Made by a program: the position numbers and the translations under genes. A stretch of DNA of 64,000 bases from an uncultured Planctomycetia bacterium (GTDB lineage: Bacteria; Omnitrophota; Gorgyraeia; Tantalellales; Tantalellaceae), in assembly GCA_964572255.1 (NCBI GenBank), contig CAZNEE010000001.1:203587-267586 (forward strand), read 5' to 3'. The notes below the pieces were generated by a model that worked only from the letters and a program-made list of their open reading frames with translations, did not search any database and was not told the origin of the DNA. Numbering within the stretch: the stretch's first letter is position 1; the number at the start of each line of letters is the position of its first letter. Of this stretch, positions 1 through 64,000 are shown piece after piece.

Positions 1-8
1 ATTTTGCG

Positions 9-818
9 ATGTGTTTCATCTTTTCAATAGTCGCGTTTATCACGCTTAGCGCATTACTTGTTTTTATTTCAAGGAAAAAGATGTGGCAAAAAAGCGATAT
101 ATACGATGATTATGAGAAGTACATTTTTTATGATTTTAAACCCGGAGACAGGCCTCTTAAAACCGAAAACCTGGCCGAAATTGTTGAATCAGAGCTTGAA
201 ATAAGTCCGCTTGTCGATGTATTGGCGGAAGAAGATGTAAGGCTAAGGCGCGGCGCTATCAATATCATGAACAGACTTCCCAGAAAAGACGCCGTTAAGC
301 TCTTGATGACCTCTCTTAAGGACAGGAGTGTTGAGAACCGTTTTTATGCCGCTTCTGAATTATCAAGGATCGAGACCGAGCTCAATGACAATATCGTGCT
401 TGCTAAAAAAGATGTAGAGAGAACTCCTGAATCATCCGCTGCCCACTTATCACTTGCGAACAGTTATTCCGAATATTATGAGTGCGGCATACTTGATGAA
501 ATTACTGCTGGGTATTATCTTGATCTGGCTCTCGAAGAATACTATAAAGTGCTGGCCATGGACGGTGAAGACATAAAAGTTCTTAATTATCTGGCCAATC
601 TTGAGATCCATAAAAAAGAGTACGACAAAGCGCTGGCCAAATTCAAAAGGGTATGCGAGATGGATCCTGACAATGTTTATGCGAATGTCGGGATTATACA
701 GATCTTTTACGAAACCGGAGATATCGAAAAAGCGATAGAATATTCCAGAAGCATCATAAGCAAGATGCCTGAGACAAAAGGGCCGATTAGAGAGATAATA
801 GCTTACTGGGCATCGTAA
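9..818 (+). CDS. Membrane-anchored TPR/HEAT-like helical-repeat protein (PelE-like?), possibly N-terminally truncated by window edge
   Basis: ORF track. N-terminal hydrophobic helix (FIFSIVAFITLSALLVFI) is followed by TPR-like repeats (YYKVLAMDGEDIKVLNYLANLEIHKKEYDKALAKFKRVCEMDPDNVYA). Only 8 nt lie upstream, so the start cannot be verified. Confidence 0.5.
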   Translation: MCFIFSIVAFITLSALLVFISRKKMWQKSDIYDDYEKYIFYDFKPGDRPLKTENLAEIVESELEISPLVDVLAEEDVRLRRGAINIMNRLPRKDAVKLLMTSLKDRSVENRFYAASELSRIETELNDNIVLAKKDVERTPESSAAHLSLANSYSEYYECGILDEITAGYYLDLALEEYYKVLAMDGEDIKVLNYLANLEIHKKEYDKALAKFKRVCEMDPDNVYANVGIIQIFYETGDIEKAIEYSRSIISKMPETKGPIREIIAYWAS

Positions 819-855
819 ATATTAGGCGGGAAAAGGGAATAAGAAGGAAAAAGAG

Positions 856-2202
856 ATGGCAAATGTACAGCAAGTAAAAAGGATAATAGAAGATCTCAAA
901 AATCCAAGAGCGTATTTCCGAAGCAAGGCTATAGAGAACTTGATGGCCATAACCGATGCTTCGCTCATTCCTGAGATGTCAAGACTTTTTTCTAAAGAGC
1001 CTGACTTTGTTAAGATACAATTCTGCAGGTTTTTAGGCAGGATCAGAGGCGAGCTTGCCGTTCCTCCTTTAGTGATACTTCTCTTGGATAAGAGCGAAAA
1101 GATCGCACAGGAAGCGGCAAATGCTCTTGACAGAATAGATAACGACAGAAAAACGGAAGCCATGATGCTTATTTTGAAGAGAGGCAACCATTTTTCTAAA
1201 ATTTATGCAATAAAAGCACTGGGGCAAGGGCGAAAAATTAAAGCTGTACCCGTCTTGATAAAATTACTTCCAAGCGGAGGGCCGGATATCAAAGAAGCTG
1301 CGGTAGAAGCTTTGAGATTGATAGGCGATCCTTCAGCTATCGGTCCGCTTCTCAAGCTATTGGATGAGAAGAACGAACGCGTGATTTATAATCTGCTTTT
1401 TGCCCTGGGAGAAATGGGAGAGCAAAAGGCAGCTCCCGATATAATGAAATTTCTCTCACACCACGACCAATATATAAGAAAAGCCGCAGTATGGGCGCTC
1501 GGTAAGCTTGGATATCGAAAAGCTATCCCCAAATTAATACAAATACTTAGGTATGACGAGAGCGAGATAGTAAGAGAAGAGGCCGCCAAAAGGCTCGGAC
1601 AGATCGGACGTGCGGAAGTTGTAAAACCTTTACTGTATTCCAAAGTTTTTGATAAGGCTCATAACGTTATGGTTTACTCCGATTGGGCGCTATCTGATAT
1701 GTCCGCTGAAAATAAAGTGGGGACATTGCTTAAACTGACCGATGAAAAAGATGAGACATTGAGGGGACAAGCGTTTTTAGAGATAGCCAAAATAAGCAAT
1801 ATTAAGTTCCTTAAATTCTTAAGGATAGCTTTGAGCGAGGATAAAAGTGAATATACGAGGACTTGTATAGCGGAAGGCCTGGGATTCATGAATATCCCTG
1901 AAGTTAAAAATATTCTTAAAAATTTACTAAAAGATACAACGCCTGTTCGAAGAAAAGCGGCTGATTCGCTTTTGCGTGTTGCCACATCTGAAGATAGCGA
2001 ATTGGCTGCAAATATGGTTCAGGGAGCACTTTGTGATGACTCGTATATAAGAGAAATAGGCATAAAAATAATAGAAAAGATCTACAGGGATTCTTTTGTC
2101 CCGGAAGACATAATGGAGCTTTTAAAAGGTTTAGTCGCGGGACAGGACGAGGCAATAAAAAAAGCGGCTGAAGAAGCTATCAGCAAGCTTAATGTTAAAT
2201 AG
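856..2202 (+). CDS. HEAT (PBS-lyase type) repeat protein
   Basis: Repeated units AIKALGQ..AVPVLIKLL / AAVEALRLIGDPSAIGPLLKLL / AAVWALGKLG / EEAAKRLGQIG. AGAAGG-like RBS sits before the ATG. Confidence 0.7.
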   Translation: MANVQQVKRIIEDLKNPRAYFRSKAIENLMAITDASLIPEMSRLFSKEPDFVKIQFCRFLGRIRGELAVPPLVILLLDKSEKIAQEAANALDRIDNDRKTEAMMLILKRGNHFSKIYAIKALGQGRKIKAVPVLIKLLPSGGPDIKEAAVEALRLIGDPSAIGPLLKLLDEKNERVIYNLLFALGEMGEQKAAPDIMKFLSHHDQYIRKAAVWALGKLGYRKAIPKLIQILRYDESEIVREEAAKRLGQIGRAEVVKPLLYSKVFDKAHNVMVYSDWALSDMSAENKVGTLLKLTDEKDETLRGQAFLEIAKISNIKFLKFLRIALSEDKSEYTRTCIAEGLGFMNIPEVKNILKNLLKDTTPVRRKAADSLLRVATSEDSELAANMVQGALCDDSYIREIGIKIIEKIYRDSFVPEDIMELLKGLVAGQDEAIKKAAEEAISKLNVK

Positions 2203-2223
2203 GCAGAGGTTTATAATCAGATC

Positions 2224-3696
2224 ATGAAAACAGATGTCTGTTTTATTCTAGAAGGAACATATCCATATGTATATGGAGGTGTGTCAAATTGGATCCACAA
2301 CCTTGTGACTTCACTGGGCGATCTTAAGTTCTCCATAATACATGTTTCTGCAACCGGTGATACCATAAGAACGCCCAAGTATGAGATCCCGGATAATATA
2401 GTGGAATTCAAGGAGATCTTTGTACATGATTATAAGATCGAAAAGGGTAGGACCAGGGGCAGCAAGAGAGAAGGCTGGAGAGCTATACGTGAGTTTTATG
2501 ACGCTTTGGGAAGTAACGATCTATCAAAATTCACAGATGTCTATAAGCAGGTTATTGATAAAAATACGCGCTCACTGAATGCGTATGACCTGATGAATTC
2601 TGATCAGGCATGGAAAATGATGACCAGGCTTTACCAGGATTATGCGCCGGATGTGTCGTTTGTGGATTTTTATTGGACAATTAAATTTATACATAGCCCT
2701 CTTCTGAACTTGGTCGATGTTGAGATCCCAGAGGCAAATGTATTTCACACGGTTTGTACCGGCTATGCGGGATTGTTGTCTGTTATCGCGAAAATGAAGA
2801 GGCAGAAGCCGCTTTTATTGACAGAGCACGGTATATATACCCATGAAAGGAAGATAGAGATCTCAAAGGCCAAGTGGATCCATTCGGAGGAAGACAAGAT
2901 AATGAGAGCCACGAGAACACTGGGGTTTTTCAAGGAAGCCTGGATCAAGAAGTTCGAAACTTTAAGCAAACTTACATATGATTATGCTGATAAAATCGTT
3001 ACCTTATTTGAAGGCAATAGAAAAATGCAGATAGAGGGGGGAGCTGATCCGTCGAAGATATCTATTATACCGAACGGCGTTGATGTCTTGGAAGAGCAGC
3101 TGACCTTACATAGGGAAAAGGAAACAACAAAGAATATAGGATTTATCGGCCGTGTTGTCTCGATCAAGGACGTAAAAATATTTATAAGGGCAATGAAAAT
3201 ACTCAAAGAGAGGATGAAAGATATAAAGGTCTTTATACTTGGTTCAGGAGACGAAGAACCGGAATATTTTAACGAATGTAAAACTCTTACCCAGATGCTT
3301 CAACTTGAGGATAATATCACTTTTACAGGAAATGTTAATGTTGAGGATTATTATCCCATGCTGGATGCTGTTGTTCTTACGAGTATAAGTGAAGGGCAGC
3401 CTCTTACTATTCTGGAAGCCATGAGTTACGGTATACCGATAGTAGCTTCCGATGTCGGTGCATGCAGGGAACTTATTTACGGGAAAGATGAAGATGATAG
3501 AAATCTTGGGGAGGCCGGCATCTTGACGAATATAGGCAGCCCCCATGAAACGGCCGGCGCTATAATGTCTATTTTGCAGAACAAGGACTTATATCAAAAA
3601 ATGTCAGAGACTGGTGTTACGAGAATAAAAAAATATTACAGAAAAGAAAACACGATAAATTCGTACAGAGAGCTCTATGAATCATTGTTACGATAG
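2224..3696 (+). CDS. pelF: GT4-family glycosyltransferase with N-terminal DUF3492-like domain (PelF-like)
   Basis: N-terminus MKTDVCFILEGTYPYVYGGVSNW is typical of DUF3492. C-terminal GT1 motifs are EGQPLTILEAMSYGIPIVASDVG. It is followed by a PelG-like gene. Confidence 0.55.
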   Translation: MKTDVCFILEGTYPYVYGGVSNWIHNLVTSLGDLKFSIIHVSATGDTIRTPKYEIPDNIVEFKEIFVHDYKIEKGRTRGSKREGWRAIREFYDALGSNDLSKFTDVYKQVIDKNTRSLNAYDLMNSDQAWKMMTRLYQDYAPDVSFVDFYWTIKFIHSPLLNLVDVEIPEANVFHTVCTGYAGLLSVIAKMKRQKPLLLTEHGIYTHERKIEISKAKWIHSEEDKIMRATRTLGFFKEAWIKKFETLSKLTYDYADKIVTLFEGNRKMQIEGGADPSKISIIPNGVDVLEEQLTLHREKETTKNIGFIGRVVSIKDVKIFIRAMKILKERMKDIKVFILGSGDEEPEYFNECKTLTQMLQLEDNITFTGNVNVEDYYPMLDAVVLTSISEGQPLTILEAMSYGIPIVASDVGACRELIYGKDEDDRNLGEAGILTNIGSPHETAGAIMSILQNKDLYQKMSETGVTRIKKYYRKENTINSYRELYESLLR

Positions 3697-3744
3697 CAAG
3701 GTGATGCATCACGGTATAAAATCCAGAAAAAGTACGGAGAGGTA

Positions 3745-5151
3745 ATGGCAGGAATAGGTTTTGAACTAAAAAAAATGATGGATGAAGATACGTTCTCCAG
3801 TAACTTCAAGGCGTATCTGGTTGCCGGAATAATTTCCGCGGGACCCTGGGCGATCTCTATTTTTTGCCTGGGACTCTTATGGATGTTTTCCATTCCGCAT
3901 TTAGGTCTAGCATCACAGAAACTTTTCCGTACAACGGTGATCTATACCTATGCGTATTCTTTGATCACAACAGGCGCTATCCAGCTTGTTGTAACGCGTT
4001 TTCTTGCTGACAGGCTGTTCTTGAGGCAGAAGAATATCTTTCTTCCCACTTATGCCGGACTGATGCTATTCACGATAGTTTTTCAAGGGGCAACCGCGTT
4101 AATATTTTACTCGTTTTCCGATATAGATGTTAACTATAAGATCATAGGGGTGATCCTGTATATTGCGGTAAGCTGTATATGGCAGACGATGATCTTCCTT
4201 AGCGCGGCCAGGGATTTTTGGGGCATAGTAAGCGCGTTTTTCTGGGGGTCTTTTACGAGTTTTGTCATGGCCATATTTTTAGGCAAGCATTTCGGTTTTA
4301 ACGGCCATCTTCTGGGTTTTACAATAGGACAATCGCTTATCGTCATACTTTTGATGTACAGGATATTTTGCGAATTTGATTCTCCCTTGATATGTAATTT
4401 TCAATTTTTAAGAGAGGTCCCCAGATATTTTTCACTTTTACTCCTGGGCATATTTTATTACCTTGCGATCTGGATCGACAAGATAATTTACTGGTATTCC
4501 GCCTCCGGAGAACATATCGGGCCGCTTTTTTACTCACATTATCCTTATGACAGCTGCATGTTTCTGGCCTTTCTTACCATAATTCCCGCTCTTGCGCATT
4601 TCATGATAGATATGGAAACATCCTTTTATGACAAATACAAGGGGTTTTACGGCGCGATAGTCAACAAGGGATCCTTATTGGAAATAAGGAAAAAGAAAGC
4701 CGAAATAACCAAAGTTATCCGTGAATCCGCGGCACGGCTGTTAGTTCTGCAGACCCTTATTACGGGAGTATTTGTATTTTTTGCTCCGTCATTTATAGAA
4801 GCGATCGGTTTAAGGGAAGAACATATACCGGTGCTTAGAGCGGCAGGCATAGGAGCATTTTTTCATGTGTTCTTGCTCGTAACACTGATCATTATTCTCT
4901 ATTTTGACCGTAAACGCGCGGCTGTCTTTGTCGGGCTTTCGTTTTTGGTAACAAATGCTTTATTCACTTTGGGGATTATAAAATATGCTCCGGAATACAT
5001 GGGGTGGGGTTATGCTTCGGCAGCATTTTTTTCCTTCCTATTGGCGTTTATTTTATCATTATGGAATACTACTAATATCGAACGTTTGACGTTTGTCGAA
5101 CAGCCGATAGAGACTCCAAAGCTCCCCAGAGAAGCTTCAGAAAGTGAATGA
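3745..5151 (+). CDS. pelG: PelG-like polysaccharide exporter (PST/MATE-like 12-TM membrane protein)
   Basis: 468 aa polytopic membrane protein. N-terminus MAGIGFELKKMM resembles PelG N-termini (from memory, not searched). It lies directly after the PelF-like gene. Confidence 0.55.
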   Translation: MAGIGFELKKMMDEDTFSSNFKAYLVAGIISAGPWAISIFCLGLLWMFSIPHLGLASQKLFRTTVIYTYAYSLITTGAIQLVVTRFLADRLFLRQKNIFLPTYAGLMLFTIVFQGATALIFYSFSDIDVNYKIIGVILYIAVSCIWQTMIFLSAARDFWGIVSAFFWGSFTSFVMAIFLGKHFGFNGHLLGFTIGQSLIVILLMYRIFCEFDSPLICNFQFLREVPRYFSLLLLGIFYYLAIWIDKIIYWYSASGEHIGPLFYSHYPYDSCMFLAFLTIIPALAHFMIDMETSFYDKYKGFYGAIVNKGSLLEIRKKKAEITKVIRESAARLLVLQTLITGVFVFFAPSFIEAIGLREEHIPVLRAAGIGAFFHVFLLVTLIIILYFDRKRAAVFVGLSFLVTNALFTLGIIKYAPEYMGWGYASAAFFSFLLAFILSLWNTTNIERLTFVEQPIETPKLPREASESE

Positions 5152-5212
5152 TAAACATAATTCGCATACTGCCTTCAAAAACATTTTTATCTGATCTTAA
5201 TGATTCATTTTA

Positions 5213-5243
5213 TTGTGGAAATTTAAGTAAAATCTGTTATAAT
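5213..5243 (+). promoter_or_regulatory. Candidate sigma70 promoter (TTGTGG -35, extended -10 TGtTATAAT) for the REC-GGDEF gene
   Basis: TTGTGG at 5213-5218 and TGtTATAAT at 5235-5243. Spacer is 19 nt. An AAAGAGG RBS follows. Confidence 0.35.
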
Positions 5244-5262
5244 AATAAAGAGGTAGTTTTCG

Positions 5263-6126
5263 ATGAATAAAGGAAAAATCCTTATAGCGGACGATGAGTT
5301 AAATCTTGTTGATATCTTGGAAAAGATGTTAATGAGAGAAGGTTATGAAGTCTTTAAATCTTCGAACGGCGAGGAAGTGCTTGAAATAGTAGATGATCTC
5401 ATGCCGGATCTTATCCTTCTGGATATTAACATGCCTGTCAAGAACGGTTTCGAGGTAAAAACAAAACTTAATGAAAAAACATCCACAGCAAGCATCCCGG
5501 TAATATTCCTCACCGGCAGGGGCGATCTGTCCGATAGAGTGGAAGGCCTTAATTTAGGGGTTGATGATTATATAACTAAACCTTTCCAATTGGAAGAACT
5601 GCGCGCAAGAGTTCTTTCTGTTCTGAAGCGCAGGAAGTTTTATGAAGAGATATCCATGACCGACGGGCTTACCGGATTACGCAACGTGAATTTTTTCAAT
5701 GAACAGATCGGCATATTTTTCAGTTTAGCCAAAAGATATAACCGCCTGTTCTCGCTTGCCGTGATCGATGTAAATGATTTCAAGAAGATCAACGATACGC
5801 ACGGGCATTCAGGGGGAGACTTCGCTTTAAGGAAATTATCGGAAGTCATGAAAGAGACGTTCAGAAAATCTGATATCATTACCAGATACGGCGGCGATGA
5901 ATTTATTGTGATCCTTCCTGAGGTAGATCAAAATCAAGCAGAAAGAGCGCTGAAAAGGGTAAAGGATAAGGTGAACGGCAAAGAGTTCCTGATGGAAGAC
6001 ACCGAAAAAAGAATATCCTTTTCAATAAGCGCAGGCACGGCCTCCTTTAATGAAAAATTCGAGAACGAAACACAGCTTTTCGACGAAGCCGATGCCAACA
6101 TGTATAAGGATAAAGAGAATAAATAA
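5263..6126 (+). CDS. Response-regulator receiver + GGDEF diguanylate cyclase (PleD/WspR-like)
   Basis: N-terminal REC domain (ILIADDE ... LILLDINMP ... ITKPF). C-terminal domain carries an intact RYGGDEF motif. Confidence 0.8.
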   Translation: MNKGKILIADDELNLVDILEKMLMREGYEVFKSSNGEEVLEIVDDLMPDLILLDINMPVKNGFEVKTKLNEKTSTASIPVIFLTGRGDLSDRVEGLNLGVDDYITKPFQLEELRARVLSVLKRRKFYEEISMTDGLTGLRNVNFFNEQIGIFFSLAKRYNRLFSLAVIDVNDFKKINDTHGHSGGDFALRKLSEVMKETFRKSDIITRYGGDEFIVILPEVDQNQAERALKRVKDKVNGKEFLMEDTEKRISFSISAGTASFNEKFENETQLFDEADANMYKDKENK

Positions 6127-6194
6127 TCCTGCCCAATATTGTCTTTTCACACATATCATTCTGCAAATATTATAAATTCCGTTCGAATTTGAAA

Positions 6195-6275
6195 TTAAGA
6201 GTACAGTATGCTTCCTACCAGGGCCCCTCCGCCCGGTGTGGATCCTCCCTGTACGGAACCATACTGCACTCTTAG
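6195..6275 (+). other. GC-rich imperfect long hairpin (candidate structured RNA / terminator-like element)
   Basis: 14-bp outer stem AAGAGTACAGTATG (6197-6210) pairs with CATACTGCACTCTT (6260-6273) with one A.C mismatch. The enclosed core is GC-rich (CCAGGGCCCCTCCGCCCGGTGTGGATCCTCCCTG) in an otherwise AT-rich spacer. There is no U-tail. Confidence 0.3.
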
Positions 6276-6342
6276 TTATTGATCCATAACTTTAATTGTA
6301 TCTATAATCCTCTTATGTTAGAATACACAAAAAGTCGAGGTC

Positions 6343-7335
6343 ATGATGATGTACGCCGGGACATTAATACTGTCCAGAAAAACAATAGAACATATAATTG
6401 ATATAAGTGAAGCGGTCAAGGCCGTGGAGAGCGCTTTCAGGGAATATGGACTGGGCAGGGTGCAGATGCCGGCAAAGATATATCTCCACCTTGATAAATA
6501 TGAGGGCGATTTCAGGGCGATGCCGGCATATATAGAAAAATTGGACAAGTGTGTCCTTAAATGGGTAAATGTCCATCCAAAGAATAAGAAATTCGGATTG
6601 CCCGCAGTAATGGCTGTTATTATTTTAAGCGATCCAAAGACCGCACTGCCTTTATGCATCATGGACGGGACTTACGCGACAAATCTGCGCACCGGGGCGG
6701 CTGGGGGCGTGGCCGCTAAATATCTGGCAAGGAAAAATTCAAAAATAGTCGGATTAGTGGGATGCGGAGCCCAGGCGAAGACCCAGCTCCAGGCCTTAAG
6801 AGGACTCTTCAAAATAAAAGAAGTAAAAGTATGGGGCCATAAGGCGTCTTATGTTGAAGAGTTCTTAAAAGACATGAAAAAGACAAATCTGAAACTGACT
6901 GTCGCCAGGGATGTAAAAGAATGTGTTAAGAATTGCGATATAATCGTTACTACAACACCTTCCAGAAAACCGATCGTGAAAGCAAAATGGCTTAAAAAGG
7001 GCGTTCATATAAATGCGATCGGAGCCGATGCTAAAGGCAAACAGGAGCTTGAACCCGCTGTTTTAAAGAAGGCTAAAGTCGTTGTGGATGCATGGGAACA
7101 AGCCTCTCATAGCGGGGAGATAAACGTACCGGTGAGAAAAAAACTCATAACAAGGAAAGATATTCATGCTGATATCGGCCAGATCATTGCGGGAAAGAAA
7201 AAAGGGAGGACAGGCGAGGACGAGATAACGGTTTTTGATTCGACCGGCCTGGCCATACAGGATGTGGCTGTGGCCGATCTTATTTACAGGACAGCTGCTA
7301 AAAAGAAAATAGGCAAGAAAATCAAAATAATCTAA
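6343..7335 (+). CDS. Ornithine cyclodeaminase / mu-crystallin family enzyme (possibly archaeal-type alanine dehydrogenase)
   Basis: OCD/mu-crystallin-like sequence with Rossmann segment [15 protein letters not shown]. It has an unusual Lys-rich C-terminal tail [11 protein letters not shown]. Confidence 0.7.
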
Positions 7336-7383
7336 AAGATAAAAATGGGGACAACAATTATCTCTATTTTTTAAGATAAAGAC

Positions 7384-8787
7384 ATGAAAAGGTTCCGTAA
7401 GATCAATAGCGGTATAACTGAAGGTGGGTTGAAGTCTTCACTTTGGAGATTGGCTATGCCTATGATCGTGGGAGCCATCCTGCACGATTTATTCACATTA
7501 GCGGATCTCTTTTTTGTGGGCCGTTTAGGGTACTTAGCGGTGGCGGCTTTATCTATTTCCGGTGTTATTATCGCAATGATAATAATGGTGGCGATAGGTA
7601 TATCCGTGGGAACAACAGCTTTAATAGCTCATTTTATGGGAAAGAAAGATTATGAATCGGCGGATAATGTTCTTTTTCAGACTGTTATCGTTAGCGTTAT
7701 TTGCTCTTTGGGGATGGTCCTTATAGGTCTCTTTGGTACAACCGGGCTGCTTCGCATGTTCGGCGCCAGCCCTGAGATCATCCCTGCCGCATCTGAATAT
7801 TTGAAAATAAGTTTTATCTGGTCTATTTTTATATTTCTTTTTATCGGTTTTGACCAGGCCTTGAGAGGTTCCGGAGACGCCATTGTCCCCCTGAAAGTTC
7901 TTATTCTGGCCAATGTGCTTAATATTGCTCTCGATCCATTGCTTATTTTCGGCTTAGGATTTTTCCCGAGAATGGGAGTTGCCGGATCTGCAGCAGCCAC
8001 TGTTATTAGCCGACTGATCGGAGTAATTGTTCTTTTCAGACATTTTTTCTATGGACATTCAAGCTTGCATTTTCATAAACGTATTTTAAGGGTCAATTTT
8101 CCGATTATAGGCAGAATGGTTAAGATCGGGTTTTTTGCTTCTTTGGAAGTACTGTTACGCCAATTGTCACTTCTTATGCTTCTTCGTCTTGTTACATCTT
8201 TCGGAGCGGCATGTTTGGCTGCCTTTGGTATAGCTATCCGGCTCAGAATGGCTGTTATGATGCTCGGATTTGGGATGGGATCTGCCTCATCGGTGTTAAT
8301 CGGACAGAATATGGGCGCAAGTCACCCCGATAGGGCTATGCAATCCGGGAAAGAGGCGTTAAAATATTATGAGTTGATCGTTATACCGATAGCGGTGGCA
8401 TTTTTTATTTTTTCACCAAATTTGATAAAGGTTTTCAGCAGTTATCCCGATGTTGTCAGGATAGGAAGCAGTTTCCTGAGGTTTATTGCTGTTACGCTTC
8501 CGTTTTTAGCTTTAGCTCTTATCCTGGGCAGAGGTATATCCGGGGCGGGTGATACGATCGCTCCGGCAGCGATGACAGGTATTGTGCAGTTGGGGTTACG
8601 TATTCCGGTTGCTTATCTGTTGGCCCTTGTTTTTAGTCTAGGTACTAATGGCATATGGCTCGGGATCAATGCCTCGGATGTTTGTCAAGGGTTAGCGATG
8701 TTATGGTATTTCAGACAGGGGTATTGGCAGAAAAGATATCATAAACATCGCTCTATTTTGGAGCAGGAGACTTTAATTGTTGCTTAA
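7384..8787 (+). CDS. MATE-family efflux transporter
   Basis: 467 aa, 12 predicted TM helices. N-terminus LAMPMIVGAILHDLFTLADLFFVGRLG is typical of MATE/NorM. Confidence 0.8.
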   Translation: MKRFRKINSGITEGGLKSSLWRLAMPMIVGAILHDLFTLADLFFVGRLGYLAVAALSISGVIIAMIIMVAIGISVGTTALIAHFMGKKDYESADNVLFQTVIVSVICSLGMVLIGLFGTTGLLRMFGASPEIIPAASEYLKISFIWSIFIFLFIGFDQALRGSGDAIVPLKVLILANVLNIALDPLLIFGLGFFPRMGVAGSAAATVISRLIGVIVLFRHFFYGHSSLHFHKRILRVNFPIIGRMVKIGFFASLEVLLRQLSLLMLLRLVTSFGAACLAAFGIAIRLRMAVMMLGFGMGSASSVLIGQNMGASHPDRAMQSGKEALKYYELIVIPIAVAFFIFSPNLIKVFSSYPDVVRIGSSFLRFIAVTLPFLALALILGRGISGAGDTIAPAAMTGIVQLGLRIPVAYLLALVFSLGTNGIWLGINASDVCQGLAMLWYFRQGYWQKRYHKHRSILEQETLIVA

Positions 8788-8905
8788 TGGAAAACAATAG
8801 GAAATATATTAATTATCAGGGGAAATCGAGTAAAGGAACAGCAGATGTAAGATCGAATTTTAATATATATGGCGGAAACAGATATTTTGTTTAAGGAGGA
8901 GTATT

Positions 8906-10252
8906 GTGGAAAATAGAACAGATATTTTGATAATTGGGGCAGGGCCAGCAGGCATGGTTAGCGCCGTGACAGCACGGAAATATTATCCTGATAAAAAGAT
9001 TACAGTCTTGAAAAGCATAGAGAACGGTGTGATACCGTGTGGCATACCCTATATGTTTTCAAGTTTACAGGACCCCGATGACAATAAATTGGGCACGGCG
9101 CCTTTGGAAAAGCTCGGCATTGAGATCATATTTGACGAAGCGGTCGCAATAGACAGGACCCTTAAGATGGTCGAAGGGCGGTCAGGGGATAAATATTCTT
9201 ACGAAAAGATAGTTCTGGCGCTGGGGTCTAATCCGATTGTGCCCGGGATACCGGGTATAGAGAAGAAAGGGATTTTCTCCGCTTATAAGGATATGGAATA
9301 CCTTAAGCCCTCTATAGAGGAAATAAAGAATGGGAAAGATATTCTAATACTCGGCGGCGGTTTTATAGGCGTGGAGTTCGCCGATGAAATCTCTAAAATC
9401 CCGGGGATTAAAGTCCACTTGGTTGAATTGCTACCGCATCTTTTAGCGCATTCTTTTGACAAGGAATTTTCCGATTTAGTTGAAGAAAGATTAAGATCAA
9501 AAGGCGTTGATATTCTGCTGAATAAGCGCGTTATGGAATTTCTGGGAAAAGAAAGAGTTGAGGCGGTCCGTTTTGAAAACGGTGACAAGCTTAAGGCTGA
9601 CAGCGTTGTCTTGGGGATAGGCACTGTGCCGAGCACGGACCTAGCCAGGGATGCTGGATTGGATCTCGGTAAGGGGAAAGGCATATGGGTGGATGAGTAC
9701 ATGCGGACGGTCGATTCCGACATTTTCGCGGTGGGCGACTGCGCCGGTAAAAGGGATTTTTATACCCGTAAGGACGCGCCTGTCATGCTTGCCTCAACCG
9801 CGACCGCCGAGGCCAGAATAGCGGGGGCGAATCTCTATCAGCTTAAGGTGATAAGGGAGAATAAAGGCACGATTGCCATATATTCAACTTATGTAGACGG
9901 TCTGGCCCTGGGGTCGGCCGGTCTTACCGAAAACAGCGCGAAAAGAGAAGGTTTTGAGATAATAACGGGAAGCACCGAGGGCGTCGACAAGCATCCCAAA
10001 AATCTGCCCGGTGTAAATAAGGTAAAGGTTAAATTGATCTTTTCCAAGCAGTCGGGGATACTTATGGGCGGCCAGGCGGCCGGCGGTATTTCGGCCGGAG
10101 AGACCATAAACGTTATAGGTCTTGCTATCCAGCAGAGGATATCAGTTACCGAACTTGAGACGCTGCAGATGGCCACGCATCCTTATTTAACAAGCGCGCC
10201 CACCATGTATCCGATAGTCTTGGCGGCGCAGGACGCGTCCGGAAAGATGTAA
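8906..10252 (+). CDS. FAD-dependent pyridine-nucleotide-disulfide oxidoreductase (NADH oxidase / CoA-disulfide reductase family)
   Basis: GAGPAG FAD motif. Single redox Cys in the IPCGIPYMF context typical of Nox/Npx/CoADR. Second Rossmann GGGFIGVEFA. Confidence 0.8.
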   Translation: MENRTDILIIGAGPAGMVSAVTARKYYPDKKITVLKSIENGVIPCGIPYMFSSLQDPDDNKLGTAPLEKLGIEIIFDEAVAIDRTLKMVEGRSGDKYSYEKIVLALGSNPIVPGIPGIEKKGIFSAYKDMEYLKPSIEEIKNGKDILILGGGFIGVEFADEISKIPGIKVHLVELLPHLLAHSFDKEFSDLVEERLRSKGVDILLNKRVMEFLGKERVEAVRFENGDKLKADSVVLGIGTVPSTDLARDAGLDLGKGKGIWVDEYMRTVDSDIFAVGDCAGKRDFYTRKDAPVMLASTATAEARIAGANLYQLKVIRENKGTIAIYSTYVDGLALGSAGLTENSAKREGFEIITGSTEGVDKHPKNLPGVNKVKVKLIFSKQSGILMGGQAAGGISAGETINVIGLAIQQRISVTELETLQMATHPYLTSAPTMYPIVLAAQDASGKM

Positions 10253-10267
10253 CTAGGAGGTAATAAC

Positions 10268-10360
10268 TTGCAGAGAAAAGTCTTCATCAGGACTTTCGGA
10301 TGTCAGATGGAAGCGTTATTGCATGTCGGTTTTACATTTCTTGGAGGGAATGTACAGTGA
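10268..10360 (+). other. miaB 5'-end-like mini-ORF A (LQRKVFIRTFGCQMEALLHVGFTFLGGNVQ*), orphan miaB start fragment or leader peptide
   Basis: TTG start lies 8 nt after a perfect AGGAGG (10255-10260) and 15 nt after the stop of the upstream gene. The peptide matches MiaB N-terminus MSKKVYLRTFGCQMN through CQM, then diverges. Confidence 0.6.
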
Positions 10361-10409
10361 TAGTTAAATGTTTAAGGGATAAAGAGTTATATAAAATAAT
10401 AATTGGGAT

Positions 10410-10421
10410 CCGTACGTAAGT
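10410..10421 (+). repeat. Conserved 12-mer CCGTACGTAAGT upstream of cassette gene (copy 1 of 3)
   Basis: The identical 12-mer recurs at 14600-14611, and the 11-mer CCGTACGTAGT recurs at 13011-13021. Each copy lies 7-45 nt before a cassette gene start codon. Confidence 0.6.
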
Positions 10422-10466
10422 GGAATTTATCAGATTTCATTCGAGCCTTTAACTGCACGTACTATT

Positions 10467-10856
10467 TTGGGAAAAGATATGAAAAGAGTTTTCGTAACTG
10501 CGATAAATTGCATTGATGGGCGGGTTCAGAAGCCTTTAACGGAATTTGCAATAAGCAAATTCGGGGTTGATTATGTCGATATGATAACCGAGCCCGGTCC
10601 GGATAAGATCTTGAGTGAGAAAAAAGACCTGAATATTATTGAATCAGTAAAAAGACGCACGTTAATTTCTGTTGAAAAACATAAATCAAAGGTCGTTATT
10701 ATTGCGGGGCATCATGATTGCGCCGCAAATCCGGTTGAAGAAAACGAGCATTATAGACAAATCAAGGAAGCCGTAAAAAATGTAAAAGAATGGAATTTAG
10801 GAGCTGATATTTACGGCATATGGGTTGATGAGAACTGGAAAGTTGTTTTACTATAA
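10467..10856 (+). CDS. Small beta-carbonic-anhydrase-like protein (Cab-type CxDxR and GHxDC motifs)
   Basis: 129 aa. Motifs CIDGRV and IAGHHDCAA match the beta-CA zinc-ligand/Asp-Arg dyad pattern. It is shorter than canonical beta-CAs, so function is uncertain. Confidence 0.55.
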   Translation: MGKDMKRVFVTAINCIDGRVQKPLTEFAISKFGVDYVDMITEPGPDKILSEKKDLNIIESVKRRTLISVEKHKSKVVIIAGHHDCAANPVEENEHYRQIKEAVKNVKEWNLGADIYGIWVDENWKVVLL

Positions 10857-10879
10857 AAATTTCTTAGAAAGGAAATAAG

Positions 10880-10915
10880 TTGCATAAAAAAGTTTACATA
10901 CGCACGTTCGGCTGA
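10880..10915 (+). other. miaB 5'-end-like mini-ORF B (LHKKVYIRTFG*)
   Basis: TTG start after AAAGGAAA, 23 nt after the stop of the previous gene. TGA stop falls at the position of the MiaB Cys codon. It is followed by the conserved TGACCGYTGGT block shared with copy C. Confidence 0.55.
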
Positions 10916-10979
10916 CCGTTGGTTACAGTGGCGCGAGATGATTATAGAATCGGTTAAAACTATAAGATGAGTGTAAGAT

Positions 10980-12827
10980 ATGTCGGAAAAAGAACTTAAA
11001 AGAGAACTGGGGTTTTGGGATATATTTTGTCTGGCCTCCGGGGCGATGATCAGTTCGGGTATATTTATACTGCCGGGACTGGCATATGGTCAGGCAGGGC
11101 CGCTGGTGTTCATATCATATTTTCTTGCCGGGGTACTGGCTTTAATGGGAACATTGAGCATTATCGAACTTTCTACAGCCATGCCCAAGGCTGGAGGCGA
11201 TTATTTCTTTATTACCAGGAGCCTGGGGCCGCTTGTAGGAACCGTATCCTCTTTTCTCAGCTGGACCGCTCTTTGCCTGAAATCAGCGTTTGCTGTGTTC
11301 GGTATAGCCGAGATTTTGTATATCACTTTCGGTTTTCCGGTACTCGTATCATCATTTTTTATCTGTTGTTTTTTTATGGCACTTAATATTCTGGGGGTAA
11401 AAGAGGCGGCAAAGTTAGAAATTATACTTGTTGCCGGATTGTTTGCCATAATGCTTTTTCTGGTAGTGGGCGGATTGGGAAGTCTTTCCGAATCCAATTT
11501 CACGCCTTTGCTCCCGAATGGTATAAACAAGGTGCTTGTTACCGCGGGATTTGTTTTTATATCCTTTGGAGGGCTTCTTAACATTGCCAGTATATCAGGA
11601 GAGGTCAAAGATCCTTCCAAAAATATTCCCAAAGGTATGATATTTTCGGTTCTTGCGGTTACAGCCATGTATTCAGCCGTACTTATAGTGGTGGTAGGTC
11701 TTTTGCCCGGGGATAAACTAGTAGGGTCTCTTACTCCGGTGGCGGACGCGGGAAGAATACTTTTTGGAAAAGCAGGTTATGCCGTAGTCTCAATAGGAGC
11801 GCTCCTGGCGTTTGTTACCACGGCTAATGCCGGGATAATGTCTGCATCCAGGTATCCTCTTGCTCTTAGTGACGACCGGCTTTTGCCGCCGGCTATAAGC
11901 ATCCTTACAAAAAAGAAAAGATCTCCCGTTGTAGCTATATCACTAACCGGGCTTTTCATCTTTATATGTTTGACTCTTGACCTCGCTACGCTTGTCAAGC
12001 TCGGATCAGTAGTTATCCTGACCCTGTATATATTGACCAATGCAGCCGTTATAATACTCAGGGAAGGAAGGGTTCAGAATTACAGGCCGTCTTTCAAAAT
12101 GCCTTTTTACCCCTGGATCAATATTGCCGGAATACTTCTTTTTGTTTTTCTTATCATGGATATGGGTTTTGTAGCTGTTGAGATGAGTATTGCGCTCTTG
12201 ATAACGGCAGTCTTGACGTATTTTCTGTATGGGAGGAAAAGGCACAATATAGAATATGCTTTGCTTCATTTAATAGAAAGAGTTATCAGTAAAAAAATAA
12301 CAGATAACACCCTTGAGGAAGAATTAAAAAGCGTTATTATTCATAGAGATGAAATGATAATAGATAGATTTCATGAGCTTGTTGAAAGTGCTACTGTTTT
12401 AGATATTAAGAAAAAAACAAAAATTGACATATTTCTTAATATGTTGGCGGAAAAGGTTTCAAATGAAATTGGTCTTGCGGATAAAGAAGTTATTGAGCTT
12501 TTCAAACAAAGAGAAGAGGAGGGATCTACTGCTATTACACCATTCGTAGCTATACCACACATAATAATCCCCGGCAAAAATAGATTCAAGTTGGTTGTAG
12601 TAAGATGTATCGAAGGGGTAGAATTTACCAGTGAAAATAATAGTGTAAAAGCTGTTTTTGTTTTATTTGGCACTAAGGACGAAAGGGCATTCCATCTGAA
12701 AGTTTTATCTTCCATAGCGCATATTGTGCAAAACCCAAAATTTGAAAAGACATGGATTAATGCCAAGGATGAAAATCAAATAAAGGATATTATTTTATTA
12801 AGCGAACGTAAAAGATTTAAAATGTAG
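10980..12827 (+). CDS. APC-family amino-acid permease fused to a C-terminal PTS EIIA(Ntr/Fru, type 2) domain
   Basis: About 12 TM helices in the N-terminal 430 aa. The C-terminal 150 aa carry the EIIA-2 signature REEEGSTAITPFVAIPH and VKAVFVLFGTKDERAFHLKVLSSIAHIV. Confidence 0.8.
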   Translation: MSEKELKRELGFWDIFCLASGAMISSGIFILPGLAYGQAGPLVFISYFLAGVLALMGTLSIIELSTAMPKAGGDYFFITRSLGPLVGTVSSFLSWTALCLKSAFAVFGIAEILYITFGFPVLVSSFFICCFFMALNILGVKEAAKLEIILVAGLFAIMLFLVVGGLGSLSESNFTPLLPNGINKVLVTAGFVFISFGGLLNIASISGEVKDPSKNIPKGMIFSVLAVTAMYSAVLIVVVGLLPGDKLVGSLTPVADAGRILFGKAGYAVVSIGALLAFVTTANAGIMSASRYPLALSDDRLLPPAISILTKKKRSPVVAISLTGLFIFICLTLDLATLVKLGSVVILTLYILTNAAVIILREGRVQNYRPSFKMPFYPWINIAGILLFVFLIMDMGFVAVEMSIALLITAVLTYFLYGRKRHNIEYALLHLIERVISKKITDNTLEEELKSVIIHRDEMIIDRFHELVESATVLDIKKKTKIDIFLNMLAEKVSNEIGLADKEVIELFKQREEEGSTAITPFVAIPHIIIPGKNRFKLVVVRCIEGVEFTSENNSVKAVFVLFGTKDERAFHLKVLSSIAHIVQNPKFEKTWINAKDENQIKDIILLSERKRFKM

Positions 12828-12868
12828 TGACGCAAAAATTCATACAACTATATAAGAGGTAATATTTT

Positions 12869-12904
12869 ATGTTAAAGAAAGTTTTCATCAGGACTTTTGG
12901 CTGA
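12869..12904 (+). other. miaB 5'-end-like mini-ORF C (MLKKVFIRTFG*)
   Basis: ATG with AAGAGGT RBS 8 nt upstream, 41 nt after the APC permease stop. TGA falls at the Cys position. It is followed by TGACCGCTGGT. Confidence 0.55.
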
Positions 12905-13033
12905 CCGCTGGTGTAAGGTATGCAGACTGATTTTGCAGACTTTAAGGGACATATATTCTTGCACTTAAGTGTTTGTGAAATATAGACATAATAAGTTAAT
13001 TAACTTAATGCCGTACGTAGTAAAAAATAGAAA

Positions 13034-14206
13034 ATGAAAAATTCTAGCAAATTTTTAATCAGCATCGCCGTGTTTTTAGGATTTTATTATCTGCCAATAG
13101 AATTATTGCCATTTCGAAATCCTATATTTGAAGCATTAGCATTAGCGAAATGGTATGCGAGAGAGCATGTGCTATTATGTTTAGTGCCGGCTTTCTTTAT
13201 AGCAGGGGCGATATCAGTTTTTATAAGTCAAGCAGCTATTATTAAGTATTTTGGCGCAAAAGCCAAGAAAATATTAGCTTATACCGTAGCTTCTGTATCA
13301 GGTAGTATTTTGGCTGTTTGTTCCTGCACAGTATTGCCACTATTTTCTGGAATTTACAAAAGAGGGGCTGGTTTAGGGCCTGCTATAGCATTCCTTTATT
13401 CAGGACCGGCTATTAACGTATTGGCTATTATTTTTACTGCTAGAGTTTTAGGATGGCAGCTTGGTTTTGCAAGAGCGGCAGGGGCTGTTATTTTTAGTAT
13501 TGTTATAGGATTTTTGATGCATCTGATATTCTTGAAAGAAGAACGGGAAAGGCATGCTCAAGGAAATTTCGCAGTGCCAGAGGAAGAGCCAAGCAGACCT
13601 TTATGGAAGAATGCTATATATTTTTCTTCTACGATAGGTATTCTTATTTTTGCCAATTGGGCAAAACCTGGCGCATCAGATTCAGGATTATGGGTAAAAA
13701 TATATCAATTCAAATGGTTTATTACAGCTATTTTTGGAATAGTATTAGCATTGGTATTGATAAGCTGGTTTAAAAAAGATGAACTAAAGAAATGGATAAC
13801 ATCAAGCTGGGAGTTTGCGCTTCAAATATTGCCCTTATTGCTTTTAGGTGTATTGGTAGCTGGATTGCTTCTTGGCAGAGTAGGTCATGAGGGGATAATT
13901 CCTTCAAGATTTGTTGAAAAATTAGTAGGCGGTAATTCATTATTCGCTAATTTCTTTGCTTCAATATTTGGAGCATTTATGTATTTTGCCACGCTTACAG
14001 AAGTACCGATCTTGAAAGGATTGATAGGCGCTGGAATGGGAAAAGGCCCTGCTTTAGCGCTTCTTTTAGCAGGCCCGGCGTTGAGTTTGCCTAATATGCT
14101 TGTTATACGAAGCGTAATAGGCATAAAAAAGACAGTTGTTTACGTAGCGCTTGTAGTTATAATGGCCGCTATAAGCGGGATCATATTCGGCATTTTAGTA
14201 AAATAA
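13034..14206 (+). CDS. COG0701/DUF318-type permease (two-repeat membrane permease with CSC motif)
   Basis: 390 aa polytopic protein. Motifs VASVSGSILAVCSCTVLPLF and LYSGPAINVLAI are typical of the YraQ/ArsP-like permease family. Confidence 0.7.
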   Translation: MKNSSKFLISIAVFLGFYYLPIELLPFRNPIFEALALAKWYAREHVLLCLVPAFFIAGAISVFISQAAIIKYFGAKAKKILAYTVASVSGSILAVCSCTVLPLFSGIYKRGAGLGPAIAFLYSGPAINVLAIIFTARVLGWQLGFARAAGAVIFSIVIGFLMHLIFLKEERERHAQGNFAVPEEEPSRPLWKNAIYFSSTIGILIFANWAKPGASDSGLWVKIYQFKWFITAIFGIVLALVLISWFKKDELKKWITSSWEFALQILPLLLLGVLVAGLLLGRVGHEGIIPSRFVEKLVGGNSLFANFFASIFGAFMYFATLTEVPILKGLIGAGMGKGPALALLLAGPALSLPNMLVIRSVIGIKKTVVYVALVVIMAAISGIIFGILVK

Positions 14207-14216
14207 GGGGAAGGTT

Positions 14217-14453
14217 ATGAAAATACAAGTTTATGGAAAAGGTTGCCCGAAATGCCACGATTTAACTCACAATGTCCAAGAAGCACTTAAAGAGATCGGT
14301 AAAGAAGATAAAGTTGAGCATGTGGCTGATATTAACAAGATAACCGAAAAAGGAATTATGCTTACGCCGGCGCTTGTTATCGATGATGAGATAGTAAGTG
14401 AAGGAAGGATTCTTTCGGTGGATGATATTAAAAAAGCTATAATGGATAAGTAA
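14217..14453 (+). CDS. Thioredoxin-fold redox-active disulfide protein 2 (CxxC)
   Basis: 78 aa with a CPKC motif near the N-terminus (MKIQVYGKGCPKCHDL). This is the small thioredoxin-like protein frequently paired with COG0701 permeases. Confidence 0.7.
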   Translation: MKIQVYGKGCPKCHDLTHNVQEALKEIGKEDKVEHVADINKITEKGIMLTPALVIDDEIVSEGRILSVDDIKKAIMDK

Positions 14454-14457
14454 AGTC

Positions 14458-14547
14458 ATGACAAAGAGAATATACATAAAAACTTTTGGTTGTCAGATGG
14501 AAGCGTTATTACATGTCAGTTTTACATTTCTTGGAGGAAGTTTATAG
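14458..14547 (+). other. miaB 5'-end-like mini-ORF D (MTKRIYIKTFGCQMEALLHVSFTFLGGSL*)
   Basis: ATG lies 4 nt after the thioredoxin-like stop. After CAGATGG the DNA is about 90% identical to copy A (10304-10350). The 5' part is divergent but protein-conserved. Confidence 0.6.
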
Positions 14548-14617
14548 TAGCAGCTAATTGCTTTTGGCTTAAAGAGTTAAGTTAACCTGAGACAGGGAAC
14601 CGTACGTAAGTATTGTT

Positions 14618-15394
14618 ATGAAATACACAAAACGACAGATTAATGATCTGAAAAAGGTAATGGGTGTTGAAAAAGAGATGATTCCGCTGCTTTCTCTTTT
14701 TAAGCCGAAAAACAGAATACTCAATCCGTGGGTAAAAAAGTTTCCCGGTATTTTTAAGAAGCTGGGGCTTAAAAAAGGAATGAGGGTGATAGATATCCCC
14801 TGCGGCCAGGGAGGAGTTTCGGTGCCTCTGGCAAAAAAGTACAAAGTGAACGTAACAGGATATGATATTTTACCGGCGTATGTCCGTTACGCGCGGGGAT
14901 ATGCAGAGGAAAAAAGAGTTTCCGATTTGTGCAGATTCGAGGTTGGGGATATCAGAGACGCGGTTAAAAGGAAAGATATATGCGATGTTCTTTTGTGGGT
15001 GGCGCCTCCTCACGTATGGGGCGGGGCAAAGCCCACCATAGGTAAGTTGAGAAATGCGGTTAAAGATGGAGGCATAATAGTTATTGCCGACGCATATCTA
15101 TATCCCGGTGTCAGACGAAAAGGAATGTATAAGAACTACGAGAATCTTAAAAATACCACTCAAGGATATTCCTCATTCGGCGATAAAATTGTAAAAGTGT
15201 ATGATTATAAAAGTTCTTTGTGGGATTTTGATTATTCAAGAACCAGAAGAGAAATCGTTAAAGGGATAAAAAGAGCAAAAACCGAAAAGGATCGAAAAAT
15301 CGTCAAAAAATATATTGCGTCAATGGATGATATTCAAAATAAAGAGACAAAAGATCTGGGCCTGGCGGTTTGGATAATAAAAATGGTTAAATGA
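14618..15394 (+). CDS. Class I SAM-dependent methyltransferase
   Basis: Motif I VIDIPCGQGGVSVPLAKKY. ATG is preceded by the 12-mer CCGTACGTAAGT at 14600-14611 instead of an SD sequence. Confidence 0.6.
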   Translation: MKYTKRQINDLKKVMGVEKEMIPLLSLFKPKNRILNPWVKKFPGIFKKLGLKKGMRVIDIPCGQGGVSVPLAKKYKVNVTGYDILPAYVRYARGYAEEKRVSDLCRFEVGDIRDAVKRKDICDVLLWVAPPHVWGGAKPTIGKLRNAVKDGGIIVIADAYLYPGVRRKGMYKNYENLKNTTQGYSSFGDKIVKVYDYKSSLWDFDYSRTRREIVKGIKRAKTEKDRKIVKKYIASMDDIQNKETKDLGLAVWIIKMVK

Positions 15395-15404
15395 AAGAGA
15401 TTGT

Positions 15405-16733
15405 ATGAGTAAGAAAGTTTATCTCAGAACTTTTGGGTGTCAGATGAACGAACGTGATTCTGAGCTTATTTCAGGCATGCTGAAAGAAAAGGGGTACAAA
15501 ATATCCGATAACGCGGAAGAAGCGGATATCATCCTTTTTAATACATGCAGCGTCCGCCAACATGCCGAAGACAGGGTGATCGGTAATATCCAAAAACTCT
15601 CTTCCCGGAAGAAAAAAGACCCGAATTTAAGGATAGGCGTCTTAGGCTGCATGGCTAAGCGTCATGGGGAAATGCTTTTCAAGGAATATCCGCAGGTTGA
15701 TATTGTCGTGGGGCCAAGCAATATTTATGACATTCCGGATCTCTTGGACAGGGTGTATGATTCTGAAGAGATTCTAGCTGTAGACAGGGAAAAGCGCCCT
15801 AAAAAGAAAGCATTAGCCGGATATCGTTCGGGAATATTTTCGGCATATGTTAACATCATGTACGGGTGTGATAATTTTTGTTCATATTGTATCGTGCCTT
15901 ACGTGAGAGGGCGCGAAACATCACGTCCTAAAAAAGACATCATCGATGAAGTCAAAGCTTTGGCCGATAATGGTTTTAAAGAAGTAACGCTTCTCGGGCA
16001 GAATGTGAATTCTTATGGCAAAGGCCTTTCGAGCAAAATATCTTTTCCGGAACTTCTGGAAGCCGTTAATCGTGTGAAAGGCATAGAACGCATTCGTTTT
16101 ACAACAAGCCATCCCAAAGATGCCGGAAAAAGCCTTTTTCGGGCGGTATCTGACCTGGACAAGGTATGCGAACACATCCATCTTCCGCTTCAATCAGGGT
16201 CCGACAAGATACTGGATCTCATGAACAGAAAATATACATATGAGGACTATAGAAAAAAGATAGAACTCTTGAGAAGCATGAATTCCGATGTAGGACTGAG
16301 TACTGATATTATAGTCGGGTTTCCTTCCGAGAAAGAAAATGATTATAAAGCTACATTTAAAGCGATGGACCAGATCGGTTTTAATTCCGCTTTTATCTTT
16401 AAATATTCGCCTCGTCCTCCCGCGCTCTCTTCATGTTTAGTGGATGATGTGAGTGAAAAAGATAAAAGAAGCCGAAATAACGAACTGCTCGAACTTCAAA
16501 AAAAGATATCACACCAAAAGAACAAAGGGATGGTCGGTACACAGCAGGAAATTTTGGTCGAGGGAAGGAGCCGCATGTCAAAAAAGGAACTTATCGGCAG
16601 GACCCGTAATTTTACGCCTTGCGTTTTTCCCGGTGGCGATAACCTTATTGGCCAGCTTGTTAAAGTGGACATAAAAGGAACAAGTCAAACCACGTTAAAA
16701 GGAGTATTAATAAGTGGAAAAGAAAATGATTGA
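15405..16733 (+). CDS. miaB: tRNA-i6A37 methylthiotransferase MiaB (radical SAM MTTase)
   Basis: N-terminal MTTase domain VYLRTFGCQMNERDSE. Radical SAM CxxxCxxC is CDNFCSYC. C-terminal TRAM domain. Start is 10 nt after the methyltransferase stop. Confidence 0.9.
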   Translation: MSKKVYLRTFGCQMNERDSELISGMLKEKGYKISDNAEEADIILFNTCSVRQHAEDRVIGNIQKLSSRKKKDPNLRIGVLGCMAKRHGEMLFKEYPQVDIVVGPSNIYDIPDLLDRVYDSEEILAVDREKRPKKKALAGYRSGIFSAYVNIMYGCDNFCSYCIVPYVRGRETSRPKKDIIDEVKALADNGFKEVTLLGQNVNSYGKGLSSKISFPELLEAVNRVKGIERIRFTTSHPKDAGKSLFRAVSDLDKVCEHIHLPLQSGSDKILDLMNRKYTYEDYRKKIELLRSMNSDVGLSTDIIVGFPSEKENDYKATFKAMDQIGFNSAFIFKYSPRPPALSSCLVDDVSEKDKRSRNNELLELQKKISHQKNKGMVGTQQEILVEGRSRMSKKELIGRTRNFTPCVFPGGDNLIGQLVKVDIKGTSQTTLKGVLISGKEND

Positions 16734-17526
16734 AGAACTGATCGGATTGATCCGCAAAGCCGGTGAAGAGGTCTTGGAAGTTTATGACGCCGGGAAAAAT
16801 ATTGGGCTTGAATATAAAGATGATAATAGCCCTCTTACCGAGGCGGATAGAAGATCTAATAATACAATAACGGAAGGTCTTAAAAATCTTACACCGGATA
16901 TTCCGGTGATCTCTGAAGAAAATAGAAGCATTCCTTATGAAGAGCGGAAAAATTGGGGAAAATTCTGGCTGGTGGATCCTTTGGACGGAACGAAAGAATT
17001 TATTAAACGCAATGGCGAATTTACGCTGAATATCGCTCTCATAGAAGAAGGGGAGCCGGTCTTCGGCATGGTCAGCATTCCCGCTAAAGGCATGATTTAC
17101 TATGGTTCTAAGGGGGAGGGAGCTTTTAGTTTGTCTTTAACTAGTGAAAAAACTGAAAAAATATCCAATAAAGACGCGGTACGGGCTGGGAAGCTGAAAG
17201 CCGTTGCTTCAAGATCACACTTATCGGAGAAAGCAAACTTATTAGTGGAAGCATTGGGGGCTGATATGGTCAATGCGGGCAGTTCGCTAAAGTTTATCCT
17301 GGTAGCAAAAGGGGAAGCGGACTTTTATCCGCGTTTTGGGCCGACGCATGAATGGGATACCGCGGCTGGGCATGCGATCGCCGAAGCCGCAGGCGCTGTT
17401 GTATGCGGTCTTGACGGCAAACCGCTTGAGTATAACAAGGAAATATTCAAACACGACGGTTTTCTTGTATGTACGCCGTCTATTAAAGATAAAGTAATCG
17501 ATTGTGTATCAGGTATTACAACTTAA
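16714..17526 (+). CDS. cysQ: 3'(2'),5'-bisphosphate nucleotidase CysQ (inositol-monophosphatase family)
   Basis: Motifs WLVDPLDGTKEF and WDTAAG. GTG 16714 has AAGGAG 10 nt upstream. The alternative start ATG 16726 gives MIEELIGLI. Confidence 0.75.
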   Translation: MEKKMIEELIGLIRKAGEEVLEVYDAGKNIGLEYKDDNSPLTEADRRSNNTITEGLKNLTPDIPVISEENRSIPYEERKNWGKFWLVDPLDGTKEFIKRNGEFTLNIALIEEGEPVFGMVSIPAKGMIYYGSKGEGAFSLSLTSEKTEKISNKDAVRAGKLKAVASRSHLSEKANLLVEALGADMVNAGSSLKFILVAKGEADFYPRFGPTHEWDTAAGHAIAEAAGAVVCGLDGKPLEYNKEIFKHDGFLVCTPSIKDKVIDCVSGITT

Positions 17527-17572
17527 AAGAACACTTGAATTGTTCTCTCAGGGACGTCAAAATTCCCCAGCG

Positions 17573-18490
17573 AGCATGGATAAAAACAAAATCATATTTA
17601 TTTTAGGGCCTACGGCATCAGGAAAGACCGCGGTTTCGATAGAACTTGCCAAGAGGATCGGCGGCGAGATCATATCGTGCGATTCGATGCAGATCTACCG
17701 CCAAATGGATACCCTGACGCAGGCCCCCCTTAGCAGCGATCTTTTGCAGGTCACGTATCATCTTGTCAAAAAACTTTCCCCTGAAGAAGAGTTTAATGCC
17801 GCGCAATTTGTTAACGAGGCTTCAGGCCTCATTGAATCGATCCTTTCAAACAATAAAGAGGTTATTATCTCCGGAGGGACCGGTCTTTACATGAAATCCT
17901 TTCTGGACGGGCTTTTCCCGTCACCGCCTAAGGACGAAGACTTGAGAAAAGAACTGACTCTGGCGGCTGAAAAGAACGGGAATGAATATTTGTATAATAA
18001 ATTAAAGGAAGTGGATCCGAAAACAGCCGAGAAACTTCACGTAAATGATCTGCGCAGAATCATACGCGCATTGGAAGTTTATGAACTTGCCGGAAAGACA
18101 ATAGATGAAAAAAAACAGGAAAGCGAAGGCATTCACGCAAAATACGACTGTAAACTGTTCGGGTTAAAACTTGATAGAGAAGTCTTGTATGAACGCATTG
18201 ATCACAGAGTAGAGAGAATGATGGATGACGGGCTCATTAATGAAGTGAAAAAGCTGAGGGATCTCAATTTAAGCATGACGGCCGGCAAGGCAATAGGGAT
18301 CAGGGAAATATCGGATTATTTGGACGGGAAGATAACGATCGATAAGGCATTGGAGGAGCTCAAAAAGAATACGCGCAGATATGCTAAAAGACAGCTGACC
18401 TGGTTCAATGCCGACAAAAGGATCGTGTGGGTGAACGCGGACCGTGATATTACTAAAATAGTTGATGATATTGTGACGAAAATAGTGTGA
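17573..18490 (+). CDS. miaA: tRNA dimethylallyltransferase MiaA
   Basis: P-loop IIFILGPTASGKT and QIYRQMD. The track ORF begins at 17504 but the conserved N-terminus starts at ATG 17573. Confidence 0.85.
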   Translation, partial: SMDKNKIIFILGPTASGKTAVSIELAKRIGGEIISCDSMQIYRQMDTLTQAPLSSDLLQVTYHLVKKLSPEEEFNAAQFVNEASGLIESILSNNKEVIISGGTGLYMKSFLDGLFPSPPKDEDLRKELTLAAEKNGNEYLYNKLKEVDPKTAEKLHVNDLRRIIRALEVYELAGKTIDEKKQESEGIHAKYDCKLFGLKLDREVLYERIDHRVERMMDDGLINEVKKLRDLNLSMTAGKAIGIREISDYLDGKITIDKALEELKKNTRRYAKRQLTWFNADKRIVWVNADRDITKIVDDIVTKIV

Positions 18491-18572
18491 ATTGTTTTGA
18501 GCGGGGCATCAAATCTACGAGCGGGCATGGTTCGCCATCGTTTAATTGCAGCGAGAGCGAGGAGATTTCTGA

Positions 18573-18601
18573 GGTCAATTTTCACGCTGGGGAAATTGAC
18601 C
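18573..18601 (+). other. 9-bp stem hairpin (GGTCAATTT / AAATTGACC) in miaA-hflX spacer
   Basis: Perfect inverted repeat with 11-nt loop. No U-tract follows. A direct repeat GAGCGGGGCAT / GAGCGGGCAT lies at 18498-18529. Confidence 0.3.
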
Positions 18602-18644
18602 GTCCCTGCGATAAAATAATTCACAGTATTTTTAAGATAAGAAC

Positions 18645-19928
18645 ATGACAGTAAAACCAAGGTCGACAAAAGAGGAAAGAGAAAAAGCCGTTCTTGTTAC
18701 GGTCGAGGAGATAGGCAAGACTTCCTGGAAACTCGAAGATAGGATGGAAGAATTAATAGGGCTTGCCGAAGCATGTGATGTGGAGATAGTAGGGGAGGTT
18801 GCATGCAAGAGGAAGACCATAACTTCGAATCTGTATATAGGTAAAGGCAAAGCGCAGGAGATCGCCGATCTGGTCTCTGAGATAGGGGCCGGTGCAGTGA
18901 TCTTCAGCGACGATCTTTCTCCGTCCCAGCAGAAGAACCTGGAAGAGATCTTTAAAGCTAAGACCATAGACCGCACTCAGCTCATTCTGGATATTTTCGC
19001 GCGAAGAGCGACGTCAAATGAAGGAAAAGTCCAGGTTGAGCTTGCCCAGTTGGTTTATTTACTTCCGCGTTTAAGCCGCATGTGGCTGCACCTTTCAAGG
19101 CAATACGGCGGGGTAGGCACCAGAGGCCCCGGTGAACAGCAGCTGGAAGTGGACAGAAGACGCGTAAGAGAACGTATTTCGCGGCTTAAGAGATCCTTAA
19201 AGGACATAACCGATCAGCGTAAACTCAGACGTTCTCAACGTGATAAGTTTTCAATGCTCAATGTCGCGCTCGTGGGATATACCAATTCGGGAAAATCAAC
19301 GCTTTTCAACGCGTTAAGCTCATCTCATGCCAGGGTCAAGGACCAGCTTTTCAGCACGCTCGACCCGACAGTGCGAAAAATAACTTTACCGAATAATCAA
19401 TCTGTTCTTATCTCAGATACGGTGGGCTTCATCCACGATCTTCCTCATCACCTGGTCGAGAGTTTTAAGGCTACCCTGGAGGAGGTCGTTGGGGCGGATA
19501 TATTGTTCAATGTTATCGATATCAGTGATTATAAGATGATAGATCAGAGTATTGCCGTCAAGGAAGTGCTTGAGGAATTGGGAGTTTCCGATAAGCCCGT
19601 GATCAATGTATTGAATAAGGCTGATAAAATAGGCGATGAAAGGGAAATAAAACGCATTGCGGGAGAGTTCCAGAATCCTGTAGTGATCTCCGCGCTAAAG
19701 ATGGAAGGATTAACTGAGCTTACCGATCGAATTGTTAATTATATTCAGCGGGACATGGAAGATATTGAAATAACCCTGCCTCATAAACATTATTCACTTG
19801 TAAAACTTATCAGGGAAAAGGGCAACGTTAAGAAAGAAGACTATACCGACAAGGGCGTATTTATATCGGCACGCATCCCCAGAAAAATAAAATATTCCAT
19901 ATTCAAAAAGCTGAAAAAATCCTCTTGA
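18645..19928 (+). CDS. hflX: GTPase HflX
   Basis: HflX N-domain plus G-domain. Motifs VALVGYTNSGKSTLFNAL, DTVGF and NKAD. Confidence 0.85.
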   Translation: MTVKPRSTKEEREKAVLVTVEEIGKTSWKLEDRMEELIGLAEACDVEIVGEVACKRKTITSNLYIGKGKAQEIADLVSEIGAGAVIFSDDLSPSQQKNLEEIFKAKTIDRTQLILDIFARRATSNEGKVQVELAQLVYLLPRLSRMWLHLSRQYGGVGTRGPGEQQLEVDRRRVRERISRLKRSLKDITDQRKLRRSQRDKFSMLNVALVGYTNSGKSTLFNALSSSHARVKDQLFSTLDPTVRKITLPNNQSVLISDTVGFIHDLPHHLVESFKATLEEVVGADILFNVIDISDYKMIDQSIAVKEVLEELGVSDKPVINVLNKADKIGDEREIKRIAGEFQNPVVISALKMEGLTELTDRIVNYIQRDMEDIEITLPHKHYSLVKLIREKGNVKKEDYTDKGVFISARIPRKIKYSIFKKLKKSS

Positions 19929-19952
19929 CATTCCTATCATTCATGCTATAAT
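19925..19952 (+). promoter_or_regulatory. Sigma70-type promoter of hrcA-grpE-dnaK-dnaJ (TTGACA-16-TATAAT)
   Basis: TTGACA at 19925-19930, 16-nt spacer, TATAAT at 19947-19952. It lies immediately upstream of CIRCE. Confidence 0.6.
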
Positions 19953-19979
19953 TTAGCACTCAGGAATAAAGAGTGCTAA
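19953..19979 (+). promoter_or_regulatory. CIRCE operator (HrcA binding site) TTAGCACTC-N9-GAGTGCTAA
   Basis: Perfect match to the CIRCE consensus inverted repeat, 45 nt upstream of the hrcA start. Confidence 0.9.
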
Positions 19980-20024
19980 ATTTCACGGCTAAAAAATTTC
20001 AAGTATAATTTTCAAGAGATAACA

Positions 20025-21086
20025 ATGAACAGGGTAAACACTAATAAGAAAGAAGAACGGAACCTCGAAGTTTTATCCAATATAGTGAGTTTGTATATTT
20101 CCTCGGCTATACCTGTGAGCTCAAAACTTGTAGCCAGAAACATGGCAAACCGTGTCTCCTCGGCGACCGTAAGAAATATCATGGCCGAATTGGAAGACAA
20201 AGGTTTTATAGAACAGCCCCATACTTCAGCCGGTCGTGTGCCGACAGATACGGGATATCGCTATTATGTTGATATGGTGAACCAAAAGATACAGGCCGAA
20301 CGGCAGAGAGCGAAGAGGCTTGCCGGCGAATATGCGCAAAAAATAAGAAGCATTGAAGAGCTTCTGGAGAAAACTTCATGTCTTATCAGCCGGGAACTTC
20401 ATAATGCCGGTTTTGTTATGCTTCCGAACGTTGAAAATCTTTATCTGAAACGTCTCGAACTTGTCAGGATACGGGCTAAAACCGTTCTGGCGGTACTCAT
20501 AACGATGACGAATGCCGTAAGGAATTATATTACCAGGCTTGAAAAAGACCTCAAACAGTATGAACTTGAAAGGATAGTAAATTTTCTTAATACAAATTAC
20601 GAAGATTCCATGATCTCGGATATTGCGGTTGACCTCAAGCGTATAGTGAAAGAGAAAAAAGAAGAAGATAAGGATGTTATGCATTTAGCGGAATATGCGC
20701 TTGATATTATAAAAGGCATTGCCGGCAGCACTCTTGAAAATGAAATATACCTTGAAGGATTGGATCAATTCATGCAGGAGCCGGAATTCCAGGATATCAG
20801 CATTACAAGGCACATATTAAGTATATTTTCCGACAGAAGCCACTTGTTGCATCTTTTACAGAAAGAACTCCCTTTTCAGGGGATAAAGATATATATAGGC
20901 AGAGAAAATCCTTCCGATATGTTAAGAGGGTGCAGCATTATCACTTCCGGGTACAGTATGCATGGAAGAACAATAGGCAGGTTTGGCGTTATGGGGCCTA
21001 CCCGCATGGATTATTGTAATGCCATAAGGACGGTGAGGTCCCTTTCGGACATAATAAGCGGGAAATTGGAAGAGATGAACGCGTAA
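20025..21086 (+). CDS. hrcA: Heat-inducible transcription repressor HrcA
   Basis: N-terminal winged-helix SATVRNIMAELEDKGFIEQPHTSAGRVPTDTGYRYYVD. Operon context with CIRCE-grpE-dnaK-dnaJ. Confidence 0.85.
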   Translation: MNRVNTNKKEERNLEVLSNIVSLYISSAIPVSSKLVARNMANRVSSATVRNIMAELEDKGFIEQPHTSAGRVPTDTGYRYYVDMVNQKIQAERQRAKRLAGEYAQKIRSIEELLEKTSCLISRELHNAGFVMLPNVENLYLKRLELVRIRAKTVLAVLITMTNAVRNYITRLEKDLKQYELERIVNFLNTNYEDSMISDIAVDLKRIVKEKKEEDKDVMHLAEYALDIIKGIAGSTLENEIYLEGLDQFMQEPEFQDISITRHILSIFSDRSHLLHLLQKELPFQGIKIYIGRENPSDMLRGCSIITSGYSMHGRTIGRFGVMGPTRMDYCNAIRTVRSLSDIISGKLEEMNA

Positions 21087-21097
21087 AGGCAATTCAA

Positions 21098-21640
21098 ATG
21101 AAAGAAAAAAAGAATAAGGAAGAAAAAAAGGACGTCAGTATTCCCGAAAAGGAATATGAAGAGCTGAAAAATAAAGCCGCCGAAAGAGACGAATATTATA
21201 ACAAGTGGCTGAAGGTGCATGCGGAATACGATAATACCCGCAAACGCATGGAAAAAGAAAAAATAGATCATTTGAAATTTGCCAATGAAGGCCTGGTTTC
21301 CAGGCTTTTTCCTATAGTGGATAATTTTGACATGGCGCTTGCCGCCATGGAGAAAGCAAAAGATAAAGCGGCTGTCATGGACGGCATAAAGCTTGTGCAG
21401 AAAGAGTTTCACAGGATACTCGATGAGAATGGTGTTGAAAAAATAAAGACTGTAGGGAAAACATTTGATCCGAATGTTCATGAGGCAGTTTCCGTGGTCG
21501 AAACAGATGAACATCCGGATGGTGTGATCGTTGAGGAAATTCGCAGCGGATATCTCCTGAACGGCAGGCTTTTAAGGCCCGCTCAAGTCAGAGTTGCAAA
21601 ACCAAAAGAAGAGAAAGAGGAGGAGGTAAACAATGGGTAA
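21098..21640 (+). CDS. grpE: Nucleotide exchange factor GrpE
   Basis: GrpE-like coiled-coil plus C-terminal beta domain (FDPNVHEAV ... [14 protein letters not shown]). Confidence 0.85.
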
Positions 21641-23567
21641 AGTCATAGGCATTGATCTAGGTACAACAAATTCTTGTGTTGCTGTTATGGAAGGTAAAGA
21701 ACCCAAGGTTATCCAGAATGCCGAGGGGACGAGAACTACGCCTAGCGTTGTCGCTTTTACAAAGACCGGGGAAAAACTTGTAGGCCAGCCGGCAAAACGG
21801 CAGGCGGTGACAAATTCGGAAAATACGATATTCAGCATAAAACGTTTCATGGGTAGAAAACATTCTGAAGTTGCCGTAGAGGAAAAACTTGTTCCTTTTA
21901 AGGTGGATGAAGATTCTAATGGTAACGTTGTTGCCGTTGCTCATGATAAAAAATATACGCCGCCTCAGATATCAGCGATGGTGCTTCAGAAGATGAAGCA
22001 GACTGCGGAGGATTATCTTGGCGAAAAAGTCACAGAAGCTGTTATTACAGTTCCGGCATACTTTAACGATTCGCAAAGGCAGGCTACGAAAGACGCAGGT
22101 GAGATCGCCGGACTTAAAGTCTTGAGGATCATAAACGAGCCGACCGCTGCAAGTTTGGCTTACGGTTTAGAGAGAAAGAAAAATGAAAAGATAGCCGTGT
22201 TTGATCTTGGCGGGGGGACATTTGATATTTCGATCCTTGACGTCGGTGAAGGAGTTTTTGAAGTTAAATCTACTAATGGTGATACACATCTTGGAGGAGA
22301 TAATTTTGACCAGAAAATAATCGATTGGATCGCTGAAGAGTTCAAGAAAGAACAAGGTATTGATCTCCGTAAAGATAAGATGGCTCTTCAAAGGTTGAAA
22401 GAGGGGGCGGAAAAAGCGAAATGCGAACTGTCGTCAAATATGGAAACCGAGATAAACCTCCCCTTTATTACGGCAGACGCATCGGGCCCCAAACATCTAA
22501 CCATGAAGCTTACAAGGTCCAAGCTGGAACAGCTTGTGGACGATCTCGTTGAAAGAACGAAAAACCCATGCTACAAAGCGCTGAAAGACTCCGGTTATTC
22601 CGCGAGTGATATAGATGAAGTTATTCTCGTAGGCGGTCAAACACGTATGCCTAAAGTGCAGGAAGTCGTTAAAGAAATATTCGGCAAAGAGCCGCACAAA
22701 GGCGTTAATCCTGACGAGGTTGTAGCTGTGGGCGCTGCCATACAAGGCGGTGTCTTGAGCGGCGAAGAAGGGCTTTCGGATGTGGTTCTCTTGGATGTTA
22801 CTCCGCTTTCACTCGGCATAGAAACGTTGGGGGGAGTGATGACTCGCCTTATCGAGAAAAATACCACAATACCTACCAAGAAAAGCCAGATATTTTCAAC
22901 AGCCGCGGATAACCAGACAGCCGTTTCTATTCATGTTCTTCAAGGCGAAAGGGAGATGGCATCTGATAACAGAACCCTCGGGAAATTTGATCTAATAGGT
23001 ATACCGCCCGCACCACGGGGCATACCGCAGATCGAGGTTACTTTTGATATTGATGCGAACGGTATAGTCCATGTTCACGCTAAGGATAAAGCGACAGGTA
23101 AAGAACAATCCATCCGCATAGAATCTTCAAGCGGTCTTTCAAAGGAAGAAATAGAAAAGATGAGACAGGATGCCAAAGCGCATGAAGAGGAAGATAAAAA
23201 GAAGAAAGAGCTTATAGAGGCGAGGAACCAGCTGGATACTCTTATATATTCTACCGAGAAAGCCTTGAAGGATTTTGGCGATAAGGTTTCAGACGATGAA
23301 AAGAAAAAGATCAACGAAGCCGTGGAAGAAGCCAAGAAAAAGCTTAATTCCGAAAAAGCTGATGAAATAAAAAAGGCTCAGGAAGAACTTCAAAAGGCAA
23401 GTTATAAGCTTTCGGAAGAGATGTACAAGAGCGCTCAAGCCCAGCAACAGCAGCAAGGCGGACCCCAGCAGCAGGCCGGACAACAGCCGGGCGGAGAAAA
23501 GAAAAAAGATGAGGACGTTGTTGACGCGGATTACAAGGTAGACGAGGATAAAGACAAAAAGGAATAA
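21633..23567 (+). CDS. dnaK: Chaperone DnaK (Hsp70)
   Basis: [25 protein letters not shown] and [11 protein letters not shown]. Start overlaps the grpE stop. Confidence 0.95.
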
Positions 23568-24692
23568 ATGGCGAAAGACTATTACGAAACGCTCGGTGTG
23601 GGAAGAAATGCCTCGGCCGATGAGATAAAAAAAGCATACAGGAAGCTTGCCGTAAAATATCACCCGGATAAGAACCCCGGGAACAAGGAAGCTGAGGAAA
23701 AGTTCAAAGAGATCTCACATGCGTATGAGGTTCTCAGCGACCCCCAGAAAAGGACCCAATACGATCAGTTCGGTCCTTCGGTTTTTGAAGGAGGAAGGGG
23801 TTTCGGAGGGTTTGATTTCCACAATCCTTTTGACATCTTTGAAAGTGTATTTGAAGCAATGGGCGGCGGCGGGTTCGGCGACATTTTTGGTTTTGGTTCT
23901 TCCAGGCGCGGCGGAGCGCGGAGAGGACGTGACCTTGAGTACAACTTGACGATAGATTTCATGGAGGCCGCTAAAGGCGTCAAGAAAGAGATAAAGGTCA
24001 GAAGATATGAGAAGTGCAACGCTTGCGACGGGACCGGAGCAAAAGCTGGGACCGGTTTAGCCGCTTGTCCGACCTGTAAGGGGAAGGGACAGATCGGCCG
24101 GTCAATGCTGGGTATGATCTATAGCACGACCTGTCCTGATTGCGGCGGAGCCGGGCAGGTAATAAAAGAACCTTGCGATGAATGCGGCGGTAAAGGCAGG
24201 ATAGAGGTCTCAAGAAAAATAACCGTAGACGTGCCGGCAGGTGTTGATACGGGCAATCGCCTGCGTCTTTCAGGGGAAGGTGAAGCCGGGACTAAGGGCG
24301 GCCCAAGAGGAGATCTTTATGTTTTTATTGAAGTGAAAGAGCATTCTTTTTTCACCAGACGGGATAATGATGTTTATTGCCTTGTTCGGATACCTTTCAC
24401 GCAACTTGTTTTTGGAGCCGACATAAAGGTTGATGGCCTGGACGGCAAAGAGACCGTTTCTATTCCGGCAGGGACGCCTTCGGGTGAAGTGTTTCGCTTA
24501 AGAGGCAAAGGCATAAAGAGACTTGACGGTAGAGGCAGAGGAGATCAGCTTGTAAAAGTACAGGCTGAAGTGCCGAAAAAACTGACCGATGAACAAAAAA
24601 AGATCTTAAAGGAATTTGAAGCCAGCTTGGGAGGGAAGTCCGGTTCAGGGACCGAAAAACTGGTTGATAAATTCAAGAAAATGTTTAAATAG
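23568..24692 (+). CDS. dnaJ: Co-chaperone DnaJ
   Basis: J domain with YHPDKN. G/F-rich region. Four CxxCxGxG zinc-finger repeats. Confidence 0.9.
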
Positions 24693-24703
24693 GAGACAAA
24701 GCG

Positions 24704-24961
24704 ATGCCTACCTATGATTATGAATGCAAAAAATGCGGACATGTTTTTGAACTCTTTCAGAATATTACCGATGAACCCATAGATAGTTGCCCTGAATGCA
24801 AAGGGAAGGTTCGTCGCATTATAGGTACGGGTGCCGGAATAATTTTTAAGGGCAGCGGTTTTTATCAGACAGATTATAAAAATTCATGCCAGGCAGGTTC
24901 GAAAAAGATCGGAAACGCAGATAAATCACCATCTTGCGAAGGTTGCCAGAAAAACAAATAA
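24704..24961 (+). CDS. FmdB-family zinc-ribbon protein
   Basis: MPTYDYECKKCGHVFE ... CPECKG is the classic FmdB CxxC...CxxC ribbon. Confidence 0.7.
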   Translation: MPTYDYECKKCGHVFELFQNITDEPIDSCPECKGKVRRIIGTGAGIIFKGSGFYQTDYKNSCQAGSKKIGNADKSPSCEGCQKNK

Positions 24962-24971
24962 ACCTTATCAA

Positions 24972-25340
24972 ATGAAAAAACGCATTCCCGTCTTGATGCT
25001 CACAATAATGTGGGCGCTTATTATACTTATAGTTTCCGTTTTGCCCAGCGAAAAATACCCGCAGATCGACATAATAAATATAGACAAAATTATCCATTTC
25101 CTTGTATATGCTGTTCTTTCTTTTCTTGTATTAAAGAGCTTTCAGCTCAATTTTGAGATGACTTTTCCCCGGGAGGATGTTTTATTTACGTTGATATTGT
25201 GTATAGGATATGGTATTTTATTGGAACTGGTACAGTTGGTGATCCCGGGCAGGAATTTCAGCTTGATCGATATGGCATTTAACGCCGCGGGTGCTGTTTT
25301 TGGCGTTTTAATATTGAAAGGGACAAAATGGGCAAGATGA
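24972..25340 (+). CDS. VanZ-like family membrane protein
   Basis: 122 aa with 4 TM helices. VanZ-like segments IHFLVYAVLSFL and GYGILLELVQLVIPGR. Confidence 0.55.
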   Translation: MKKRIPVLMLTIMWALIILIVSVLPSEKYPQIDIINIDKIIHFLVYAVLSFLVLKSFQLNFEMTFPREDVLFTLILCIGYGILLELVQLVIPGRNFSLIDMAFNAAGAVFGVLILKGTKWAR

Positions 25341-26614
25341 GACCTTTTAAAGGACTTTTGTACAATGCTGAGAAGATAGGGGGAGATTTCTCGGGCGTGG
25401 TGGCGCCTCCTTACGATGTTATACCGGACCGCATGCGTGATGAACTGTATGAAAAAAGCCCTTACAATGTTATAAGGCTCATACTGGGCAAGACTTCTGA
25501 TAGTGATAATGATGAAGACAACCGATATACGCGTGCTGCCAAGTTCTTCAAAGAATGGCAGGAAGAAGGCGTGCTTAGCAGAAACGGAAATGAGGCTTTC
25601 TATGTATATCTTCAGGAGTATGATTTTGAAGGCAAAAGTTTTAGCCGCATAGGTTTTTTTGGTCTTTTAAAAATAGAAGATTCAGAAGATGAAAAGGTAA
25701 TTCCCCATGAACATACGCTTGCCAAACCTAAAGAGGACCGCTTAAATCTTATAAAACAGGTAAAAAGCAACCTAAGCCCGATATTTACTATTTTTCCGGA
25801 TACCGATGGGTCAGTTACGGAAGTCCTGAAAAATAAGGCGAAGGCGGAGCCTCCCATAATCGATATTGAAAGGGAAGACGGAAAACATAAATTGTGGCGT
25901 GTTGCCGACAAAGAGTCGATCGAGAAAATCAGCAAAAGCATGGAAAATAAGAGTGTTTATATAGCAGACGGCCATCATAGATACGCGGTTTCCAAGACTT
26001 ACCGGGATATGCGCCGGAGTGAGCCGAATTATGACGGCAGCGCCGATTATGTTATGGTTTATTTTACCGACATGGAATCAGGCGATAATCTTGCGGTCAT
26101 GGCGACACATAGGGCGGTTAAGGAAATGCCCCTCTCCGGTGATAAAGAAGTGATAAGTAAGCTTGCGGATTATTTTGCTACTGATGAGTTTGATACTTTA
26201 TCCGAGCTTACACAGCGTCTTTACGAAAGCAGGGAGGACAGCCACATTTTCGGGTATTATGGCGGAGAAAAATTTATTTCTTTTAAATTAAAAGACGAGA
26301 ATGCGCTTCAGGATCTGATAAATGACGACAGATCGTTAAGCTGGAAGCAGCTTGATGTAAGCATACTTCATTCCGGCATTTTCAGGAAACTCCTTTCCGT
26401 CAAAGACGGCGAGGGGAATCTTACATACGTTAAAAAAGCCGAAGAGGCGGAAGAGTTAGTCAGGGATAAAAGCCACAAAGCGGCTTTTTTCCTTAACCCT
26501 ACAAAGGTAAGCCAGCTCAGGGCAGTGACCGAGCACGGTGAGATGATGCCGCAAAAATCCACTTATTTTTATCCCAAACTTTTAACGGGTCTGGTTATCA
26601 ATAAGTTCGATTAG
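25328..26614 (+). CDS. DUF1015-family protein
   Basis: N-terminus RPFKGLLYNAEK ... VVAPPYDVIPD and central YIADGHHRYA are characteristic of DUF1015. Confidence 0.65.
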   Translation: MGKMRPFKGLLYNAEKIGGDFSGVVAPPYDVIPDRMRDELYEKSPYNVIRLILGKTSDSDNDEDNRYTRAAKFFKEWQEEGVLSRNGNEAFYVYLQEYDFEGKSFSRIGFFGLLKIEDSEDEKVIPHEHTLAKPKEDRLNLIKQVKSNLSPIFTIFPDTDGSVTEVLKNKAKAEPPIIDIEREDGKHKLWRVADKESIEKISKSMENKSVYIADGHHRYAVSKTYRDMRRSEPNYDGSADYVMVYFTDMESGDNLAVMATHRAVKEMPLSGDKEVISKLADYFATDEFDTLSELTQRLYESREDSHIFGYYGGEKFISFKLKDENALQDLINDDRSLSWKQLDVSILHSGIFRKLLSVKDGEGNLTYVKKAEEAEELVRDKSHKAAFFLNPTKVSQLRAVTEHGEMMPQKSTYFYPKLLTGLVINKFD

Positions 26615-26623
26615 GAAAGGATC

Positions 26624-27463
26624 ATGGCTTTTTTTAAGAAAAAACCCAAGATATTTGAGGGGGCGAAAAAGAAAGAGATCCCCGGCGGTCTATGGACGAA
26701 GTGTCCCGAATGCGGTGAGGTCCTTTATAATAAGAAGCTCAAAGAGAATCTGCAAGTTTGTTCTAAATGTGATTATCACTTTCGCCTCGGCGCGTATGAC
26801 AGGATAGATATGTTGGTCGATAAAGGAACGTTCAGCGAGATGTACAAGGACATGGTAAGCAAGGATCCCCTCAGGTTCAAAGGTCCGTCTGACTACCCGA
26901 CAAAAATAAAAAAAGATCAAAAAGCCACGGGGCTCAAGGAAGCGGCTATTACGGGCGAAGCCAGCATTAACGGAAAAAGAGTGGCTTTGACTGTTACGGA
27001 TTCAAGATTTATCATGGGATCCATGGGTTCGGTTGTCGGGGAGAAGATCACCAGGCTTATCGAACATGCCGACAGTAACAAATTTCCGCTTATCATTGTT
27101 TCAGGTTCCGGCGGCGGAGCCAGAATGTATGAAGGGATGCTTTCCCTCATGCAGATGGCTAAGACCAGTGCCGCTCTTGACAGGTTCAATAAGAACGGCG
27201 GACTTTTCATTTCAGTTTTAACAAACCCTACCATGGCCGGTGTTATGGCGAGTTTTGCTTCGCTTGGGGATATAATCATCGCCGAGCCGAAGGCGCTTAT
27301 AGGCTTCACAGGCCCGAGAGTTATCCAACAGACCATAAATAAAGAACTTCCGGAAGGGTTCCAAAGCTCTGAATTTTTATTGGAACACGGTCTAATAGAC
27401 ATGATCGTCCATAGGAAGGATATGCGGGACAAGCTATCCATGCTTATGGGCTATCTAAGCTAA
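26624..27463 (+). CDS. accD: Acetyl-CoA carboxylase carboxyltransferase beta subunit AccD
   Basis: N-terminal zinc finger [26 protein letters not shown]. Carboxyltransferase domain GGARMYEG. Confidence 0.85.
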
Positions 27464-27469
27464 ATCTTA

Positions 27470-27498
27470 TTGACTTTTCCCCTGATATATAGTATATA
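27470..27498 (+). promoter_or_regulatory. Candidate promoter TTGACT-17-TATATA upstream of ABC ATPase gene
   Basis: TTGACT at 27470-27475, 17-nt spacer, TATATA at 27493-27498. A 40-nt leader runs to the GTG start. Confidence 0.4.
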
Positions 27499-27539
27499 AA
27501 AGTGATATTTTACTATTATATTAATAACAAGGCGGTCGT

Positions 27540-28643
27540 GTGGCTCAGGTAAGCTTAAAGAATGTTTCCAAGGTTTTTCCCGGGGGAGTAATAGCGGTAA
27601 ATAACGTGGATTTCGGGGTTGAAAACAAGGAATTTGTTGTCCTTGTAGGACCTTCCGGATGCGGTAAATCGACCACGTTAAGGCTTATTGCCGGGCTTGA
27701 AACCGCCTCCGAAGGCGAAATTTTCATCGGTGACCGTAAAGTCAATAATATCCCTCCCAAAGATAGGGATATCGCGATGGTTTTCCAGAATTACGCTCTT
27801 TATCCGCATATGACCGTTTATGAGAACATGGCATTCGGTCTTAAACTCAAAAAGTATCCCAAAGAAGAGATAAATGCCAGGGTTAAAGAGGCGGCCAATA
27901 TACTCGGATTGGAAAAACTGCTTAACAGAAGACCAAGGGAACTTTCCGGAGGCCAGCGCCAGCGTGTTGCTGTCGGCAGGTCGATCGTTCGAAAACCCAT
28001 GGTGTTCCTTTTTGATGAACCTTTGAGCAACCTCGATGCCAAATTAAGGGTGCAGATGCGCACCGAGCTTCATCGCCTTCACATAAGACTGCAATCCACG
28101 ATGATCTATGTTACTCATGATCAGACGGAAGCTATGACGCTTGGCGACAGGATCGTTGTCATGAAAGACGGGATCGTGCAGCAGGTAGATACTCCGACAA
28201 AGGTATATAATTTTCCCCTCAACAAGTTTGTCGCCAGTTTTATAGGCGCGCCTCCGATGAATTTCATGGAAGGGCGGATAATCCAGAAAGAAAGAAGAAT
28301 ATATTTTGATGAAGGCAATTTCAAGGTGAGAGTCGTGGAAAGCATGTATGATGCCCTTGAAGATTATATCGGGAAAAGAGTTATAATGGGGGCAAGAAGC
28401 GAAGATATCTATGATAAGCTGTTTGTCTCCGAAGCACCCCCGGAAAACATAGTGACTATGACCTGTGAAGTTGTAGAACATTTGGGTTCCGAGGTTTACA
28501 TACATCTTAATACGGGAAAACATATTCTTATCGGCAGGGTTTCGGGTGATGCGAATCCTCAGATAAATCAGGATATGGATCTTGTTTTTGACATGAGTAA
28601 AATACACTTTTTCGACAAGACCACCGAAGAAACTATTATCTAA
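27540..28643 (+). CDS. MalK/UgpC/MsmK-type sugar ABC transporter ATP-binding protein with C-terminal TOBE domain (orphan, no adjacent permease)
   Basis: GTG start with AAGGCGG RBS. Walker A GPSGCGKST, signature LSGGQRQR, Walker B FLFDEPLSNLD. C-terminal regulatory domain. Confidence 0.85.
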   Translation: MAQVSLKNVSKVFPGGVIAVNNVDFGVENKEFVVLVGPSGCGKSTTLRLIAGLETASEGEIFIGDRKVNNIPPKDRDIAMVFQNYALYPHMTVYENMAFGLKLKKYPKEEINARVKEAANILGLEKLLNRRPRELSGGQRQRVAVGRSIVRKPMVFLFDEPLSNLDAKLRVQMRTELHRLHIRLQSTMIYVTHDQTEAMTLGDRIVVMKDGIVQQVDTPTKVYNFPLNKFVASFIGAPPMNFMEGRIIQKERRIYFDEGNFKVRVVESMYDALEDYIGKRVIMGARSEDIYDKLFVSEAPPENIVTMTCEVVEHLGSEVYIHLNTGKHILIGRVSGDANPQINQDMDLVFDMSKIHFFDKTTEETII

Positions 28644-28651
28644 ATTTTCCT

Positions 28652-30085
28652 ATGACTCCTTTTACTAAAAGGAACTTCCTTATACCCATTACGGCCGTAT
28701 CGTTCATCTGCCTCTTATACGGCCTTATACATTTTGTTCCCACGCTGCAGAAGAGCGTGCAGCATCTTGAGTTCATAGCTATCAGCTTCATGATACTCTT
28801 AAGCCTGGTAGTGATGTTCTTCTGGATCACTTTAGGGACATTTATCGGACTTCTGTCTTTTTTGATAACCATGATATTCATTTACAGGCACATAATGGAT
28901 CTGAACCCGTATTATTACAGTGTTCTCATCCTGGCGTTTTTCATCTCAAGTTTTATCGGGAATCATATACACAGAAGTATTAACAGGCTTAATCAGAAAT
29001 ATACCGTTACTTCGGAAAAGATCTACGAGGATACGAACCTTATAAAGAATCACCTGAAGAACAGAAAAGCCGAAATATCGGCGATGGAGATGAAGATAGA
29101 CAGTCTCATGGAAATAAAAGACCTTGCGGATAAATTAAGCTCTCTTTTATCTGTTGATGAAGTTGTTAAGAATGTTGCTGAGAAGACTTTTGAGATCTTC
29201 AAGGGGAATGCCAGGGTGGTGCTGTATCTTATTGATAACAAGAATAACGAGCTTAATCTTTCATATACGATAAAAGATGATAATCGCCAGACGATCGCGA
29301 TGAAAAAAGGCGGCATACTTGATAGGTGGGTAGTTAAAAACATGAAGAATCTGCTTGTAAGGGACATCAGGAAAGATTTCAGGTTTTCTGTCGATGAAGA
29401 AGAGAGAGAAGAAGACTTTGTTTCGCTGATAAGTAAGCCGCTGGTAAGTGAAAGCAATCTCACGGGAATATTACGCGTGGACAATTCGGAAGAGTCGGTA
29501 TTCGACCAGCACGAGCTCAGGATACTTGATATTATTGGGGAACTTGCGGCGGTTGCGCTGGAAAACGCGAAATTGTACCGCCAGACCGAGGAACTTGCCA
29601 TAAGGGACAGTTTAACCGGTCTTTACGTGCATAGATATTTCATGGAACGTTTGGAAGAGGAGGTCAAAAGGGCTCTTAGAAGCAGCAGCACATTTGCTTT
29701 ACTCATGCTGGATATAGATAATTTCAAGGAATTCAACGATAAACACGGCCATATAGCCGGCGATCTGGCTCTTAAAAATATCGGGAAGATACTCATGTCA
29801 AAAGCTTCAGCCGGGGATATAGTGTGCAGGTACGGCGGGGAAGAGTTTGCGTTTATTATCCTCAACTGCACCAAGAAGAAGGCCTTGGAATTGGCTCACC
29901 AGATAAGAAAAGAGATCCAGGAAAGTTCCGTACTGCTCCGCCGCCAGAAAAAATTTGTGACTATATCTATCGGGGTCGCGATGTTTCCTGCTGACGCAAA
30001 ACTGAAAGATGACGTCATAATGGAAGCGGATAAGTTTCTTTACCAAGCCAAGGCAAAAGGGAAAAATACGGTATGCTCAAAGTAA
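28652..30085 (+). CDS. Membrane-anchored GAF-GGDEF diguanylate cyclase (paralog 1)
   Basis: N-terminal TM helices, coiled coil, GAF-like region, then GGDEF domain with RYGGEEF active-site motif. Confidence 0.75.
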   Translation: MTPFTKRNFLIPITAVSFICLLYGLIHFVPTLQKSVQHLEFIAISFMILLSLVVMFFWITLGTFIGLLSFLITMIFIYRHIMDLNPYYYSVLILAFFISSFIGNHIHRSINRLNQKYTVTSEKIYEDTNLIKNHLKNRKAEISAMEMKIDSLMEIKDLADKLSSLLSVDEVVKNVAEKTFEIFKGNARVVLYLIDNKNNELNLSYTIKDDNRQTIAMKKGGILDRWVVKNMKNLLVRDIRKDFRFSVDEEEREEDFVSLISKPLVSESNLTGILRVDNSEESVFDQHELRILDIIGELAAVALENAKLYRQTEELAIRDSLTGLYVHRYFMERLEEEVKRALRSSSTFALLMLDIDNFKEFNDKHGHIAGDLALKNIGKILMSKASAGDIVCRYGGEEFAFIILNCTKKKALELAHQIRKEIQESSVLLRRQKKFVTISIGVAMFPADAKLKDDVIMEADKFLYQAKAKGKNTVCSK

Positions 30086-31455
30086 GACCTTTTATTCTGT
30101 TTACGATAAACATATTTTTAATGCTGCTTAGCTGGATATTCTATAAATTCCCGCAAGGGGATGAGTATCTGGTCATTTTTTCCATACCGCTGCTTTGCAT
30201 GATGGCGCCTCATATATTGAGCGTGCGCCTTATTTTTGTCATGCTTGCCGCAAACCTTGCTTTCTTTATATTTTATCTCGCCTTGGGCGCTTTGAACGTA
30301 ATAGACATAGTTGTCCTGTTTTCGCTTTTGGCGATCATTACGGGAGGCAGTTTTTTTGCGAAGGTCCTTCTTGGGTATTTCAATTCATACCAGGAGGCGA
30401 ATGTTTCCGAGAAGAAAAAAGAATACAACAGAATAGTTGATCAGCTTGAAGAAGTTGACAGGAACGGCAGAGGTATCGAACGAGAATTGAACCGTATAAC
30501 CCGTCTTTATGAAGTTACAAAACAGCTTGCGCCTACATTAAAATTTGATGAACTTTTGGACGCACTATTCGATCTTCTGGAGGAAAACTTCCGTTTTGAT
30601 GTCGCGCACCTGCTTACTTTCAACAAGGGCGAGTTTTCCAGGGGCATATCAAAAAGCATCGGCGCGGAGGATTATTATAAAGAGAGGGAAACTACATTAG
30701 ATTATTCCGGGGTTGTGGATTATATCAAAAAACACAGCTTGAGACCTGTCTTTGTGGAACGGCAAAATGAAAAGAGACTGTTCGAGGGGCTGAACATACG
30801 TTCCGGGACTTTTCTTGCGTATCCTCTTTTTCTGGGAGATACAATAACAGCCATTCTTGCGATAGAGGGCGCTTCCGAATCGAGCTATGAAAGGCTTCGG
30901 ATCCTTATACCGCAGGTTGTGCTGGAACTTCGAAAAGTCGGTTTGTACGAACAGGTGCAGGAGCTATCGATCCTTGATGGCCTTACGGAAGTATACCTGA
31001 GACGTTATTTGATGCTGCGCTTGGAAGAAGAAGTCGACCGCGCGCAGCGTTTGGATCTGACATTTTCGATCGCCATGATCGATATAGATCACTTCAAGCA
31101 ATGCAATGACACATACGGACACATGGTGGGCGATGCCGTGCTTAGAATTATAGCGGAGAGATTAAAGGATTCCGTGCGGGAAGTGGACATGATCTCACGG
31201 TACGGCGGAGAAGAGTTCTGTGTTATTCTTCCCGAAACAGAGAAAAAACTGGCGGTAACCGTAGCAGAACGTTTACGCAGCTCTGTGGAATCAAAAAATG
31301 TAAAGGTTTTTGATGAAAATTTAAAGATAACTATAAGTTTGGGCGTGGCTACGTTTCCCGAAGACGGAGACACTATTGAAACGTTAATAGATAAAGCAGA
31401 TACTGCGCTTTACAAGGCGAAGAGAAAAGGCAGAAATTTAGTCTGCACGGCTTGA
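30073..31455 (+). CDS. Membrane-anchored GAF-GGDEF diguanylate cyclase (paralog 2)
   Basis: Same architecture as the upstream gene, with RYGGEEF. Start overlaps the previous stop by 13 nt. Confidence 0.75.
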   Translation: MLKVRPFILFTINIFLMLLSWIFYKFPQGDEYLVIFSIPLLCMMAPHILSVRLIFVMLAANLAFFIFYLALGALNVIDIVVLFSLLAIITGGSFFAKVLLGYFNSYQEANVSEKKKEYNRIVDQLEEVDRNGRGIERELNRITRLYEVTKQLAPTLKFDELLDALFDLLEENFRFDVAHLLTFNKGEFSRGISKSIGAEDYYKERETTLDYSGVVDYIKKHSLRPVFVERQNEKRLFEGLNIRSGTFLAYPLFLGDTITAILAIEGASESSYERLRILIPQVVLELRKVGLYEQVQELSILDGLTEVYLRRYLMLRLEEEVDRAQRLDLTFSIAMIDIDHFKQCNDTYGHMVGDAVLRIIAERLKDSVREVDMISRYGGEEFCVILPETEKKLAVTVAERLRSSVESKNVKVFDENLKITISLGVATFPEDGDTIETLIDKADTALYKAKRKGRNLVCTA

Positions 31456-31485
31456 ACGCCTTAAGAACGAAGAAAGAAGGAAATA

Positions 31486-33672
31486 ATGAAAAAAATAAGC
31501 GTTTTAACGATTTTACTTGTTTTGTTCACGGCATTAATGCAAGGTCATCTTCTCGCGCAGGATGACGATATGCTTAAGCTTAAACCCGGACAGCCTATAA
31601 TCGTAGACGGTGATAAGGTTGAATATTTTGAAACTCAAGGCAAGATCGTTGCCGAAGGCAACGTGTCCATAACTTACGGCGATGTCAAGCTTTCATGCGA
31701 CGAGATCGAAGTTAATACAAAAACGCGTACGGCGCTTTGCCGCGGAAATGTCCGTATCGAACACGAAGAGGGAGTGCTGACCGGCGATCTTATCCAGTAT
31801 GATTTTAACAAGCAGGAAGGAAAGGTTCTGGGCGGCGAGGTTGACGCGTTCCCATGGTTCGGCCAGGCAAAAGAGACCGCTAAAGTCGGCGAAAATGAGT
31901 ATTTGTTGAGAGATGGCTTTGTGACCACTTGTGATCTTGACGAACCTCATTACCGCATCAAGGCGGGGGAGATAAGGGTTTTTCCTGACGAGAAAGTGAT
32001 AGCGAAAAATGTGACCGTCTATATCGGGAAGGTCCCGGTTCTCTGGTTCCCGTATTATTATCATCCCATTATTCAGAGCCGCGCAAAAGTGCAATTCATA
32101 CCCGGTTGGAACACTGATTGGGGGTATTTCCTTCTTTCGGCATGGAGGTTTTATATAAAAGGGAACACGAGAGTCGACGTAATAGGGGATTACCGGACGA
32201 AAAAGGGCTTTGCCGAAGGAGCGAATCTTTACTATTACATGGATGATGTCGGGCTTAAAGGGTTAGGCCAGGGTTTTTTGCGGACATATTTCATACAGCA
32301 GAACGATATAGGCACTTATGATCCTACGTCGTTCAGGGACGGGAACGATGACGTCCAGAAGAGGCAAGTGGTCCAATGGAAGCACAGGATAGATTTCGAT
32401 CCCGAAACAGTCGGTATTTTGGAGTTCAATAAATACAGCGACGAATTTGTTTTAAAAGACTATTTTTATGACGAGTACGAGGAGAACCCGGATAAAGCGC
32501 AGAATTACGCGACTATCATATCGTCAAAACGCAATTATTCTTTTCTGCTCAATGTGGAAAAACGTTTTAACGATTTTTATACAGTTACGGAAAAACTTCC
32601 CGAATTAAAACTTGATGTGCCCGATCAAAGACTGTGGGAGACGCCTCTTTACTACAGCCAGGAATCCTCGGCTACGGTGTTTAGTAAACAATATAAGGGT
32701 GAGCAGCATCCGCCTGAAAAAGTCGACAGGCTGGATACTTTTCATAAACTGTCATATGTTACCAAGATCTTCTTCCTGAACATAACACCCTTTGGCACTT
32801 TACGCGAGACATTATATACGCGCACAAAATGGGAAGGTAAAGCTGTCGGCCGTACAGCGTTCGGCGGCGGAGTGAATGTTTTTTCACGGTTTCATAGGAT
32901 ATACGATGTTACCACGAACATGATGAATATGGATATAAACGGGTTAAGGCACATTATAGTCCCGAGCGCCACGTATTTTCACACACATCAGCCTACCGTG
33001 GATAAGGATAACCTGTATCAGATGGATGATATTGACAAGCTCGAGAAAGAAAACGGAATAACATTTTCTTTGGAGAACAAACTTCAAACCAAAAGGCATG
33101 AGGGGGGAGAGTTAAGATCGGTTGATCTTGTGCGGCTTATAATGAGCACCGATTTTCTGTTCCGCATGGAAAAAGACAGGTTTAAATTTGAAAAGGAAGG
33201 CAAATTTGATAAGGTAAAGTTCGATCTTGAGCTTAACCCTTACAAGTGGTTTTATATCGATAGTGAGCTCGAGGTGCGTCCTGAGAATCAAGCGGTAAAG
33301 GCCGGAAGTGTCGAGGCGTCAATAAGGCCGTGGGACGGTTTCAGTTTCGATTTTGGTTATCGTTACGAGAAAAAAGCGCCTGATCCGCGTAATCAACTCA
33401 CATTTGATCTGTTCTACAGGTTAAACCCGAAATGGGCTGTGGGTCTTTATGAGAGATTTGATCTTCAGGACGGGGTCATAGAAGAGCAGCAGATCAGCAT
33501 AGTAAGAGACCTTCATTGCTGGGAAGTTGAATTTGTGTATGACGTAGACGGCCCCAACTTTTTTAAGGACGATTTTACCATTTGGTTCGCTTTCAAGATA
33601 AAGGCGTTCCCGGACCTTCCGATAGGATTGAGCCGGTCTTACGTCAAACATAAACCAGGAGCCAGGGAATAG
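31486..33672 (+). CDS. lptD: LptD/OstA-like outer-membrane LPS-assembly protein
   Basis: Signal peptide, N-terminal OstA-like beta-jellyroll (VEYFETQGKIVAEGNVSITYGDVKLSCDEIEVN ... RGNVRIEHEEGVLTGD), then a large C-terminal beta-barrel-like region. Confidence 0.6.
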   Translation: MKKISVLTILLVLFTALMQGHLLAQDDDMLKLKPGQPIIVDGDKVEYFETQGKIVAEGNVSITYGDVKLSCDEIEVNTKTRTALCRGNVRIEHEEGVLTGDLIQYDFNKQEGKVLGGEVDAFPWFGQAKETAKVGENEYLLRDGFVTTCDLDEPHYRIKAGEIRVFPDEKVIAKNVTVYIGKVPVLWFPYYYHPIIQSRAKVQFIPGWNTDWGYFLLSAWRFYIKGNTRVDVIGDYRTKKGFAEGANLYYYMDDVGLKGLGQGFLRTYFIQQNDIGTYDPTSFRDGNDDVQKRQVVQWKHRIDFDPETVGILEFNKYSDEFVLKDYFYDEYEENPDKAQNYATIISSKRNYSFLLNVEKRFNDFYTVTEKLPELKLDVPDQRLWETPLYYSQESSATVFSKQYKGEQHPPEKVDRLDTFHKLSYVTKIFFLNITPFGTLRETLYTRTKWEGKAVGRTAFGGGVNVFSRFHRIYDVTTNMMNMDINGLRHIIVPSATYFHTHQPTVDKDNLYQMDDIDKLEKENGITFSLENKLQTKRHEGGELRSVDLVRLIMSTDFLFRMEKDRFKFEKEGKFDKVKFDLELNPYKWFYIDSELEVRPENQAVKAGSVEASIRPWDGFSFDFGYRYEKKAPDPRNQLTFDLFYRLNPKWAVGLYERFDLQDGVIEEQQISIVRDLHCWEVEFVYDVDGPNFFKDDFTIWFAFKIKAFPDLPIGLSRSYVKHKPGARE

Positions 33673-33680
33673 GAGAGATC

Positions 33681-34409
33681 ATGAAAGGTATAGTACTTGC
33701 CGGGGGCCTTGGAACGAGATTATACCCCCTTACAAAGATCACCAATAAACACCTTCTTCCGGTTTACAATAAACCGATGGTATATTATCCCATCATGACG
33801 CTTGTTGAAGCCGGGATAACGGATATCATGGTCGTGACAGGCGGGGATCATGCCGGCAATTTCCTTCGCCTTCTTGGGAATGGCCATGAATTCGGCTTAA
33901 AAGGGATAAATTATGCTTATCAGGAGAAAGAAGGGGGTATAGCGGAAGCTCTTAGTTTGGCGGAGTATTTTGCGGATGATGACAAGGTCGTTGTCATACT
34001 CGGAGACAACATATTCGAAAAAAGCATTAAAGAGCAGATCGAAGAATTTGCCTCCCAAACTTCCGGGGCAAAGATCCTTATAAAAGAATCGGAACGTCCC
34101 GAGAGGTTCGGCGTTGTTGAGTTCGAAGGAGATAAGGTCTCGAAAATCGTTGAAAAGCCCGAAAAACCAAAGACAAATCTTATTGTAACAGGCATCTACA
34201 TGTATGACAGCAATGTGTTTAACATAATTAAAGATCTCAAGCCGTCAGGCCGCGGAGAGCTCGAGATAACGGATGTAAATAACGCGTATCTTGCAAAAGG
34301 AGAACTTACCTATTCTAAACTTGAAGGCTGGTGGACGGATGCCGGAACGTTTGATACGCTTCTTAAAGCAAATCAGCTGGTGGCTAAAAGAGAGCAGGGC
34401 GCAATATGA
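33681..34409 (+). CDS. rmlA: Glucose-1-phosphate thymidylyltransferase-like sugar nucleotidyltransferase (short RmlA type)
   Basis: MKGIVLAGGLGTRLYPLTKITNKHLLPVYNKPMVYYPI matches the RmlA N-terminus. 242 aa (short form). Confidence 0.75.
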   Translation: MKGIVLAGGLGTRLYPLTKITNKHLLPVYNKPMVYYPIMTLVEAGITDIMVVTGGDHAGNFLRLLGNGHEFGLKGINYAYQEKEGGIAEALSLAEYFADDDKVVVILGDNIFEKSIKEQIEEFASQTSGAKILIKESERPERFGVVEFEGDKVSKIVEKPEKPKTNLIVTGIYMYDSNVFNIIKDLKPSGRGELEITDVNNAYLAKGELTYSKLEGWWTDAGTFDTLLKANQLVAKREQGAI

Positions 34410-35383
34410 GACTATTAGTAACAGGCGGATGCGGATTTATAGGTTCGAATTTTATCCGCCTTATGCTCAAGAAATACAAAGATATAAGCATCCGGAATCT
34501 GGACAAGCTCACATATTGCGGGAATCCCGATAATTTAAAGGATATCGAGGATGATTCGAGGTATTCATTTATAAAAGGGGATATTTGTGACAGAAGTTCG
34601 GCCGGAGAAGCTGTAAAGGATATTGATGCGGTGGTGAATTTCGCCGCAGAATCTCATGTTGATAGGTCAATAAAATATCCGGATGAATTTTTAAGAACTA
34701 ACGTTTTAGGAGTCGAAGCACTTCTGGAGGCTTCAAGGAAAGCGAAGGTAAAAAAGTTCGTTCAAATAGGGACTGATGAGGTTTATGGAAGCGTCCCGGA
34801 AGGGTTTTCCAAAGAAGATGACTCCCTTCGGCCGAACAGCCCATATTCGGCGAGTAAAGCAGCAGGCGACCTTTTGGCGAGGTCTTTTTACATAACGTAT
34901 GGTCTTCCGGTAGTTATTGTAAGAAGTTCGAATAATTTCGGACCTTACCAATATCCTGAAAAAGCGATCCCGCTTTTCATAACAAATCTCTTAAAAGGAG
35001 AAAAAATACCTCTTTATGGTGATGGGTCAAATGTCAGGGACTGGCTTTTTGTTGAAGATAATTGCGAGGCAGTGGATCTTGTGCTCCAGAAAGGCGAACC
35101 GGGTGAAATATACAATGCGGGAGGAGGAACTCATCTTAGCAATATGGATCTCGTGAAAGATATATTGTCCATAATGGAAAAAGATATGGGTTCAGTCGAG
35201 AATGTTAAAGACAGGCCGGGACACGATAGAAGGTATGCATTAGATTCGGGGAAAATGCAAAAACTTGGCTGGAAGACAGGAACCAGCTTTAAAGATAATC
35301 TTAAAAAGACAATAGAGTGGTACAAAGATAACGAAACCTGGTGGACTTCTCTTAAGGAAAAAGCGGAAATTATAAAGTGGTAA
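34406..35383 (+). CDS. rmlB: dTDP-glucose 4,6-dehydratase
   Basis: LVTGGCGFIGSNF and SDR YxxxK (YSASKAAGD). ATGA overlap with rmlA. Confidence 0.85.
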   Translation: MRLLVTGGCGFIGSNFIRLMLKKYKDISIRNLDKLTYCGNPDNLKDIEDDSRYSFIKGDICDRSSAGEAVKDIDAVVNFAAESHVDRSIKYPDEFLRTNVLGVEALLEASRKAKVKKFVQIGTDEVYGSVPEGFSKEDDSLRPNSPYSASKAAGDLLARSFYITYGLPVVIVRSSNNFGPYQYPEKAIPLFITNLLKGEKIPLYGDGSNVRDWLFVEDNCEAVDLVLQKGEPGEIYNAGGGTHLSNMDLVKDILSIMEKDMGSVENVKDRPGHDRRYALDSGKMQKLGWKTGTSFKDNLKKTIEWYKDNETWWTSLKEKAEIIKW

Positions 35384-35384
35384 A

Positions 35385-36287
35385 ATGAAGATATTGATTA
35401 CCGGCTCAAGCGGGATGCTTGGAACTGATCTTTGCCGAGTTCTGAAAGATGAACATGAAATAGCGGGAGTGGATCTTGCAGAGCCAAAAGAGACAAGCTG
35501 CGAGCCGCAAGTTTTTTACAAAGCGAGTATAAATGATCCCGGCAGGATCAAAGAGGTCTTTGATAAAGAAAACCCCGATCTTATTATACATACAGCCGCA
35601 TGGACGGATGTTGACGGATGTGAAAAGGATCCCGAGAAAGCATACATGGTGAATGTAACCGGGACACAAAATATTGTAAATGCTTTATCAGGGAAAGATA
35701 TCCCCGTTATTCTCATAAGCACGGATTTTGTTTTTAACGGCGAAAAAGGGGAACCTTATTCGGAAAGCGATCGTCCGGACCCCATCAGCGTGTACGGCAG
35801 GACTAAACTGGAGGCGGAAGAGGTTGTACAGCGGGGTCTCACGCGATATGCGATCGTAAGGACAAGCTGGCTTTTCGGGAAGAACGGCAGAAATTTTGTC
35901 GATACGATCATTGGAAAGAGCAGAGAAGAGAAACGCTTAAGAGTTGTAAGCGACCAAATAGGAAGTCCGACCCATACAATAGACCTGGCAAATGCGCTTA
36001 AAGAATTATTATTGTTTTCGAACGATTTCGGCAAAGAAATTTATCATATTGCAAATACGGGCTGGTGTTCCTGGTATGATTTCGCGCTTAAAATATTGGA
36101 AAATGTTCCCGAAATAAAAGGCACAACAGTCGAATCTATTACATCCGGTGAATTGGACAGGCCGGCGAAGAGGCCGAAATTTTCAGTTTTAGATTGTTCT
36201 AAGTTTAAGGAGAAAACAAAACACCAAATGCAGCCGTGGGAGGATGCATTAAAAGTTTATTTTAAGGAGAGAGGATTAAGGGAGTGA
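35385..36287 (+). CDS. rmlD: dTDP-4-dehydrorhamnose reductase-like (RmlD family)
   Basis: MKILITGSSGMLG, YGRTK. RmlD-like length and motifs. Confidence 0.75.
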   Translation: MKILITGSSGMLGTDLCRVLKDEHEIAGVDLAEPKETSCEPQVFYKASINDPGRIKEVFDKENPDLIIHTAAWTDVDGCEKDPEKAYMVNVTGTQNIVNALSGKDIPVILISTDFVFNGEKGEPYSESDRPDPISVYGRTKLEAEEVVQRGLTRYAIVRTSWLFGKNGRNFVDTIIGKSREEKRLRVVSDQIGSPTHTIDLANALKELLLFSNDFGKEIYHIANTGWCSWYDFALKILENVPEIKGTTVESITSGELDRPAKRPKFSVLDCSKFKEKTKHQMQPWEDALKVYFKERGLRE

Positions 36288-37597
36288 AGACGTACACGAA
36301 TTTAAAAAAGAAAATTAACAAGAAGGATGCGATCATTACGGTTATGGGGTTGGGATATGTCGGTTTGCCCATGGCTTTGCGTTTTTCGGAAAAAGGCTAT
36401 GAGGTCAATGCTTATGATACAAGCAAACACCGCATTGACCGATTAAAGAAAGGAGTAGCTTATATCAACGATGTAACACCTGACAGGATCAAGAAAGCTC
36501 TCAAAAGAAGAAATTTTCACCCCACAACAGACGCGAAAGCTCTCAATCAGGCGGATGCGATCATCATTTGCGTCCCGACACCATTAAGAAAAGTTAAAGA
36601 TCCGGACATGTCCTACATTATAAGCGCTTCAAAGACTCTCAAGGAGCAGATACGTTCCGGCCAGGTTATTATTCTGGAAAGCACGACATATCCGGGCACG
36701 ACACGTGAAGTCATTCTTCCGAGACTTGAAAAAAGCGGGCTGAAACTTGATGAGGATTTCTTCCTGGCTTTTTCACCCGAGAGGATCGATCCGGGCAATC
36801 CGAAATATGATTTCACAAATATCCCTAAAGTTCTCGGGGGGATGACAAAAAAATCAACTGAACTCGGAAAAGCGTTATATTCGAAGGCCATCAAAAGGGT
36901 GGTAGGGGTTTCCACAACGGAAGCGGCGGAAGTTACGAAATTACTTGAAAATACTTTCAGAATTGTAAATTTAGGCCTCATCAATGAATTTGCTTCACTC
37001 TGCCATAAACTTAATATTGATGTGTGGGAGGTCATCAAAGCGGCCAATACCAAACCTTTCGGTTTTATGCCGTTTTATCCGGGACCGGGGGTAGGCGGGC
37101 ACTGTATTCCGGCAGACCCCATGTATCTTTCCTGGAAGGCGCATACTATAGGGTTTGATACGAAGATGATAGATCTTGCGGCTTGGGTCAATCGCAATGT
37201 CCCGCATCATATAGTGAAGAGAGCAGAGGAGCTGCTTAAGGACCGGAAGAAAAAACTTAAAGGGGCGAAAGTTTTTGTTGTGGGCGTGACATATAAAAAG
37301 GACGTGAACGATCTGAGGGAATCACCTTCCATCGAAATAATAAAAATTCTTCAGAAGAAAAAGTGTAATGTCAGTTATCACGACCCGCTGATCCCTTATC
37401 TTAATGTACCGGGCATAAAGATGAGGTCATCCAAATTAACCCCGGCAGCGTTAAAGAAACAGGATATAGTCCTTCTAATTACCGATCACAGCGATCTGGA
37501 TTATAAGATGATAGCTAAAAGTTCTAAAATTATTTTTGATACAAGAAATATTTTTGAAGCGAACGGTATCTCCGGAGAAAATATCGTAAAGTTATAA
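36284..37597 (+). CDS. UDP-sugar 6-dehydrogenase (UDP-glucose/UDP-N-acetylhexosamine dehydrogenase family, WbpA/WecC-like)
   Basis: GTG start in GTGA overlap with the rmlD stop. VMGLGYVGLP Rossmann fold. Catalytic Cys in GGHCIPADP. Confidence 0.8.
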   Translation: MKTYTNLKKKINKKDAIITVMGLGYVGLPMALRFSEKGYEVNAYDTSKHRIDRLKKGVAYINDVTPDRIKKALKRRNFHPTTDAKALNQADAIIICVPTPLRKVKDPDMSYIISASKTLKEQIRSGQVIILESTTYPGTTREVILPRLEKSGLKLDEDFFLAFSPERIDPGNPKYDFTNIPKVLGGMTKKSTELGKALYSKAIKRVVGVSTTEAAEVTKLLENTFRIVNLGLINEFASLCHKLNIDVWEVIKAANTKPFGFMPFYPGPGVGGHCIPADPMYLSWKAHTIGFDTKMIDLAAWVNRNVPHHIVKRAEELLKDRKKKLKGAKVFVVGVTYKKDVNDLRESPSIEIIKILQKKKCNVSYHDPLIPYLNVPGIKMRSSKLTPAALKKQDIVLLITDHSDLDYKMIAKSSKIIFDTRNIFEANGISGENIVKL

Positions 37598-37620
37598 AAT
37601 AAAAAGAAGAGGGGAAAAGA

Positions 37621-38562
37621 ATGAAAAAGTACTTAGTAACAGGCGGCGCGGGGTTCATAGGCTCTAATATCGTGGAAGAGCTTGTAAACCGCGGGGAAAA
37701 TGTGCGCGTACTTGATAACCTGTCTACGGGGAAGGAAGAGCACCTTACGCCTTTCATGGGAAAAATAGACTTCCAAAAAGGTGACATACGCAATGAGGAA
37801 GATACAAGAAAAGCGCTTGAAGGAATAGACTATGTCATCCATCAGGCAGCCCTTCGCAGTGTCGCAAAAAGCGTCGAACAGCCTATTCCCAATAATGATG
37901 TAAATGTCAACGGTACACTTAATGTATTAATGCTTTCAAAGGAGATGGGCATTAAAAGGGTTGTTTACGCATCTTCAAGTTCCGCTTACGGAGATGTTGA
38001 TGAGTTCCCTGAAAAGGAAACAATGACGCCAAACCCTATATCTCCGTACGCGGTAAGCAAACTCGCGGGAGAATATTACTGCCGGATGTTCAGCGCTACT
38101 TACGGCCTGGAAACGGTAAGTTTAAGGTATTTTAACGTATTTGGGCCGAGGCAGAATCCGGAATCTAAATATTCTGCCGTTATCCCTGCTTTTATCTCAC
38201 AGCTTGTGCAGGATAAACCTTGCATGATAGATGGAGACGGAGAGCAATCAAGGGACTTTACATATGTTAAAAATGTTGTGGATGCCAACCTTGCCGCATG
38301 TGAAGTTCACGGGATTTCAGGCAAGGTCTTCAATGTTGCGTGCGGGGAGAGTTATTCAGTCACGGACACTGCCGAAGGCATCAAGAAAATACTCGGCAAG
38401 GACATAGAATCTATACATGGCCCCAAAAGGCCGGGAGATGTTTTTAAAACATACGCTGATATAAGCGGACTAAGAGATGTTCTTCATGTAGAACCAAAGG
38501 TTGGTTTTTATGAAGGATTAGAAAAAACCGTAGATTGGTTTGTTAATAGCTACAAGCCCTAA
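37621..38562 (+). CDS. NAD-dependent nucleotide-sugar epimerase/dehydratase (UDP-GlcNAc/Glc 4-epimerase-like)
   Basis: VTGGAGFIGSN and YAVSKLAGE (YxxxK). GAAAAG RBS upstream. Confidence 0.8.
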   Translation: MKKYLVTGGAGFIGSNIVEELVNRGENVRVLDNLSTGKEEHLTPFMGKIDFQKGDIRNEEDTRKALEGIDYVIHQAALRSVAKSVEQPIPNNDVNVNGTLNVLMLSKEMGIKRVVYASSSSAYGDVDEFPEKETMTPNPISPYAVSKLAGEYYCRMFSATYGLETVSLRYFNVFGPRQNPESKYSAVIPAFISQLVQDKPCMIDGDGEQSRDFTYVKNVVDANLAACEVHGISGKVFNVACGESYSVTDTAEGIKKILGKDIESIHGPKRPGDVFKTYADISGLRDVLHVEPKVGFYEGLEKTVDWFVNSYKP

Positions 38563-38567
38563 CAACT

Positions 38568-40262
38568 ATGAAAGATACGTATATACTTGGGATCTCAGCT
38601 TTTTATCATGATTCTGCCGCGGCGCTTCTAAAAAACGGCGAGATCATAGCGGCAGCGCAGGAGGAGAGGTTCACCCGAAAGAAACATGATCCATCCTTCC
38701 CCTCAAAGGCTATTGAATACTGCCTGAAAGAGGCAGGGATAAGCGTTAATGATGTTTATATTGCGGCGTTTTACAATAAGCCTGACAGTATTTTAAAAAA
38801 GATTCTTTTGGAGAGGTATATACGTACCGAATTAGGATACGGCGGTTTGGTAACATTTTCTAAAAAGCATCACTCGCATGCCGCAAGTGCGTTTTACCCG
38901 TCACCTTATAATAACGCGGCTGTTCTTACGATCGAAGGAATGGAAAAAGACACCTCTTCAAGTTTTGGCTTTGGCAGAGGAAACAGGATAAAGATCTACC
39001 GCAATATGAAATTCCCCCATTCATTGGGGCTTCTGTATTCCGCGTTTACGCGCTACTGCGGTTTTAAGATAAAGTCAGGTGAATATAAGCTCATGGGCCT
39101 TGCCGCGTACGGCAAACCCAGATATGCGGATGTTATCCTTAAAAATCTGATAGATCTTAAAGAAGACGGATCTTTCAAGCTTAACTTAAAATATTTCGAT
39201 CACAGAAACGAACAAACTTTGCTTAATGAAAGGTTTGAGGAACTGTTTGGAGGCGTTCCCAGAAGGCCTGAGGGCAAGCTAGAACAAAAATACATGGATC
39301 TGGCCCGTTCGGTCCAGGTTGTTACTGAAATGGCGATCATGAATATGGTAAAAAGCCTTCATAGAAAGACCGGCCTGGAAAACCTTTGTTTATCCGGTGC
39401 GTTAGCTCTTAATTGTGTTTCAAACAGTAAAGTGTTAAAAGATGGCCCCTTCAGGAATACATGGATACAACCGGCTTCGTCGGATGCCGGAGGCGCGGTT
39501 GGCGCGGCTTTTATCGCTTGGCATGAGTGTTTAGAAAAAAAGAGAGAAGTTAAAAATAACAAGGATGGACAAAAGGGCAGTTTCCTGGGGCCGGAGTTTT
39601 CCGATGAGGAAGTCGAGAAATTCTTGATCGCGAAAGGAATAACTTTTAAAAGATTTGAGCGTAATAAACTTTTGGAAATTGTTTCAAATTTACTTGCGGA
39701 CAAAAAAGTGGTGGGCTGGTTTCAGGGAAGGATGGAATTCGGGCCAAGAGCGCTCGGGTCAAGAAGCATTATAGCTGACCCAAGGTCTAAGGAAATGAAA
39801 TCTATCATCAATGACAGGATAAAATTCAGGGAATCATTCAGACCCTTTGCCCCAAGTGTGCTTTTAGAAAGCGCGGAAGAATATTTTGAACTGGATCAGG
39901 AAGACCCATACATGCTTTTAACATCTTCCGTGAGAAAGGATGCAAAGATCCCGTCAGTAACACATGTGGATAATTCATCAAGAGTACAAACGGTAAAAAG
40001 GGAAGACAATCCTCTTTATTATGATCTAATAAAAAAGTTCCACGAAGTACATGGTTGCCCGGTCGTAATAAACACTTCGTTCAATACCAGGGGGGAACCT
40101 ATAGTATGCACCCCGGATGATGCTTATAAATGTTTCATGGAAACGGACATCGATTGTCTTGTTATGGGTTCATTCATCGTAGAGAAGGATAAACAGCGCG
40201 TAAAAGAGCGAAAGAAGGAGAAAAGATGCGTATACTACTTACAGGTGGAGCAGGATTTTTAG
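38568..40262 (+). CDS. NodU/CmcH-family O-carbamoyltransferase
   Basis: N-terminus [36 protein letters not shown] and C-terminal YcaO-like nucleotide-binding region are typical of the carbamoyltransferase family. Confidence 0.85.
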
Positions 40263-41176
40263 GGTCACATCTGGCCGACAGGCTCATTGAGGACGGGCAT
40301 CAGGTAATTTGTATGGATAACCTTCTGACGGGGACCATCAGGAACGTATCGCATCTGGCGGGACATCCGCAGTTTGAGTTTATCAAGCAGGATGTCTGTA
40401 AGTACATATTCATAAAAGGAGAGGTGGATTATGTTCTTCATTTCGCATCTCCCGCAAGCCCTATAGATTATCTTGATCATCCCATTAAAACTCTTAAAGT
40501 CGGTTCTTTAGGCACGCATAACGCTTTGGGCCTGGCCAAGGAAAAGAACGCGAAATTTCTTCTGGCTTCCACATCTGAAGTATACGGAGACCCGTTAGTT
40601 AACCCCCAGCCCGAGACATACTGGGGCAATGTCAATCCGGTAGGGCCAAGAGGGGTTTATGATGAAGCAAAACGTTTCGCGGAAGCTATCACACTCGCTT
40701 ATCACAGAACACATGGAGTAGATGCGAAGATAGTCCGCATTTTCAATACATACGGCAGCCGCATGCGTCATCATGACGGAAGGGTAGTACCTGCTTTCAT
40801 TGATGAATGCTTGGATAATGAGCCAATCACGGTCTTCGGCGATGGCTCCCAGACAAGAAGCTTTTGCTACGTATCCGATCTTGTTGAAGGTATAGTGAGA
40901 CTCATGGATTCCGATCTCAATGAGCCTGTAAATATAGGCAATCCCGATGAAATGACCGTTATGAATTTTGCTGAAAAAGTGAAGAAACTTACCGGAAGCA
41001 CGAGTGAGATCATATTTAAAGATCTGCCTGTAAACGACCCCAAGATCAGAAGGCCGGATATCACGAAAGCAAAAAAAGAACTTAACTGGGAACCTAAAGT
41101 GACTCTTGAAGAGGGCTTAAAGAAGACGGTAGAATGGTTCAGAAAAGAAAGAGAAACAGTAAAAGAAGGAAAATAA
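40226..41176 (+). CDS. UDP-glucuronate decarboxylase (UDP-xylose synthase, UXS)
   Basis: [20 protein letters not shown] ... ICMDNLLTG ... TSEVYGDP ... YDEAKR is diagnostic of the UXS/ArnA-decarboxylase subfamily. Confidence 0.8.
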
Positions 41177-41179
41177 CTC

Positions 41180-42163
41180 ATGGCAAAGAAAAAAGCGTTA
41201 ATAACGGGTATAACGGGGCAGGACGGAAGCTATCTTGCGGAATACCTGCTTGAACTCGGGTATGAAGTGCACGGTATGGTTAGGAGAGTTGCTTTAGAGG
41301 ATCAGGCTCATAGATTATCCAGAATACAACATATTTTAGATCGTATTAAACTGCATTGCGGGTCATTGGAAAGTTATCCAAGCATTTTTAAAATAGTTAG
41401 CAAAATTAAACCCGATGAATGCTATCATTTGGCAGCTCAAAGTTTTGTGACTTATTCATTTGAGGATGAATTTTCGACCTTGAATAATAATATAAATGGG
41501 ACACATTTTGTCTTGTCTTCTGTTAATAATGCTGCGCCGGAGTGTAAAGTGTACTTTGCTGCTTCAAGTGAAATGTTTGGCAAGGTTGAAGAAGTGCCAC
41601 AAAAAGAAACTACAAGATTTCATCCCAGGAGCATATACGGGATTTCAAAAGAAGCCGGATTCGAACTAACACGCAATTATCGTGAAGCATATAATGTGTA
41701 TGCATGTAGTGGGATTCTGTTTAATCATGAGTCCCCGAGGAGAGGGTTTGAGTTCGTAACAAGGAAGATCACTTCTACGGCGGCTCAGATAAAGCTGGGT
41801 ATGGCCGATAAACTTTACCTGGGCAATTTAGAAGCTAAAAGGGATTGGGGCCATGCAAAAGAATATGTAAAGGCGATGCATGCGATGCTTCAACAAGACA
41901 AAGCAGATGATTTTGTAATTGGGACAGAAGAGACGCATTCTGTAAAAGAATTTGCCGAAGTGGCTTTTAAAACACTTGATTTAGATTACCGTAAGTATGT
42001 TGAGGTTGATAAAACATTTTATAGACCGGCTGAAGTAGAGTTGTTAATAGCAGACACTTCTAAGGCTAAAAAAGAACTTGGATGGAATTATAAGATAAAA
42101 TTTGAACAATTAGTTGAGGAAATGGTCAAGGCTGACTATGAATACTATAAGGAAAAAATATAA
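41180..42163 (+). CDS. gmd: GDP-mannose 4,6-dehydratase
   Basis: KALITGITGQDGSYLAEYLLELGYEVHGMVRR and YGISKEAG are classic Gmd motifs. Confidence 0.9.
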   Translation: MAKKKALITGITGQDGSYLAEYLLELGYEVHGMVRRVALEDQAHRLSRIQHILDRIKLHCGSLESYPSIFKIVSKIKPDECYHLAAQSFVTYSFEDEFSTLNNNINGTHFVLSSVNNAAPECKVYFAASSEMFGKVEEVPQKETTRFHPRSIYGISKEAGFELTRNYREAYNVYACSGILFNHESPRRGFEFVTRKITSTAAQIKLGMADKLYLGNLEAKRDWGHAKEYVKAMHAMLQQDKADDFVIGTEETHSVKEFAEVAFKTLDLDYRKYVEVDKTFYRPAEVELLIADTSKAKKELGWNYKIKFEQLVEEMVKADYEYYKEKI

Positions 42164-42186
42164 AAATGTTAAATGACGAGGTTTAA

Positions 42187-43326
42187 ATGGTGAAGGGGAC
42201 TAAAATGCAGATACCATTATTGGATCTTAAAGCTCAATATCAGACCATAAAGAATGAAGTCGATGAAGCTATTAAACGTGTAGTTGAAAGCCAGTATTTT
42301 ATTCTGTCTGAAGAAGTTGAGAGGTTAGAAAATGAGGTTGCTGCATATACGGGGGCAAGATCCGGAGCAGGTGTCGCTTCGGGAACGGATGCGCTTATAC
42401 TTGCTCTCCATGCTGTAGGCATTAGAAAAGGCGACAGGGTCATAACTACACCCTTTACTTTTTTTGCGACAGGGGAAGCCATTTCTGTTTTAGGCGCCAT
42501 CCCAACTTTTGTTGACATAGACCCGGGAACTTATAATATCGATCCTGATAAGATAGAGGAATTATTAAAGGGCATGAACGAAAAGGAGCGCAAGGCAATA
42601 AAGGCGATAATCCCGGTACATATTTACGGTCAGTGTGCGGATATGACCCGCATAATGGAGATAGCTAAAAAATATGACCTTAAAGTAATTGAAGACTGTG
42701 CTCAGGCCATAGGCGCATTACACAACGGCAAAAAAGCCGGAAGTTTCGGAGATGCCGGATGCTTAAGCTTTTTCCCGAGCAAAAACCTTGGAGGATTCGG
42801 GGACGGGGGAATGGTGGTTTCCGGCGACCAGGGTTTGACTGACCGCATCAAAAAGCTGCGGGTACATGGAAGCACAAAACAATACATACATGAGGAAATA
42901 GGGTATAATTCCAGGCTTGATAGCCTGCAGGCGGCTGTTCTTAGGGTCAAATTGAAAAAATTGGATGAGTGGCTCCAAGACCGAAGAAATATCGCTAAGA
43001 AATATGATGAAGCGCTTGCGCCGTTAGGGATTATAGTGCCAAAAGTAGCTGAAGGCAATGTTCACACCTATCATCAATACACGATCGCTTTAGAGAAAAG
43101 AGACGGTCTCCTGAAGCATCTTAATGATAACGGCATTGCGGTACGTGTTTATTACCCGGTACCTTTGCATATGCAGCCGTGTTATAAGGACCTGGGTTAT
43201 TCCAAGGGAAGTATACCCATTGCGGAAGAAAGGTCGGAAAAGATCCTTTCCCTGCCTGCTTATTCCGAACTGACCGACGAAAAGGTTGCTTATATAATCG
43301 ATACGGTTAAAGATTTCTTAAAGTAA
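42187..43326 (+). CDS. DegT/DnrJ/EryC1-family PLP aminotransferase (candidate GDP-4-keto-6-deoxymannose 4-aminotransferase / perosamine synthase)
   Basis: IPLLDLKAQY N-terminus. PLP-lysine region FFPSKNLGGFGDGG. Immediately downstream of gmd. Alternative start at ATG 42205. Confidence 0.8.
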   Translation: MVKGTKMQIPLLDLKAQYQTIKNEVDEAIKRVVESQYFILSEEVERLENEVAAYTGARSGAGVASGTDALILALHAVGIRKGDRVITTPFTFFATGEAISVLGAIPTFVDIDPGTYNIDPDKIEELLKGMNEKERKAIKAIIPVHIYGQCADMTRIMEIAKKYDLKVIEDCAQAIGALHNGKKAGSFGDAGCLSFFPSKNLGGFGDGGMVVSGDQGLTDRIKKLRVHGSTKQYIHEEIGYNSRLDSLQAAVLRVKLKKLDEWLQDRRNIAKKYDEALAPLGIIVPKVAEGNVHTYHQYTIALEKRDGLLKHLNDNGIAVRVYYPVPLHMQPCYKDLGYSKGSIPIAEERSEKILSLPAYSELTDEKVAYIIDTVKDFLK

Positions 43327-43339
43327 ACTCATCATTCGC

Positions 43340-44047
43340 ATGGATCTTTCTATCATAATCCCCGCATATAACGAAGAGAAGCGTTTAGGCCCGACTTTGG
43401 AGAAGATCCGGGCCTTCATGGAGGGCAAGGACACCTCTTATGAGGTAATTGTTGTTGCCGACGGAAGTGAAGACCGTACAAGAGAAGTGGCGGAAGAAAG
43501 CCTTTTGGCGAAAGAAGGACATATTACCACTTTAAAGAACAGAAAAACAAGAGGGAAGGGGTATGCTATTGAAAGAGGTGTGAGGGTAGCTGACGGCGAT
43601 CTAATTCTATTTACGGACGCTGACCTTTCAACTCCGATAGAAGAAATTGATAAATTGATAAGAAGTATCAAAAATGGAGCGGATATCGCTATCGGGTCCA
43701 GATCAATAAATACATCGGAAGTCTTGACCAGACAGCCCTTTTATCGTCAGACCATGGGGAAGGCGTTTAATCTGCTTATTCGTTTAATACTTGGTCAGAA
43801 ATTTAAAGACACCCAATGCGGTTTTAAATTATTCAAAAAGGATACAGCTAAGGTGCTTTTCAAGCAAATAAAAATACCGGGCTTTGCTTTTGACGCGGAG
43901 ATCATCTACCTTGCACTTAGGAACGGCTTTAAAGTAGACGAAGTGGGCGTGAAGTGGTTAAATTCTGCCGAGAGTAAGGTGCATCCCGTTTTTTCTTCTT
44001 TGCAGATGCTGCGTGATGTTATCAGGGTAAGGTTCATTCATAGGTAG
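43340..44047 (+). CDS. GT2 polyprenyl-phosphate glycosyltransferase (DPM1/ArnC/GtrB-like)
   Basis: LSIIIPAYNEE ... VVADGSEDRT ... TDADLS DXD region. 235 aa. Confidence 0.8.
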   Translation: MDLSIIIPAYNEEKRLGPTLEKIRAFMEGKDTSYEVIVVADGSEDRTREVAEESLLAKEGHITTLKNRKTRGKGYAIERGVRVADGDLILFTDADLSTPIEEIDKLIRSIKNGADIAIGSRSINTSEVLTRQPFYRQTMGKAFNLLIRLILGQKFKDTQCGFKLFKKDTAKVLFKQIKIPGFAFDAEIIYLALRNGFKVDEVGVKWLNSAESKVHPVFSSLQMLRDVIRVRFIHR

Positions 44048-44056
44048 AATAAGCAT

Positions 44057-45757
44057 ATGAGATCGATCTTAAAAGGTAATTTTTTACTAGTTATCATTAT
44101 TTTACTCGGGATAGTCCTGAGGATCTGGGGGCTCGGGTTTGGCCTTCCAAATCAATTTCATCAGGATGAGCCGATAGTCGTCAATCATGCGCTTGCTTAC
44201 GGGACAGGCGACCTAAACCCGCATTTTTTTATCATTCCGCCGCTTACTTCTTATATTTTGTTTTTTTTCTACGCTATTTACTTTCTAATGGGATCTCTTA
44301 TCGGCAAGTTCACGGGAGCTGAGTCTTTCGCTTTAAGTTTTTTCAGCGACCCCACATCTTTTTACTTAATGGGCAGATTTCTTATCGGGGTCATTCCGAG
44401 CATATTAAGTGTTTATCTCGTATATCGTTTAGCTTGTAAGTTTTTCTCTAGAGAAGCAGCGGTTTATTCGGCTTTTGTGGCGGCGATTGCGTTCTTAAAT
44501 GTTGTTAATGCGCATTATATTTATACAGACAACCTTTTGGTATTATTTATATTACTTTCGTATATCGCTATGGCAAATCTGATCGAAAGGGGAAGGCTAA
44601 AAGATTATATCTTGTCAGGCATTTTGATAGGGATCGCTACAGCTGTTAAGTATAACGCAGCATTACTCGTCGCGCCTTTTTTCATTTCGCATCTATTGGT
44701 AAATAAAGGAGATAATAGAAATAAACTTTTCGACTCAAAACTTTTTGTTTTTGCCGGAGTCGTGGCGTTAACATTTATCATTTGTAATCCTTATTCTGTT
44801 TTGGACTGGAAGTTTTTCTTAGGTTCCGTTACCGGTAAAATAAGGCATGGATATCTTGGCTGGAGCCATCATATCACATATTCGATGTTCGAAGGGGTAG
44901 GCATTATGCCGACACTTTTAGGAATAATAGGACTTGGAGCTGTTTTGGGGAAAAAGTTCAAAGAAACCTTATTTTTAATATCGTTTCCGGCTGTTTTTTA
45001 TATTCATCTGATCTTTGCCAGCCAGCCGTTTTCAAGATACGTTCTTGTTTTGATTCCTTTTACGGCCATGTATTCGGGATTTTTGCTGTTCGACTACATT
45101 TATCCGAGATCTGAGCGCAAAATCTTAAAATTATCAGTTGTAGCAATTGCGGTTTTAACGATTTTACCGACAACGGTTAAATCCATTAAGGCGGACATGC
45201 TTTTTTCAGGGGAAGATACGCGCGTGATAGCGGCTGACTGGATCAAGGCAAATGTTCCCCCCGGCACTAAGATCGCTTTTGATTCGGTTTTCTTTGCGCC
45301 TGCGGTTAGCCAAACGCTAGAGCAGCTGGAAAGTAAAAGAGAGATCTTAACGAGACAGCCTGAGCTAAAGGGCCTGAAGGGAAGAAAACTGGATCTCCAG
45401 ATCAAAGCTTTCAAGGAAGATAAAACGTACCGGATCTATTATCTCGGGGAAGATACCGAAGTGACCGGACAGTTTTTAAGCTATTGGCCCGCGATTGAAA
45501 GTTCCTCAGCTGACTTGAAAAAATATGAGATAGAATACGTGGTTTTTAATAATATGACCATGTCAGAAAGAATAAAAGATCTGCATAAGGAAATAGCCGA
45601 AAAAATCAAACCGGAAAAGGTGTTCAGCCCATACAAGGATGGGAATTTCAGGCGATCTTACGATGAGACAGCCATGACATGTATTCCCGCCAAAGACAAG
45701 GAGCTGTTTTCAAGAACAAGAACAGGCCCAGCTATTATTATTTACAAGGTAGAATAA
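44057..45757 (+). CDS. GT-C glycosyltransferase, family 39 (ArnT/PMT-like, PMT_2 domain)
   Basis: LRIWGLGFGLPNQFHQDEPIVVNHA N-terminal loop motif. More than 10 TM helices. 566 aa. Confidence 0.75.
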   Translation: MRSILKGNFLLVIIILLGIVLRIWGLGFGLPNQFHQDEPIVVNHALAYGTGDLNPHFFIIPPLTSYILFFFYAIYFLMGSLIGKFTGAESFALSFFSDPTSFYLMGRFLIGVIPSILSVYLVYRLACKFFSREAAVYSAFVAAIAFLNVVNAHYIYTDNLLVLFILLSYIAMANLIERGRLKDYILSGILIGIATAVKYNAALLVAPFFISHLLVNKGDNRNKLFDSKLFVFAGVVALTFIICNPYSVLDWKFFLGSVTGKIRHGYLGWSHHITYSMFEGVGIMPTLLGIIGLGAVLGKKFKETLFLISFPAVFYIHLIFASQPFSRYVLVLIPFTAMYSGFLLFDYIYPRSERKILKLSVVAIAVLTILPTTVKSIKADMLFSGEDTRVIAADWIKANVPPGTKIAFDSVFFAPAVSQTLEQLESKREILTRQPELKGLKGRKLDLQIKAFKEDKTYRIYYLGEDTEVTGQFLSYWPAIESSSADLKKYEIEYVVFNNMTMSERIKDLHKEIAEKIKPEKVFSPYKDGNFRRSYDETAMTCIPAKDKELFSRTRTGPAIIIYKVE

Positions 45758-47922
45758 TGAAGCCTTTTAAGCATTCTGGATTTACATTAGCGTTTTTATT
45801 CACCATAGGTATTTTTCTATTCCCCCTTATATCTATGCGCGCGTCTTTTATCTATGGCGATAATCTCGTTCAATTTTACCCCTGGTTCAAGATCTACGCT
45901 GATTCAATAAAGCACCTGCAGCTTCCTTTCTGGACAACCTTTATGCAGAGCGGATTTCCCTTAATGGCCGAAGGGCAGGTAGGCGGATGGTATCCGTTAA
46001 ATATGCTGATGTTCTTCCTGCTTCCCTTTAGAATAGCTTACAATTATTCAATCATCCTGCATTTTATCTTGGGAGGGGTTTTTACATACTTTTATTCACG
46101 CAGGGTAGGGGCAGATGAGGCAGGCGGATATCTTGCGGCGCTTCTTTTTTGCTTTGGAAGTGCTTACGCCGGGTGTTTTTACAATATCATAACCTTAAGA
46201 ACCCTTGCGTGGTTTCCGCTTGTTCTTTTGCTGTTTGAAATATATTTGGATAAACGCAAAATATCCTACATGTTTTTAGCGGGATTAGTAGCGGGGTTCC
46301 AGCTATTGGCGGGATTCATCCAGGTTGCGGCATACAGCGTATTGTTTTATTTAGCGTATTTTATTTATACGTCAAGCTTGAGAAAAATAGATGCCGCAAA
46401 AACACTATTTTCAACCGGCACCTTTCTTTTAACGGCTTTTATTGTTTCCCTGCCGCAGCTTATGCTCACCTTTCAGCTGGCTAACCTATCGAGCAGGGAA
46501 GGGGCGACTTTGGGTTTCGCTTTATGGGGGTCTCTTTCTCCGATCAAACTTTTGGGTACGGTATTTCCGTATTTTGTTTTAAAAGGGACGACTTTTTATA
46601 TAGGGATATTCAGTCTCCTTCTTCTGATAACATCGTTTTACAGCATGAGATCCGATCTCAAGATGCGGCCTTTATTAATGGTATTTTTACTTTCATTTTT
46701 TCTCGCCTTAGGGAAGTATAATCCATTATATTTCTTAGCATTGAAAATAACCCGCTTTTACAGTTTCCGTAATCCGTCAAAGTTCCTGTTCTTCGGCATG
46801 TTTGCGGCATCAGTATTGGCGGGGACAGGGCTTACACGGTTTTTTCGCAGTGATTTTCAAAACAAAAGACCGATCCGGATCTTCAAAGCATTCCTTATCG
46901 CAATGGCGGGCATATTTTTCGCTTTCAAGGCAATAATATTAATATTTGGCGGGAAGCTTATAAAATTCGGGAAGTGGTACGCGATTAATTATATTTACGG
47001 GAAGGATTTTCACAGGCACAGCCTCCAAACATACATGGAAAAGGTCGAGAGTTTTTATGCGGGCCTGGTCCAGAAATCCTCGATCCTGAATCCCTTCATT
47101 TTGACTTCGATCGGCCTGTGTATTATAGCGTTAATTTTTTGCGGATATATTTTACGGAAGAAAAAACCCGCTCCGATCTTCAAGGGCATACTTGTTCTAA
47201 TAATATTTTTGGATCTTTTTGTTTACAGTTTTTACGGGACGGGATTTAGGGGTAATATCCGGAATTTTAATGAGTTAGGACCGGCATATCCTCTTTTATA
47301 TAAAATTGTCGCTAATGATAAGGAGATTTTCAGGATCCTGCCTTATGATGTAGCTTCGGGTAAACTGCCTAACTGGGCGATGCCTAATTCAAATGCTATA
47401 TGGAATATTGACAGTGTCGCGGCTTATTCGCCGCTGGTCTCCGAGAAATACTATAAAAAGTTAAACGGATTGGAAGCCGTCGATAATTCCCTTGGCTTAT
47501 TGACGCCTTCTGAAGGAGCTTTTAGGGATAAGTGGGAAATTTTACGCCTTTTGAACGTGAAATATGTGGTTTCTTCGGAAGAAATTAAAGAACATTTTTT
47601 TGAACGGAACTGGAAAGAAAAAGATATATATATGTATTCACTGAAAAATGCCCTGCCGAGGGGATACGTAATAGCGCACTTACAGGAGCCCTTAAGATTC
47701 ATCGACAAAGATCCAAAGATCACGGAATATAGATCAGGTTATGCAAAGTTCTCACTCGACATAAGAGAAAACGCTTATTTAGTGTTCTCGGAATTCAATT
47801 ATCCGGGTTGGAAAGCGGCAATTGACGGAAAAAAGGCGAAGATCGAGAGCTTTCAAGACATTTTAATGGCAGTGCATGTTCCGAAAGGCGAACACGAAGT
47901 TGAATTTAAATACACCCGTTAA
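45757..47922 (+). CDS. YfhO-family GT-C membrane glycosyltransferase
   Basis: Start ATG shares its A with the upstream TAA (TAATG). N-terminal region IYGDNLVQFYPWFKIYADSIKHLQLPFWTTFMQSGFPLMAEGQVGGWYP is typical of YfhO. The track ORF extends spuriously to 45679. Confidence 0.75.
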   Translation: MKPFKHSGFTLAFLFTIGIFLFPLISMRASFIYGDNLVQFYPWFKIYADSIKHLQLPFWTTFMQSGFPLMAEGQVGGWYPLNMLMFFLLPFRIAYNYSIILHFILGGVFTYFYSRRVGADEAGGYLAALLFCFGSAYAGCFYNIITLRTLAWFPLVLLLFEIYLDKRKISYMFLAGLVAGFQLLAGFIQVAAYSVLFYLAYFIYTSSLRKIDAAKTLFSTGTFLLTAFIVSLPQLMLTFQLANLSSREGATLGFALWGSLSPIKLLGTVFPYFVLKGTTFYIGIFSLLLLITSFYSMRSDLKMRPLLMVFLLSFFLALGKYNPLYFLALKITRFYSFRNPSKFLFFGMFAASVLAGTGLTRFFRSDFQNKRPIRIFKAFLIAMAGIFFAFKAIILIFGGKLIKFGKWYAINYIYGKDFHRHSLQTYMEKVESFYAGLVQKSSILNPFILTSIGLCIIALIFCGYILRKKKPAPIFKGILVLIIFLDLFVYSFYGTGFRGNIRNFNELGPAYPLLYKIVANDKEIFRILPYDVASGKLPNWAMPNSNAIWNIDSVAAYSPLVSEKYYKKLNGLEAVDNSLGLLTPSEGAFRDKWEILRLLNVKYVVSSEEIKEHFFERNWKEKDIYMYSLKNALPRGYVIAHLQEPLRFIDKDPKITEYRSGYAKFSLDIRENAYLVFSEFNYPGWKAAIDGKKAKIESFQDILMAVHVPKGEHEVEFKYTR

Positions 47923-49573
47923 AAATTATACAGTTCTTTTTCTTCTCGTAGTTATATTTATTTCTCTCGCGCTGACAAGTGCCGTCAGAAAATCCCCGGT
48001 TTCAGATGAAGCTGCCCATCATATTCCTGTGGGTTACGTTTTTCTGACTAAAGGAGATTTCGCCTTCGCGACAGATTCTCCGCCCCTGGCAAGGATCCTC
48101 GCGGCTTTGCCGCTTCTTTCATTGGATGTAAAACTTCCGGATGAGAGGTCTTTTTGGGCGAGGGAAGACAGGGCGGAATTTTCCCGAGATTTTTTATATA
48201 AACTGAACAGGAGTATTTTCGATAAGATCCTTTTATTTGCCCGCATACCGATGATGATTTTAGGTGTGTTTGGAGGGGTTTTCCTCTTTTTCTGGGTCAG
48301 GAAGCATTATGATTCCCAGGTCGCGGTCTTAACGGCTATTTTTTATTTTCTTTCACCGAACATACTGGCGCATTCAAGGTTTGCAACGACGGATATAGCG
48401 GCCTCTGTTTTTATTATGTGTTCGGTTCTTTCTTTCTGGGATTTCTTGATATCGAGAAGGAATATAGAAGCTTTAATATCGGGAATATTTCTGGCCCTGG
48501 CGATGATGGCAAAGTACTCAGCGTTATTACTTTTGCCGATTTATATTATTTTGGTGCTGGGTACAATCTTAAATGAGAGATTCTTTAAGGGGAAGAGAGT
48601 TTCCTTAGATTTTTTCTTCAAACTCCTTTTTTGCTTATTTATCTCTGCTTTAGTTTTGTGGTCCGGATATGCCTTTGAATTTAAACCGTTCCTTAAAGAT
48701 GTATTGAGACCGGAAAGTAAGATCGTTGTTTTCACTGATATGTTAAACTCGATCCCTTTTGCTGGTGAAGGATTCAAGGCTAAAGCTGTTGAATTTCTTT
48801 ATACAGCTTCCGTTCCACTTGGTTCTTTTGTCTTGGGTGTTATAGGTGTCCTCAAACATGCCGCTGAAGGGGTTGGTATCTTTTTCATGGGCGCGTGGAG
48901 ACATCAAGGGCATCCGTTGTATTACGTGGCAGCATTTCTATTGAAGACGCCGATTCCGGTTATAATCTTCTTCTTTATCGGGCTGATTTTTGCCGCGAGG
49001 AATAAATCTCTAAATTTGTACTTACTGCTGATGATCTTCAGCTTTTTTGTATTTGCGTCCAGGTCGAACCTGCAACTGGGATTAAGGTATGTATTGCCGG
49101 TTTACCCGTTTATTTTTATCATTTCAGCTTTGGGGGCTAAGTATGTTTTTAATAAAGGAACTGTGTATAAAACATTCGGGATAGTTCTTATCTTGTGGTT
49201 TTTGACAGTTCCGTTTTTCATATGGCCGGATTATCTTAGCTATTTCAATGAATCAATAGGAGGCCCTGATAACGGGCATAAATATCTCAGGGATTCAAAT
49301 ATTGACTGGGGGCAGGATCTGCCTGCTTTAAAACAATACATGCTTGAGAATAATATTGAATCCGTAAAATTAGCTTATTTTGGGGAAGGCGACCCCACGT
49401 ATTATGGTATAAGATCAGAGGATATCACTGAAATCGAGCTGATAGAACCTGAAAAAGAAGTTTATGCGATAAGTATCCGGCATATAGACAGTTGCAGATG
49501 GACTAAAGATAAAAAACCTGATTCAAAAGCGGGTTATTCGATATTTATTTACGATTTGAGGGAAAAAGAATAA
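47876..49573 (+). CDS. GT-C glycosyltransferase, family 39 (ArnT/PMT-like) paralog
   Basis: DEAAHHIPVGYVFLTKGDFAFATDSPPLARIL is the family-39 first-loop motif. 47-nt overlap with the YfhO gene, so the start is uncertain. Confidence 0.7.
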   Translation: MFRKANTKLNLNTPVKNYTVLFLLVVIFISLALTSAVRKSPVSDEAAHHIPVGYVFLTKGDFAFATDSPPLARILAALPLLSLDVKLPDERSFWAREDRAEFSRDFLYKLNRSIFDKILLFARIPMMILGVFGGVFLFFWVRKHYDSQVAVLTAIFYFLSPNILAHSRFATTDIAASVFIMCSVLSFWDFLISRRNIEALISGIFLALAMMAKYSALLLLPIYIILVLGTILNERFFKGKRVSLDFFFKLLFCLFISALVLWSGYAFEFKPFLKDVLRPESKIVVFTDMLNSIPFAGEGFKAKAVEFLYTASVPLGSFVLGVIGVLKHAAEGVGIFFMGAWRHQGHPLYYVAAFLLKTPIPVIIFFFIGLIFAARNKSLNLYLLLMIFSFFVFASRSNLQLGLRYVLPVYPFIFIISALGAKYVFNKGTVYKTFGIVLILWFLTVPFFIWPDYLSYFNESIGGPDNGHKYLRDSNIDWGQDLPALKQYMLENNIESVKLAYFGEGDPTYYGIRSEDITEIELIEPEKEVYAISIRHIDSCRWTKDKKPDSKAGYSIFIYDLREKE

Positions 49574-49585
49574 AATAATAAAACT

Positions 49586-50320
49586 ATGGCTGAAGATATT
49601 TTTCTATCGATAATCATACCGGCTTATAACGAAGAAGCGAATATAGTAAATACGCTTACGGAGATAGCGGATTTTTTGGATGGCAAAGCTTTTTCAAGTG
49701 AGGTAATTTTAATAGATGACGGTTCAAAAGACAGGACCTTGGAAGAGGCACTTATTTTCGAGGAAAAAATACCCAATTTTCGCATTATTGAAAGTAAGCC
49801 CAATAAAGGCAAAGGTTATGTAGTTAAAAAGGCCATGCTCCAGGCACGGGGAAAATATGCGATGTTCATGGATGCCGATAATTCGACTTCCATAGATGAG
49901 ATTGATAAATTTTTCCCATACCTTGAAGAAGGATATGACGCGGTAATAGGTTCAAGAAGATTAAAAGATTCACAAGTGACCGTTCCCGAATCATTCATGA
50001 GGATCCTATTGGGAAATGTTTATATATTATTATCAAAGATCATTCTTGGCTCAAAGGTAAATGATTTTAACTGCGGGTTTAAGGCCTATAAGGGGGAGTC
50101 GGCGAAGAGGATCTTTTCCCTGCAAAAGATGGATGATTGGAGCTTTGATACGGAGCTTATATTCTTGATCAATAAGCTTGGAATGAAGCTGAAAGAGGTG
50201 CCCGTAAAGTGGGCTCACAAAAACACTTCGAAGGTAAAGCCTTTTAAAGCCGGAGTAGAATCTTTTCTAAGCCTTATTAAGATCAAGTGGAATGATATTA
50301 AAGGGATCTATGAAAAATAA
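49586..50320 (+). CDS. GT2 polyprenyl-phosphate glycosyltransferase (DPM1/ArnC/GtrB-like) paralog
   Basis: LSIIIPAYNEE ... LIDDGSKDRT ... MDADNS. 244 aa. Confidence 0.8.
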   Translation: MAEDIFLSIIIPAYNEEANIVNTLTEIADFLDGKAFSSEVILIDDGSKDRTLEEALIFEEKIPNFRIIESKPNKGKGYVVKKAMLQARGKYAMFMDADNSTSIDEIDKFFPYLEEGYDAVIGSRRLKDSQVTVPESFMRILLGNVYILLSKIILGSKVNDFNCGFKAYKGESAKRIFSLQKMDDWSFDTELIFLINKLGMKLKEVPVKWAHKNTSKVKPFKAGVESFLSLIKIKWNDIKGIYEK

Positions 50321-50444
50321 ATACCGTTTTATAGAGATTTTATTCTTGATCTGGTTTGTTTTCATCTTTTTGACGTATGCCGGATCTTTTATTGCTCCTA
50401 AAATTTCTGAGAACTTACCAAAGATCCAAAATATATTGAAATAA
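50310..50444 (+). CDS. Unannotated 44-aa single-TM mini-protein (MKNKYRFIEILFLIWFVFIFLTYAGSFIAPKISENLPKIQNILK) between GT2 and GT-C genes
   Basis: ATG overlaps the last codons of the GT2 gene (ctATGaaaaaTAA). AAAGGGA RBS lies 5 nt upstream. Its stop is 1 nt before the ATG of the downstream GT-C gene, which itself lacks an SD (translational coupling). It is below the 60-aa cutoff of the ORF track. Confidence 0.4.
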   Translation: MKNKYRFIEILFLIWFVFIFLTYAGSFIAPKISENLPKIQNILK

Positions 50445-50445
50445 A

Positions 50446-52209
50446 ATGTCTGATTTTGTCCTTCTCATACTGATATCCTTCATTGCTTATGGTGTCGGAG
50501 ACTTCATTGCCAGATCAATGAAGATAAGATCCTCCAGGCTTGAAAATTTCGTATTTTCAACAGGTTTAGGCCTGGGGATCATAGCTTATATCGTATTTAT
50601 TTTAGGGCAAGCCGGGCTTGTATATTTCAAAATCCTAATAATCACTTTGTGTGTGCTTTTCGCTTTGTTCTTTAAAAACATTCTTTTACTTATAAAGGAT
50701 CTATATTCTTACGTAAAGAACATCAAAATAGGGGACTGGTCACTTTTTGATAAAATACTACTAGCGGTGTTAACTCTGGCGTTTGTTTTCAGCTTAGCAG
50801 GCGCTCTAGCTCCGCCCATCGGCAACGATGCCCTGGCATATCATTTAATCCATCCAAAGATCTTTATAAAAACGCATTCTGTAAGTTTTATTCCGTACAC
50901 ACGAGAGTCCTTATGGCCTTATCTGACCGAGATGCTTTTTACTTTAGGGATGCTTCTGGAAAATTCCATTTTGGCCAAGTTGTTCCATTATTTGTTCGGG
51001 GTGCTTGCTGCAATAGCTGTTTATTGTTTCGCCAGGAGATTTGTTAATAGAAAAGCCGGACTACTTTCAGCCGCCTTGTTTTATTTATCCCCGGGTATAT
51101 TCATGCAGGCAAGTTATGCTTACGTTGATCTATCTTTATGCTTTTATGTTTTTTGTGCGTTCTATCTTTTTCTTTCATGGATAACCGATAGAGAGATCCA
51201 ATATTTGGTATTTTCAGGCATTCTATTTGGACTGGCACTGTCAGTGAAGATTCTGGCAGCTATTGGGCTTATTCCCGTACTGGTGCTTCTGCTTTATGTT
51301 TTAGTAAAAGAGAAAAACCTTATAAAAACTTATATTTCACACCTTTCGGCTTTCCTGATCCCTTTGTTTTTATTCAGCTTTATATGGTATTTGAGGAGCT
51401 ATTTAATAACAGGGAACCCGGTATATCCGTTCATGCATGAAGTTTTCGGCAGTGGATGGTCCGCAGCGCACATAGCTGAAAGTTACGGCTATATGAAAGG
51501 GCCTATAGGCTTATTAAGGCTTCCTTGGGATCTTGTTATGCATATGGAGAGTTTCGGCGGGGAACAAATAGGGTTTTTATTCCTTGCTCTTCTTCCGGCA
51601 TTGATATTTACAAGGTGGGGGAACAGATCAAGGCGTTTTATGGCATTTTTCATGATAATTTATATGGCACTGTGGTTCAAGATAGATCAGAACATCCGGT
51701 TTCTTTTTCCTGTGTTTCCGGTAGCTTTTGTGCTTATCTCTGACGGATTGGATCAAATATTCATAAAAAGGAACTTTAAACTTTTAAAGACTTTCATTTC
51801 AATAGGGCTGGTATTCAATCTAAGCTTAGCTTTTTACTACAATGTAGGTCCGATCAAAATTCTTACCGGACGCATAAGTGAAGATGAATACCTGCTCAAA
51901 AAAGAAAGGACTTATGCTGTTTCTAAGTGGGTTAACTCTAATGTCAGTAAAGATTCCTTATTAATATTGGCAGGCGAAACCCGGGAATACTATTTTGACC
52001 CACATGTAATCAAATATAAGCGCATGACAAATACCAAAAAAACCTTCCAGGAGATAACTGCCCCCTATAAAAGCGTTTATATTTTATGCAAAGATGACAC
52101 CATGGATGAATCTGTTAAAAAGCTTATATATGCTAAAAAACCCCTTTTTACCTCATCATTTACAGAAGATGGCATAAAAAGTACCTATTCCATATACAAG
52201 CTCAGATGA
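50446..52209 (+). CDS. Polytopic membrane protein, putative GT-C-superfamily glycosyltransferase (family unassigned)
   Basis: 587 aa with about 12 TM helices and a C-terminal soluble domain. It sits downstream of a DPM1-like GT2, as in ArnC/ArnT-type pairs. No diagnostic motif was recognised. Confidence 0.5.
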   Translation: MSDFVLLILISFIAYGVGDFIARSMKIRSSRLENFVFSTGLGLGIIAYIVFILGQAGLVYFKILIITLCVLFALFFKNILLLIKDLYSYVKNIKIGDWSLFDKILLAVLTLAFVFSLAGALAPPIGNDALAYHLIHPKIFIKTHSVSFIPYTRESLWPYLTEMLFTLGMLLENSILAKLFHYLFGVLAAIAVYCFARRFVNRKAGLLSAALFYLSPGIFMQASYAYVDLSLCFYVFCAFYLFLSWITDREIQYLVFSGILFGLALSVKILAAIGLIPVLVLLLYVLVKEKNLIKTYISHLSAFLIPLFLFSFIWYLRSYLITGNPVYPFMHEVFGSGWSAAHIAESYGYMKGPIGLLRLPWDLVMHMESFGGEQIGFLFLALLPALIFTRWGNRSRRFMAFFMIIYMALWFKIDQNIRFLFPVFPVAFVLISDGLDQIFIKRNFKLLKTFISIGLVFNLSLAFYYNVGPIKILTGRISEDEYLLKKERTYAVSKWVNSNVSKDSLLILAGETREYYFDPHVIKYKRMTNTKKTFQEITAPYKSVYILCKDDTMDESVKKLIYAKKPLFTSSFTEDGIKSTYSIYKLR

Positions 52210-52212
52210 CAT

Positions 52213-52251
52213 CTATTGACAACTATTGACAACTATCTAATATTCTTGACA
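52213..52251 (+). promoter_or_regulatory. Three helically phased TTGACA(A) direct repeats (CTATTGACAA x2 + TTGACAT), candidate operator array overlapping -35
   Basis: TTGACA at 52216, 52226 and 52246. Spacings are 10 and 20 bp. The third copy serves as the -35 of the promoter below. Confidence 0.5.
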
Positions 52252-52274
52252 TAATCCTACCCGTGTGTTAATAT
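52246..52274 (+). promoter_or_regulatory. Strong sigma70 promoter with extended -10 (TTGACA-17-TGtTAATAT) driving HTH gene / pse operon
   Basis: TTGACA at 52246-52251, 17-nt spacer, TG at 52266-52267, TAATAT at 52269-52274. About 80-nt leader then GGAGG-N7-GTG. Confidence 0.6.
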
Positions 52275-52352
52275 CTCCTCTAAATATAGCAACATATAAC
52301 TATAATATATAACAGCAAGCTTAACATTTTCCTTAAATTAGGAGGATTTATC

Positions 52353-52592
52353 GTGGAAATTAAAGAAAATGCTGTCTACACAAGAGAGGAATCCCAGGAG
52401 CTTCTAAAGGTGAGCCAAAGCACGATGATGCGCCTTATTAAAAAAGGCATTATCCAGGCTGCCAAGGTAGGGAAGCAGTATAGAATAATGGGCAAAGAGC
52501 TCTTGAGGGTAGTTTCGCCTGAATTAGAGGACAAGGTCGGCAAAGTGTATAACAAGGGCCGACATTGGCTTCATGAAGGCATAGACGAATAA
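52353..52592 (+). CDS. Excisionase/AlpA/MerR-type helix-turn-helix DNA-binding protein (HTH_17)
   Basis: GTG start with GGAGG RBS. YTREESQELLKVSQSTMMRLIKKGIIQAAKVGKQYRI is the canonical excisionase-family HTH. Confidence 0.7.
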   Translation: MEIKENAVYTREESQELLKVSQSTMMRLIKKGIIQAAKVGKQYRIMGKELLRVVSPELEDKVGKVYNKGRHWLHEGIDE

Positions 52593-52615
52593 AAAATTTA
52601 AACAAGGAGACTGAT

Positions 52616-53653
52616 ATGCAGGATATATTCAAAGACAAAGTTATTCTCATTACCGGAGGAACAGGATCTTTCGGGAAAAAATTCACAGAAATAATCCTTT
52701 CAAAATTCAAACCCAAAAAGCTTATCATATTCAGCAGAGACGAAATGAAACAATATGAGATGCGGCAAAAGTTTAAAGAAAAAAATATAAGGTTTTTTAT
52801 TGGTGATGTAAGGGATGCCGATAGGTTACATAGAGCCTTTAGCGGCGTTGATTATGTCATTCACGCTGCTGCGCTTAAGATTGTACCTGCTGCTGAATAT
52901 AATCCGTTTGAAGCTGTAAAAACCAATGTTATTGGAGGTGAAAACGTTATCAATTTGGCCATAGATAATGGTGTAAAAAAAGTAATAGCTTTGAGTACGG
53001 ACAAGGCAGCCAATCCGATTAATCTTTATGGAGCTACGAAACTTTGTGCTGAAAAGATGTTTATAGCTGCCAATAACTATTCTCCCCGCGGGACTCACTT
53101 TAGTGTTGTTCGATATGGAAATGTTTTTGGATCTCGTGGCAGTGTAGTTCCTTTCTTTAAAGAATGCAGAAAAAAGGGAGAGGTTCCTATAACTGATGAG
53201 AGGATGACAAGATTTTGGATAACACTCGAACAAGGAGTTAATTTCGTACTTCAATGTTTGGAAGAGATGAAGGGAGGAGAAATTTTTATTCCTAAAATAC
53301 CAAGCATGAGAGTAACAGATTTAGCTCAAGCCATATGCCCAAACTGTAAACAGAAGACAATAGGTATCAGGGCTGGTGAAAAATTACATGAAACTTTGGT
53401 TCCGGAAGATGATGGTATTCATACATATGAGTATGAAGATAAATTTGTTACATATCCTTATGTTGTAGAACATCTGGGAGCAAAGGATGGAGGATCTCCA
53501 TTATCTTCAGACTTTGAAGGATATAGGAGTGACAACAACACTGATTGGCTTTCAGTGAAAAATTTGCAAGAGATGGCAGGGACAGAAGAAGAAAATAAAA
53601 CGAAGGATAAGGCCCATGAAGAATATACCTTACGGTCGGCAACTAATAGATAA
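52616..53653 (+). CDS. pseB: UDP-GlcNAc 4,6-dehydratase/5-epimerase PseB (FlmA/CapD-like)
   Basis: VILITGGTGSFGKKF, YGATKLCAEK and the short-form CapD architecture. First gene of the pse set. Confidence 0.85.
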   Translation: MQDIFKDKVILITGGTGSFGKKFTEIILSKFKPKKLIIFSRDEMKQYEMRQKFKEKNIRFFIGDVRDADRLHRAFSGVDYVIHAAALKIVPAAEYNPFEAVKTNVIGGENVINLAIDNGVKKVIALSTDKAANPINLYGATKLCAEKMFIAANNYSPRGTHFSVVRYGNVFGSRGSVVPFFKECRKKGEVPITDERMTRFWITLEQGVNFVLQCLEEMKGGEIFIPKIPSMRVTDLAQAICPNCKQKTIGIRAGEKLHETLVPEDDGIHTYEYEDKFVTYPYVVEHLGAKDGGSPLSSDFEGYRSDNNTDWLSVKNLQEMAGTEEENKTKDKAHEEYTLRSATNR

Positions 53654-54779
53654 GGATGATATAAGAGCTGCAGTAGAGGTTCTGAAGTCAGACTGGATTA
53701 CACAGGGGCCAAAAATAAAAGAATTCGAAGATGCTCTTACCAGGTACTGTGGAGCGAAATATGCTGTAGCTGTTTCGAGTGGCACCGCAGCTCTTCACAT
53801 TGCTTGTTTAGCTGCGGGATTGAAAGAACAGGGAGAAGCTATTACCACACCCATAACATTTCTTGCAACTGCCAATTCTATTATATATTCAGGAGCAAAA
53901 CCTGTCTTTGCTGATATAAATTATGCAACAGTTAATATCGATCCAAAAGAGATTAAGAAAAAGATAACCAAAAAAACCAAAGCGATTTTGCCTGTGCATT
54001 TTGCTGGTTTGCCATGCGATATGTCAGAAATCCATAAAATTGCTAAGGACAATAATCTAACTATTATTGAAGATGGTTGTCATGCCTTTGGAGCAGAGTA
54101 TAGGAGTAAGGGCAAGTGGGTTAAAATCGGAAGCTGTAGGTATTCTGATATGACTGTTTTCAGTTTTCATCCTGTTAAACATATTACAACAGGTGAAGGC
54201 GGAGCGATAACTACAAATAACAGGAAAATATACGAAAAACTGTTAGCTTTGCGTTCACACGGTACTTATAAAACTCAGGAGATGATAGAGGGCAAGGGAC
54301 TATGGTATTACGAGATGAGGGATCTAGGATTTAATTACAGAATAACAGATATTCAGTGTGCTATAGGATTATCACAAATTAGAAAAATAGATGATCTTAT
54401 CCAGAAAAGACTGAGGATTGCAGAAATTTATGATAAAGAATTTGGGTCTATAGATGGCGTTGAGATTCCTAGAGTAAATAAAGATAAAAAGCATACTTAC
54501 CACCTCTATTTACTTAAGATAGATTTCGATAAATTGAAAACAAGCAGAAAGAAGTTTGTATCTCTTTTGAAGAAGAAAGGAATTTTTACTCAAGTACATT
54601 ATATTCCGATATACAAACAGCCTTATTATAAGAAGAGGTACAAGGTTAATTCTAAGAATTTTAAAAATAGCGAGAAATATTACAAAAAAGCGTTATCTAT
54701 CCCGATTTATTCAAAAATGACTGATTCTGAAGTTAAGAGGGTTGTATCAAACATAAAGGAACTATTGAATGGAAATTAA
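53616..54779 (+). CDS. pseC: UDP-4-amino-4,6-dideoxy-N-acetyl-beta-L-altrosamine transaminase PseC
   Basis: IPYGRQLIDKDDIRAAVEVLKSDWITQGPKIKEFE is the characteristic PseC N-terminus. DegT family. Confidence 0.85.
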   Translation: MKNIPYGRQLIDKDDIRAAVEVLKSDWITQGPKIKEFEDALTRYCGAKYAVAVSSGTAALHIACLAAGLKEQGEAITTPITFLATANSIIYSGAKPVFADINYATVNIDPKEIKKKITKKTKAILPVHFAGLPCDMSEIHKIAKDNNLTIIEDGCHAFGAEYRSKGKWVKIGSCRYSDMTVFSFHPVKHITTGEGGAITTNNRKIYEKLLALRSHGTYKTQEMIEGKGLWYYEMRDLGFNYRITDIQCAIGLSQIRKIDDLIQKRLRIAEIYDKEFGSIDGVEIPRVNKDKKHTYHLYLLKIDFDKLKTSRKKFVSLLKKKGIFTQVHYIPIYKQPYYKKRYKVNSKNFKNSEKYYKKALSIPIYSKMTDSEVKRVVSNIKELLNGN

Positions 54780-55530
54780 AGCAGAAGGGTCAAAAAATAT
54801 TGTTGCAATTATTCAGGCACGTATGGGTTCTACACGCCTGCCGGGAAAAGTGTTAATGGATATAAGCGGCAAATCCATGTTATGGCATGTAGTGAACCGC
54901 CTCAAGAGAAGTGAAATAATTAATAACATTGTTGTTGCTACAAGTGTTAAAAAGGAAGATGACGTTATTGAAAATCATTGCAGGCAACATGGCATTGATT
55001 TTTACAGAGGCAGCGAGGAAGATGTTCTTGATAGGTACTATCAGGCTGCTAAGACCTATAAGGCAGATGTTGTGGTACGAATTACAGCGGATTGCCCTTT
55101 AATCGATCCGAATGTTGTAGACAAAATAATTTGCAAGCATTTAGATAACATGAGTAATTCTGATGGCTCAAGCAATGCAATAGATCGTACATTTCCAAGA
55201 GGACTTGATACAGAAGTGATGAAGATGTCTGTTTTAGAACAGATGTGGGAGAGAGCTCAGGAGGACTATCAAAGAGAACATGTCACTCCTTATTTATATG
55301 AACATCCTGAGAAATTTGAAGTATTAAGTGTAAAAGATGACAGAAATTTATCAAATTTGCGTTGGACTGTAGACGAAGAAAGAGACCTAGCATTTATAAG
55401 AGAAATTTATAAGAGGCTGTATAAGCAGAAGGATATATTTTTATTAGATGATATTTTGAAACTGCTGGAAATCGAACCTAACCTAAGAGAGATAAACAAG
55501 GATGTAAGACAAAAGATAATTAATAATTGA
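54769..55530 (+). CDS. pseF: Pseudaminic acid cytidylyltransferase PseF (CMP-NeuAc-synthetase family)
   Basis: IVAIIQARMGSTRLPGKVL. CMP-sugar synthetase fold. Confidence 0.85.
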   Translation: MEIKAEGSKNIVAIIQARMGSTRLPGKVLMDISGKSMLWHVVNRLKRSEIINNIVVATSVKKEDDVIENHCRQHGIDFYRGSEEDVLDRYYQAAKTYKADVVVRITADCPLIDPNVVDKIICKHLDNMSNSDGSSNAIDRTFPRGLDTEVMKMSVLEQMWERAQEDYQREHVTPYLYEHPEKFEVLSVKDDRNLSNLRWTVDEERDLAFIREIYKRLYKQKDIFLLDDILKLLEIEPNLREINKDVRQKIINN

Positions 55531-55580
55531 ATTCAAGAAAATAGTATAGAGATCAGTTTTAGTATTTAAAAGGAGAAAAA

Positions 55581-56567
55581 ATGTTAAAAGAAAACGAAAT
55601 AAGACCTGCGGAATTAAGAAAAAAATCTTGCGAACTTTTCGAACAAGATGCGAGAGAATTACTCGCCTTTGGAGATAAATTTGTTGAGATTAACTGTCCT
55701 GCTTGTGGGACCGATAATAATTCAGTTTATTTTGTAAAAAATGGTTATAAATTTAAAAAGTGCCAAACATGCAGATCCCTTTATATATCTCCTAGACCAA
55801 CAGTAGAACTACTTGAGAACTATTATACCAATTCTAGGGCTTCAAAATTCTGGCAGGAAAAAGTTTTTAAAGTATCAAAAGAGGCAAGAATCGAAAAAAT
55901 ACATAAACCTAGGGTTGATATGGTTCTAGAATATGTAAAAAAATACAACATTGATACAGATCTATTATTAGAGGTAGGTGCAGGTTCAGGTTTTTTTGGC
56001 TTAGAGTTAAATAAGAGAAAAATATTTAAGAAAATAGTTTTAGTTGAGCCAGCTCCTATCGAATTCGAACAAAATGAATCAATTGTCCTCATAAATGATG
56101 TTGTAGAAAATGTTAAATTAAAAGAAAAACCCAATGTAGTCGTAAGTTTTGAATTGATAGAACATATATTTTCTCCTTATGAATTCCTGAAAAGTGTATA
56201 TGAGTTAATGCCTGAAAATTCTTTTATAATATTGACTACTCCTAACATAGAGGGTTTTGAGTTATTGACTATAGGAGAGAAATCTTCAAACATCGGTGGC
56301 CCAAGCCATTTAAATTATTTTAACACTACTTCAATTAATATATTGCTTCAAAAAGTGGGATTTAAACCTGTTTTAGTAGACACCCCTGGTGAACTTGATG
56401 CAGATATAGTTATAAATAAACATTTAGAAGGCGGGCTAGATATTTCAAATCAGCCATTTTTGAATCATATTCTTATTGAAAATGCCGATAAACATCTTGA
56501 ACGTTTCCAGAAATTTCTTCAAGAATCAAAACTATCTTCTCACATGCTTGTAGTGGCTAGAAAATAA
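55581..56567 (+). CDS. Class I SAM-dependent methyltransferase with N-terminal Cys4 zinc ribbon (sugar C/O-methyltransferase-like)
   Basis: CPACGTDNN ... CQTCRSLY zinc ribbon. LLEVGAGSGFFGLEL motif I. Confidence 0.65.
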   Translation: MLKENEIRPAELRKKSCELFEQDARELLAFGDKFVEINCPACGTDNNSVYFVKNGYKFKKCQTCRSLYISPRPTVELLENYYTNSRASKFWQEKVFKVSKEARIEKIHKPRVDMVLEYVKKYNIDTDLLLEVGAGSGFFGLELNKRKIFKKIVLVEPAPIEFEQNESIVLINDVVENVKLKEKPNVVVSFELIEHIFSPYEFLKSVYELMPENSFIILTTPNIEGFELLTIGEKSSNIGGPSHLNYFNTTSINILLQKVGFKPVLVDTPGELDADIVINKHLEGGLDISNQPFLNHILIENADKHLERFQKFLQESKLSSHMLVVARK

Positions 56568-56610
56568 GAATAAATACAGTTAATTCTTGATTTGGAGGAA
56601 GAAAGAAATT

Positions 56611-57603
56611 ATGAATGTTTTAATTATGACAGAGGGAGGCAAGACCAAAGGGTTTGGGCATATCGCAAGATGTATAGCCTTGTACCAGGCTTTTGAAGAA
56701 AAGGGCATTAGTCCTGAGATGTTTATTAATTGTGATGAAACTGCCAATGATCTACTAAGAGGTACAAAATATAAAAACGTGAATTGGCTAGCTGATGATA
56801 CGGAAGTTCTTAATATTGCAAGCAATAAAGATATAGTGATTATAGACTCATATACGGCTGATGAAGATTTTTATGAAAAAATTTCAAAGTTAACAAGAAC
56901 CCCTGTTTATCTAGATGATAATAAAAGAATTAATTATCCGAGAGGCTTGGTTGTAAATGGAGGGATTTGTGCTGAAGAAATTGATTATCCACAAAAAGAA
57001 GGGATTGCTTATTTATTAGGTCCAAAATATATACCTATAAGAAGAACCTTTTGGCAGGTTCAGGATAAAGCGATTAAAACAGAGATTAAGAACGTAATGA
57101 TAACTTTTGGAGGGGACGATTCGGCAAATCTAACGCCAGGCATTTTGCATGTTTTAAATGAAAACTATCCAGAGTTAATAAAAAATGTTGTTATTGGAAA
57201 AGGATTCAAAAATATTGATCAAATAGAAAGAGCAAAGACAGAAAATACGGTATTAATATATTTCCCTGATGCTGAAGATATTAAAAAGACAATGTTTGAA
57301 TCAGATTTAGCTTTGTCTGCAGCTGGACAAACATTGTATGAATTGGCGAGGATTGGGGTTCCCACCATAGCAGTAGCAGTTGCTGACAATCAGTTAAATA
57401 ATGTGAATGGATGGGGAAAAACAGGATTTATTTCTTACGCTGGTTGGTGGGAAGATAACTTATTATATAAGAATATAGGCATCCAAATTAATGAATTTAA
57501 TGATGTTTGCAAAAGAATAAATAGCATGAAAACTGGCAGAGATTTGGTTAACGGAAAAGGCGCTAGAGCTATAGTTGAATTTATTATGATGAGGGAGGAT
57601 TAA
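56611..57603 (+). CDS. pseG: UDP-2,4-diacetamido-2,4,6-trideoxy-beta-L-altropyranose hydrolase PseG
   Basis: MNVLIMTEGGKTKGFGHIARCIALYQAF (GT-B, MurG-like, PseG signature). GGAGG lies 11 nt upstream of ATG 56611. The track's TTG 56587 extension is unlikely. Confidence 0.75.
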   Translation: MNVLIMTEGGKTKGFGHIARCIALYQAFEEKGISPEMFINCDETANDLLRGTKYKNVNWLADDTEVLNIASNKDIVIIDSYTADEDFYEKISKLTRTPVYLDDNKRINYPRGLVVNGGICAEEIDYPQKEGIAYLLGPKYIPIRRTFWQVQDKAIKTEIKNVMITFGGDDSANLTPGILHVLNENYPELIKNVVIGKGFKNIDQIERAKTENTVLIYFPDAEDIKKTMFESDLALSAAGQTLYELARIGVPTIAVAVADNQLNNVNGWGKTGFISYAGWWEDNLLYKNIGIQINEFNDVCKRINSMKTGRDLVNGKGARAIVEFIMMRED

Positions 57604-57604
57604 A

Positions 57605-58300
57605 ATGGAAAATTTAAGAGAAGCATGGAAAGATATTTGGAATGGAAAAGCCCAATCGGAAAACATGTTTGTCCAAATCGGAAGGAGCTCTTATTCTCCG
57701 CTAGATTTTTTATTAATGGTAAAAGATATATGTAAATCATTGGATTTTAATAAGGAAGATATAGTGTTGGATGCAGGTGGAGGCGCAGGGTGGGTATCTA
57801 TAAGCGTAGCTCCTTTTGTTAATAAAGTTGTCTTATTTGATTTTTCCGAAAAAATGATTGATGCGGCAAAGGAAAATACAAAGTTCTATGAAAATGTAGA
57901 ACTTTACCACGATGATTTATTAGTTATGAATAATGTAAAAGATAAGAAATATGCGAAAGTCATAATAAGTTCAGTTATACAATATTTGGAAGATTACGCC
58001 CAAATAGAAACAGCACTCACTAATATTTATAACGTTTTAACAGAGGGAGGGAAAGCTGTATTTACCCATAATCCAGATATGCGAAAAAGACAAGCCCACA
58101 TTGATTCGTACTCTCGACTCGATTGGCCTAAGGAAAAAATTAATGCAGCACTTGCGAAGGAAGAGGAGAGATTGTGGCTTGAAATAGATGAGCTAAGAAA
58201 AACTTGCTCTAAAATAGGATTTTCTGAGTTTTACGAAGTTCCTATTAATCCCAAACTTTGGCAATCAACCCATATGTTAGATTTTGTTGTTAAAAAATGA
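57605..58300 (+). CDS. SAM-dependent methyltransferase
   Basis: VLDAGGGAGWVSISVA motif I. ATGA-type overlap with pseG. Confidence 0.6.
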   Translation: MENLREAWKDIWNGKAQSENMFVQIGRSSYSPLDFLLMVKDICKSLDFNKEDIVLDAGGGAGWVSISVAPFVNKVVLFDFSEKMIDAAKENTKFYENVELYHDDLLVMNNVKDKKYAKVIISSVIQYLEDYAQIETALTNIYNVLTEGGKAVFTHNPDMRKRQAHIDSYSRLDWPKEKINAALAKEEERLWLEIDELRKTCSKIGFSEFYEVPINPKLWQSTHMLDFVVKK

Positions 58301-59016
58301 AGGTATTAATAAGTCAGCCAAGATATTTACCAGCCATTAATTATCTGCAAAGATTATATTTTGCGGATCTATTTGTTTTTTTAAACAATGTCCAAAGACA
58401 AGCACGTGGATGGGAAAATAGAAATAAGATTTTAATTGATGGCAATGAAAAATGGATAACCATACCTGTATCTTCATCTTCTAGGGTGCTTATTAAGGAC
58501 ACGAAAATTTCCGGAAAAGATTGGATAGATGTACATAAGAATATAATCAATAATGCATATCGAAAGCATCCTTATTATGATAAAAAAATCGTTGATCTGT
58601 ATTACGCTGATGTGAAGGAAGCGCTGGAAAAGAATGATTATAGTTTTACCGATTGCCTTGTAAAGTTGACAATAAATGCATGTAAGATATTTGATTTTCA
58701 GCCAAATCTTGCATGGTCAAGTTTTTACGATCGGACAGATGAAATTAAAGGTCCAAAAAAACTACTGGAAATTTGCCGTGCAACAGGAGCCACTACTTAT
58801 ATTTCTGGTGCTAATGGTAGAAAATACGGGATAGTTGATGCTTTTAAGGGCGGAGAGATTGAGGTTAAGTTTCATGATTATGAGTATCCCTTATACGATC
58901 AATTTGGGGGTAAAAATTATGTTCCATGGCTATCTTTTTTTGATCCAATATTTAATGTAGGGTTGGAAACGGTAAAAAAGTGGATTTATAAACAACCGCG
59001 ATTAACAGAAGAATAA
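58297..59016 (+). CDS. WbqC-like family protein
   Basis: MKVLISQPRYLPAINYLQRL is the WbqC-family N-terminus. ATGA overlap. Confidence 0.7.
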   Translation: MKVLISQPRYLPAINYLQRLYFADLFVFLNNVQRQARGWENRNKILIDGNEKWITIPVSSSSRVLIKDTKISGKDWIDVHKNIINNAYRKHPYYDKKIVDLYYADVKEALEKNDYSFTDCLVKLTINACKIFDFQPNLAWSSFYDRTDEIKGPKKLLEICRATGATTYISGANGRKYGIVDAFKGGEIEVKFHDYEYPLYDQFGGKNYVPWLSFFDPIFNVGLETVKKWIYKQPRLTEE

Positions 59017-59028
59017 AGAGGTGAGAAA

Positions 59029-59706
59029 ATGAGTAAAATTCTTATAGTAGCTGCGCATCCTGATGATGAGGTTTTAGGGTGTGGAGGAACAATTGCAAGA
59101 TTGATTAAAGAAGGACACGAAGCTTATACGTTAATTTTAGGGGAAGGAATAACCTCGAGGGATGAAAAGAGAGATGTCAAGAGACGAAAAAAGGAGATAG
59201 ATAACTTGAAAGACCAAGTTTATAAAGCCAATAAAATCATGGGCGTAAAAGATGTTTTTATTAATAATTTTCCAGACAATAGATTTGACGACACCCCTTT
59301 ACTTGATATAGTAAAAGTTATAGAAAAAAAGAAAAAAGAAATAAAACCGGAAATCATTTTCACACATCATTCCAATGATTTAAATATAGATCACCAAATT
59401 ACATTCGAAGCTGTCATTACCGCTGCTAGGCCTCTCAAGGGTGAATCGGTCAAAACAATTTACTCTTTTGAAGTAATGTCATCTACGGAGTGGAATTATC
59501 CTTTAACTTTTTCACCAAATGTGTTCTTTGATATATCAAGCACAATAGATAAAAAGTTAGAAGCTGTCGAAGAATATAAATCTGAAAAGAGGCCTTTCCC
59601 ACATCCTAGATCACTTAAAGGTATAAAATCTAATGCTTCAAATTGGGGTGTGAAAATGGGCGTAAAACATGCTGAGGCGTTTGAATGCATCAGATGTATA
59701 AGATAA
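59029..59706 (+). CDS. PIG-L/LmbE-family N-acetylsugar deacetylase
   Basis: ILIVAAHPDDEVLGCGGTIARL zinc-binding motif. Confidence 0.8.
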   Translation: MSKILIVAAHPDDEVLGCGGTIARLIKEGHEAYTLILGEGITSRDEKRDVKRRKKEIDNLKDQVYKANKIMGVKDVFINNFPDNRFDDTPLLDIVKVIEKKKKEIKPEIIFTHHSNDLNIDHQITFEAVITAARPLKGESVKTIYSFEVMSSTEWNYPLTFSPNVFFDISSTIDKKLEAVEEYKSEKRPFPHPRSLKGIKSNASNWGVKMGVKHAEAFECIRCIR

Positions 59707-59728
59707 TAGATTTTTAGAGGAGAATGTT

Positions 59729-60274
59729 TTGAAAAACGTTTGTCTGAGAGAAACTTTTAATTTTGAAGATGTAAGGCTGAAGAACTTTGTTCATTTAACT
59801 GATGAAGCGGAAATTATCAGAAAGTGGCGCAATAATCCGAAAATCAGGAGATGGATGTTCTCGGATCATATTATAACCCCGGAAGAACATCGGAGTTTTT
59901 TAAAAAAACTTAATGAAGACGATAAGAATTTTTATTGGTTAGTTGAGAATAATGAGGGGATATGTTTAGGTGTTGTTTATTTAAATAAGGTTGATTTTAA
60001 AAATAAAAGTGCTTATTTAGGCGTTTATTCTAATCCAGAAAGTGTGATAAAAGGAAAAGGGCAGGTTCTTCTTAACCATTTGCTCAAAGTTGCCTTTGAG
60101 AAAGCCAATTTATACAAGGTAAAACTTGAAGTTTTTGAGGATAACGGTAGAGCTTTATCTTTGTATGAGAGGAATGGTTTTATTGAAGAAGACAGATTAA
60201 AAAAACATGTTTTTAGAGATGGAAGTTGGTTAAATGTAATTGTTCTGGGATTATTAAATAAAAATGGGAGCTAA
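59729..60274 (+). CDS. pseH: GNAT N-acetyltransferase (candidate PseH)
   Basis: TTG start 7 nt after AGGAGAA. GNAT fold (GKGQVLLNHLLKVAFE). Position between pse genes. Confidence 0.6.
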   Translation: MKNVCLRETFNFEDVRLKNFVHLTDEAEIIRKWRNNPKIRRWMFSDHIITPEEHRSFLKKLNEDDKNFYWLVENNEGICLGVVYLNKVDFKNKSAYLGVYSNPESVIKGKGQVLLNHLLKVAFEKANLYKVKLEVFEDNGRALSLYERNGFIEEDRLKKHVFRDGSWLNVIVLGLLNKNGS

Positions 60275-60276
60275 AA

Positions 60277-61320
60277 ATGGTTAAAAATTTAATGGATAGA
60301 ATAATAGGAAAGAATAGCCGAGTATTTATTGCGGCAGAAATCTCAGCAAATCATGGTCAAGATTTTTCACGTGCTATAGAAATGATAAAAATAGCAAAAG
60401 AATGCGGTGTTGATGCGGTAAAATTTCAGACTTATACCCCTGATACTATAACTATAAATTCGGATAGAAAGATTTTTCAAATAAACCATTCGAAATGGGG
60501 AGGACAGAGTCTATATCAACTTTATGAAAAAGCATATGCACCCTGGGAATGGTTTAAGGAATTAAAAAAAGTTTCAGATGATTTAGGCCTTGTTTTCTTC
60601 TCAACTGCCTTTGATAAAACTGCTGTGGATTTTTTAGAAGATTTGAATGTTCCCATGCATAAGATAGCCTCCTTTGAGTTAGTAGATTTACCCTTAATAG
60701 AGTATGTTGCCAAAACGAAAAAACCACTCATCTTATCAACCGGGATGGCGACTTTACCTGAAATAAAAGAGGCGGTAGAGACGGCCAAGAAAGCTGGAGC
60801 AAAAGATATTATATTGCTCAGATGTGTAAGCAGTTATCCTGCAAATCCGGAAGAGATGAATTTGAAAACAATACCCGATTTGCAAAGAAAATTTAAAGTC
60901 CCTGTTGGCTTGTCTGATCACACCATGGGCACAGGAGTATCGATTGCTGCAGTATCGTTAGGCGCTCAGTTTATAGAAAAACATTATACTCTATCCAGAA
61001 AAATCGATACTCCAGATAATTTCTTTTCGCTTGAACCTCAAGAGCTCAAACAGCTTGTAAATGATGTTCGTATTGTGGAAAGTTCATTAGGTCGGGAATT
61101 CTATGGATTAACTCAAGAACAAAAAAGATCTCGAGTATTTAGACGTTCATTATTTGTAACCAAAGACATCAAAAAAGGCGACTTATTTACTGAAGAAAAT
61201 GTGAAATCTATCAGGCCGGCTTATGGGCTTGATCCAAAATATTTTAAAAGGATTATAGGGAAAAAAGCTAAAAAAGGCATAAGAAGGGGAACACCGTTCA
61301 AGTTAGATTTTGTTGCATAA
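60277..61320 (+). CDS. pseI: Pseudaminic acid synthase PseI (NeuB family)
   Basis: VFIAAEISANHGQDFSRAIEMIKIAKECGVDAVKFQTY. C-terminal SAF domain. Confidence 0.9.
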   Translation: MVKNLMDRIIGKNSRVFIAAEISANHGQDFSRAIEMIKIAKECGVDAVKFQTYTPDTITINSDRKIFQINHSKWGGQSLYQLYEKAYAPWEWFKELKKVSDDLGLVFFSTAFDKTAVDFLEDLNVPMHKIASFELVDLPLIEYVAKTKKPLILSTGMATLPEIKEAVETAKKAGAKDIILLRCVSSYPANPEEMNLKTIPDLQRKFKVPVGLSDHTMGTGVSIAAVSLGAQFIEKHYTLSRKIDTPDNFFSLEPQELKQLVNDVRIVESSLGREFYGLTQEQKRSRVFRRSLFVTKDIKKGDLFTEENVKSIRPAYGLDPKYFKRIIGKKAKKGIRRGTPFKLDFVA

Positions 61321-61336
61321 TTAAATAAGGCTAAAA

Positions 61337-63247
61337 ATGCAATATTTTAAAAGGGATAATTATTTTTTTGTTGCAGACTTTGATCCAACATTTGATTTAA
61401 GCAATGGGGGAATTATCGCTGTAACGCCTTGGGCTGCATATGACCTCGATAAAGCTGGGTTAGAATATGACCTCATGTATGACTATAGCGACGTGAAGGA
61501 TTGTGTTTCGAATCAGGATGAGTATTTTATAGAGCAACTTAATTGGTTCCATAGGTTTGATGCATTTCTTAAACAAGAAATACCATTCTTTAAACAAGAA
61601 AATTTACCTCTTATAGTACCGCATTTTTCTAATTTCAAATGGTTAATTGATACGATTATAATACGGTCTTTTATGATACGTAGATTTTTCAAAAAAACAA
61701 AACCAAAAAAAATTTGTTATATAGTCGAAGAAGAAGGACTGCTCCAAGATAATTCCATTTATTCTTTTAATAATAGGGCCATGAGCATAATAAAGGATAT
61801 CGTTGTTCAAGCTTGCAATGAAAATGGCGTTGACATAGAGGTCCATCAAAAGTCTCCGTCCAAAGAAGTTAAGAGAAAAGTGTCACGATCTGTTCTTAAA
61901 AGAGTTTTAGATAAGAGAGCTTTTGTTGAAAAGATAAAATCTGCTAAGAATTTAATATATTATGAAAAGTATAAAAAAGTTGTTTGTTCTGAAAAAGCAT
62001 TCCAAGATGTAAGTATACTGTTTTTAGATGCAGGAACCAAATCCATAGACTTGGTCATTAAAAATTTCATAAATAAAGGCGCAAAAGTTTTCGTAAAAAA
62101 CCAGCATGGTATATTTCTAATAAGTAATTTCTATGAAAAAAAAGTATGTGATTATGAAATTTCAATAGATGAAAAGATTGTTTCTGAAATAAAAAATTCT
62201 TGTTTGGAAGCATTAGATAAGTTTTTTAATAACACTTCATTGGTAGAGTGGATAGATAAAAAAGCAAATCTTAAAACTTTAGATATCTTTCGTTCTTACT
62301 TCGAAGATTTTTTCAAAAACACCTGTCCGGAATTTTTTATCGAAGCAAAAAATATGAGAAGTTTTTTTGAAAAAGAAAAGATAGATATAGTCATTGCCAG
62401 GGCAAGTACAGGTGGCAAGAATTACCCCAGCGTACTTTCAGTAGCAAATAATATGCAATCCGTTAGAACAGTATGTTTTCAGCATAGTTGTACAATTTTA
62501 GATTTACCGAATTGGTTTCTCGAAGATTTACATCCATTTGATTATTATTTTACTAATGACAGCCTTTCGGAATCTTATTTCAGACACCATGTTAACTACC
62601 CCTATATTAAAAAATGTGAAGTTTTACAAGCTCCGCATTACTTGAAAGATATAGTTGGAGTTAAAAGAGGGGTAAAGAAGAATACTAAAAATAAAGAGAC
62701 GGTTATTTATTTGACCAAGAAATTTACAGATGGCATGTTACGTTTCAATACTTTCGTATATCCTATTACATGGTATTTTGAATTCCAAAAGAAGATAGTT
62801 GAATTTTTTGAACAGAGACAAGATTTTAATTTTATTTATAAAGATTCTGTTGGCCAGGATTGGGCTGAAAAATCCATACATCTTTTTATTAAAGAGAAAA
62901 ACCTTAACAATGTATTTGTAGCGAAAAAACCTTTTGTGGAATATATCAACGTGGCTGATAGAGTTATAATGGATTATCCATCAACAGCTTTTTTTGAGGC
63001 TTCAGCGGCAAGTTTGCCAGTAATGGCTTTTTATTGGGATGTCTTTAAAGAGTGGGGCCCATCTGTGGAATATTTCGATAAAAGCTTAAACAGATTCAGG
63101 ACAGCAGAGGAAGCCATCGATAAGATAAATACTTTTCTTGACGATTCACCAGAAAATTACATTAAAGCTCTTCCGTATTCCGATGGTGATATGATGAAAC
63201 AGTTATTTGAAATCAAAAAACTTAAAGATATGGAGTTAACAAAATGA
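61337..63247 (+). CDS. Large GT-B-like protein with TagB/TagF (CDP-glycerol glycerophosphotransferase)-like C-terminal domain, candidate Pse or polyol-phosphate transferase
   Basis: C-terminal region DRVIMDYPSTAFFEASAASLPVMAFYWD resembles the TagF-family motif ITDYSSVxFD. 636 aa. Directly after pseI. Confidence 0.45.
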   Translation: MQYFKRDNYFFVADFDPTFDLSNGGIIAVTPWAAYDLDKAGLEYDLMYDYSDVKDCVSNQDEYFIEQLNWFHRFDAFLKQEIPFFKQENLPLIVPHFSNFKWLIDTIIIRSFMIRRFFKKTKPKKICYIVEEEGLLQDNSIYSFNNRAMSIIKDIVVQACNENGVDIEVHQKSPSKEVKRKVSRSVLKRVLDKRAFVEKIKSAKNLIYYEKYKKVVCSEKAFQDVSILFLDAGTKSIDLVIKNFINKGAKVFVKNQHGIFLISNFYEKKVCDYEISIDEKIVSEIKNSCLEALDKFFNNTSLVEWIDKKANLKTLDIFRSYFEDFFKNTCPEFFIEAKNMRSFFEKEKIDIVIARASTGGKNYPSVLSVANNMQSVRTVCFQHSCTILDLPNWFLEDLHPFDYYFTNDSLSESYFRHHVNYPYIKKCEVLQAPHYLKDIVGVKRGVKKNTKNKETVIYLTKKFTDGMLRFNTFVYPITWYFEFQKKIVEFFEQRQDFNFIYKDSVGQDWAEKSIHLFIKEKNLNNVFVAKKPFVEYINVADRVIMDYPSTAFFEASAASLPVMAFYWDVFKEWGPSVEYFDKSLNRFRTAEEAIDKINTFLDDSPENYIKALPYSDGDMMKQLFEIKKLKDMELTK

Positions 63248-64000
63248 ATTATCTATGGGTAACTGGAATGTTTCGTTCAGGGACAACTTTATTAGCTAAG
63301 ATGCTAGATGCGCATCCTAAAATAGCGTTTACCTCCGATCCATATAGACCGTATTTTAATGATTTAAGAGATATGGTGGCTAGAAAAAATGGATTATTGA
63401 AAAATAACCTGCCACACATGCCTTTATCAGATTATTTCTGTGACGATGAACAGCTTAAGGTAATGAAGTTTGTTCAGTCTGCGAATTTGGATATGGAAAT
63501 TCCAAAAGGACATCTTGAGGAATTGAAGAATTTAATAGCAAAAAGAGGTATGGAATTCTCACCATTTGTTGCTCAACATGTTGATGAATTAAAAGGAAGG
63601 AATTATTGTGAACTTTTTCATTCAATGATGAAATTAGTAGCAAAATATTATGGAAAGGGAGATGAGGAAATAGTAGGCAGTAAGGAAGTATGGTGTAATG
63701 AATTTACGAGTGTTTTACTGAGAAGTTTCAATGAACTTAAAGTTATCAATATCATCAGAGATCCAAGAGCTGTTTGCGCATCAAGGAATATAATCGGAGA
63801 AAAATATCCGTGGTTATTTCTTGCAAGGCAATGGAGAAAACTTTCAATATTTAGTTGGCTTTTTACAAATTATAGAGAATTTTCCAAATCCCTTCTGGTG
63901 ATTAGATATGAAGACCTTATTCAAAATCCAGAAGAAGTATCAAAGAAAATATGTTCATTTATTGGAGTAGATTTTTCTTATGATATGATCGATGGAAATA
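63244..64000 (+). CDS. Sulfotransferase-family protein (3' end beyond window)
   Basis: ATGA overlap. 5'-PSB motif WVTGMFRSGTTLL and 3'-PB motif RDPRAVCAS. No stop before the window end. Confidence 0.7.
   Translation, partial: MNYLWVTGMFRSGTTLLAKMLDAHPKIAFTSDPYRPYFNDLRDMVARKNGLLKNNLPHMPLSDYFCDDEQLKVMKFVQSANLDMEIPKGHLEELKNLIAKRGMEFSPFVAQHVDELKGRNYCELFHSMMKLVAKYYGKGDEEIVGSKEVWCNEFTSVLLRSFNELKVINIIRDPRAVCASRNIIGEKYPWLFLARQWRKLSIFSWLFTNYREFSKSLLVIRYEDLIQNPEEVSKKICSFIGVDFSYDMIDGN

Follow-up and report, generated by a model that had tools for sequence, protein, structure and literature searches.

The window analysed here, a 64-kb stretch of DNA from the genome of an uncultivated Omnitrophota bacterium, contains an intact miaB gene preceded by an array of miaB-start copies. 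A sequence-only reading had reported five such copies, and their positions were borne out by a repeat search, a six-frame search and shuffling. The copies (K-K-V-Y/F-I-R-T-F-G) all lie on the + strand, at 10268, 10880, 12869, 14458 and 15405, and correspond to the five 47-nt members of repeat family D1 (10263, 10875, 12864, 14453 and 15400), which show 66-74% identity to the reference copy. The pattern [ILVM][KRE]T[FYW]G, searched in six frames across the 64 kb, returned just these 5 sites, all on the + strand, and the degenerate DNA pattern RTNTWYMTNMRNACNTTYGGNTG matched all five copies exactly (0.01 expected from 100 shuffles). Amino acids are conserved among the copies and synonymous sites vary. 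The same reading placed each start 4-41 nt past the stop codon of an accessory gene; we measured 15, 23, 41, 4 and 10 nt for copies 1 to 5, respectively. It also gave every copy its own ribosome-binding site and start codon. All five do have a start codon (TTG in copies 1 and 2), but copy 4, only 4 nt past a stop codon, has no clear ribosome-binding site. Four cassettes lie between the five starts and carry a Pro_CA_2 protein, an APC permease-EIIA fusion, an ArsP_1 permease with a thioredoxin-like protein, and a SAM methyltransferase; Pfam and NCBIfam agree with the cargo annotations first proposed. The features, in order, are:

8906-10252, + strand: FAD-dependent pyridine nucleotide-disulfide oxidoreductase gene, the array's left neighbour (Pfam Pyr_redox_2, 4.5e-61)
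10268-10309, + strand: miaB-start copy 1, start codon TTG, LQRKVFIRTFGCQM (repeat and motif searches)
10303-10421, + strand: left-arm module of cassette 1 (repeat families D2 and D19, motif search, module alignment, promoter scan), with promoter-like TTTACA-16-TACAGT at 10331-10358 and box CCGTACGTAAGT at 10410-10421
10479-10856, + strand: cassette 1 cargo, Pro_CA_2 protein of 125 aa, ATG at 10479 (Pfam PF20393, 1.1e-48)
10880-10914, + strand: miaB-start copy 2, start codon TTG, LHKKVYIRTFG then stop (repeat and motif searches)
10915-10979, + strand: short left arm of cassette 2 (CTGACCGTTGGTTACAGTGGCGCGAGATGAT...), with promoter-like GTTACA-17-TAGAAT at 10922-10950 (promoter scan)
10980-12827, + strand: cassette 2 cargo, APC amino-acid permease-PTS EIIA-2 fusion of 615 aa (Pfam AA_permease_2 and PTS_EIIA_2)
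12869-12903, + strand: miaB-start copy 3, start codon ATG, MLKKVFIRTFG then stop
12904-13020, + strand: left-arm module of cassette 3, diverged, with TTTGCA-16-TATTCT and box CCGTACGTAGT at 13010-13020 (alignment)
13034-14453, + strand: cassette 3 cargo, comprising an ArsP_1 permease (13034-14206) and a thioredoxin-like protein of the MTH895/ArsE family (14217-14453, Thioredoxin_3), both + strand (Pfam, NCBIfam)
14458-14499, + strand: miaB-start copy 4, start codon ATG, MTKRIYIKTFGCQM (repeat and motif searches)
14493-14611, + strand: left-arm module of cassette 4 (repeat search, motif search, alignment, promoter scan), with promoter-like TTTACA-16-TATAGT at 14521-14548 and box CCGTACGTAAGT at 14600-14611
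14618-15394, + strand: cassette 4 cargo, SAM-dependent methyltransferase of 258 aa (Pfam Methyltransf_31, 1.9e-13)
15405-16733, + strand: intact miaB, its first ~35 nt forming copy 5 (MiaB TIGR01574, 480 bits, 9.6e-144, NCBIfam)

The sequence shared by the cassettes extends past the start copy into a common arm. Between cassettes 1 and 4 this continuation covers 105 nt, with 80% identity, and also GGGAWCCGTACGTAAGT; cassette 3 has it in diverged form and cassette 2 in shortened form. In full, the left arm measures ~125 nt, begins with miaB-like ...GGNTGNCNGNTG and contains a promoter-like TTTACA-16-TATAnT and a box, AGGGAACCGTACGTAAGT. This module is common to cassettes with unrelated cargo at 14 loci, and at 11 of the 14 the box lies 106-110 nt (97 nt in L126) past the final TTYGG of the start copy. 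The modules of L136 and L171 have an extra hairpin insert of ~70 nt. The short arm of cassette 2 also precedes the permease cassettes of L088 and L092. Our promoter scan placed promoter-like hexamers at homologous arm positions in cassettes 1, 2 and 4, suggesting that the left arm may function as a sigma-70-like promoter. Since the arm is conserved and has this promoter-like element, each unit amounts to more than a cargo gene and its start copy. The repeat search revealed no inverted repeats at the cassette ends in the window.

Closely related genomes differ in this array. Contigs from four assemblies (L082-L085) match the window at 99.6-99.7% identity and lack cassettes 3 and 4; this two-cassette strain carries cassettes 1-2, then miaB directly, and in L082 the oxidoreductase gene of the left flank occupies the same position. 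Both end points of the missing segment fall within miaB-start copies, the left in copy 3 and the right at ~15438. Within ~30 nt, the miaB start of the two-cassette strain has 6 mismatches to copy 3 and 11 to copy 5, so that no single crossover interconverts the two arrays. The four-cassette form is present in further assemblies. Identical copies of the cassette 3 and cassette 4 cargo proteins turned up in no other array, and we saw no evidence of separate movement of these two cassettes. A second strain difference was observed between L115 and L088, which share 100% identity over 4 kb, L115 having one extra element. The identity runs through ATG...ACTTTCGGATG and then gives way to the new element, which marks a clean insertion at the site nearest miaB. 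Both strain differences thus map to the miaB-proximal end of the array, and strain comparisons give a crossover breakpoint range from ATG to ...TTCGGATG. L088 and L092, which are other Omnitrophota species, have differing cassette sets at the same site. The variation in cassette number and content that the sequence-only reading had proposed to look for in relatives is therefore present (L082-L085, L088, L092, L115). The first reading had also asked for an empty site, and one is found in L086, another Omnitrophota species, where a response regulator gene directly precedes miaB. One array contains two examples of a cargo-less unit of ~116 nt, with only 2 differences between them. We saw no circular cassette or excision junction.

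Short direct repeats can confuse assemblers, and the array might in principle be an assembly artefact or the product of homologous recombination that duplicated the miaB 5' end locally. We regard this as scarcely credible: independent assemblies (Logan, ENA and JGI) contain the same array with 100% identity over 7.6 kb, and copies at 66-74% identity to the reference have diverged too far to stem from mis-assembly or from a recent duplication. It is also very improbable that the locus is a fixed regulatory device, in which MiaB-mimicking leader peptides and a downstream RNA element control a conserved operon. Such a device would fit the conserved amino acids and synonymous variation of the copies, and the location of the module, at fixed spacing, in the 5' leaders of the cargo genes. 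However, cassette number and content vary among near-identical strains and among species, the cargo functions are mutually unrelated, and the start-plus-module unit also follows the recombinase gene of a viral contig. In addition, there was no match to Rfam, and neither strand gave a conserved RNA fold. On these grounds we rejected a leader-peptide attenuator or riboswitch leader.

Comparison of cargo with MiaB showed that cassette genes are common to distant lineages. Cargo identity between lineages reached 72-85% where their MiaB proteins are 45-51% identical. The methyltransferases of L088 and L156 are 85% identical (MiaB 51%), and ArsP of the window is 72% identical to that of L176 (MiaB 45%); ArsP homologues (72-74%) lie upstream of miaB in both L126 and L176, where MiaB is ~45% identical. 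For the permease cassette, orthologues in two other species show 77-80% identity, and MiaB 75-78%.

The start copies are homologous not only to miaB starts but also to the right-hand termini of mobile elements that carry a large serine recombinase. In related contigs, the 3' end of a large serine recombinase gene is itself a miaB-start mimic, physically linking the recombinase gene to the site. The L136 recombinase has the domain set of large serine recombinases, namely the catalytic Resolvase (PF00239), Recombinase (PF07508) and zinc ribbon (Zn_ribbon_recom, PF13408) domains, with the motif VALYTRVSTEDQ; this set was found in related loci and is absent from the window. Among PDB structures, the relatives of the recombinase are TP901-1 integrase and SPbeta YokA. 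More than 700 recombinase homologues were identified, and those with a named source are almost all labelled Omnitrophota or Omnitrophica. In L136 and in L174, an IMG/VR viral contig, the whole left-arm module comes after the mimic, and in L181 a short arm does; this is an attP-like arrangement, with the site adjoining the recombinase gene. In L176-L180 the mimic leads into miaB itself, which gives an attR-like arrangement with a hybrid site adjoining the target. MiaB homologues P0052, P0080 and P0089 clearly have an N-terminal extension like the product of the recombinase gene 3' end, and the extensions of P0023 and P0085 resemble it less closely. The right ends of the window cassettes have no such extension, which is typical of recombinase-bearing elements, so the cassettes are not simple deletion derivatives of these elements. 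No displaced start (attL) was detected within 10 kb upstream of the miaB-abutting recombinase elements in L176-L178.

As the sequence-only reading had stated, the window itself has no integrase or transposase: tblastn with a serine recombinase was negative, as were Pfam scans of nearly all ORFs of at least 110 aa, which left out three ORFs at 57605-59706. This absence would also suit movement of the cassettes by some other enzyme (a tyrosine recombinase, an integron-like integrase, or a nuclease such as a small GIY-YIG protein), the serine-recombinase elements merely sharing the target. We consider this distinctly improbable. In its favour, GIY-YIG ORFs recur in arrays L088 and L172, and probably in L115, which has an ORF resembling that of L088; some units, in L088 and L092 only, form long hairpins whose stem spans the start copy and bases past the junction, recalling attC; and the dyad symmetry of serine-integrase sites was not found, the best centre scoring 7.9/22 against a random expectation of 5.5, with no centre or central dinucleotide definable. 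Nevertheless, the recombinase-adjacent site of L174 aligns with the cassette junctions over the whole ~170 nt of start and module. IntI and Phage_integrase matches are absent beside every array examined (among them L082, L088 and L092) and Phage_integrase is absent from the window, whose cassette ends lack inverted repeats, and the GIY-YIG ORFs are only 81-90 aa and missing from most arrays. The likely candidate catalyst, judging from these sequence relationships, is thus the large serine recombinase of related phage-like or satellite elements.

A stronger competitor, still unlikely in our judgement, is that full-size recombinase-bearing elements integrated repeatedly at miaB and lost their interiors by deletion, leaving a fossil array with no present movement, each remnant consisting of a left arm, adjacent cargo and a right-end start. 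Such a history could leave what is seen in L172, where a decayed element upstream of miaB has no recombinase gene but keeps the extended start and the remnant of an excisionase-like HTH; cassettes 3 and 4 have been seen together only, and the permease cassette appears vertically inherited, its identities paralleling those of MiaB. Against this, cargo stop codons lie 4-41 nt from compact starts without the recombinase 3' extension, which random deletions would produce with improbable tidiness. The excess of cargo over MiaB identity across lineages, the near-identical cargo-less units within one array, and whole-unit differences between 99.7-100%-identical strains likewise oppose it.

We therefore consider it probable that the locus is an accretion array of small cassettes, built by site-specific recombination that targets the first ~35-45 nt of miaB. 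Each cassette opens with a conserved left arm (~125 nt in full, shortened in the permease cassette) and continues with one or two cargo genes that share the orientation of miaB. Its right end holds a ribosome-binding site and a start codon, from which ~11 codons imitate the N-terminus of MiaB. Recombination inside the start region would join the incoming mimic to the miaB body, so that MiaB remains intact, and would strand the previous start ahead of the newly inserted cassette. Because genuine miaB sequence lies behind the miaB-proximal copy only, new units would enter there; the array would grow at its miaB side, with the oldest units most distant. On this model copy 1, furthest from miaB, is the oldest displaced start, and copy 5, presumed to be the active attachment site, would come from cassette 4. 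Having no recombinase of their own, the window cassettes would depend on a serine recombinase in trans, most likely from the recombinase-bearing elements that use the same site and left arm in the same phylum. Single cassettes may be mobile at present. The serial insertion with replacement starts and an enzyme acting in trans put forward from the sequence thus gains support from the strain and species variation and from the homology of the fragments.

The closest analogues are the composite SCC islands of staphylococci, together with the integrases that target the dusA 5' end. SCC/SCCmec elements use the large serine recombinases CcrAB/CcrC at the end of a conserved RNA-methyltransferase gene, rlmH (orfX), with the frame kept (bioRxiv 10.1101/336396, 10.64898/2026.03.31.715619). 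They have direct repeats of the target end at their borders and stack in tandem, pseudo-SCC units without a recombinase rely on one in trans, and arsenic and metal genes are among their cargo; here, five direct start copies bound four recombinase-less units. Assignment to SCC was nevertheless rejected, since Ccr and rlmH 3'-end targeting in staphylococci are replaced by the 5' end of miaB in Omnitrophota. With a 5' target, every unit has to bring along its ribosome-binding site and start codon together with ~11 codons. The units are also smaller (~116 nt to 2 kb, compared with 3-60 kb) and share the conserved ~125-nt left arm with its promoter-like element, and catalysis is here deduced from related loci.

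Accretion of att-flanked units without a recombinase also occurs in CIME/ICE systems such as ICESt1/ICESt3 at fda of Streptococcus thermophilus, where such cis-mobilizable units stack with a recombinase-bearing element that can mobilise them. That system employs a tyrosine integrase at the 3' end of fda and units of one to tens of kilobases, without start-codon replacement or a conserved promoter arm.

The sequence-only reading had likened the locus to SXT/R391 at prfC or to an integron. The 5'-end insertion held up, but the enzyme is likely a large serine recombinase rather than a tyrosine integrase, and SCC composite islands are the closer parallel. In SXT/R391, as in the islands and prophages at dusA (Farrugia et al. 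2015, PMC4482086), insertion at a 5' end supplies a replacement and displaces the original fragment, as we observe at miaB. Those elements use tyrosine integrases and are large, integrase-bearing and usually single, and multi-unit arrays of integrase-less single-gene cassettes are not known from them, whereas here a serine recombinase adjoins the site in related contigs and none lies in the window.

We found no description of miaB-start cassette arrays in the searchable literature. Their organization is shared in part with integrons, which are likewise ordered, co-oriented arrays whose cassettes mostly hold a single gene and encode no recombinase. There too, a single privileged site admits new units, content varies between strains and cargo-less units occur. 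They differ in having no IntI tyrosine recombinase, attI or Pc arrangement and, in the window cassettes, no attC-type imperfect palindromes by repeat search. Each cassette appears to have its own promoter, and insertion takes place within a coding sequence, which must be rebuilt in frame. By analogy, the miaB arrays of Omnitrophota resemble an integron built on another enzyme.

The first ∼11 codons of miaB proved to be repeated five times on the + strand of the window, with accessory genes between the repeats, as the sequence-only reading had held. A repeat search grouped the five copies as one 47-nt family with 66-74% identity to the reference copy, a six-frame search of the 64 kb with the peptide core of the miaB start returned these five matches and no others, and a degenerate DNA pattern that fits all five would be expected to match shuffled sequence 0.01 times. 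Every copy lies 4-41 nt downstream of the preceding stop codon, again as first read, and Pfam and NCBIfam matches identified the cargo:

10268, + strand: start copy 1, followed by cargo unit 1, a Pro_CA_2 protein
10880, + strand: start copy 2, followed by cargo unit 2, an APC permease fused to an EIIA-2 domain
12869, + strand: start copy 3, followed by cargo unit 3, an ArsP_1 permease and an MTH895/ArsE-type thioredoxin-like protein
14458, + strand: start copy 4, followed by cargo unit 4, a SAM methyltransferase
15405, + strand: start copy 5, which begins the intact MiaB (TIGR01574, 480 bits)

The genes 3′ of miaB are a CysQ-like gene, miaA, hflX, hrcA, grpE and dnaJ, and a 644-aa ORF between the last two occupies, by position alone, the place of dnaK. 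The host belongs to the Omnitrophota, and the nearest source-named MiaB proteins are labelled Candidatus Omnitrophota. We noted extreme co-orientation over the whole 64 kb: all Pfam-matched ORFs of at least 110 aa are on the + strand, and every − strand ORF is nested within + strand genes. Among the 80 GTDB-representative miaB loci listed (of at least 80, at most 48% identical), none had a second start copy; these loci exclude close relatives and were found with the universal peptide TFGCQMNE.

Comparison with close relatives supports serial site-specific insertion at the 5′ end of miaB, which had been proposed from the window. Four contigs from other assemblies, representing a strain with two cassettes, match the window to either side at 99.6-99.7% identity but lack cassettes 3 and 4; in them the permease cassette is followed directly by miaB, and the difference starts and stops within start copies. 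The four-cassette form was found again in independent assemblies. Samples with four cassettes are ERZ27256770 and SRR14699969, and those with two are ERZ27256783, ERZ27256798, JGI 3300017963 and JGI 3300017971. In a related species (MiaB 78% identical), contigs L115 and L088 are the same over 4 kb and through ATG...ACTTTCGGATG, past which L088 runs into miaB and L115 into a different element, a clean site-specific breakpoint. Both strain differences are located at the miaB-proximal end of the array, which fits insertion only at the copy that has genuine miaB sequence behind it. Array content varied among the relatives, and one site was empty, as set out here.

Content of the miaB start site in related contigs
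L088: several methyltransferases, a GIY-YIG ORF, Methyltransf_21 and a permease
L092: a permease, a methyltransferase and a cargo-less ∼116-nt unit, present twice
L171 (53% G+C): one cassette between a start copy and miaB
L156: one cassette between a start copy and miaB
L086: empty site

The two strains do not differ in copies 1 and 2. The miaB start of the two-cassette strain, in contrast, has 6 mismatches to copy 3 and 11 to copy 5 within ∼30 nt, and with this pattern no single crossover can have turned the two-cassette into the four-cassette array. Gain and loss in several rounds may lie behind the difference, as may allelic replacement through homologous recombination. Cassettes 3 and 4 always occurred together, and exact-protein look-ups of their cargo returned the same array only. 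SNPs relative to the two-cassette strain are clustered at 11620-11633 and 6918-6945, with five in 14 nt inside the permease gene, which suggests short imported recombination tracts.

The cassettes also share a conserved left end. After the TTYGG of the start copy, cassettes 1 and 4 have a further 105 nt in common at 80% identity, followed by GGGAWCCGTACGTAAGT, a 12-nt box core that is confined to these arrays. A metagenome scan for AGGGAACCGTACGTAAG gave 74 matches, 12 of them with a miaB-start copy just upstream on the same strand; the other 62, many from human-gut assemblies, were set aside as unrelated, and the motif had no match on viral contigs. Alignment of 14 start-box junctions revealed one family of modules of ∼125 nt, which reads ACNTTYGG-NTGNCNGNTG, then the two direct repeats TTAYTACA-NNN and ATTTTACA-NNN, often with the same variable triplet, then GGGACATATATA, a TTAAGTG-like element and the box. 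In 11 of the 14 junctions, TTYGG and the box downstream of it are 106-110 nt apart (97 nt in L126). The modules of L136 and L171, otherwise distant loci, carry an additional stem-loop insert of ∼70 nt at the same point, just after ATTTTA. The AGGGAACCGTACGTAAGT box is a conserved part of the module.

Conserved TTTACA and TATAnT hexamers, 16 nt apart, give the module a sigma-70-like promoter, called by a promoter scan at 10331-10358 and 14521-14548; the scan also called an equivalent at 10922-10950, within the short arm of cassette 2. We also considered a structured RNA and rejected it: RNAalifold gave no consensus fold for the start-plus-module alignment on either strand or for the promoter-to-box part, and the whole window had no Rfam match at gathering thresholds. 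Since no consensus structure was found, the module is better understood as a promoter or binding region acting at the DNA level, and we read it as a DNA element that combines half of a recombination site with a putative promoter and a leader.

Several arrays contain smaller or irregular units. The cargo-less unit of L092 (6786-6900 and 8919-9035; 2 differences between the copies) is inserted at TTCGG|, ahead of two different cassettes, and folds into attC-like or MITE-like hairpins in which the start copy and TTGACC pair with an inverted copy. In the hairpin units of both L088 and L092 the stem is formed by the start copy, bases beyond the junction included, paired with its inverted copy. Small GIY-YIG ORFs (81-93 aa) recur as cargo, in L088 (6399-6800), L172 (8585-8857) and L115 (reverse-complemented, 794-1075); the first two have a Pfam GIY-YIG match and the third was assigned by its likeness to the L088 ORF. 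Two long perfect hairpins come after the L088 ORF, with the start copy in the second, and in L172 a bAvd/23S_rRNA_IVP ORF lies beside the GIY-YIG ORF. A fragment of the miaB body (CAGATGAACGAGCGAGAT) within the L088 array (6250-6275), which is not preceded by the KKVYIRTFG codons, points to an aberrant or secondary rearrangement.

Comparison of the cargo with MiaB indicates that cargo passes from lineage to lineage. The methyltransferases of L088, L092, L112 and L156 are 78-85% identical, against 51% for the MiaB proteins of L088 and L156; the ArsP of the window is 72-74% identical to the ArsPs upstream of miaB in L126 and L176, and MiaB of L176 is 45% identical to that of the window. The permease cassette has 77-80% identity, in step with MiaB (75-78%), and from these sequence identities may be an old, vertically inherited unit. 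Genes of arsenic/metal type recur upstream of miaB in several lineages (L176, 148-5455; L126; L129) as a set comprising DUF134, ArsP_1, a methyltransferase, Thioredoxin_3, DsbD, an SBF-family (Acr3-like) transporter and LMWPc, of which cassette 3 of the window is a subset.

Pfam scans of nearly all ORFs of at least 110 aa and a tblastn search with the serine recombinase found in the 64 kb neither a member of the candidate family described here nor any other recombinase. The candidate was found in contig L136, where its gene lies behind those for a DnaG-type primase and small HTH proteins; the protein has 559 aa, Resolvase, Recombinase and zinc-ribbon domains, and VALYTRVSTEDQ as its active-site motif. 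The small HTH protein next to the recombinase is a candidate directionality factor. An ORF in another frame, which reads MVENAGN...GKRILLRTFG and a stop, overlaps the recombinase gene at its 3′ end and is followed by the module and a cargo gene. In L174, an IMG/VR contig, a recombinase 79% identical to that of L136 is followed by ...PRVLLRTFGCKMAAMLHTDFT, after which a stretch of ∼125 nt matches the cassette module from end to end; we take this to be the attachment site of the element itself (attP). The recombinase genes of L176-L180 instead lead directly into miaB, whose start reads MVENERKDD...KKLRVLLRTFGCQMN, and this arrangement is the integrated, attR-like state. Similar N-terminal extensions are clear in the database MiaB proteins P0052, P0080 and P0089 and less close in P0023 and P0085. 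L172 carries a decayed element of the recombinase-bearing kind. The family has more than 700 homologues, those with a named source almost all labelled Omnitrophota or Omnitrophica, and its relatives of solved structure are the TP901-1 integrase and SPbeta YokA/SprA. No displaced start (attL) was found within 10 kb upstream of the miaB-abutting recombinase elements in L176-L178, and a dyad-symmetry scan for the central dinucleotide gave no clear crossover centre. The left edge of the element in L176 (5860-5990) has a direct repeat of ∼50 nt (GAAAATATTTCCGTCAGTTTTACAAAAAACGTCGTATGTAGCTAGTAG) and three CCGACACTTT repeats, which may be iterons or an origin of replication.

The database entries for MiaB contain further variants. 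About a third of those from Omnitrophota start at MNERDSE (P0004, P0009, P0017 and ∼30 others), an artefact that removes an Fe-S-ligand cysteine from the models. A selenocysteine or truncated MiaB was rejected as the cause: the upstream start of L086 is intact (9965), and these starts are therefore choices of the gene caller, which picked the Met of GCQM. P0022 is a single MiaB ORF with two in-frame tandem start copies (MKSKVFLRTFGCQM, 28 aa, SVYIRTFGCQMNERDSE); its N-terminal extension probably arose by read-through of a minimal unit. In one Omnitrophota clade MiaB carries a C-terminal TPR/SPOR region and reaches 660-750 aa (P0103-P0120; L171, 8249-10309).

Among known systems the arrays are most like SCC composite islands in their working, with serine recombinases (here the putative catalysts), tandem units of which some are recombinase-free, insertion at the end of an RNA-modification gene and units bounded by repeats of that end. 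They are not members of SCC: the target is another gene, it is entered at its other end, and the host phylum is a different one. Restoration of the 5′ end of the target is shared with SXT/prfC and with the dusA integrase islands (PMC4482086), but these are large elements that occur singly and depend on tyrosine integrases. Like integrons, the arrays have single-gene cassettes, a single point of entry and content that varies between strains, but an integron identity was rejected since the window has neither of the defining features, IntI/attI and attC-like palindromes. In the literature that was searched, neither a miaB-targeted array nor the target of this recombinase family was described, and searches on Omnitrophota integrases and mobile elements gave no account of such a system.

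Since the recombinase-bearing elements and the recombinase-free cassettes share both arms of the site, we infer a model with a common site and movement in trans. The site used by the recombinase would extend across the miaB start; a unit would bring the new start at its right end and the other half-site in its left arm, and recombinase-free cassettes would be moved in trans, as pseudo-SCC elements in staphylococci are thought to be. More speculatively, each internal array junction, where the left and right halves are both of element type, would reconstitute an attP-like site at which the integrase could delete or export blocks of cassettes. The array itself is real and its first interpretation is supported overall, and the present analysis adds to it the candidate recombinase and the conserved cassette arm. 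We regard the overall model of cassette accretion at the miaB start as probable, and are less confident that single cassettes are mobile today. We offer as a tentative proposal, somewhat under even chances, that Omnitrophota possess an integron-like system of gene capture built on a large serine recombinase in place of an integron integrase, in which promoter-carrying single-gene cassettes and cargo-less ∼116-nt units would be excised and re-inserted in trans inside the first miaB codons, the gene being rebuilt in frame each time, and in which junctions of start copy and left arm would be reconstituted attP, so that the integrase alone could shuffle, delete and export blocks.

The arrays and the candidate recombinase flag a recurrent annotation problem of chimeric, extended or mis-started MiaB N-termini. 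If confirmed, the system would reveal large serine recombinases that form a natural family, have a target both well defined and conserved, and come with cargo already stacked in nature, which is of practical interest for multiplex genome-integration tools. It would also represent a second, mechanistically independent route to integron-style arrays, with a serine recombinase as its enzyme and an attachment site inside protein-coding sequence. For the Omnitrophota, a phylum known almost only from metagenomes, it would explain how members with small genomes exchange accessory functions, arsenic/metal handling, methyltransferases and transporters among them, between lineages that share only ∼45-50% identity in their core genes.

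Follow-up and report, generated by a model that had tools for sequence, protein, structure and literature searches.

A tandem array of probable mobile gene cassettes at the 5' end of miaB in an Omnitrophota genome

Architecture of the region upstream of miaB

Reading the locus along the forward strand, we see that a pyridine-nucleotide-disulphide oxidoreductase gene on the left (8906-10252) and an intact miaB gene on the right (15405-16733, + strand; 442 amino acids, with UPF0004, radical SAM and TRAM domains) enclose four gene units, all lying on the + strand and mutually unrelated in their cargo, within the 64-kb stretch of DNA that was analysed (hereafter ‘the window’). Copies of the first ~11-14 codons of miaB begin on the + strand at 10268, 10880, 12869, 14458 and 15405, the last being the only one to open an intact gene; we refer to the other four as stubs A to D and to the gene units as cassettes 1 to 4. 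By domain match, cassette 1 carries a putative carbonic anhydrase (Pro_CA_2; 10479-10856, E = 1.1e-48), cassette 2 an amino-acid permease fused to PTS EIIA-2 (10980-12827), cassette 3 an ArsP-type permease followed by a thioredoxin-like protein (13034-14206 and 14217-14453; 13034-14453 overall) and cassette 4 a SAM-dependent methyltransferase (14618-15394). The four measure about 0.6, 2.0, 1.6 and 0.9 kb. GC content dips modestly in cassette 3 and is not diagnostic. A scan of the open reading frames of at least 110 amino acids across the 64-kb window returned no recombinase of any class.

All five miaB copies contain the core ACKTTYGGNTG, as an earlier note on this DNA had claimed: there are exactly five + strand occurrences in the window, at 10292, 10904, 12893, 14482 and 15429, against 0.46 expected by chance, a count reached in none of 100 shuffles. 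A repeat finder independently returned a 47-nt family of five copies with spacings of 612, 1989, 1589 and 947 bp, as well as a 105-nt repeat common to copies A and D. The core is indeed shared at the joints. It corresponds to the invariant Thr-Phe-Gly-Cys codons of miaB, its variable positions being third codon positions, and the role in crossover that the earlier note had given it is putative. Likewise, the claim that the upstream sides vary as DNA yet are conserved as protein is borne out, with DNA identity between the five copies of just 58-79% over 11 codons and one peptide pattern kept in all of them (a start codon, then (M/L)-x-(K/R)-(K/R)-(V/I)-(Y/F)-(I/L)-(R/K)-T-F-G).

The copies differ in how they begin and end. 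Stub A (10268-10300, + strand) has a good ribosome-binding site (RBS) and a TTG start, reads LQRKVFIRTFG, and continues in frame through CQM to 10309; it forms the ‘attL-like’ arm on the left of the outermost joint, and is probably the original miaB start of this lineage. Stub B (10880-10912, +; TTG start, LHKKVYIRTFG, then TGA) is the miaB ‘mimic’, or P arm, at the right-hand end of cassette 1, with stub C (12869-12901, +; ATG start, MLKKVFIRTFG, then TGA) and stub D (14458-14490, +; ATG start, MTKRIYIKTFG, frame running through CQM to 14499) the right-end mimics of cassettes 2 and 3. The first ~11-14 codons of miaB itself (15405-15446) are the mimic supplied by cassette 4.

Directly after the core of each stub lies a second conserved element, which we call P'. 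It takes a long form of ~125 nt, aligning nearly gap-free, in copies A (10301-10427; nhmmer E = 3.9e-28), C (12902-13027; E = 5.5e-20) and D (14491-14613; E = 5.6e-29), and a short form of ~65 nt in copy B (10913-10979; E = 3.1e-9 with the short profile), all on the + strand. The near-identity of A and D that had first drawn attention is real: their initial block, TGTCAGATGGAAGCGTTATTRCATGTCRGTTTTACATTTCTTGGAGG, agrees at 45 of 47 positions (10301-10347 versus 14491-14537), despite divergent sequence upstream. In sliding 15-nt windows, A and D are 0.40-0.55 identical at -60 to -25, rise sharply at the core to 0.87-1.00 out to +40, continue at 0.53-0.80 out to +85, reach 0.93 over CCGTACGTAAG at +105 and fall to 0.2-0.33 past +120; the sharp transition that the earlier note had asked a sliding-window profile to reveal is therefore present. 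The conserved element is longer than that note had recognised, extending to ~125 nt and ending in CCGTACGTA—a sequence found in the window only at 10410, 13011 and 14600 (0.14 expected), each time 5-25 nt upstream of a cargo start codon. In copies A and D this terminal motif is matched on the + strand as CCGTACGTAAGT (10410-10421 and 14600-14611), and the occurrence at 13011 indicates that copy C has the same full-length element. Conservation between A and D is thus uneven within P' (45/47 over the first block, ~66% after it, and 93% over CCGTACGTAAG), a pattern that would fit functional constraint rather than neutral decay.

Copies B and C had been grouped as a second type of left end, beginning TGACCGTTGGTTACAGTGGCGCGAGATGAT and TGACCGCTGG respectively. 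They do have TGACCGYTGGT in common, over just 12-16 nt; beyond this their identity is 0.43 and then 0.25, and copy C, a diverged long form, groups with A and D by its profile match. The supposed two families are better described as variants of one homologous element. Profiles built from the long form match A, C and D together with loci L087, L116, L159, L167, L172 and L179, and those built from the short form match B together with L118, L101, L087, L172 and L179. Joints from other loci bridge both kinds of start, their miaB-frame readings being GCQMEALLHVGFTF, GWPMDKLLHSYFTL, GWPLGSLLQTDFTV, G*PLV*GMQTDFADF, G*PLVTVARDDY and GWPLVQVARDDS; in L179, the left end seen in copy B precedes the identical type of cargo, an amino-acid permease. 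In the 2.2 Mb of fetched sequence plus the window, neither profile found a match away from a miaB 5' fragment. Since matches in this sequence occur only directly after such fragments, P' is not a dispersed repeat, and the MITE-like alternative for which the earlier note had proposed a search of this kind is disfavoured.

Inside the long element, conservation is highest at ATTTTACA and, after 16 nt, at TA(C/T)AGT, two motifs that together resemble a sigma-70 promoter directed into the cargo. Promoter-like pairs are found in copy A (TTTACA-16-TACAGT, 10331-10358), copy B (GTTACA-17-TAGAAT) and copy D (TTTACA-16-TATAGT, 14521-14548), and the conserved TTTACA-16-TAYAGT is probably a promoter that drives the cargo. 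We would accordingly divide P', on its sequence, into a putative recombinase half-site (the first ~20-25 nt), an outward-facing promoter and a short leader ending in CCGWACGTAAGT. A consensus fold of seven joints gives only -2.74 kcal/mol, with neither a supported long-range helix nor a conserved hairpin, and a search of Rfam gave no match at the gathering threshold, the sole hit by E-value being a spurious lncRNA match (E = 0.73). The fold and Rfam results speak against a structured RNA (riboswitch, ribozyme or leader) or a single-stranded DNA structure in the long element; the same consensus fold lends no support to pairing of the core (ACGTTCGG) with the terminal motif (CCGAACGT) as an inverted repeat.

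A family of large serine recombinases at the same site

Close homologues of the window's miaB (62-81% identical, and named as Omnitrophota by their sources) led us to locus L085, where a 568-residue protein with Resolvase, Recombinase and Zn_ribbon_recom domains and a D5-type primase-helicase are encoded immediately upstream of miaB; the last codons of the recombinase gene overlap an N-terminally extended miaB start in a different reading frame. At seven loci besides L085, across several lineages, homologues of this large serine recombinase (LSR) lie against the start of miaB or overlap it, the full set being L085/86, L092, L093, L119, L148, L014 and L034, and a recombinase with Resolvase, Recombinase and zinc-ribbon domains stands beside the att site at L085/86, L092 (where the gene is frameshifted), L093, L119, L148, L167, L181, L183 and L184. 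The catalytic domain matches that of TP901-1 with E = 1e-29, and the protein matches SprA and A118 along its own length; the enzyme is a true large serine integrase. Its identity to any deposited phage integrase is 32% or less. The family numbers 441 proteins at E <= 1e-40.

The C-terminus of these proteins is informative. The best 120 of the 441 homologues include 103 full-length proteins, of which 93 terminate in P(S/T)(A/D)(A/V)(R/K)*. Read in the +1 frame, T(F/Y)GCQM yields just this tail, and the miaB Asn14 codon contributes the base that completes its TGA stop, the first of the codon; the remaining 10 of 103 read through into P'. Judged by these tails, the family is dedicated to the 5' site of miaB. 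The LSR gene also overlaps its own attP, and on this reading of the junctions integration would alter the C-terminus of the recombinase and create its stop codon.

An intact attP can be followed in the viral contig L167; a scan of viral contigs with the LSR profile found only three. In L167, the 3' end of the LSR gene (6007-7752) forms a miaB mimic (...PRVLLRTFGCKM); after it comes the long element (7686-7812; nhmmer E = 1.7e-22), reading TGCAAGATGGCGGCAATGTTACATACCGATTTTACA...AACCAAACGTAAGTGAAAAGG, before the next gene begins. Mimic and element together form the attP site of this contig, and the A/D block of the window is its P' arm. The long element likewise follows displaced stubs in the window and in L087, L116, L159 and L179, whilst in L085 and at 15405 in the window it is the mimic that is fused to the body of miaB. 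P' arms beside other LSR genes either have their first ~20 nt in common (TGYCAGATGGNNGCGTTAT / TGCCAGATGGTTGCGTTAT) or start TGGCCGATGG; both of the left-end starts that the earlier note had set apart as separate types, TGYCAGATGG and TGRCCGNTGG, directly follow genuine serine-recombinase genes and so occur in genuine attP sites. The left ends of the cassettes are, then, homologous to the attP of these recombinases, and the attachment arms of the array would, from their sequence, belong to a family of Omnitrophota LSR elements that target the T-(F/Y)-G-C-Q-M-N stretch of miaB. The exact A/D block has no occurrence in the viral collection, and an attempt to tie it to a single LSR through protein P0131 failed, the P' arm of P0131 being a different variant. 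Full-size LSR elements exceed the 10-kb flank, which extends to no left junction (attL). We regard the miaB-targeting LSRs as a new family of considerable size, made up of large serine integrases for which the attB/attP pair is defined.

Variation between strains and origin of the array

Four contigs of a sister strain, from other samples (L172-L175), carry a miaB gene 99% identical to that of the window and are collinear with it, at 99.7% up to 12903 and 99.4% from 15400 onwards. Between these points they lack ~2.5 kb, a segment that matches cassettes 3 and 4 exactly and whose break falls within the mimic/core, and the mimic of the amino-acid permease cassette (the equivalent of stub C) is fused directly to miaB. 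This, together with the unrelated cargo of the units and the restriction of P' to sites after miaB fragments in the 2.2 Mb, upholds the earlier note's reading of the joints as products of recombination, with element-specific left ends, rather than of simple tandem duplication. Beyond the core, the body of miaB is 99.9% identical between the two strains. Compared with stub C, the sister strain's 30-nt mimic has 6 differences, mostly synonymous, where the background divergence is 0.24%. This mimic is no chimera of the window's copies, and comparison with L179 suggests that it is the older version. These 6 differences are not predicted by a simple cut-and-paste at one dinucleotide. Similar clusters of mismatches (five within 14 nt, for example) are present elsewhere in the alignment of the two strains, and may point to short-patch recombination or mixed-strain assembly.

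Whole cassettes also recur in other species. In L179, a different species, the order is methyltransferase, type-1 joint, methyltransferase, C-like joint, methyltransferase, short joint, amino-acid permease, miaB, giving at least three clear joints and at least three or four cassettes; L087 has two cassettes, arranged as type-1 joint, patatin gene, short joint, ArsP-type permease plus thioredoxin-like protein, miaB. None of these cassettes has a recombinase. The amino-acid permease cassette aligns end to end between L179 (8026-10035) and the window (10895-12903), and in L179 it adjoins miaB. The ArsP/thioredoxin pair, also next to miaB in L087 (8542-9991), is 82% identical to that of the window, right-hand mimic included, against ~71-74% for miaB and MatE. 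In the window the ArsP cassette has a long P' and in L087 a short one, and near-identical type-1 P' arms precede unrelated cargo, such that P' and cargo are not strictly linked. The genes of cassettes 1 and 2 form a tight operon in L087, with an ATGA overlap and no joint between them; at least some of the cargo is thus shared with, or recruited from, the chromosome.

A metagenome scan with a clade-specific segment of miaB yielded at least 6 loci of the clade and was the source of the single-cassette loci (L095-L159). Five of these loci, L095, L101, L116, L118 and L159, have one small cassette of 0.5-3 kb with diverse cargo: DUF2157+GDYXXLXY, B12-radical SAM enzyme, methyltransferase, AbiGi-like, PDZ and transglutaminase-like proteins. 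When species-representative genomes were scanned with the whole of miaB, the closest among the matches listed was 48% identical, and none of the listed matches had extra stubs. An apparent lead from the ~35 of 100 miaB homologues called from Met14 (‘M14 start’) proved in L083 to be a gene-calling artefact, the 5' end being intact.

We think it likely, on the strength of this anatomy, that the stretch 10268-15446 consists of four small mobile cassettes, stacked in tandem by site-specific recombination where the first ~14 codons of miaB form an LSR attachment site. In our model, one or two cargo genes are flanked in each cassette by a P' arm on the left, of either ~125 nt (long) or ~65 nt (short), and a P arm on the right; the P arm provides an RBS and a start codon, followed by 11-13 codons mimicking the N-terminus of MiaB. 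A circular form, with its arms joined as P-core-P', would recombine at the 5' end of miaB; the incoming mimic would become the new start of the gene, which is kept intact, and the start that it replaces would end up further upstream, reduced to a short, dead stub joined to the new P'. Repetition of this step would generate the order seen: stub A, cassette 1, stub B, cassette 2, stub C, cassette 3, stub D, cassette 4, miaB. The newest cassette is probably the one nearest to miaB, since only the miaB-proximal joint has a genuine miaB right half through which new cassettes could enter; entry at this point agrees with cassettes 3 and 4 being extra relative to the sister strain. The crossover itself probably falls roughly within -10 to +2 around the boundary between GGN and TG. 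Placing it at the start codon or inside the mimic does not fit all of the three cassette comparisons, and dyad symmetry at the joints scores ~6 of 24 at every candidate centre, equal to chance. As there is no recombinase in the cassettes or elsewhere in the 64-kb window, we infer that the cassettes would be excised and integrated in trans by an LSR encoded elsewhere in the cell, on a full-size element. Among the loci examined, no array combines an LSR element with LSR-less cassettes.

Some of these observations could also be explained if successive full-size LSR elements had integrated at miaB and then shrunk by internal deletion, leaving immobile remnants that keep both att arms. The window would by that account lack an LSR, as it does, and decay of full elements does occur: in L176 and L177, miaB has an N-terminally extended start in the style of LSR loci and no recombinase lies upstream, and the LSR gene of L092 is frameshifted. 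The ordinary operon formed by the carbonic anhydrase and amino-acid permease genes in L087 can be read in the same way. We consider such an origin unlikely, however. At least 15 independent cassettes have one compact layout—P', one to three genes, mimic—with short, non-extended mimics and no remains of an LSR pseudogene; the same cassette takes up different positions in the arrays of different genomes; the differences between sister strains are whole cassettes, with breaks placed exactly at the joint; and conservation within P' is far stronger over the first ~47 nt than beyond.

Two further explanations would dispense with serine recombination. Promiscuous single-gene cassettes that occupy one site, all facing the same way with a repeated ~60-170-nt element between them, recall a classical integron, in which an IntI-like tyrosine recombinase would act on attC-like hairpins with the 5' end of miaB serving as attI; yet neither a tyrosine recombinase nor IntI is present among window ORFs of at least 110 amino acids, the inter-cassette element has no conserved hairpin (consensus fold -2.7 kcal/mol) and no Rfam match, and it adjoins serine recombinase genes instead, so that we give this idea almost no credence. 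It is very improbable, too, that no mobile element is involved and that the repeats arose by tandem duplication or homologous recombination, or serve as regulatory leaders composed of a leader peptide and structured RNA. Each stub does have a start codon, and often an RBS, and could yield a peptide of 11-30 amino acids, and promoter-like hexamers are found inside the element. Against this, the units are alike at their joints only, conserved RNA structure is absent, presence or absence between strains involves whole cassettes, and the same element forms an attP arm in the recombinase-bearing viral contig L167.

Pursued further, the cassette model leads to a broader proposal, which we put forward tentatively and at slightly less than even odds: that Omnitrophota possess an active ‘serine integron’, in which the 5' end of miaB is the capture site, recombinase-less, promoter-bearing cassettes of a single gene bring a spare miaB N-terminus and are mobilised and reshuffled in trans by the LSR of a phage or satellite, and integration switches the C-terminus of that LSR. 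Trans-mobilisation of this kind would provide integron-like gene capture with a second, mechanistically independent route, one that relies on serine instead of tyrosine recombination, and would do so in a large phylum whose members are uncultivated, have small genomes and exchange genes by routes that are poorly known; it would also explain why strains differ in transporters, methyltransferases and defence-type genes beside a housekeeping gene. The inferred design is compact: a ~50-bp landing site in a universally conserved coding stretch, a self-repairing mimic and a putative outward promoter. A new LSR family with its attB/attP pair is moreover the kind of enzyme sought for genome engineering, and the overlap between the recombinase ORF and attP offers a testable way for an element to sense whether it is integrated or free.

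Comparison with known systems

Phage large serine integrases that act in coding genes include TP901-1, A118 (in comK) and SprA of SPbeta (in spsM); insertions of this type split the gene until excision. The miaB-associated recombinases have the same domain architecture and likewise integrate site-specifically into a coding gene via short att sites. They differ in that the mimic keeps the target gene intact and the recombinase ORF overlaps attP.

Tycheposons of Prochlorococcus, a minority of which use large serine recombinases, carry adaptive cargo (bioRxiv 10.1101/2020.12.28.424599). As in the miaB array, successive integrations at one site displace older elements inward and leave partial repeats of the target gene; Tycheposons, however, target mainly tRNA genes, carry their own integrase and replication genes, and have repeats that are tRNA fragments. 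The dusA-specific integrase islands resemble the array in their target: they too insert at the start of a tRNA-modification gene, which stays functional because the element brings a replacement 5' end, and the MiaB-like gene rimO is noted as a target in Polaromonas (PMC4482086). The dusA enzymes are tyrosine integrases on large prophages or islands, with no miniature recombinase-less arrays described (PMC4482086).

With integrons the miaB array has in common its small, mostly single-gene cassettes with unrelated accessory cargo, which sit at a fixed site and share one orientation; the cassette added last is probably the one beside the insertion point, and the order varies between relatives. 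The class of recombinase is different, there is no folded attC, the cassettes appear to carry their own promoter where integrons have Pc, and insertion takes place inside the coding sequence of an essential-type gene that is repaired by every cassette.

The composite SCC and SCCmec islands of staphylococci, built by CcrAB or CcrC at rlmH, include recombinase-less SCC-like, ACME and COMER cassettes (PMC11470126), and the recombinase-less SCC-like cassettes are mobilised in trans by a neighbour's enzyme (PMC11470126). Both systems pair a large serine recombinase with one conserved housekeeping gene as the landing site, and in both there are tandem cassettes delimited by att repeats, some without a recombinase and in varied combinations; trans-mobilisation is described for SCC and would, by our reading, apply to the miaB array. 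SCC elements use the 3' end of rlmH; in miaB it is the 5' coding end that is targeted, which obliges every cassette to bring an RBS, start codon and N-terminus as replacements. The cassettes are also far smaller (0.6-2 kb with one or two genes, as compared with 17-68 kb for SCC), the recombinase is not a Ccr orthologue but belongs to a distant family, and the hosts are uncultivated Omnitrophota. The literature searched contains no account of serine recombinases that target miaB, or of arrays like this one. The miaB array works like SCC without being a member of the SCC family; in its site, enzyme family, cassette size and built-in mimic it stands outside the SCC, integron and dusA-island families.

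Attachment site of the serine recombinase and ends of the long element

Looking at the 3' end of the large serine recombinase (LSR) gene, we see that the open reading frame overlaps its own attachment site (L085:9975-10004 and L167:7686-7752 in two of the compared loci). In the integrated state the TGA stop is formed from CAGA-TGA-AC, to which codon 14 of miaB contributes its first base; when attP is free, with the miaB mimic joined to the P' arm, the frame extends for 18 codons more, into that arm. Among the 103 full-length proteins found within the best 120 homologs, 93 carry the integrated type of C-terminal tail and 10 the read-through type; the overlap could serve as an ‘integration-state switch’.

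CCGWACGT, the motif with which the long element (the ~125-nt form of P') ends, is the exact or near reverse complement of the miaB Thr-Phe-Gly core, ACGTTCGG (for example window 10904-10911), which lies ~110 nt upstream of it. The end motif is found at window 10410, 13011 and 14600, as well as at L116:7961 and L159:221; pairing between core and end motif is without support in the consensus fold.

Variant joints and displaced miaB fragments

Comparison of the window with L172, a sister strain 99.7% identical to it, reveals tight clusters of mismatches: six within a 30-nt miaB mimic (L172:10004-10033 versus window 12872-12901), five in 14 nt inside the permease gene (L172:8752-8765) and four in 28 nt farther upstream (L172:4050-4077), a pattern that suggests either recombination in short patches or a consensus assembled from a mixture of strains.

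P0022, a miaB homolog encoded on a 2.4-kb contig, has two in-frame N-termini, MKSKVFLRTFGCQM followed by 25 unrelated residues and then SVYIRTFGCQMNERD; it looks as if translation runs through either an almost empty joint or the remains of a deletion. L099 has, 0.8 kb 5' of the intact gene (4234), a displaced piece of miaB of greater length (MTKTIFLQTYGCQMNARDSEEVLGMLTA..., ~30 residues; 3453-3560). Its breakpoint is unlike that of every other joint, and so some other mechanism, or an element of another kind, may be at work at this locus.

Cargo, GIY-YIG and defence genes

In L087, homologs of the cassette 1 (Pro_CA_2; 490-858) and cassette 2 (AA-permease/EIIA; 855-2699) genes form a translationally coupled operon with an ATGA overlap, upstream of MatE and with no miaB stub between them; in the window, the two genes are kept apart by a 123-bp joint. 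Small GIY-YIG (PF01541) reading frames occur repeatedly in or beside the variable region 5' of miaB in several Omnitrophota loci (L087 ~2719-2990; L089:2040-2399; L176:8585-8857; and L179:6399-6644, the last inside the array).

The spacer following the attP of a read-through LSR in L183 (~2640-2690) contains a sequence resembling the T-arm and acceptor 3' end of a tRNA; ARAGORN predicts no tRNA there. Immediately 3' of this attP lies a defence island (L183:2976-12632), comprising a type I restriction-modification system, a TIR protein of the ThsB type, and an OLD/TOPRIM ATPase with a UvrD helicase, the latter pair being Gabija-like.

Follow-up and report, generated by a model that had tools for sequence, protein, structure and literature searches.

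Multi-component transmembrane glycosylation provides the general framework for gene clusters of this kind (PMC8035078). In the three-component systems CsbB/GtcA/YfhO, GtlA/GtlB, GacI/J/K/L and GtrA/B/C, a GT-A polyprenyl-phosphate-sugar synthase is combined with a flippase and a GT-C transferase, and a GT-A enzyme devoid of transmembrane (TM) helices may require a small membrane partner, as in GacI/GacJ (PMC8035078). Where the acceptor of a YfhO-family enzyme is known, it is a teichoic acid or a protein and not LPS (PMC8035078, PMC12041528). GtrB/PgtC2 mediates protein O-glycosylation in Streptococcus, and the Pgf operon of Streptococcus mutans (PgfS, PgfE, PgfM1, and PgfM2) joins one GT2 synthase and sugar-modifying enzymes to two YfhO-type GT-C proteins (PMC12041528). 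The diderm precedent is Rgt, in which one GT2, the bactoprenyl-phosphate-GalA synthase RgtE, is found with several GT-C GalA transferases (RgtA, B, C, D, and F) acting on lipid A and the LPS core (PMC7663294, PMC4402001). Further comparable systems are ArnB/ArnC/ArnT, which adds aminoarabinose to lipid A, and the mycobacterial emb/aft genes (EmbC-EmbA-EmbB and AftA), which depend on decaprenyl-phosphate-arabinose. Genes of the Rgt system are dispersed across the genome.

The locus under study belongs to an uncultured bacterium of Candidatus Omnitrophota and lies in a 64-kb stretch of DNA, analyzed as a whole and called the window below. Positions 43340-52209 hold six ORFs, all on the + strand, comprising two short GT2 and four polytopic GT-C genes. 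The features of the locus and its surroundings are as follows.

33681..36287, +, RmlA-like nucleotidyltransferase, dTDP-glucose 4,6-dehydratase and RmlD-type reductase (Pfam NTP_transferase, RmlD_sub_bind)
36284..38562, +, UDP-glucose dehydrogenase and SDR epimerase (three UDPG_MGDP_dh domains, Pfam)
38568..40262, +, NodU/CmcH-type carbamoyltransferase (Carbam_trans_N 264 bits, Carbam_trans_C 253 bits)
40226..41176, +, UDP-glucuronate decarboxylase (UDP-xylose synthase; human UXS1 4gll, 2b69: 389 bits, E 1e-115)
41180..43326, +, GDP-mannose 4,6-dehydratase and DegT-family sugar aminotransferase (NCBIfam gmd, PDB relatives)
43340..44047, +, GT2a, TM-less polyprenyl-phosphate sugar synthase-type GT2, 235 aa (Glycos_transf_2 109 bits)
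44057..45757, +, PMTa, 566 aa, ~11 TM helices, conserved C-terminal periplasmic domain (PMT_2 66.5 bits)
45757..47922, +, YfhO-like GT-C, 721 aa, C-terminal beta-sandwich domain (YfhO Pfam; AF2 pLDDT 86, pTM 0.87)
47876..49573, +, PMTb, 565 aa (alternative start 47900, 557 aa; PMT_2 46.7 bits)
49586..50320, +, GT2b, second short synthase-type GT2, 244 aa (Glycos_transf_2 97 bits)
50292..50444, +, unannotated micro-ORF, 44-50 aa, single TM helix (tblastn conservation)
50446..52209, +, PMTc, 587 aa, four extra N-terminal helices ahead of the catalytic loop (PMT_2 49.5 bits)
52353..52592, +, small HTH_17 (excisionase/MamR-like) DNA-binding protein (HTH_17 41.7 bits)
52616..61320, +, pseudaminic-acid pathway: PseB, PseC, cytidylyltransferase, methyltransferases, PseG, WbqC, PIG-L, GNAT, PseI (NCBIfam, Pfam)

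The locus resembles the three-component systems in its GT2 synthases accompanied by PMT_2- or YfhO-type GT-C proteins, in a conserved acidic motif of an extracytoplasmic loop and in the putative C-terminal carbohydrate-binding domain of some of the GT-C proteins. It differs from them in its diderm candidate-phylum host, in having four tandem GT-C genes with two synthases, in the absence of a GtrA/Wzx flippase nearby and in the exclusion of teichoic acid as acceptor; its YfhO-like protein has only distant sequence similarity to characterized YfhO proteins. Rgt likewise operates in a diderm, and its use of one donor lipid by several ArnT-like GT-C proteins decorating one conserved acceptor region may be a further likeness. 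The UDP-glucose dehydrogenase and epimerase needed for UDP-GalA in Rgt have likely counterparts at 36284-38562. Unlike Rgt, the Omnitrophota locus encodes a second synthase and includes a YfhO-type protein, and its genes form one block.

At 42187-45757, an aminotransferase gene is followed by a GT2 and then a PMT_2-type GT-C gene, an order that mirrors arnB-arnC...arnT. ArnT also heads the structural matches (see below), and ArnC ranks second among the solved relatives of GT2a. However, GT2a scored 80 bits against the ArnC cutoff of 529, the genes for ArnA formyltransferase, ArnD and ArnE/F are absent from the locus, and the decarboxylase is UXS-type rather than ArnA-type. The aminotransferase was rejected as an ArnB orthologue (184 bits against the NCBIfam ArnB cutoff of 631). 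The earlier note had likened the locus to an ArnC/ArnT- or GtrB/GtrC-type pair multiplied fourfold; it has instead two donors for four transferases. As in the Pgf operon, a GT2 synthase and sugar-modifying enzymes occur with GT-C proteins, but Pgf has more than one YfhO-type GT-C whereas PMT_2-type proteins outnumber the YfhO type here; the Pgf host is Gram-positive, and its acceptor adhesins are co-clustered, none being evident in the Omnitrophota locus. Tandem GT-C genes and a lipid-linked monosaccharide donor are shared with emb/aft, and the fold matches include structures of Emb and Aft proteins. In contrast, Emb proteins are ~1,050 aa long with distinct C-terminal CBMs, no sequence-level relationship is seen, and the donor there arises by a phosphoribosyltransferase route and not from a DPM1-type GT2. 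The proposed mechanism is familiar; the cluster itself is undescribed and is conserved across a poorly known phylum.

Synthases and GT-C proteins

GT2a and GT2b are paralogues with 40% identity, and their Pfam matches are in agreement with the polyprenyl-phosphate-sugar synthase type proposed earlier for 43340 and 49586. The best solved relatives of GT2a were Pyrococcus furiosus DPMS (95 bits), ArnC (70) and GtrB (50). The DxD motif was found as D93-A-D95 in GT2a (≥95% conserved among 16 orthologues) and as a conserved D96-A-D98 in GT2b. GT2a contains no hydrophobic segment, and the short NCBIfam models for dolichyl-P-hexose transferase and PpgS aligned over their full length to the GT2s. By sequence, both are of the short DPM1/Ppm1/PpgS type, without the membrane helices found at the C termini of ArnC and GtrB. 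Neither GT2 reached an NCBIfam equivalog cutoff that would assign a donor sugar.

The earlier description of four large polytopic GT-C proteins was confirmed at the levels of profile and motif and, for the two modelled proteins, of fold. PMTa, PMTb and PMTc exceeded the PMT_2 gathering cutoff of 26.1 bits, in accordance with the GT39/PMT-like assignment of 44057 and 47876; since PMTc scored 49.5 bits, 50446, previously left unassigned, can be placed in PMT_2 as well. The YfhO-like protein passed the YfhO cutoff (41.3 against 28.5 bits) with a match limited to its last 70 residues; 23 of its 31 orthologues matched this Pfam model (best E 1e-21). The protein is a distant YfhO relative, and its start at 45757, as given in the earlier note, is supported by a 721-aa product on record. 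An alternative 747-aa ORF from 45679 was rejected, its product being absent from the records. YfhO had been introduced as best known from Gram-positive teichoic-acid glycosylation; protein O-glycosylation is likewise known for the family (PMC12041528). Its presence alongside LptD was deemed noteworthy earlier; as the YfhO profile matches 49,290 cluster representatives, its occurrence in a diderm is less surprising than that implied.

Foldseek placed ArnT (5f15) first for both AF2 models, followed by Emb, STT3, AftA and PglB for the YfhO-like protein and by ALG12, ALG9, STT3, PglB and Pmt4 for PMTc (pLDDT 92.6, pTM 0.94); TM-scores against ArnT were 0.44-0.57. The NCBIfam ArnT models matched none of the four GT-C proteins. 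Pairwise hhalign probabilities were 99.1% (PMTa-PMTc), 98.5% (PMTa-PMTb) and 98.8% (PMTb-PMTc), and 93.5% for PMTc against the YfhO-like protein, where D128 aligned with D35. All four proteins carry an Asp of ≥95% conservation directly past the first core helix. Residues conserved at ≥95% include H35-Q-D37-E38-P39, D158 and K198 in PMTa and D44, H48, H49, D173 and K213 in PMTb; D128, K268 and R418 of PMTc and D35 and E72 of the YfhO-like protein are invariant.

Extent and conservation of the locus

PMTa, the YfhO-like gene and PMTb are translationally coupled. Twenty-seven related loci were detected among GTDB species genomes, and 16 Omnitrophota loci flanked by ≥3 kb in both directions were compared. 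All 16 cluster 3-5 GT-C with 1-4 GT2 genes, so the grouping is not due to chance, and 15 of the 16 have nonulosonic-acid genes downstream. Full-length homologues numbered >290 and >250 (PMTa: >250 in Omnitrophota); those with a source label were all from Omnitrophota except for one partial sequence from Margulisiibacteriota. PMTa, the YfhO-like protein and PMTb retain roughly 40-63% identity phylum-wide, periplasmic domains included, which argues for a conserved acceptor.

The six genes delimited earlier were recovered, but the system extends beyond 43340-52209, with nucleotide-sugar genes upstream and with the micro-ORF, the HTH gene and the pseudaminic-acid pathway co-traveling. The sugar and GT-C gene string begins 8 nt past lptD, an adjacency that recurs in one close relative only, the 10-kb flanks of distant relatives ending short of lptD. 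The genes at 33681..36287, where NCBIfam dTDP_gluc_dehyt was exceeded (442 against 365 bits), are predicted to supply nucleotide sugars. The SDR epimerase is probably a UDP-GlcA/GlcNAcA 4-epimerase, a function only deduced because its best NCBIfam match (TviC, 243 bits) was under cutoff; with the dehydrogenase it is a possible source of UDP-GlcA or UDP-GalA. The carbamoyltransferase, probably responsible for sugar O-carbamoylation, has orthologues upstream of the GT-C block in four relatives (L013, L014, L018, and L021). The GDP-mannose 4,6-dehydratase fell below the gmd cutoff (386 against 415 bits). The closest structures to the DegT aminotransferase were 7b0d, QdtB and WbpE (378-286 bits), ahead of perosamine synthase (192) and ArnB (133); it thus resembles C3-aminotransferases more closely than perosamine synthase.

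Downstream, PseB (503 bits), PseC (496), PseG (158) and PseI (477) all exceeded their NCBIfam equivalog cutoffs, and on these matches 52616..61320 is a bona fide pseudaminic-acid pathway. The HTH_17 gene sits where the GT-C block meets the pseudaminic-acid block, and a 79-80-aa counterpart is similarly placed in L008, L009 and L010. A GT87/MptA-family gene is added to the GT-C block of L009, and L008 has a Wzx-type Polysacc_synt gene ~10 kb downstream. In the 64-kb window (ORFs ≥150 aa and intergenic small ORFs), domain searches detected neither a Wzx or GtrA flippase nor Wzy, WaaL or a priming phosphoglycosyltransferase, bearing out the reported lack of flippase, polymerase and ligase and extending it to GtrA-like small flippases.

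Mechanism, acceptor and alternative readings

We favor, with a probability of roughly 0.72, a reading in which the two GT2 enzymes load polyprenyl phosphate and the four GT-C proteins transfer the sugars to an envelope acceptor, for which lipid A-core is slightly favored. Structural relatives, fold and motif support this combination of synthases and periplasmic transfer, as put forward in the earlier note. The upstream genes would make the nucleotide sugars used by GT2a and GT2b, which, judging from their family, would be soluble or peripherally bound at the cytoplasmic face and would put single sugars on polyprenyl phosphate. A protein encoded outside the window would flip the lipid-linked monosaccharides, and at the periplasmic face PMTa, the YfhO-like protein, PMTb and PMTc would pass the sugars to extracytoplasmic acceptor(s) via the Asp in the first periplasmic loop; we infer this transfer chemistry from the observed GT-C fold and motif.

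As acceptor, our leading guess is the LPS lipid A-inner core, by analogy with Rhizobium RgtE/RgtA-D and ArnC/ArnT. The rank of ArnT in both model searches may be a pointer to LPS, the lptD adjacency is another, and the dehydrogenase and epimerase could supply UDP-GalA as for Rgt. Counting against this guess are the known YfhO-family acceptors, the NCBIfam ArnT result, the modest TM-scores, the rejection of the aminotransferase as an ArnB orthologue and the recurrence of the lptD adjacency in one close relative only. Lipid A-core is slightly favored over surface proteins, whose O-glycosylation is close behind.

It is possible, if tentative, that the GT-C proteins move polyprenyl-phosphate sugars onto Ser/Thr of exported proteins (pilins, adhesins or the giant proteins that typify the Omnitrophota cell surface), on the model of actinobacterial Pmt or of streptococcal GtrB/PgtC2 or PgfS/PgfM1/PgfM2. 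PMTa, PMTb and PMTc also pass the PMT (PF02366) cutoff, and PMTa and PMTb have a D-E pair after TM1, with the Asp ≥95% conserved; in the YfhO family, both PgtC2 and PgfM1 attach O-glycans to Ser/Thr-rich regions, and one GT2 is united with two YfhO-type GT-C proteins in the Pgf operon (PMC12041528). The PgfS model (NCBIfam) matched GT2a (63 bits) and GT2b (59 bits), both under cutoff, and genes for glycan-polymer assembly are absent from the window. However, the fold searches rank Pmt structures under those of ArnT, ALG and STT3, the locus encodes no candidate acceptor protein, and PMT_2 is broad enough to include ArnT-like lipid A transferases.

Unlikely, by comparison, is the stepwise assembly of a periplasmic glycan chain by four GT-C proteins acting in sequence on one acceptor with lipid-linked monosaccharides, as mycobacterial Emb/Aft/Mpt build arabinan and mannan, in substitution for a Wzx/Wzy route. 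Four transferases do outnumber two donor synthases, and the PMT_2 paralogues are very divergent (~23-29% identity over 74-101 residues), which suggests differing acceptor specificities. The structural matches include Emb, AftA and AftD, the beta-sandwich of the YfhO-like protein recalls carbohydrate-binding modules, and the additional gene of L009 and the window devoid of Wzx, Wzy, WaaL and priming transferase would fit. Yet no sign of processivity or of a polymer is seen, the Wzx/Wzy absence covers 64 kb only, a Wzx-like gene lies close to the L008 block, and this reading overlaps the others because the primer could be LPS or protein. That the large membrane proteins are transporters, polymerases or ligases is highly improbable. 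The confinement of the YfhO match to 70 C-terminal residues and PDB sequence searches that gave nothing relevant for these proteins lend it weak support, but every Foldseek match of both models at E ≤ 1e-3 was a GT-C enzyme, transporters appearing only at E > 0.1 with probability < 0.1, and the PMT_2 scores exceed the cutoff. Since 4/4 proteins retain the ≥95%-conserved Asp, the GT-C catalytic-loop signature is not lacking, and fold and motif effectively refute this reading.

The micro-ORF ahead of PMTc

In the favored scheme of two GT2 enzymes serving four GT-C proteins, the micro-ORF peptide (~44 aa, one helix) would probably serve the glycosylation machinery as a small subunit and could parallel the GacJ-type partner of a TM-less GT-A. 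Its probable start is M7 (50310), and its stop lies 1 nt ahead of the PMTc start codon. A Pfam search of the peptide returned no match. A tblastn search located it in a further nine loci (best E 7e-9); in five loci it fills the gap before PMTc exactly, and residues W15 and Y23 are invariant.

The six-gene glycosyltransferase locus

The region 43340–52209 contains six tightly packed, co-directional genes, some of them overlapping. Two encode short glycosyltransferase family 2 enzymes (GT2a and GT2b) and four encode large polytopic proteins of GT-C type (PMTa, YfhO-like, PMTb, and PMTc).

Genes of the glycosyltransferase locus
43340–44047, +, GT2a, 235 aa
44057–45757, +, PMTa, 566 aa
45757–47922, +, YfhO-like protein, 721 aa
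47876–49573, +, PMTb, 565 aa
49586–50320, +, GT2b, 244 aa
50446–52209, +, PMTc, 587 aa

For the YfhO-like gene, a 747-aa ORF beginning at 45679 was discarded as an artefact, since it arises from an ATG that lies in frame further upstream. The start at 45757 was preferred because the 721-aa product alone is on record and the homologue alignments begin at its residue 1. All 56 ORFs of at least 150 aa in the window lie on the + strand, a strand bias that is unusually complete over 64 kb, and GC skew was positive in each 2-kb bin.

GT2a and GT2b share 40% identity and matched Glycos_transf_2 with 109 and 97 bits, respectively. The solved structures (PDB) closest to GT2a were the Pyrococcus dolichyl-P-mannose synthase (95 bits), ArnC (70 bits), and GtrB (50 bits), the remaining GT2 structures scoring 33 bits or less. 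The DxD motif was found to be conserved in orthologue alignments (D93-A-D95 in GT2a and D96-A-D98 in GT2b). These nearest structures and the retained DxD agree with the earlier assignment of both enzymes as polyprenyl-phosphate sugar synthases. The C-terminal membrane helices of ArnC and GtrB are absent from both proteins, which align over their full length to the short NCBIfam models for dolichyl-P-hexose transferase and PpgS; they are of the short DPM1/Ppm1/PpgS type. At the equivalog level, which would identify the sugar transferred, no NCBIfam cutoff was reached (e.g., 79.6 against 529, 74.5 against 375, and 53.4 against 370 bits).

PMT_2 (PF13231) is a bacterial GT39/GT83-like family. PMTa, PMTb, and PMTc matched it with 66.5, 46.7, and 49.5 bits, respectively, against a whole-protein gathering cutoff of 26.1 bits, and all three also exceeded the gathering score of PMT. 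PMTc, which the earlier note had left unassigned, can therefore be placed in this group. Profile-profile comparison by hhalign related the three proteins to one another with probabilities of 98.5–99.1%. Public pipelines label the proteins of the locus as ‘glycosyltransferase family 39’, ‘ArnT family’, and ‘YfhO family’. The last of these labels is weaker than it appears. The YfhO-like protein exceeds the gathering cutoff of YfhO (PF09586; 41.3 against 28.5 bits), and 23 of 31 orthologues matched the family with a best E of 1e-21; the match spans only residues 651–720, a C-terminal β-sandwich corresponding to profile positions 754–824 of 835. The protein, which has a GT-C fold, is a putative member of the YfhO family, with the family match itself confined to the C-terminus. 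The wider YfhO-like family is very large; at a threshold of E ≤ 1e-3, it numbered 49,290 cluster representatives.

Searches of PDB sequences with the four GT-C proteins as single sequences and with the PMTc profile gave no matches at E ≤ 1, and the YfhO-like profile gave only weak, unrelated matches at the same threshold. The fold was therefore established using AF2 models, built from homologue alignments for the YfhO-like protein (pLDDT 86, pTM 0.87) and PMTc (pLDDT 92.6, pTM 0.94). Foldseek matched the former to ArnT (5f15, E 1e-5), EmbA/B/C, STT3, AftA, PglB, and AftD, and the latter to ArnT (E 2e-8), ALG12, ALG9, STT3, PglB, and Pmt4. At E ≤ 1e-3, both models matched GT-C structures exclusively (ArnT, Emb, STT3, PglB, Aft, ALG, and Pmt), while matches of the YfhO-like model to transporters had E > 0.1 and negligible probability. 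PMTa and PMTb aligned to the modeled PMTc by hhalign with 99.1 and 98.8% probability. The YfhO-like protein aligned to PMTc with 93.5%, D128 of PMTc pairing with its D35.

An acidic residue following the first core helix was at least 95% conserved among the orthologues of each protein (D37-E38 in PMTa, D35 in the YfhO-like protein, D44 in PMTb, and D128 in PMTc). Other conserved positions were D158/K198 in PMTa, D173/K213 in PMTb, and K268/R418 in PMTc. The positively charged N-termini and the helix order suggest that the conserved Asp faces the periplasm. The earlier note had read the four membrane proteins as GT-C enzymes and made this reading depend on a GT-C catalytic-loop signature. The acidic loop residue is retained in all four proteins, and with the fold matches the reading is therefore not refuted. 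For each of the six enzymes, both family and fold are established, together with conserved residues of catalytic type.

Conservation in Omnitrophota, the downstream block, and a micro-ORF

Metagenome contigs, the longest of 527 kb, carry identical proteins. Full-length homologues numbered more than 290 for the YfhO-like protein and more than 250 for PMTa, with 42–63% identity, and their named sources were all Candidatus Omnitrophota except for one partial PMTa homologue from Margulisiibacteriota. A scan of GTDB species genomes yielded 27 loci, 25 of which were labeled Omnitrophota or ‘uncultured Planctomycetia’; the other two, from Nitrospinia and Gottesmanbacteria, were each 27% identical. 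The ‘uncultured Planctomycetia bacterium’ titles belong to third-party-annotated MAGs (L012, L016, L021, L022, and L028; 45–57% identity in the YfhO-like protein) and are probably a taxonomic mislabel.

Comparison of the ORFs of these relatives with the window proteins by BLAST revealed a recurrent order of GT2a, PMTa, YfhO, PMTb, optionally GT2b and PMTc, an HTH gene, and nonulosonic-acid genes. Sixteen loci were flanked by 3 kb or more; all 16 carried 3–5 GT-C and 1–4 GT2 genes, and 15 had nonulosonic-acid genes downstream. The variable extras were further pairs of GT2 and PMT_2 genes, a gene of the GT87 family, and genes for GNAT proteins or aminotransferases; two additions to the block were as follows.

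Genes added to the block in two related loci
L009:4822-6225, GT87/MptA-family GT-C enzyme
L010:2960-5137, fused SDR-DegT protein, 725 aa

As such genes come and go between relatives, the locus consists of a conserved core with variable modules and resembles an array that can be extended by GT2/GT-C modules.

In the window, the nonulosonic-acid genes form a complete pseudaminic-acid pathway, whose equivalogs scored above their cutoffs: PseB (503/408 bits), PseC (496/424), PseG (157.7/153.6), and PseI (477/340).

Genes downstream of the GT-C block
52353–52592, +, HTH_17 protein, 79 aa, excisionase-like, with weak similarity to MamR (43.5 bits)
52616–61320, +, pseudaminic-acid block: PseB, PseC, PseG, PseI, two methyltransferases, WbqC, PIG-L deacetylase, GNAT
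61337–63247, +, soluble protein, 636 aa, directly 3′ of PseI
63244–64000, +, sulfotransferase, extending past the window end, after the 636-aa gene

The HTH_17 gene lies at the junction of the GT-C and nonulosonic-acid blocks here and in L008, L009, and L010, and is possibly a regulator of the locus. The methyltransferases, WbqC, PIG-L, and GNAT suggest that the product is a modified pseudaminic acid. G+C falls from ∼0.42 to ∼0.33 across the junction, a drop at the 52616 block that resembles variable surface-glycan islands. The 636-aa protein had no match in Pfam, NCBIfam, or PDB; as a guess, it is a candidate pseudaminic-acid transferase. The contigs covering its gene reach ∼3.4 and ∼2.4 kb beyond it. 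A 641-aa gene at a similar place in the nonulosonic-acid block of L008 showed a weak Glyphos_transf match.

The 125-nt spacer between GT2b and PMTc contains an ORF of 44–50 aa (50292 or 50310 to 50444, +) encoding a single hydrophobic helix. Its 5′ part overlaps the end of GT2b, and its stop lies 1 nt ahead of the PMTc start codon. This micro-ORF, which public gene calls leave out, was found by tblastn in nine further loci (E 7e-9 to 0.01). In five of the nine, it takes up exactly the interval from the preceding gene to PMTc, and four of these show 4-nt overlaps.

Relatives of the micro-ORF
L017:12521-12655
L030:6054-6161
L024:8915-9025
L018:13702-13872
L019:13815-13937

Across the window and the relatives, the product measures 35–56 aa and has a single TM helix. 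Positions W15 and Y23 do not vary, P30 is almost invariant, and there was no match to Pfam. Most simply, the product would be a small membrane subunit. The peptide could be a partner of PMTc or PMTb, or it could tether the TM-less GT2 in the way that DPM3 tethers DPM1 and GacJ tethers GacI. It may represent a new type of subunit for GT-C or DPM1-like machinery.

Proposed mode of action, possible acceptors, and relation to known systems

By established family behavior (PMC8035078), the GT2 enzymes would charge polyprenyl phosphate with sugars on the cytoplasmic side, a flippase would move the lipid-linked sugars, and the GT-C enzymes would transfer the sugars in the periplasm. In 16 of 16 loci, the GT-C genes are co-located with DPM1-type GT2 genes, from which we infer a polyprenyl-phosphate-linked donor for the GT-C enzymes. 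The same working scheme is followed by the multi-component transmembrane glycosylation systems already known.

The acceptor may be the lipid A-core of LPS. ArnT heads the fold matches of both models, and lptD (31486–33672) adjoins the locus, being followed after 8 nt by a run of nucleotide-sugar genes.

Genes of the upstream run, all on the + strand
RmlA/RmlB/RmlD-like genes, UDP-Glc dehydrogenase, epimerase, carbamoyltransferase
UDP-xylose synthase (389 bits to human UXS1), GDP-mannose dehydratase, DegT aminotransferase

A metagenome scan for the linkage to lptD yielded just two hits, the source and a relative with 72% identity. The UDP-Glc dehydrogenase and epimerase could yield UDP-GalA, and a conserved acceptor is suggested by how highly the triad (PMTa-YfhO-PMTb) is conserved, periplasmic domains included. 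A precedent is the Rgt system of Rhizobium, in which one GT2 (RgtE) and the GT-C enzymes RgtA-D and F decorate core and lipid A (PMC7663294, PMC4402001; also Brown et al., 2012, as cited in PMC9393093); of the genes in the window, the dehydrogenase–epimerase pair is consistent with it. GDP-perosamine was not supported as a donor, as the DegT aminotransferase is nearer to QdtB and WbpE than to perosamine synthase or ArnB.

Proteins may also serve as acceptors. The D-E motif and membership in the PMT family point this way, as does the precedent of the YfhO-type PgtC2 and PgfM1, which O-glycosylate Ser/Thr-rich regions (PMC12041528). The enzymes may also build a chain stepwise in the periplasm, as suggested by two donors serving four divergent transferases, by Emb and Aft among the fold matches, and by the GT87 gene in one relative. 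The three possibilities, LPS, protein, and chain building, are not mutually exclusive and can hold together.

A true Arn pathway was rejected. GT2a scored 80 bits against the ArnC cutoff of 529 and the locus aminotransferase 184 against the ArnB cutoff of 631, none of the four GT-C proteins matched the ArnT NCBIfam model, and the decarboxylase is of UXS type; no formyltransferase, deformylase, or EamA/SMR flippase was present in the window. More generally, curated cutoffs were missed and partners were absent for Arn, Gtr, and CsbB/YfhO, and hence the locus is not an orthologue of any of these systems.

The superfamilies of the proteins and the general glycosylation scheme are already known, and the scheme is extended here, not overturned. 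Novelty lies in how the parts are arranged: across Omnitrophota, a conserved GT-C triad or tetrad stands in tandem, the synthases are TM-less, a micro-peptide is conserved, and a nonulosonic-acid module is in fixed linkage. For this obscure phylum, the result is both solid and useful, and it is mechanistically expected. Literature searches found no description of the locus in Omnitrophota. It is discussed neither in the main genomic survey of the phylum, which contains no LPS or glycosylation terms, nor in a complete-genome preprint, where the only such enzymes mentioned are generic LPS/capsule glycosyltransferases. Members of the phylum are widespread, uncultured, and ultra-small, many being thought to be attached to, or predators of, other cells, and to our knowledge nothing is known of their envelope glycans. 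The GT-C-rich locus, present in all related Omnitrophota loci examined with a variable pseudaminic-acid module beside it, offers a handle on this surface chemistry. It supplies defined enzymes for heterologous expression and conserved catalytic residues for mutation.

A bolder proposal, which we consider rather unlikely (roughly one chance in seven), is that the ∼44-aa peptide, the triad, and the DPM1-type synthases that lack TM helices constitute a phylum-specific envelope glycosylation machine. Wholly in the periplasm and from lipid-linked monosaccharides, it would make a conserved coat of surface glycan or glycoprotein and replace the canonical Wzx/Wzy/WaaL O-antigen route, the variable pseudaminic-acid module capping or extending the product. 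If true, such a machine could define the Omnitrophota envelope, with a bearing on epibiotic or predatory attachment.

Partner genes and the distal part of the window

The earlier statement that the locus has no flippase, polymerase, or ligase holds for domain searches across the 64-kb window, which turned up no domain of Wzx, Wzy, WaaL, GtrA, or a priming phosphoglycosyltransferase. GtrA (PF04138) was matched by neither large nor small ORFs of the window, and no GtrA-family match is listed among the called genes of L008–L010. The only small polytopic protein of the window (122 aa, 24972–25340, +) is VanZ-like (47.8 bits) and was ruled out as a GtrA-type flippase. Similarly, large and small ORFs contained no ArnE/F or Wzx flippase; the genes for MatE and PelG are 36–40 kb distant.

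Pel-type exopolysaccharide genes
9–5151, +, TPR and HEAT-repeat proteins, PelF-like GT4 (DUF3492 + Glycos_transf_1), PelG

The Pel-type genes are followed by a GGDEF response regulator at 5263, and two further GGDEF proteins (28652–31455) are encoded directly before lptD.
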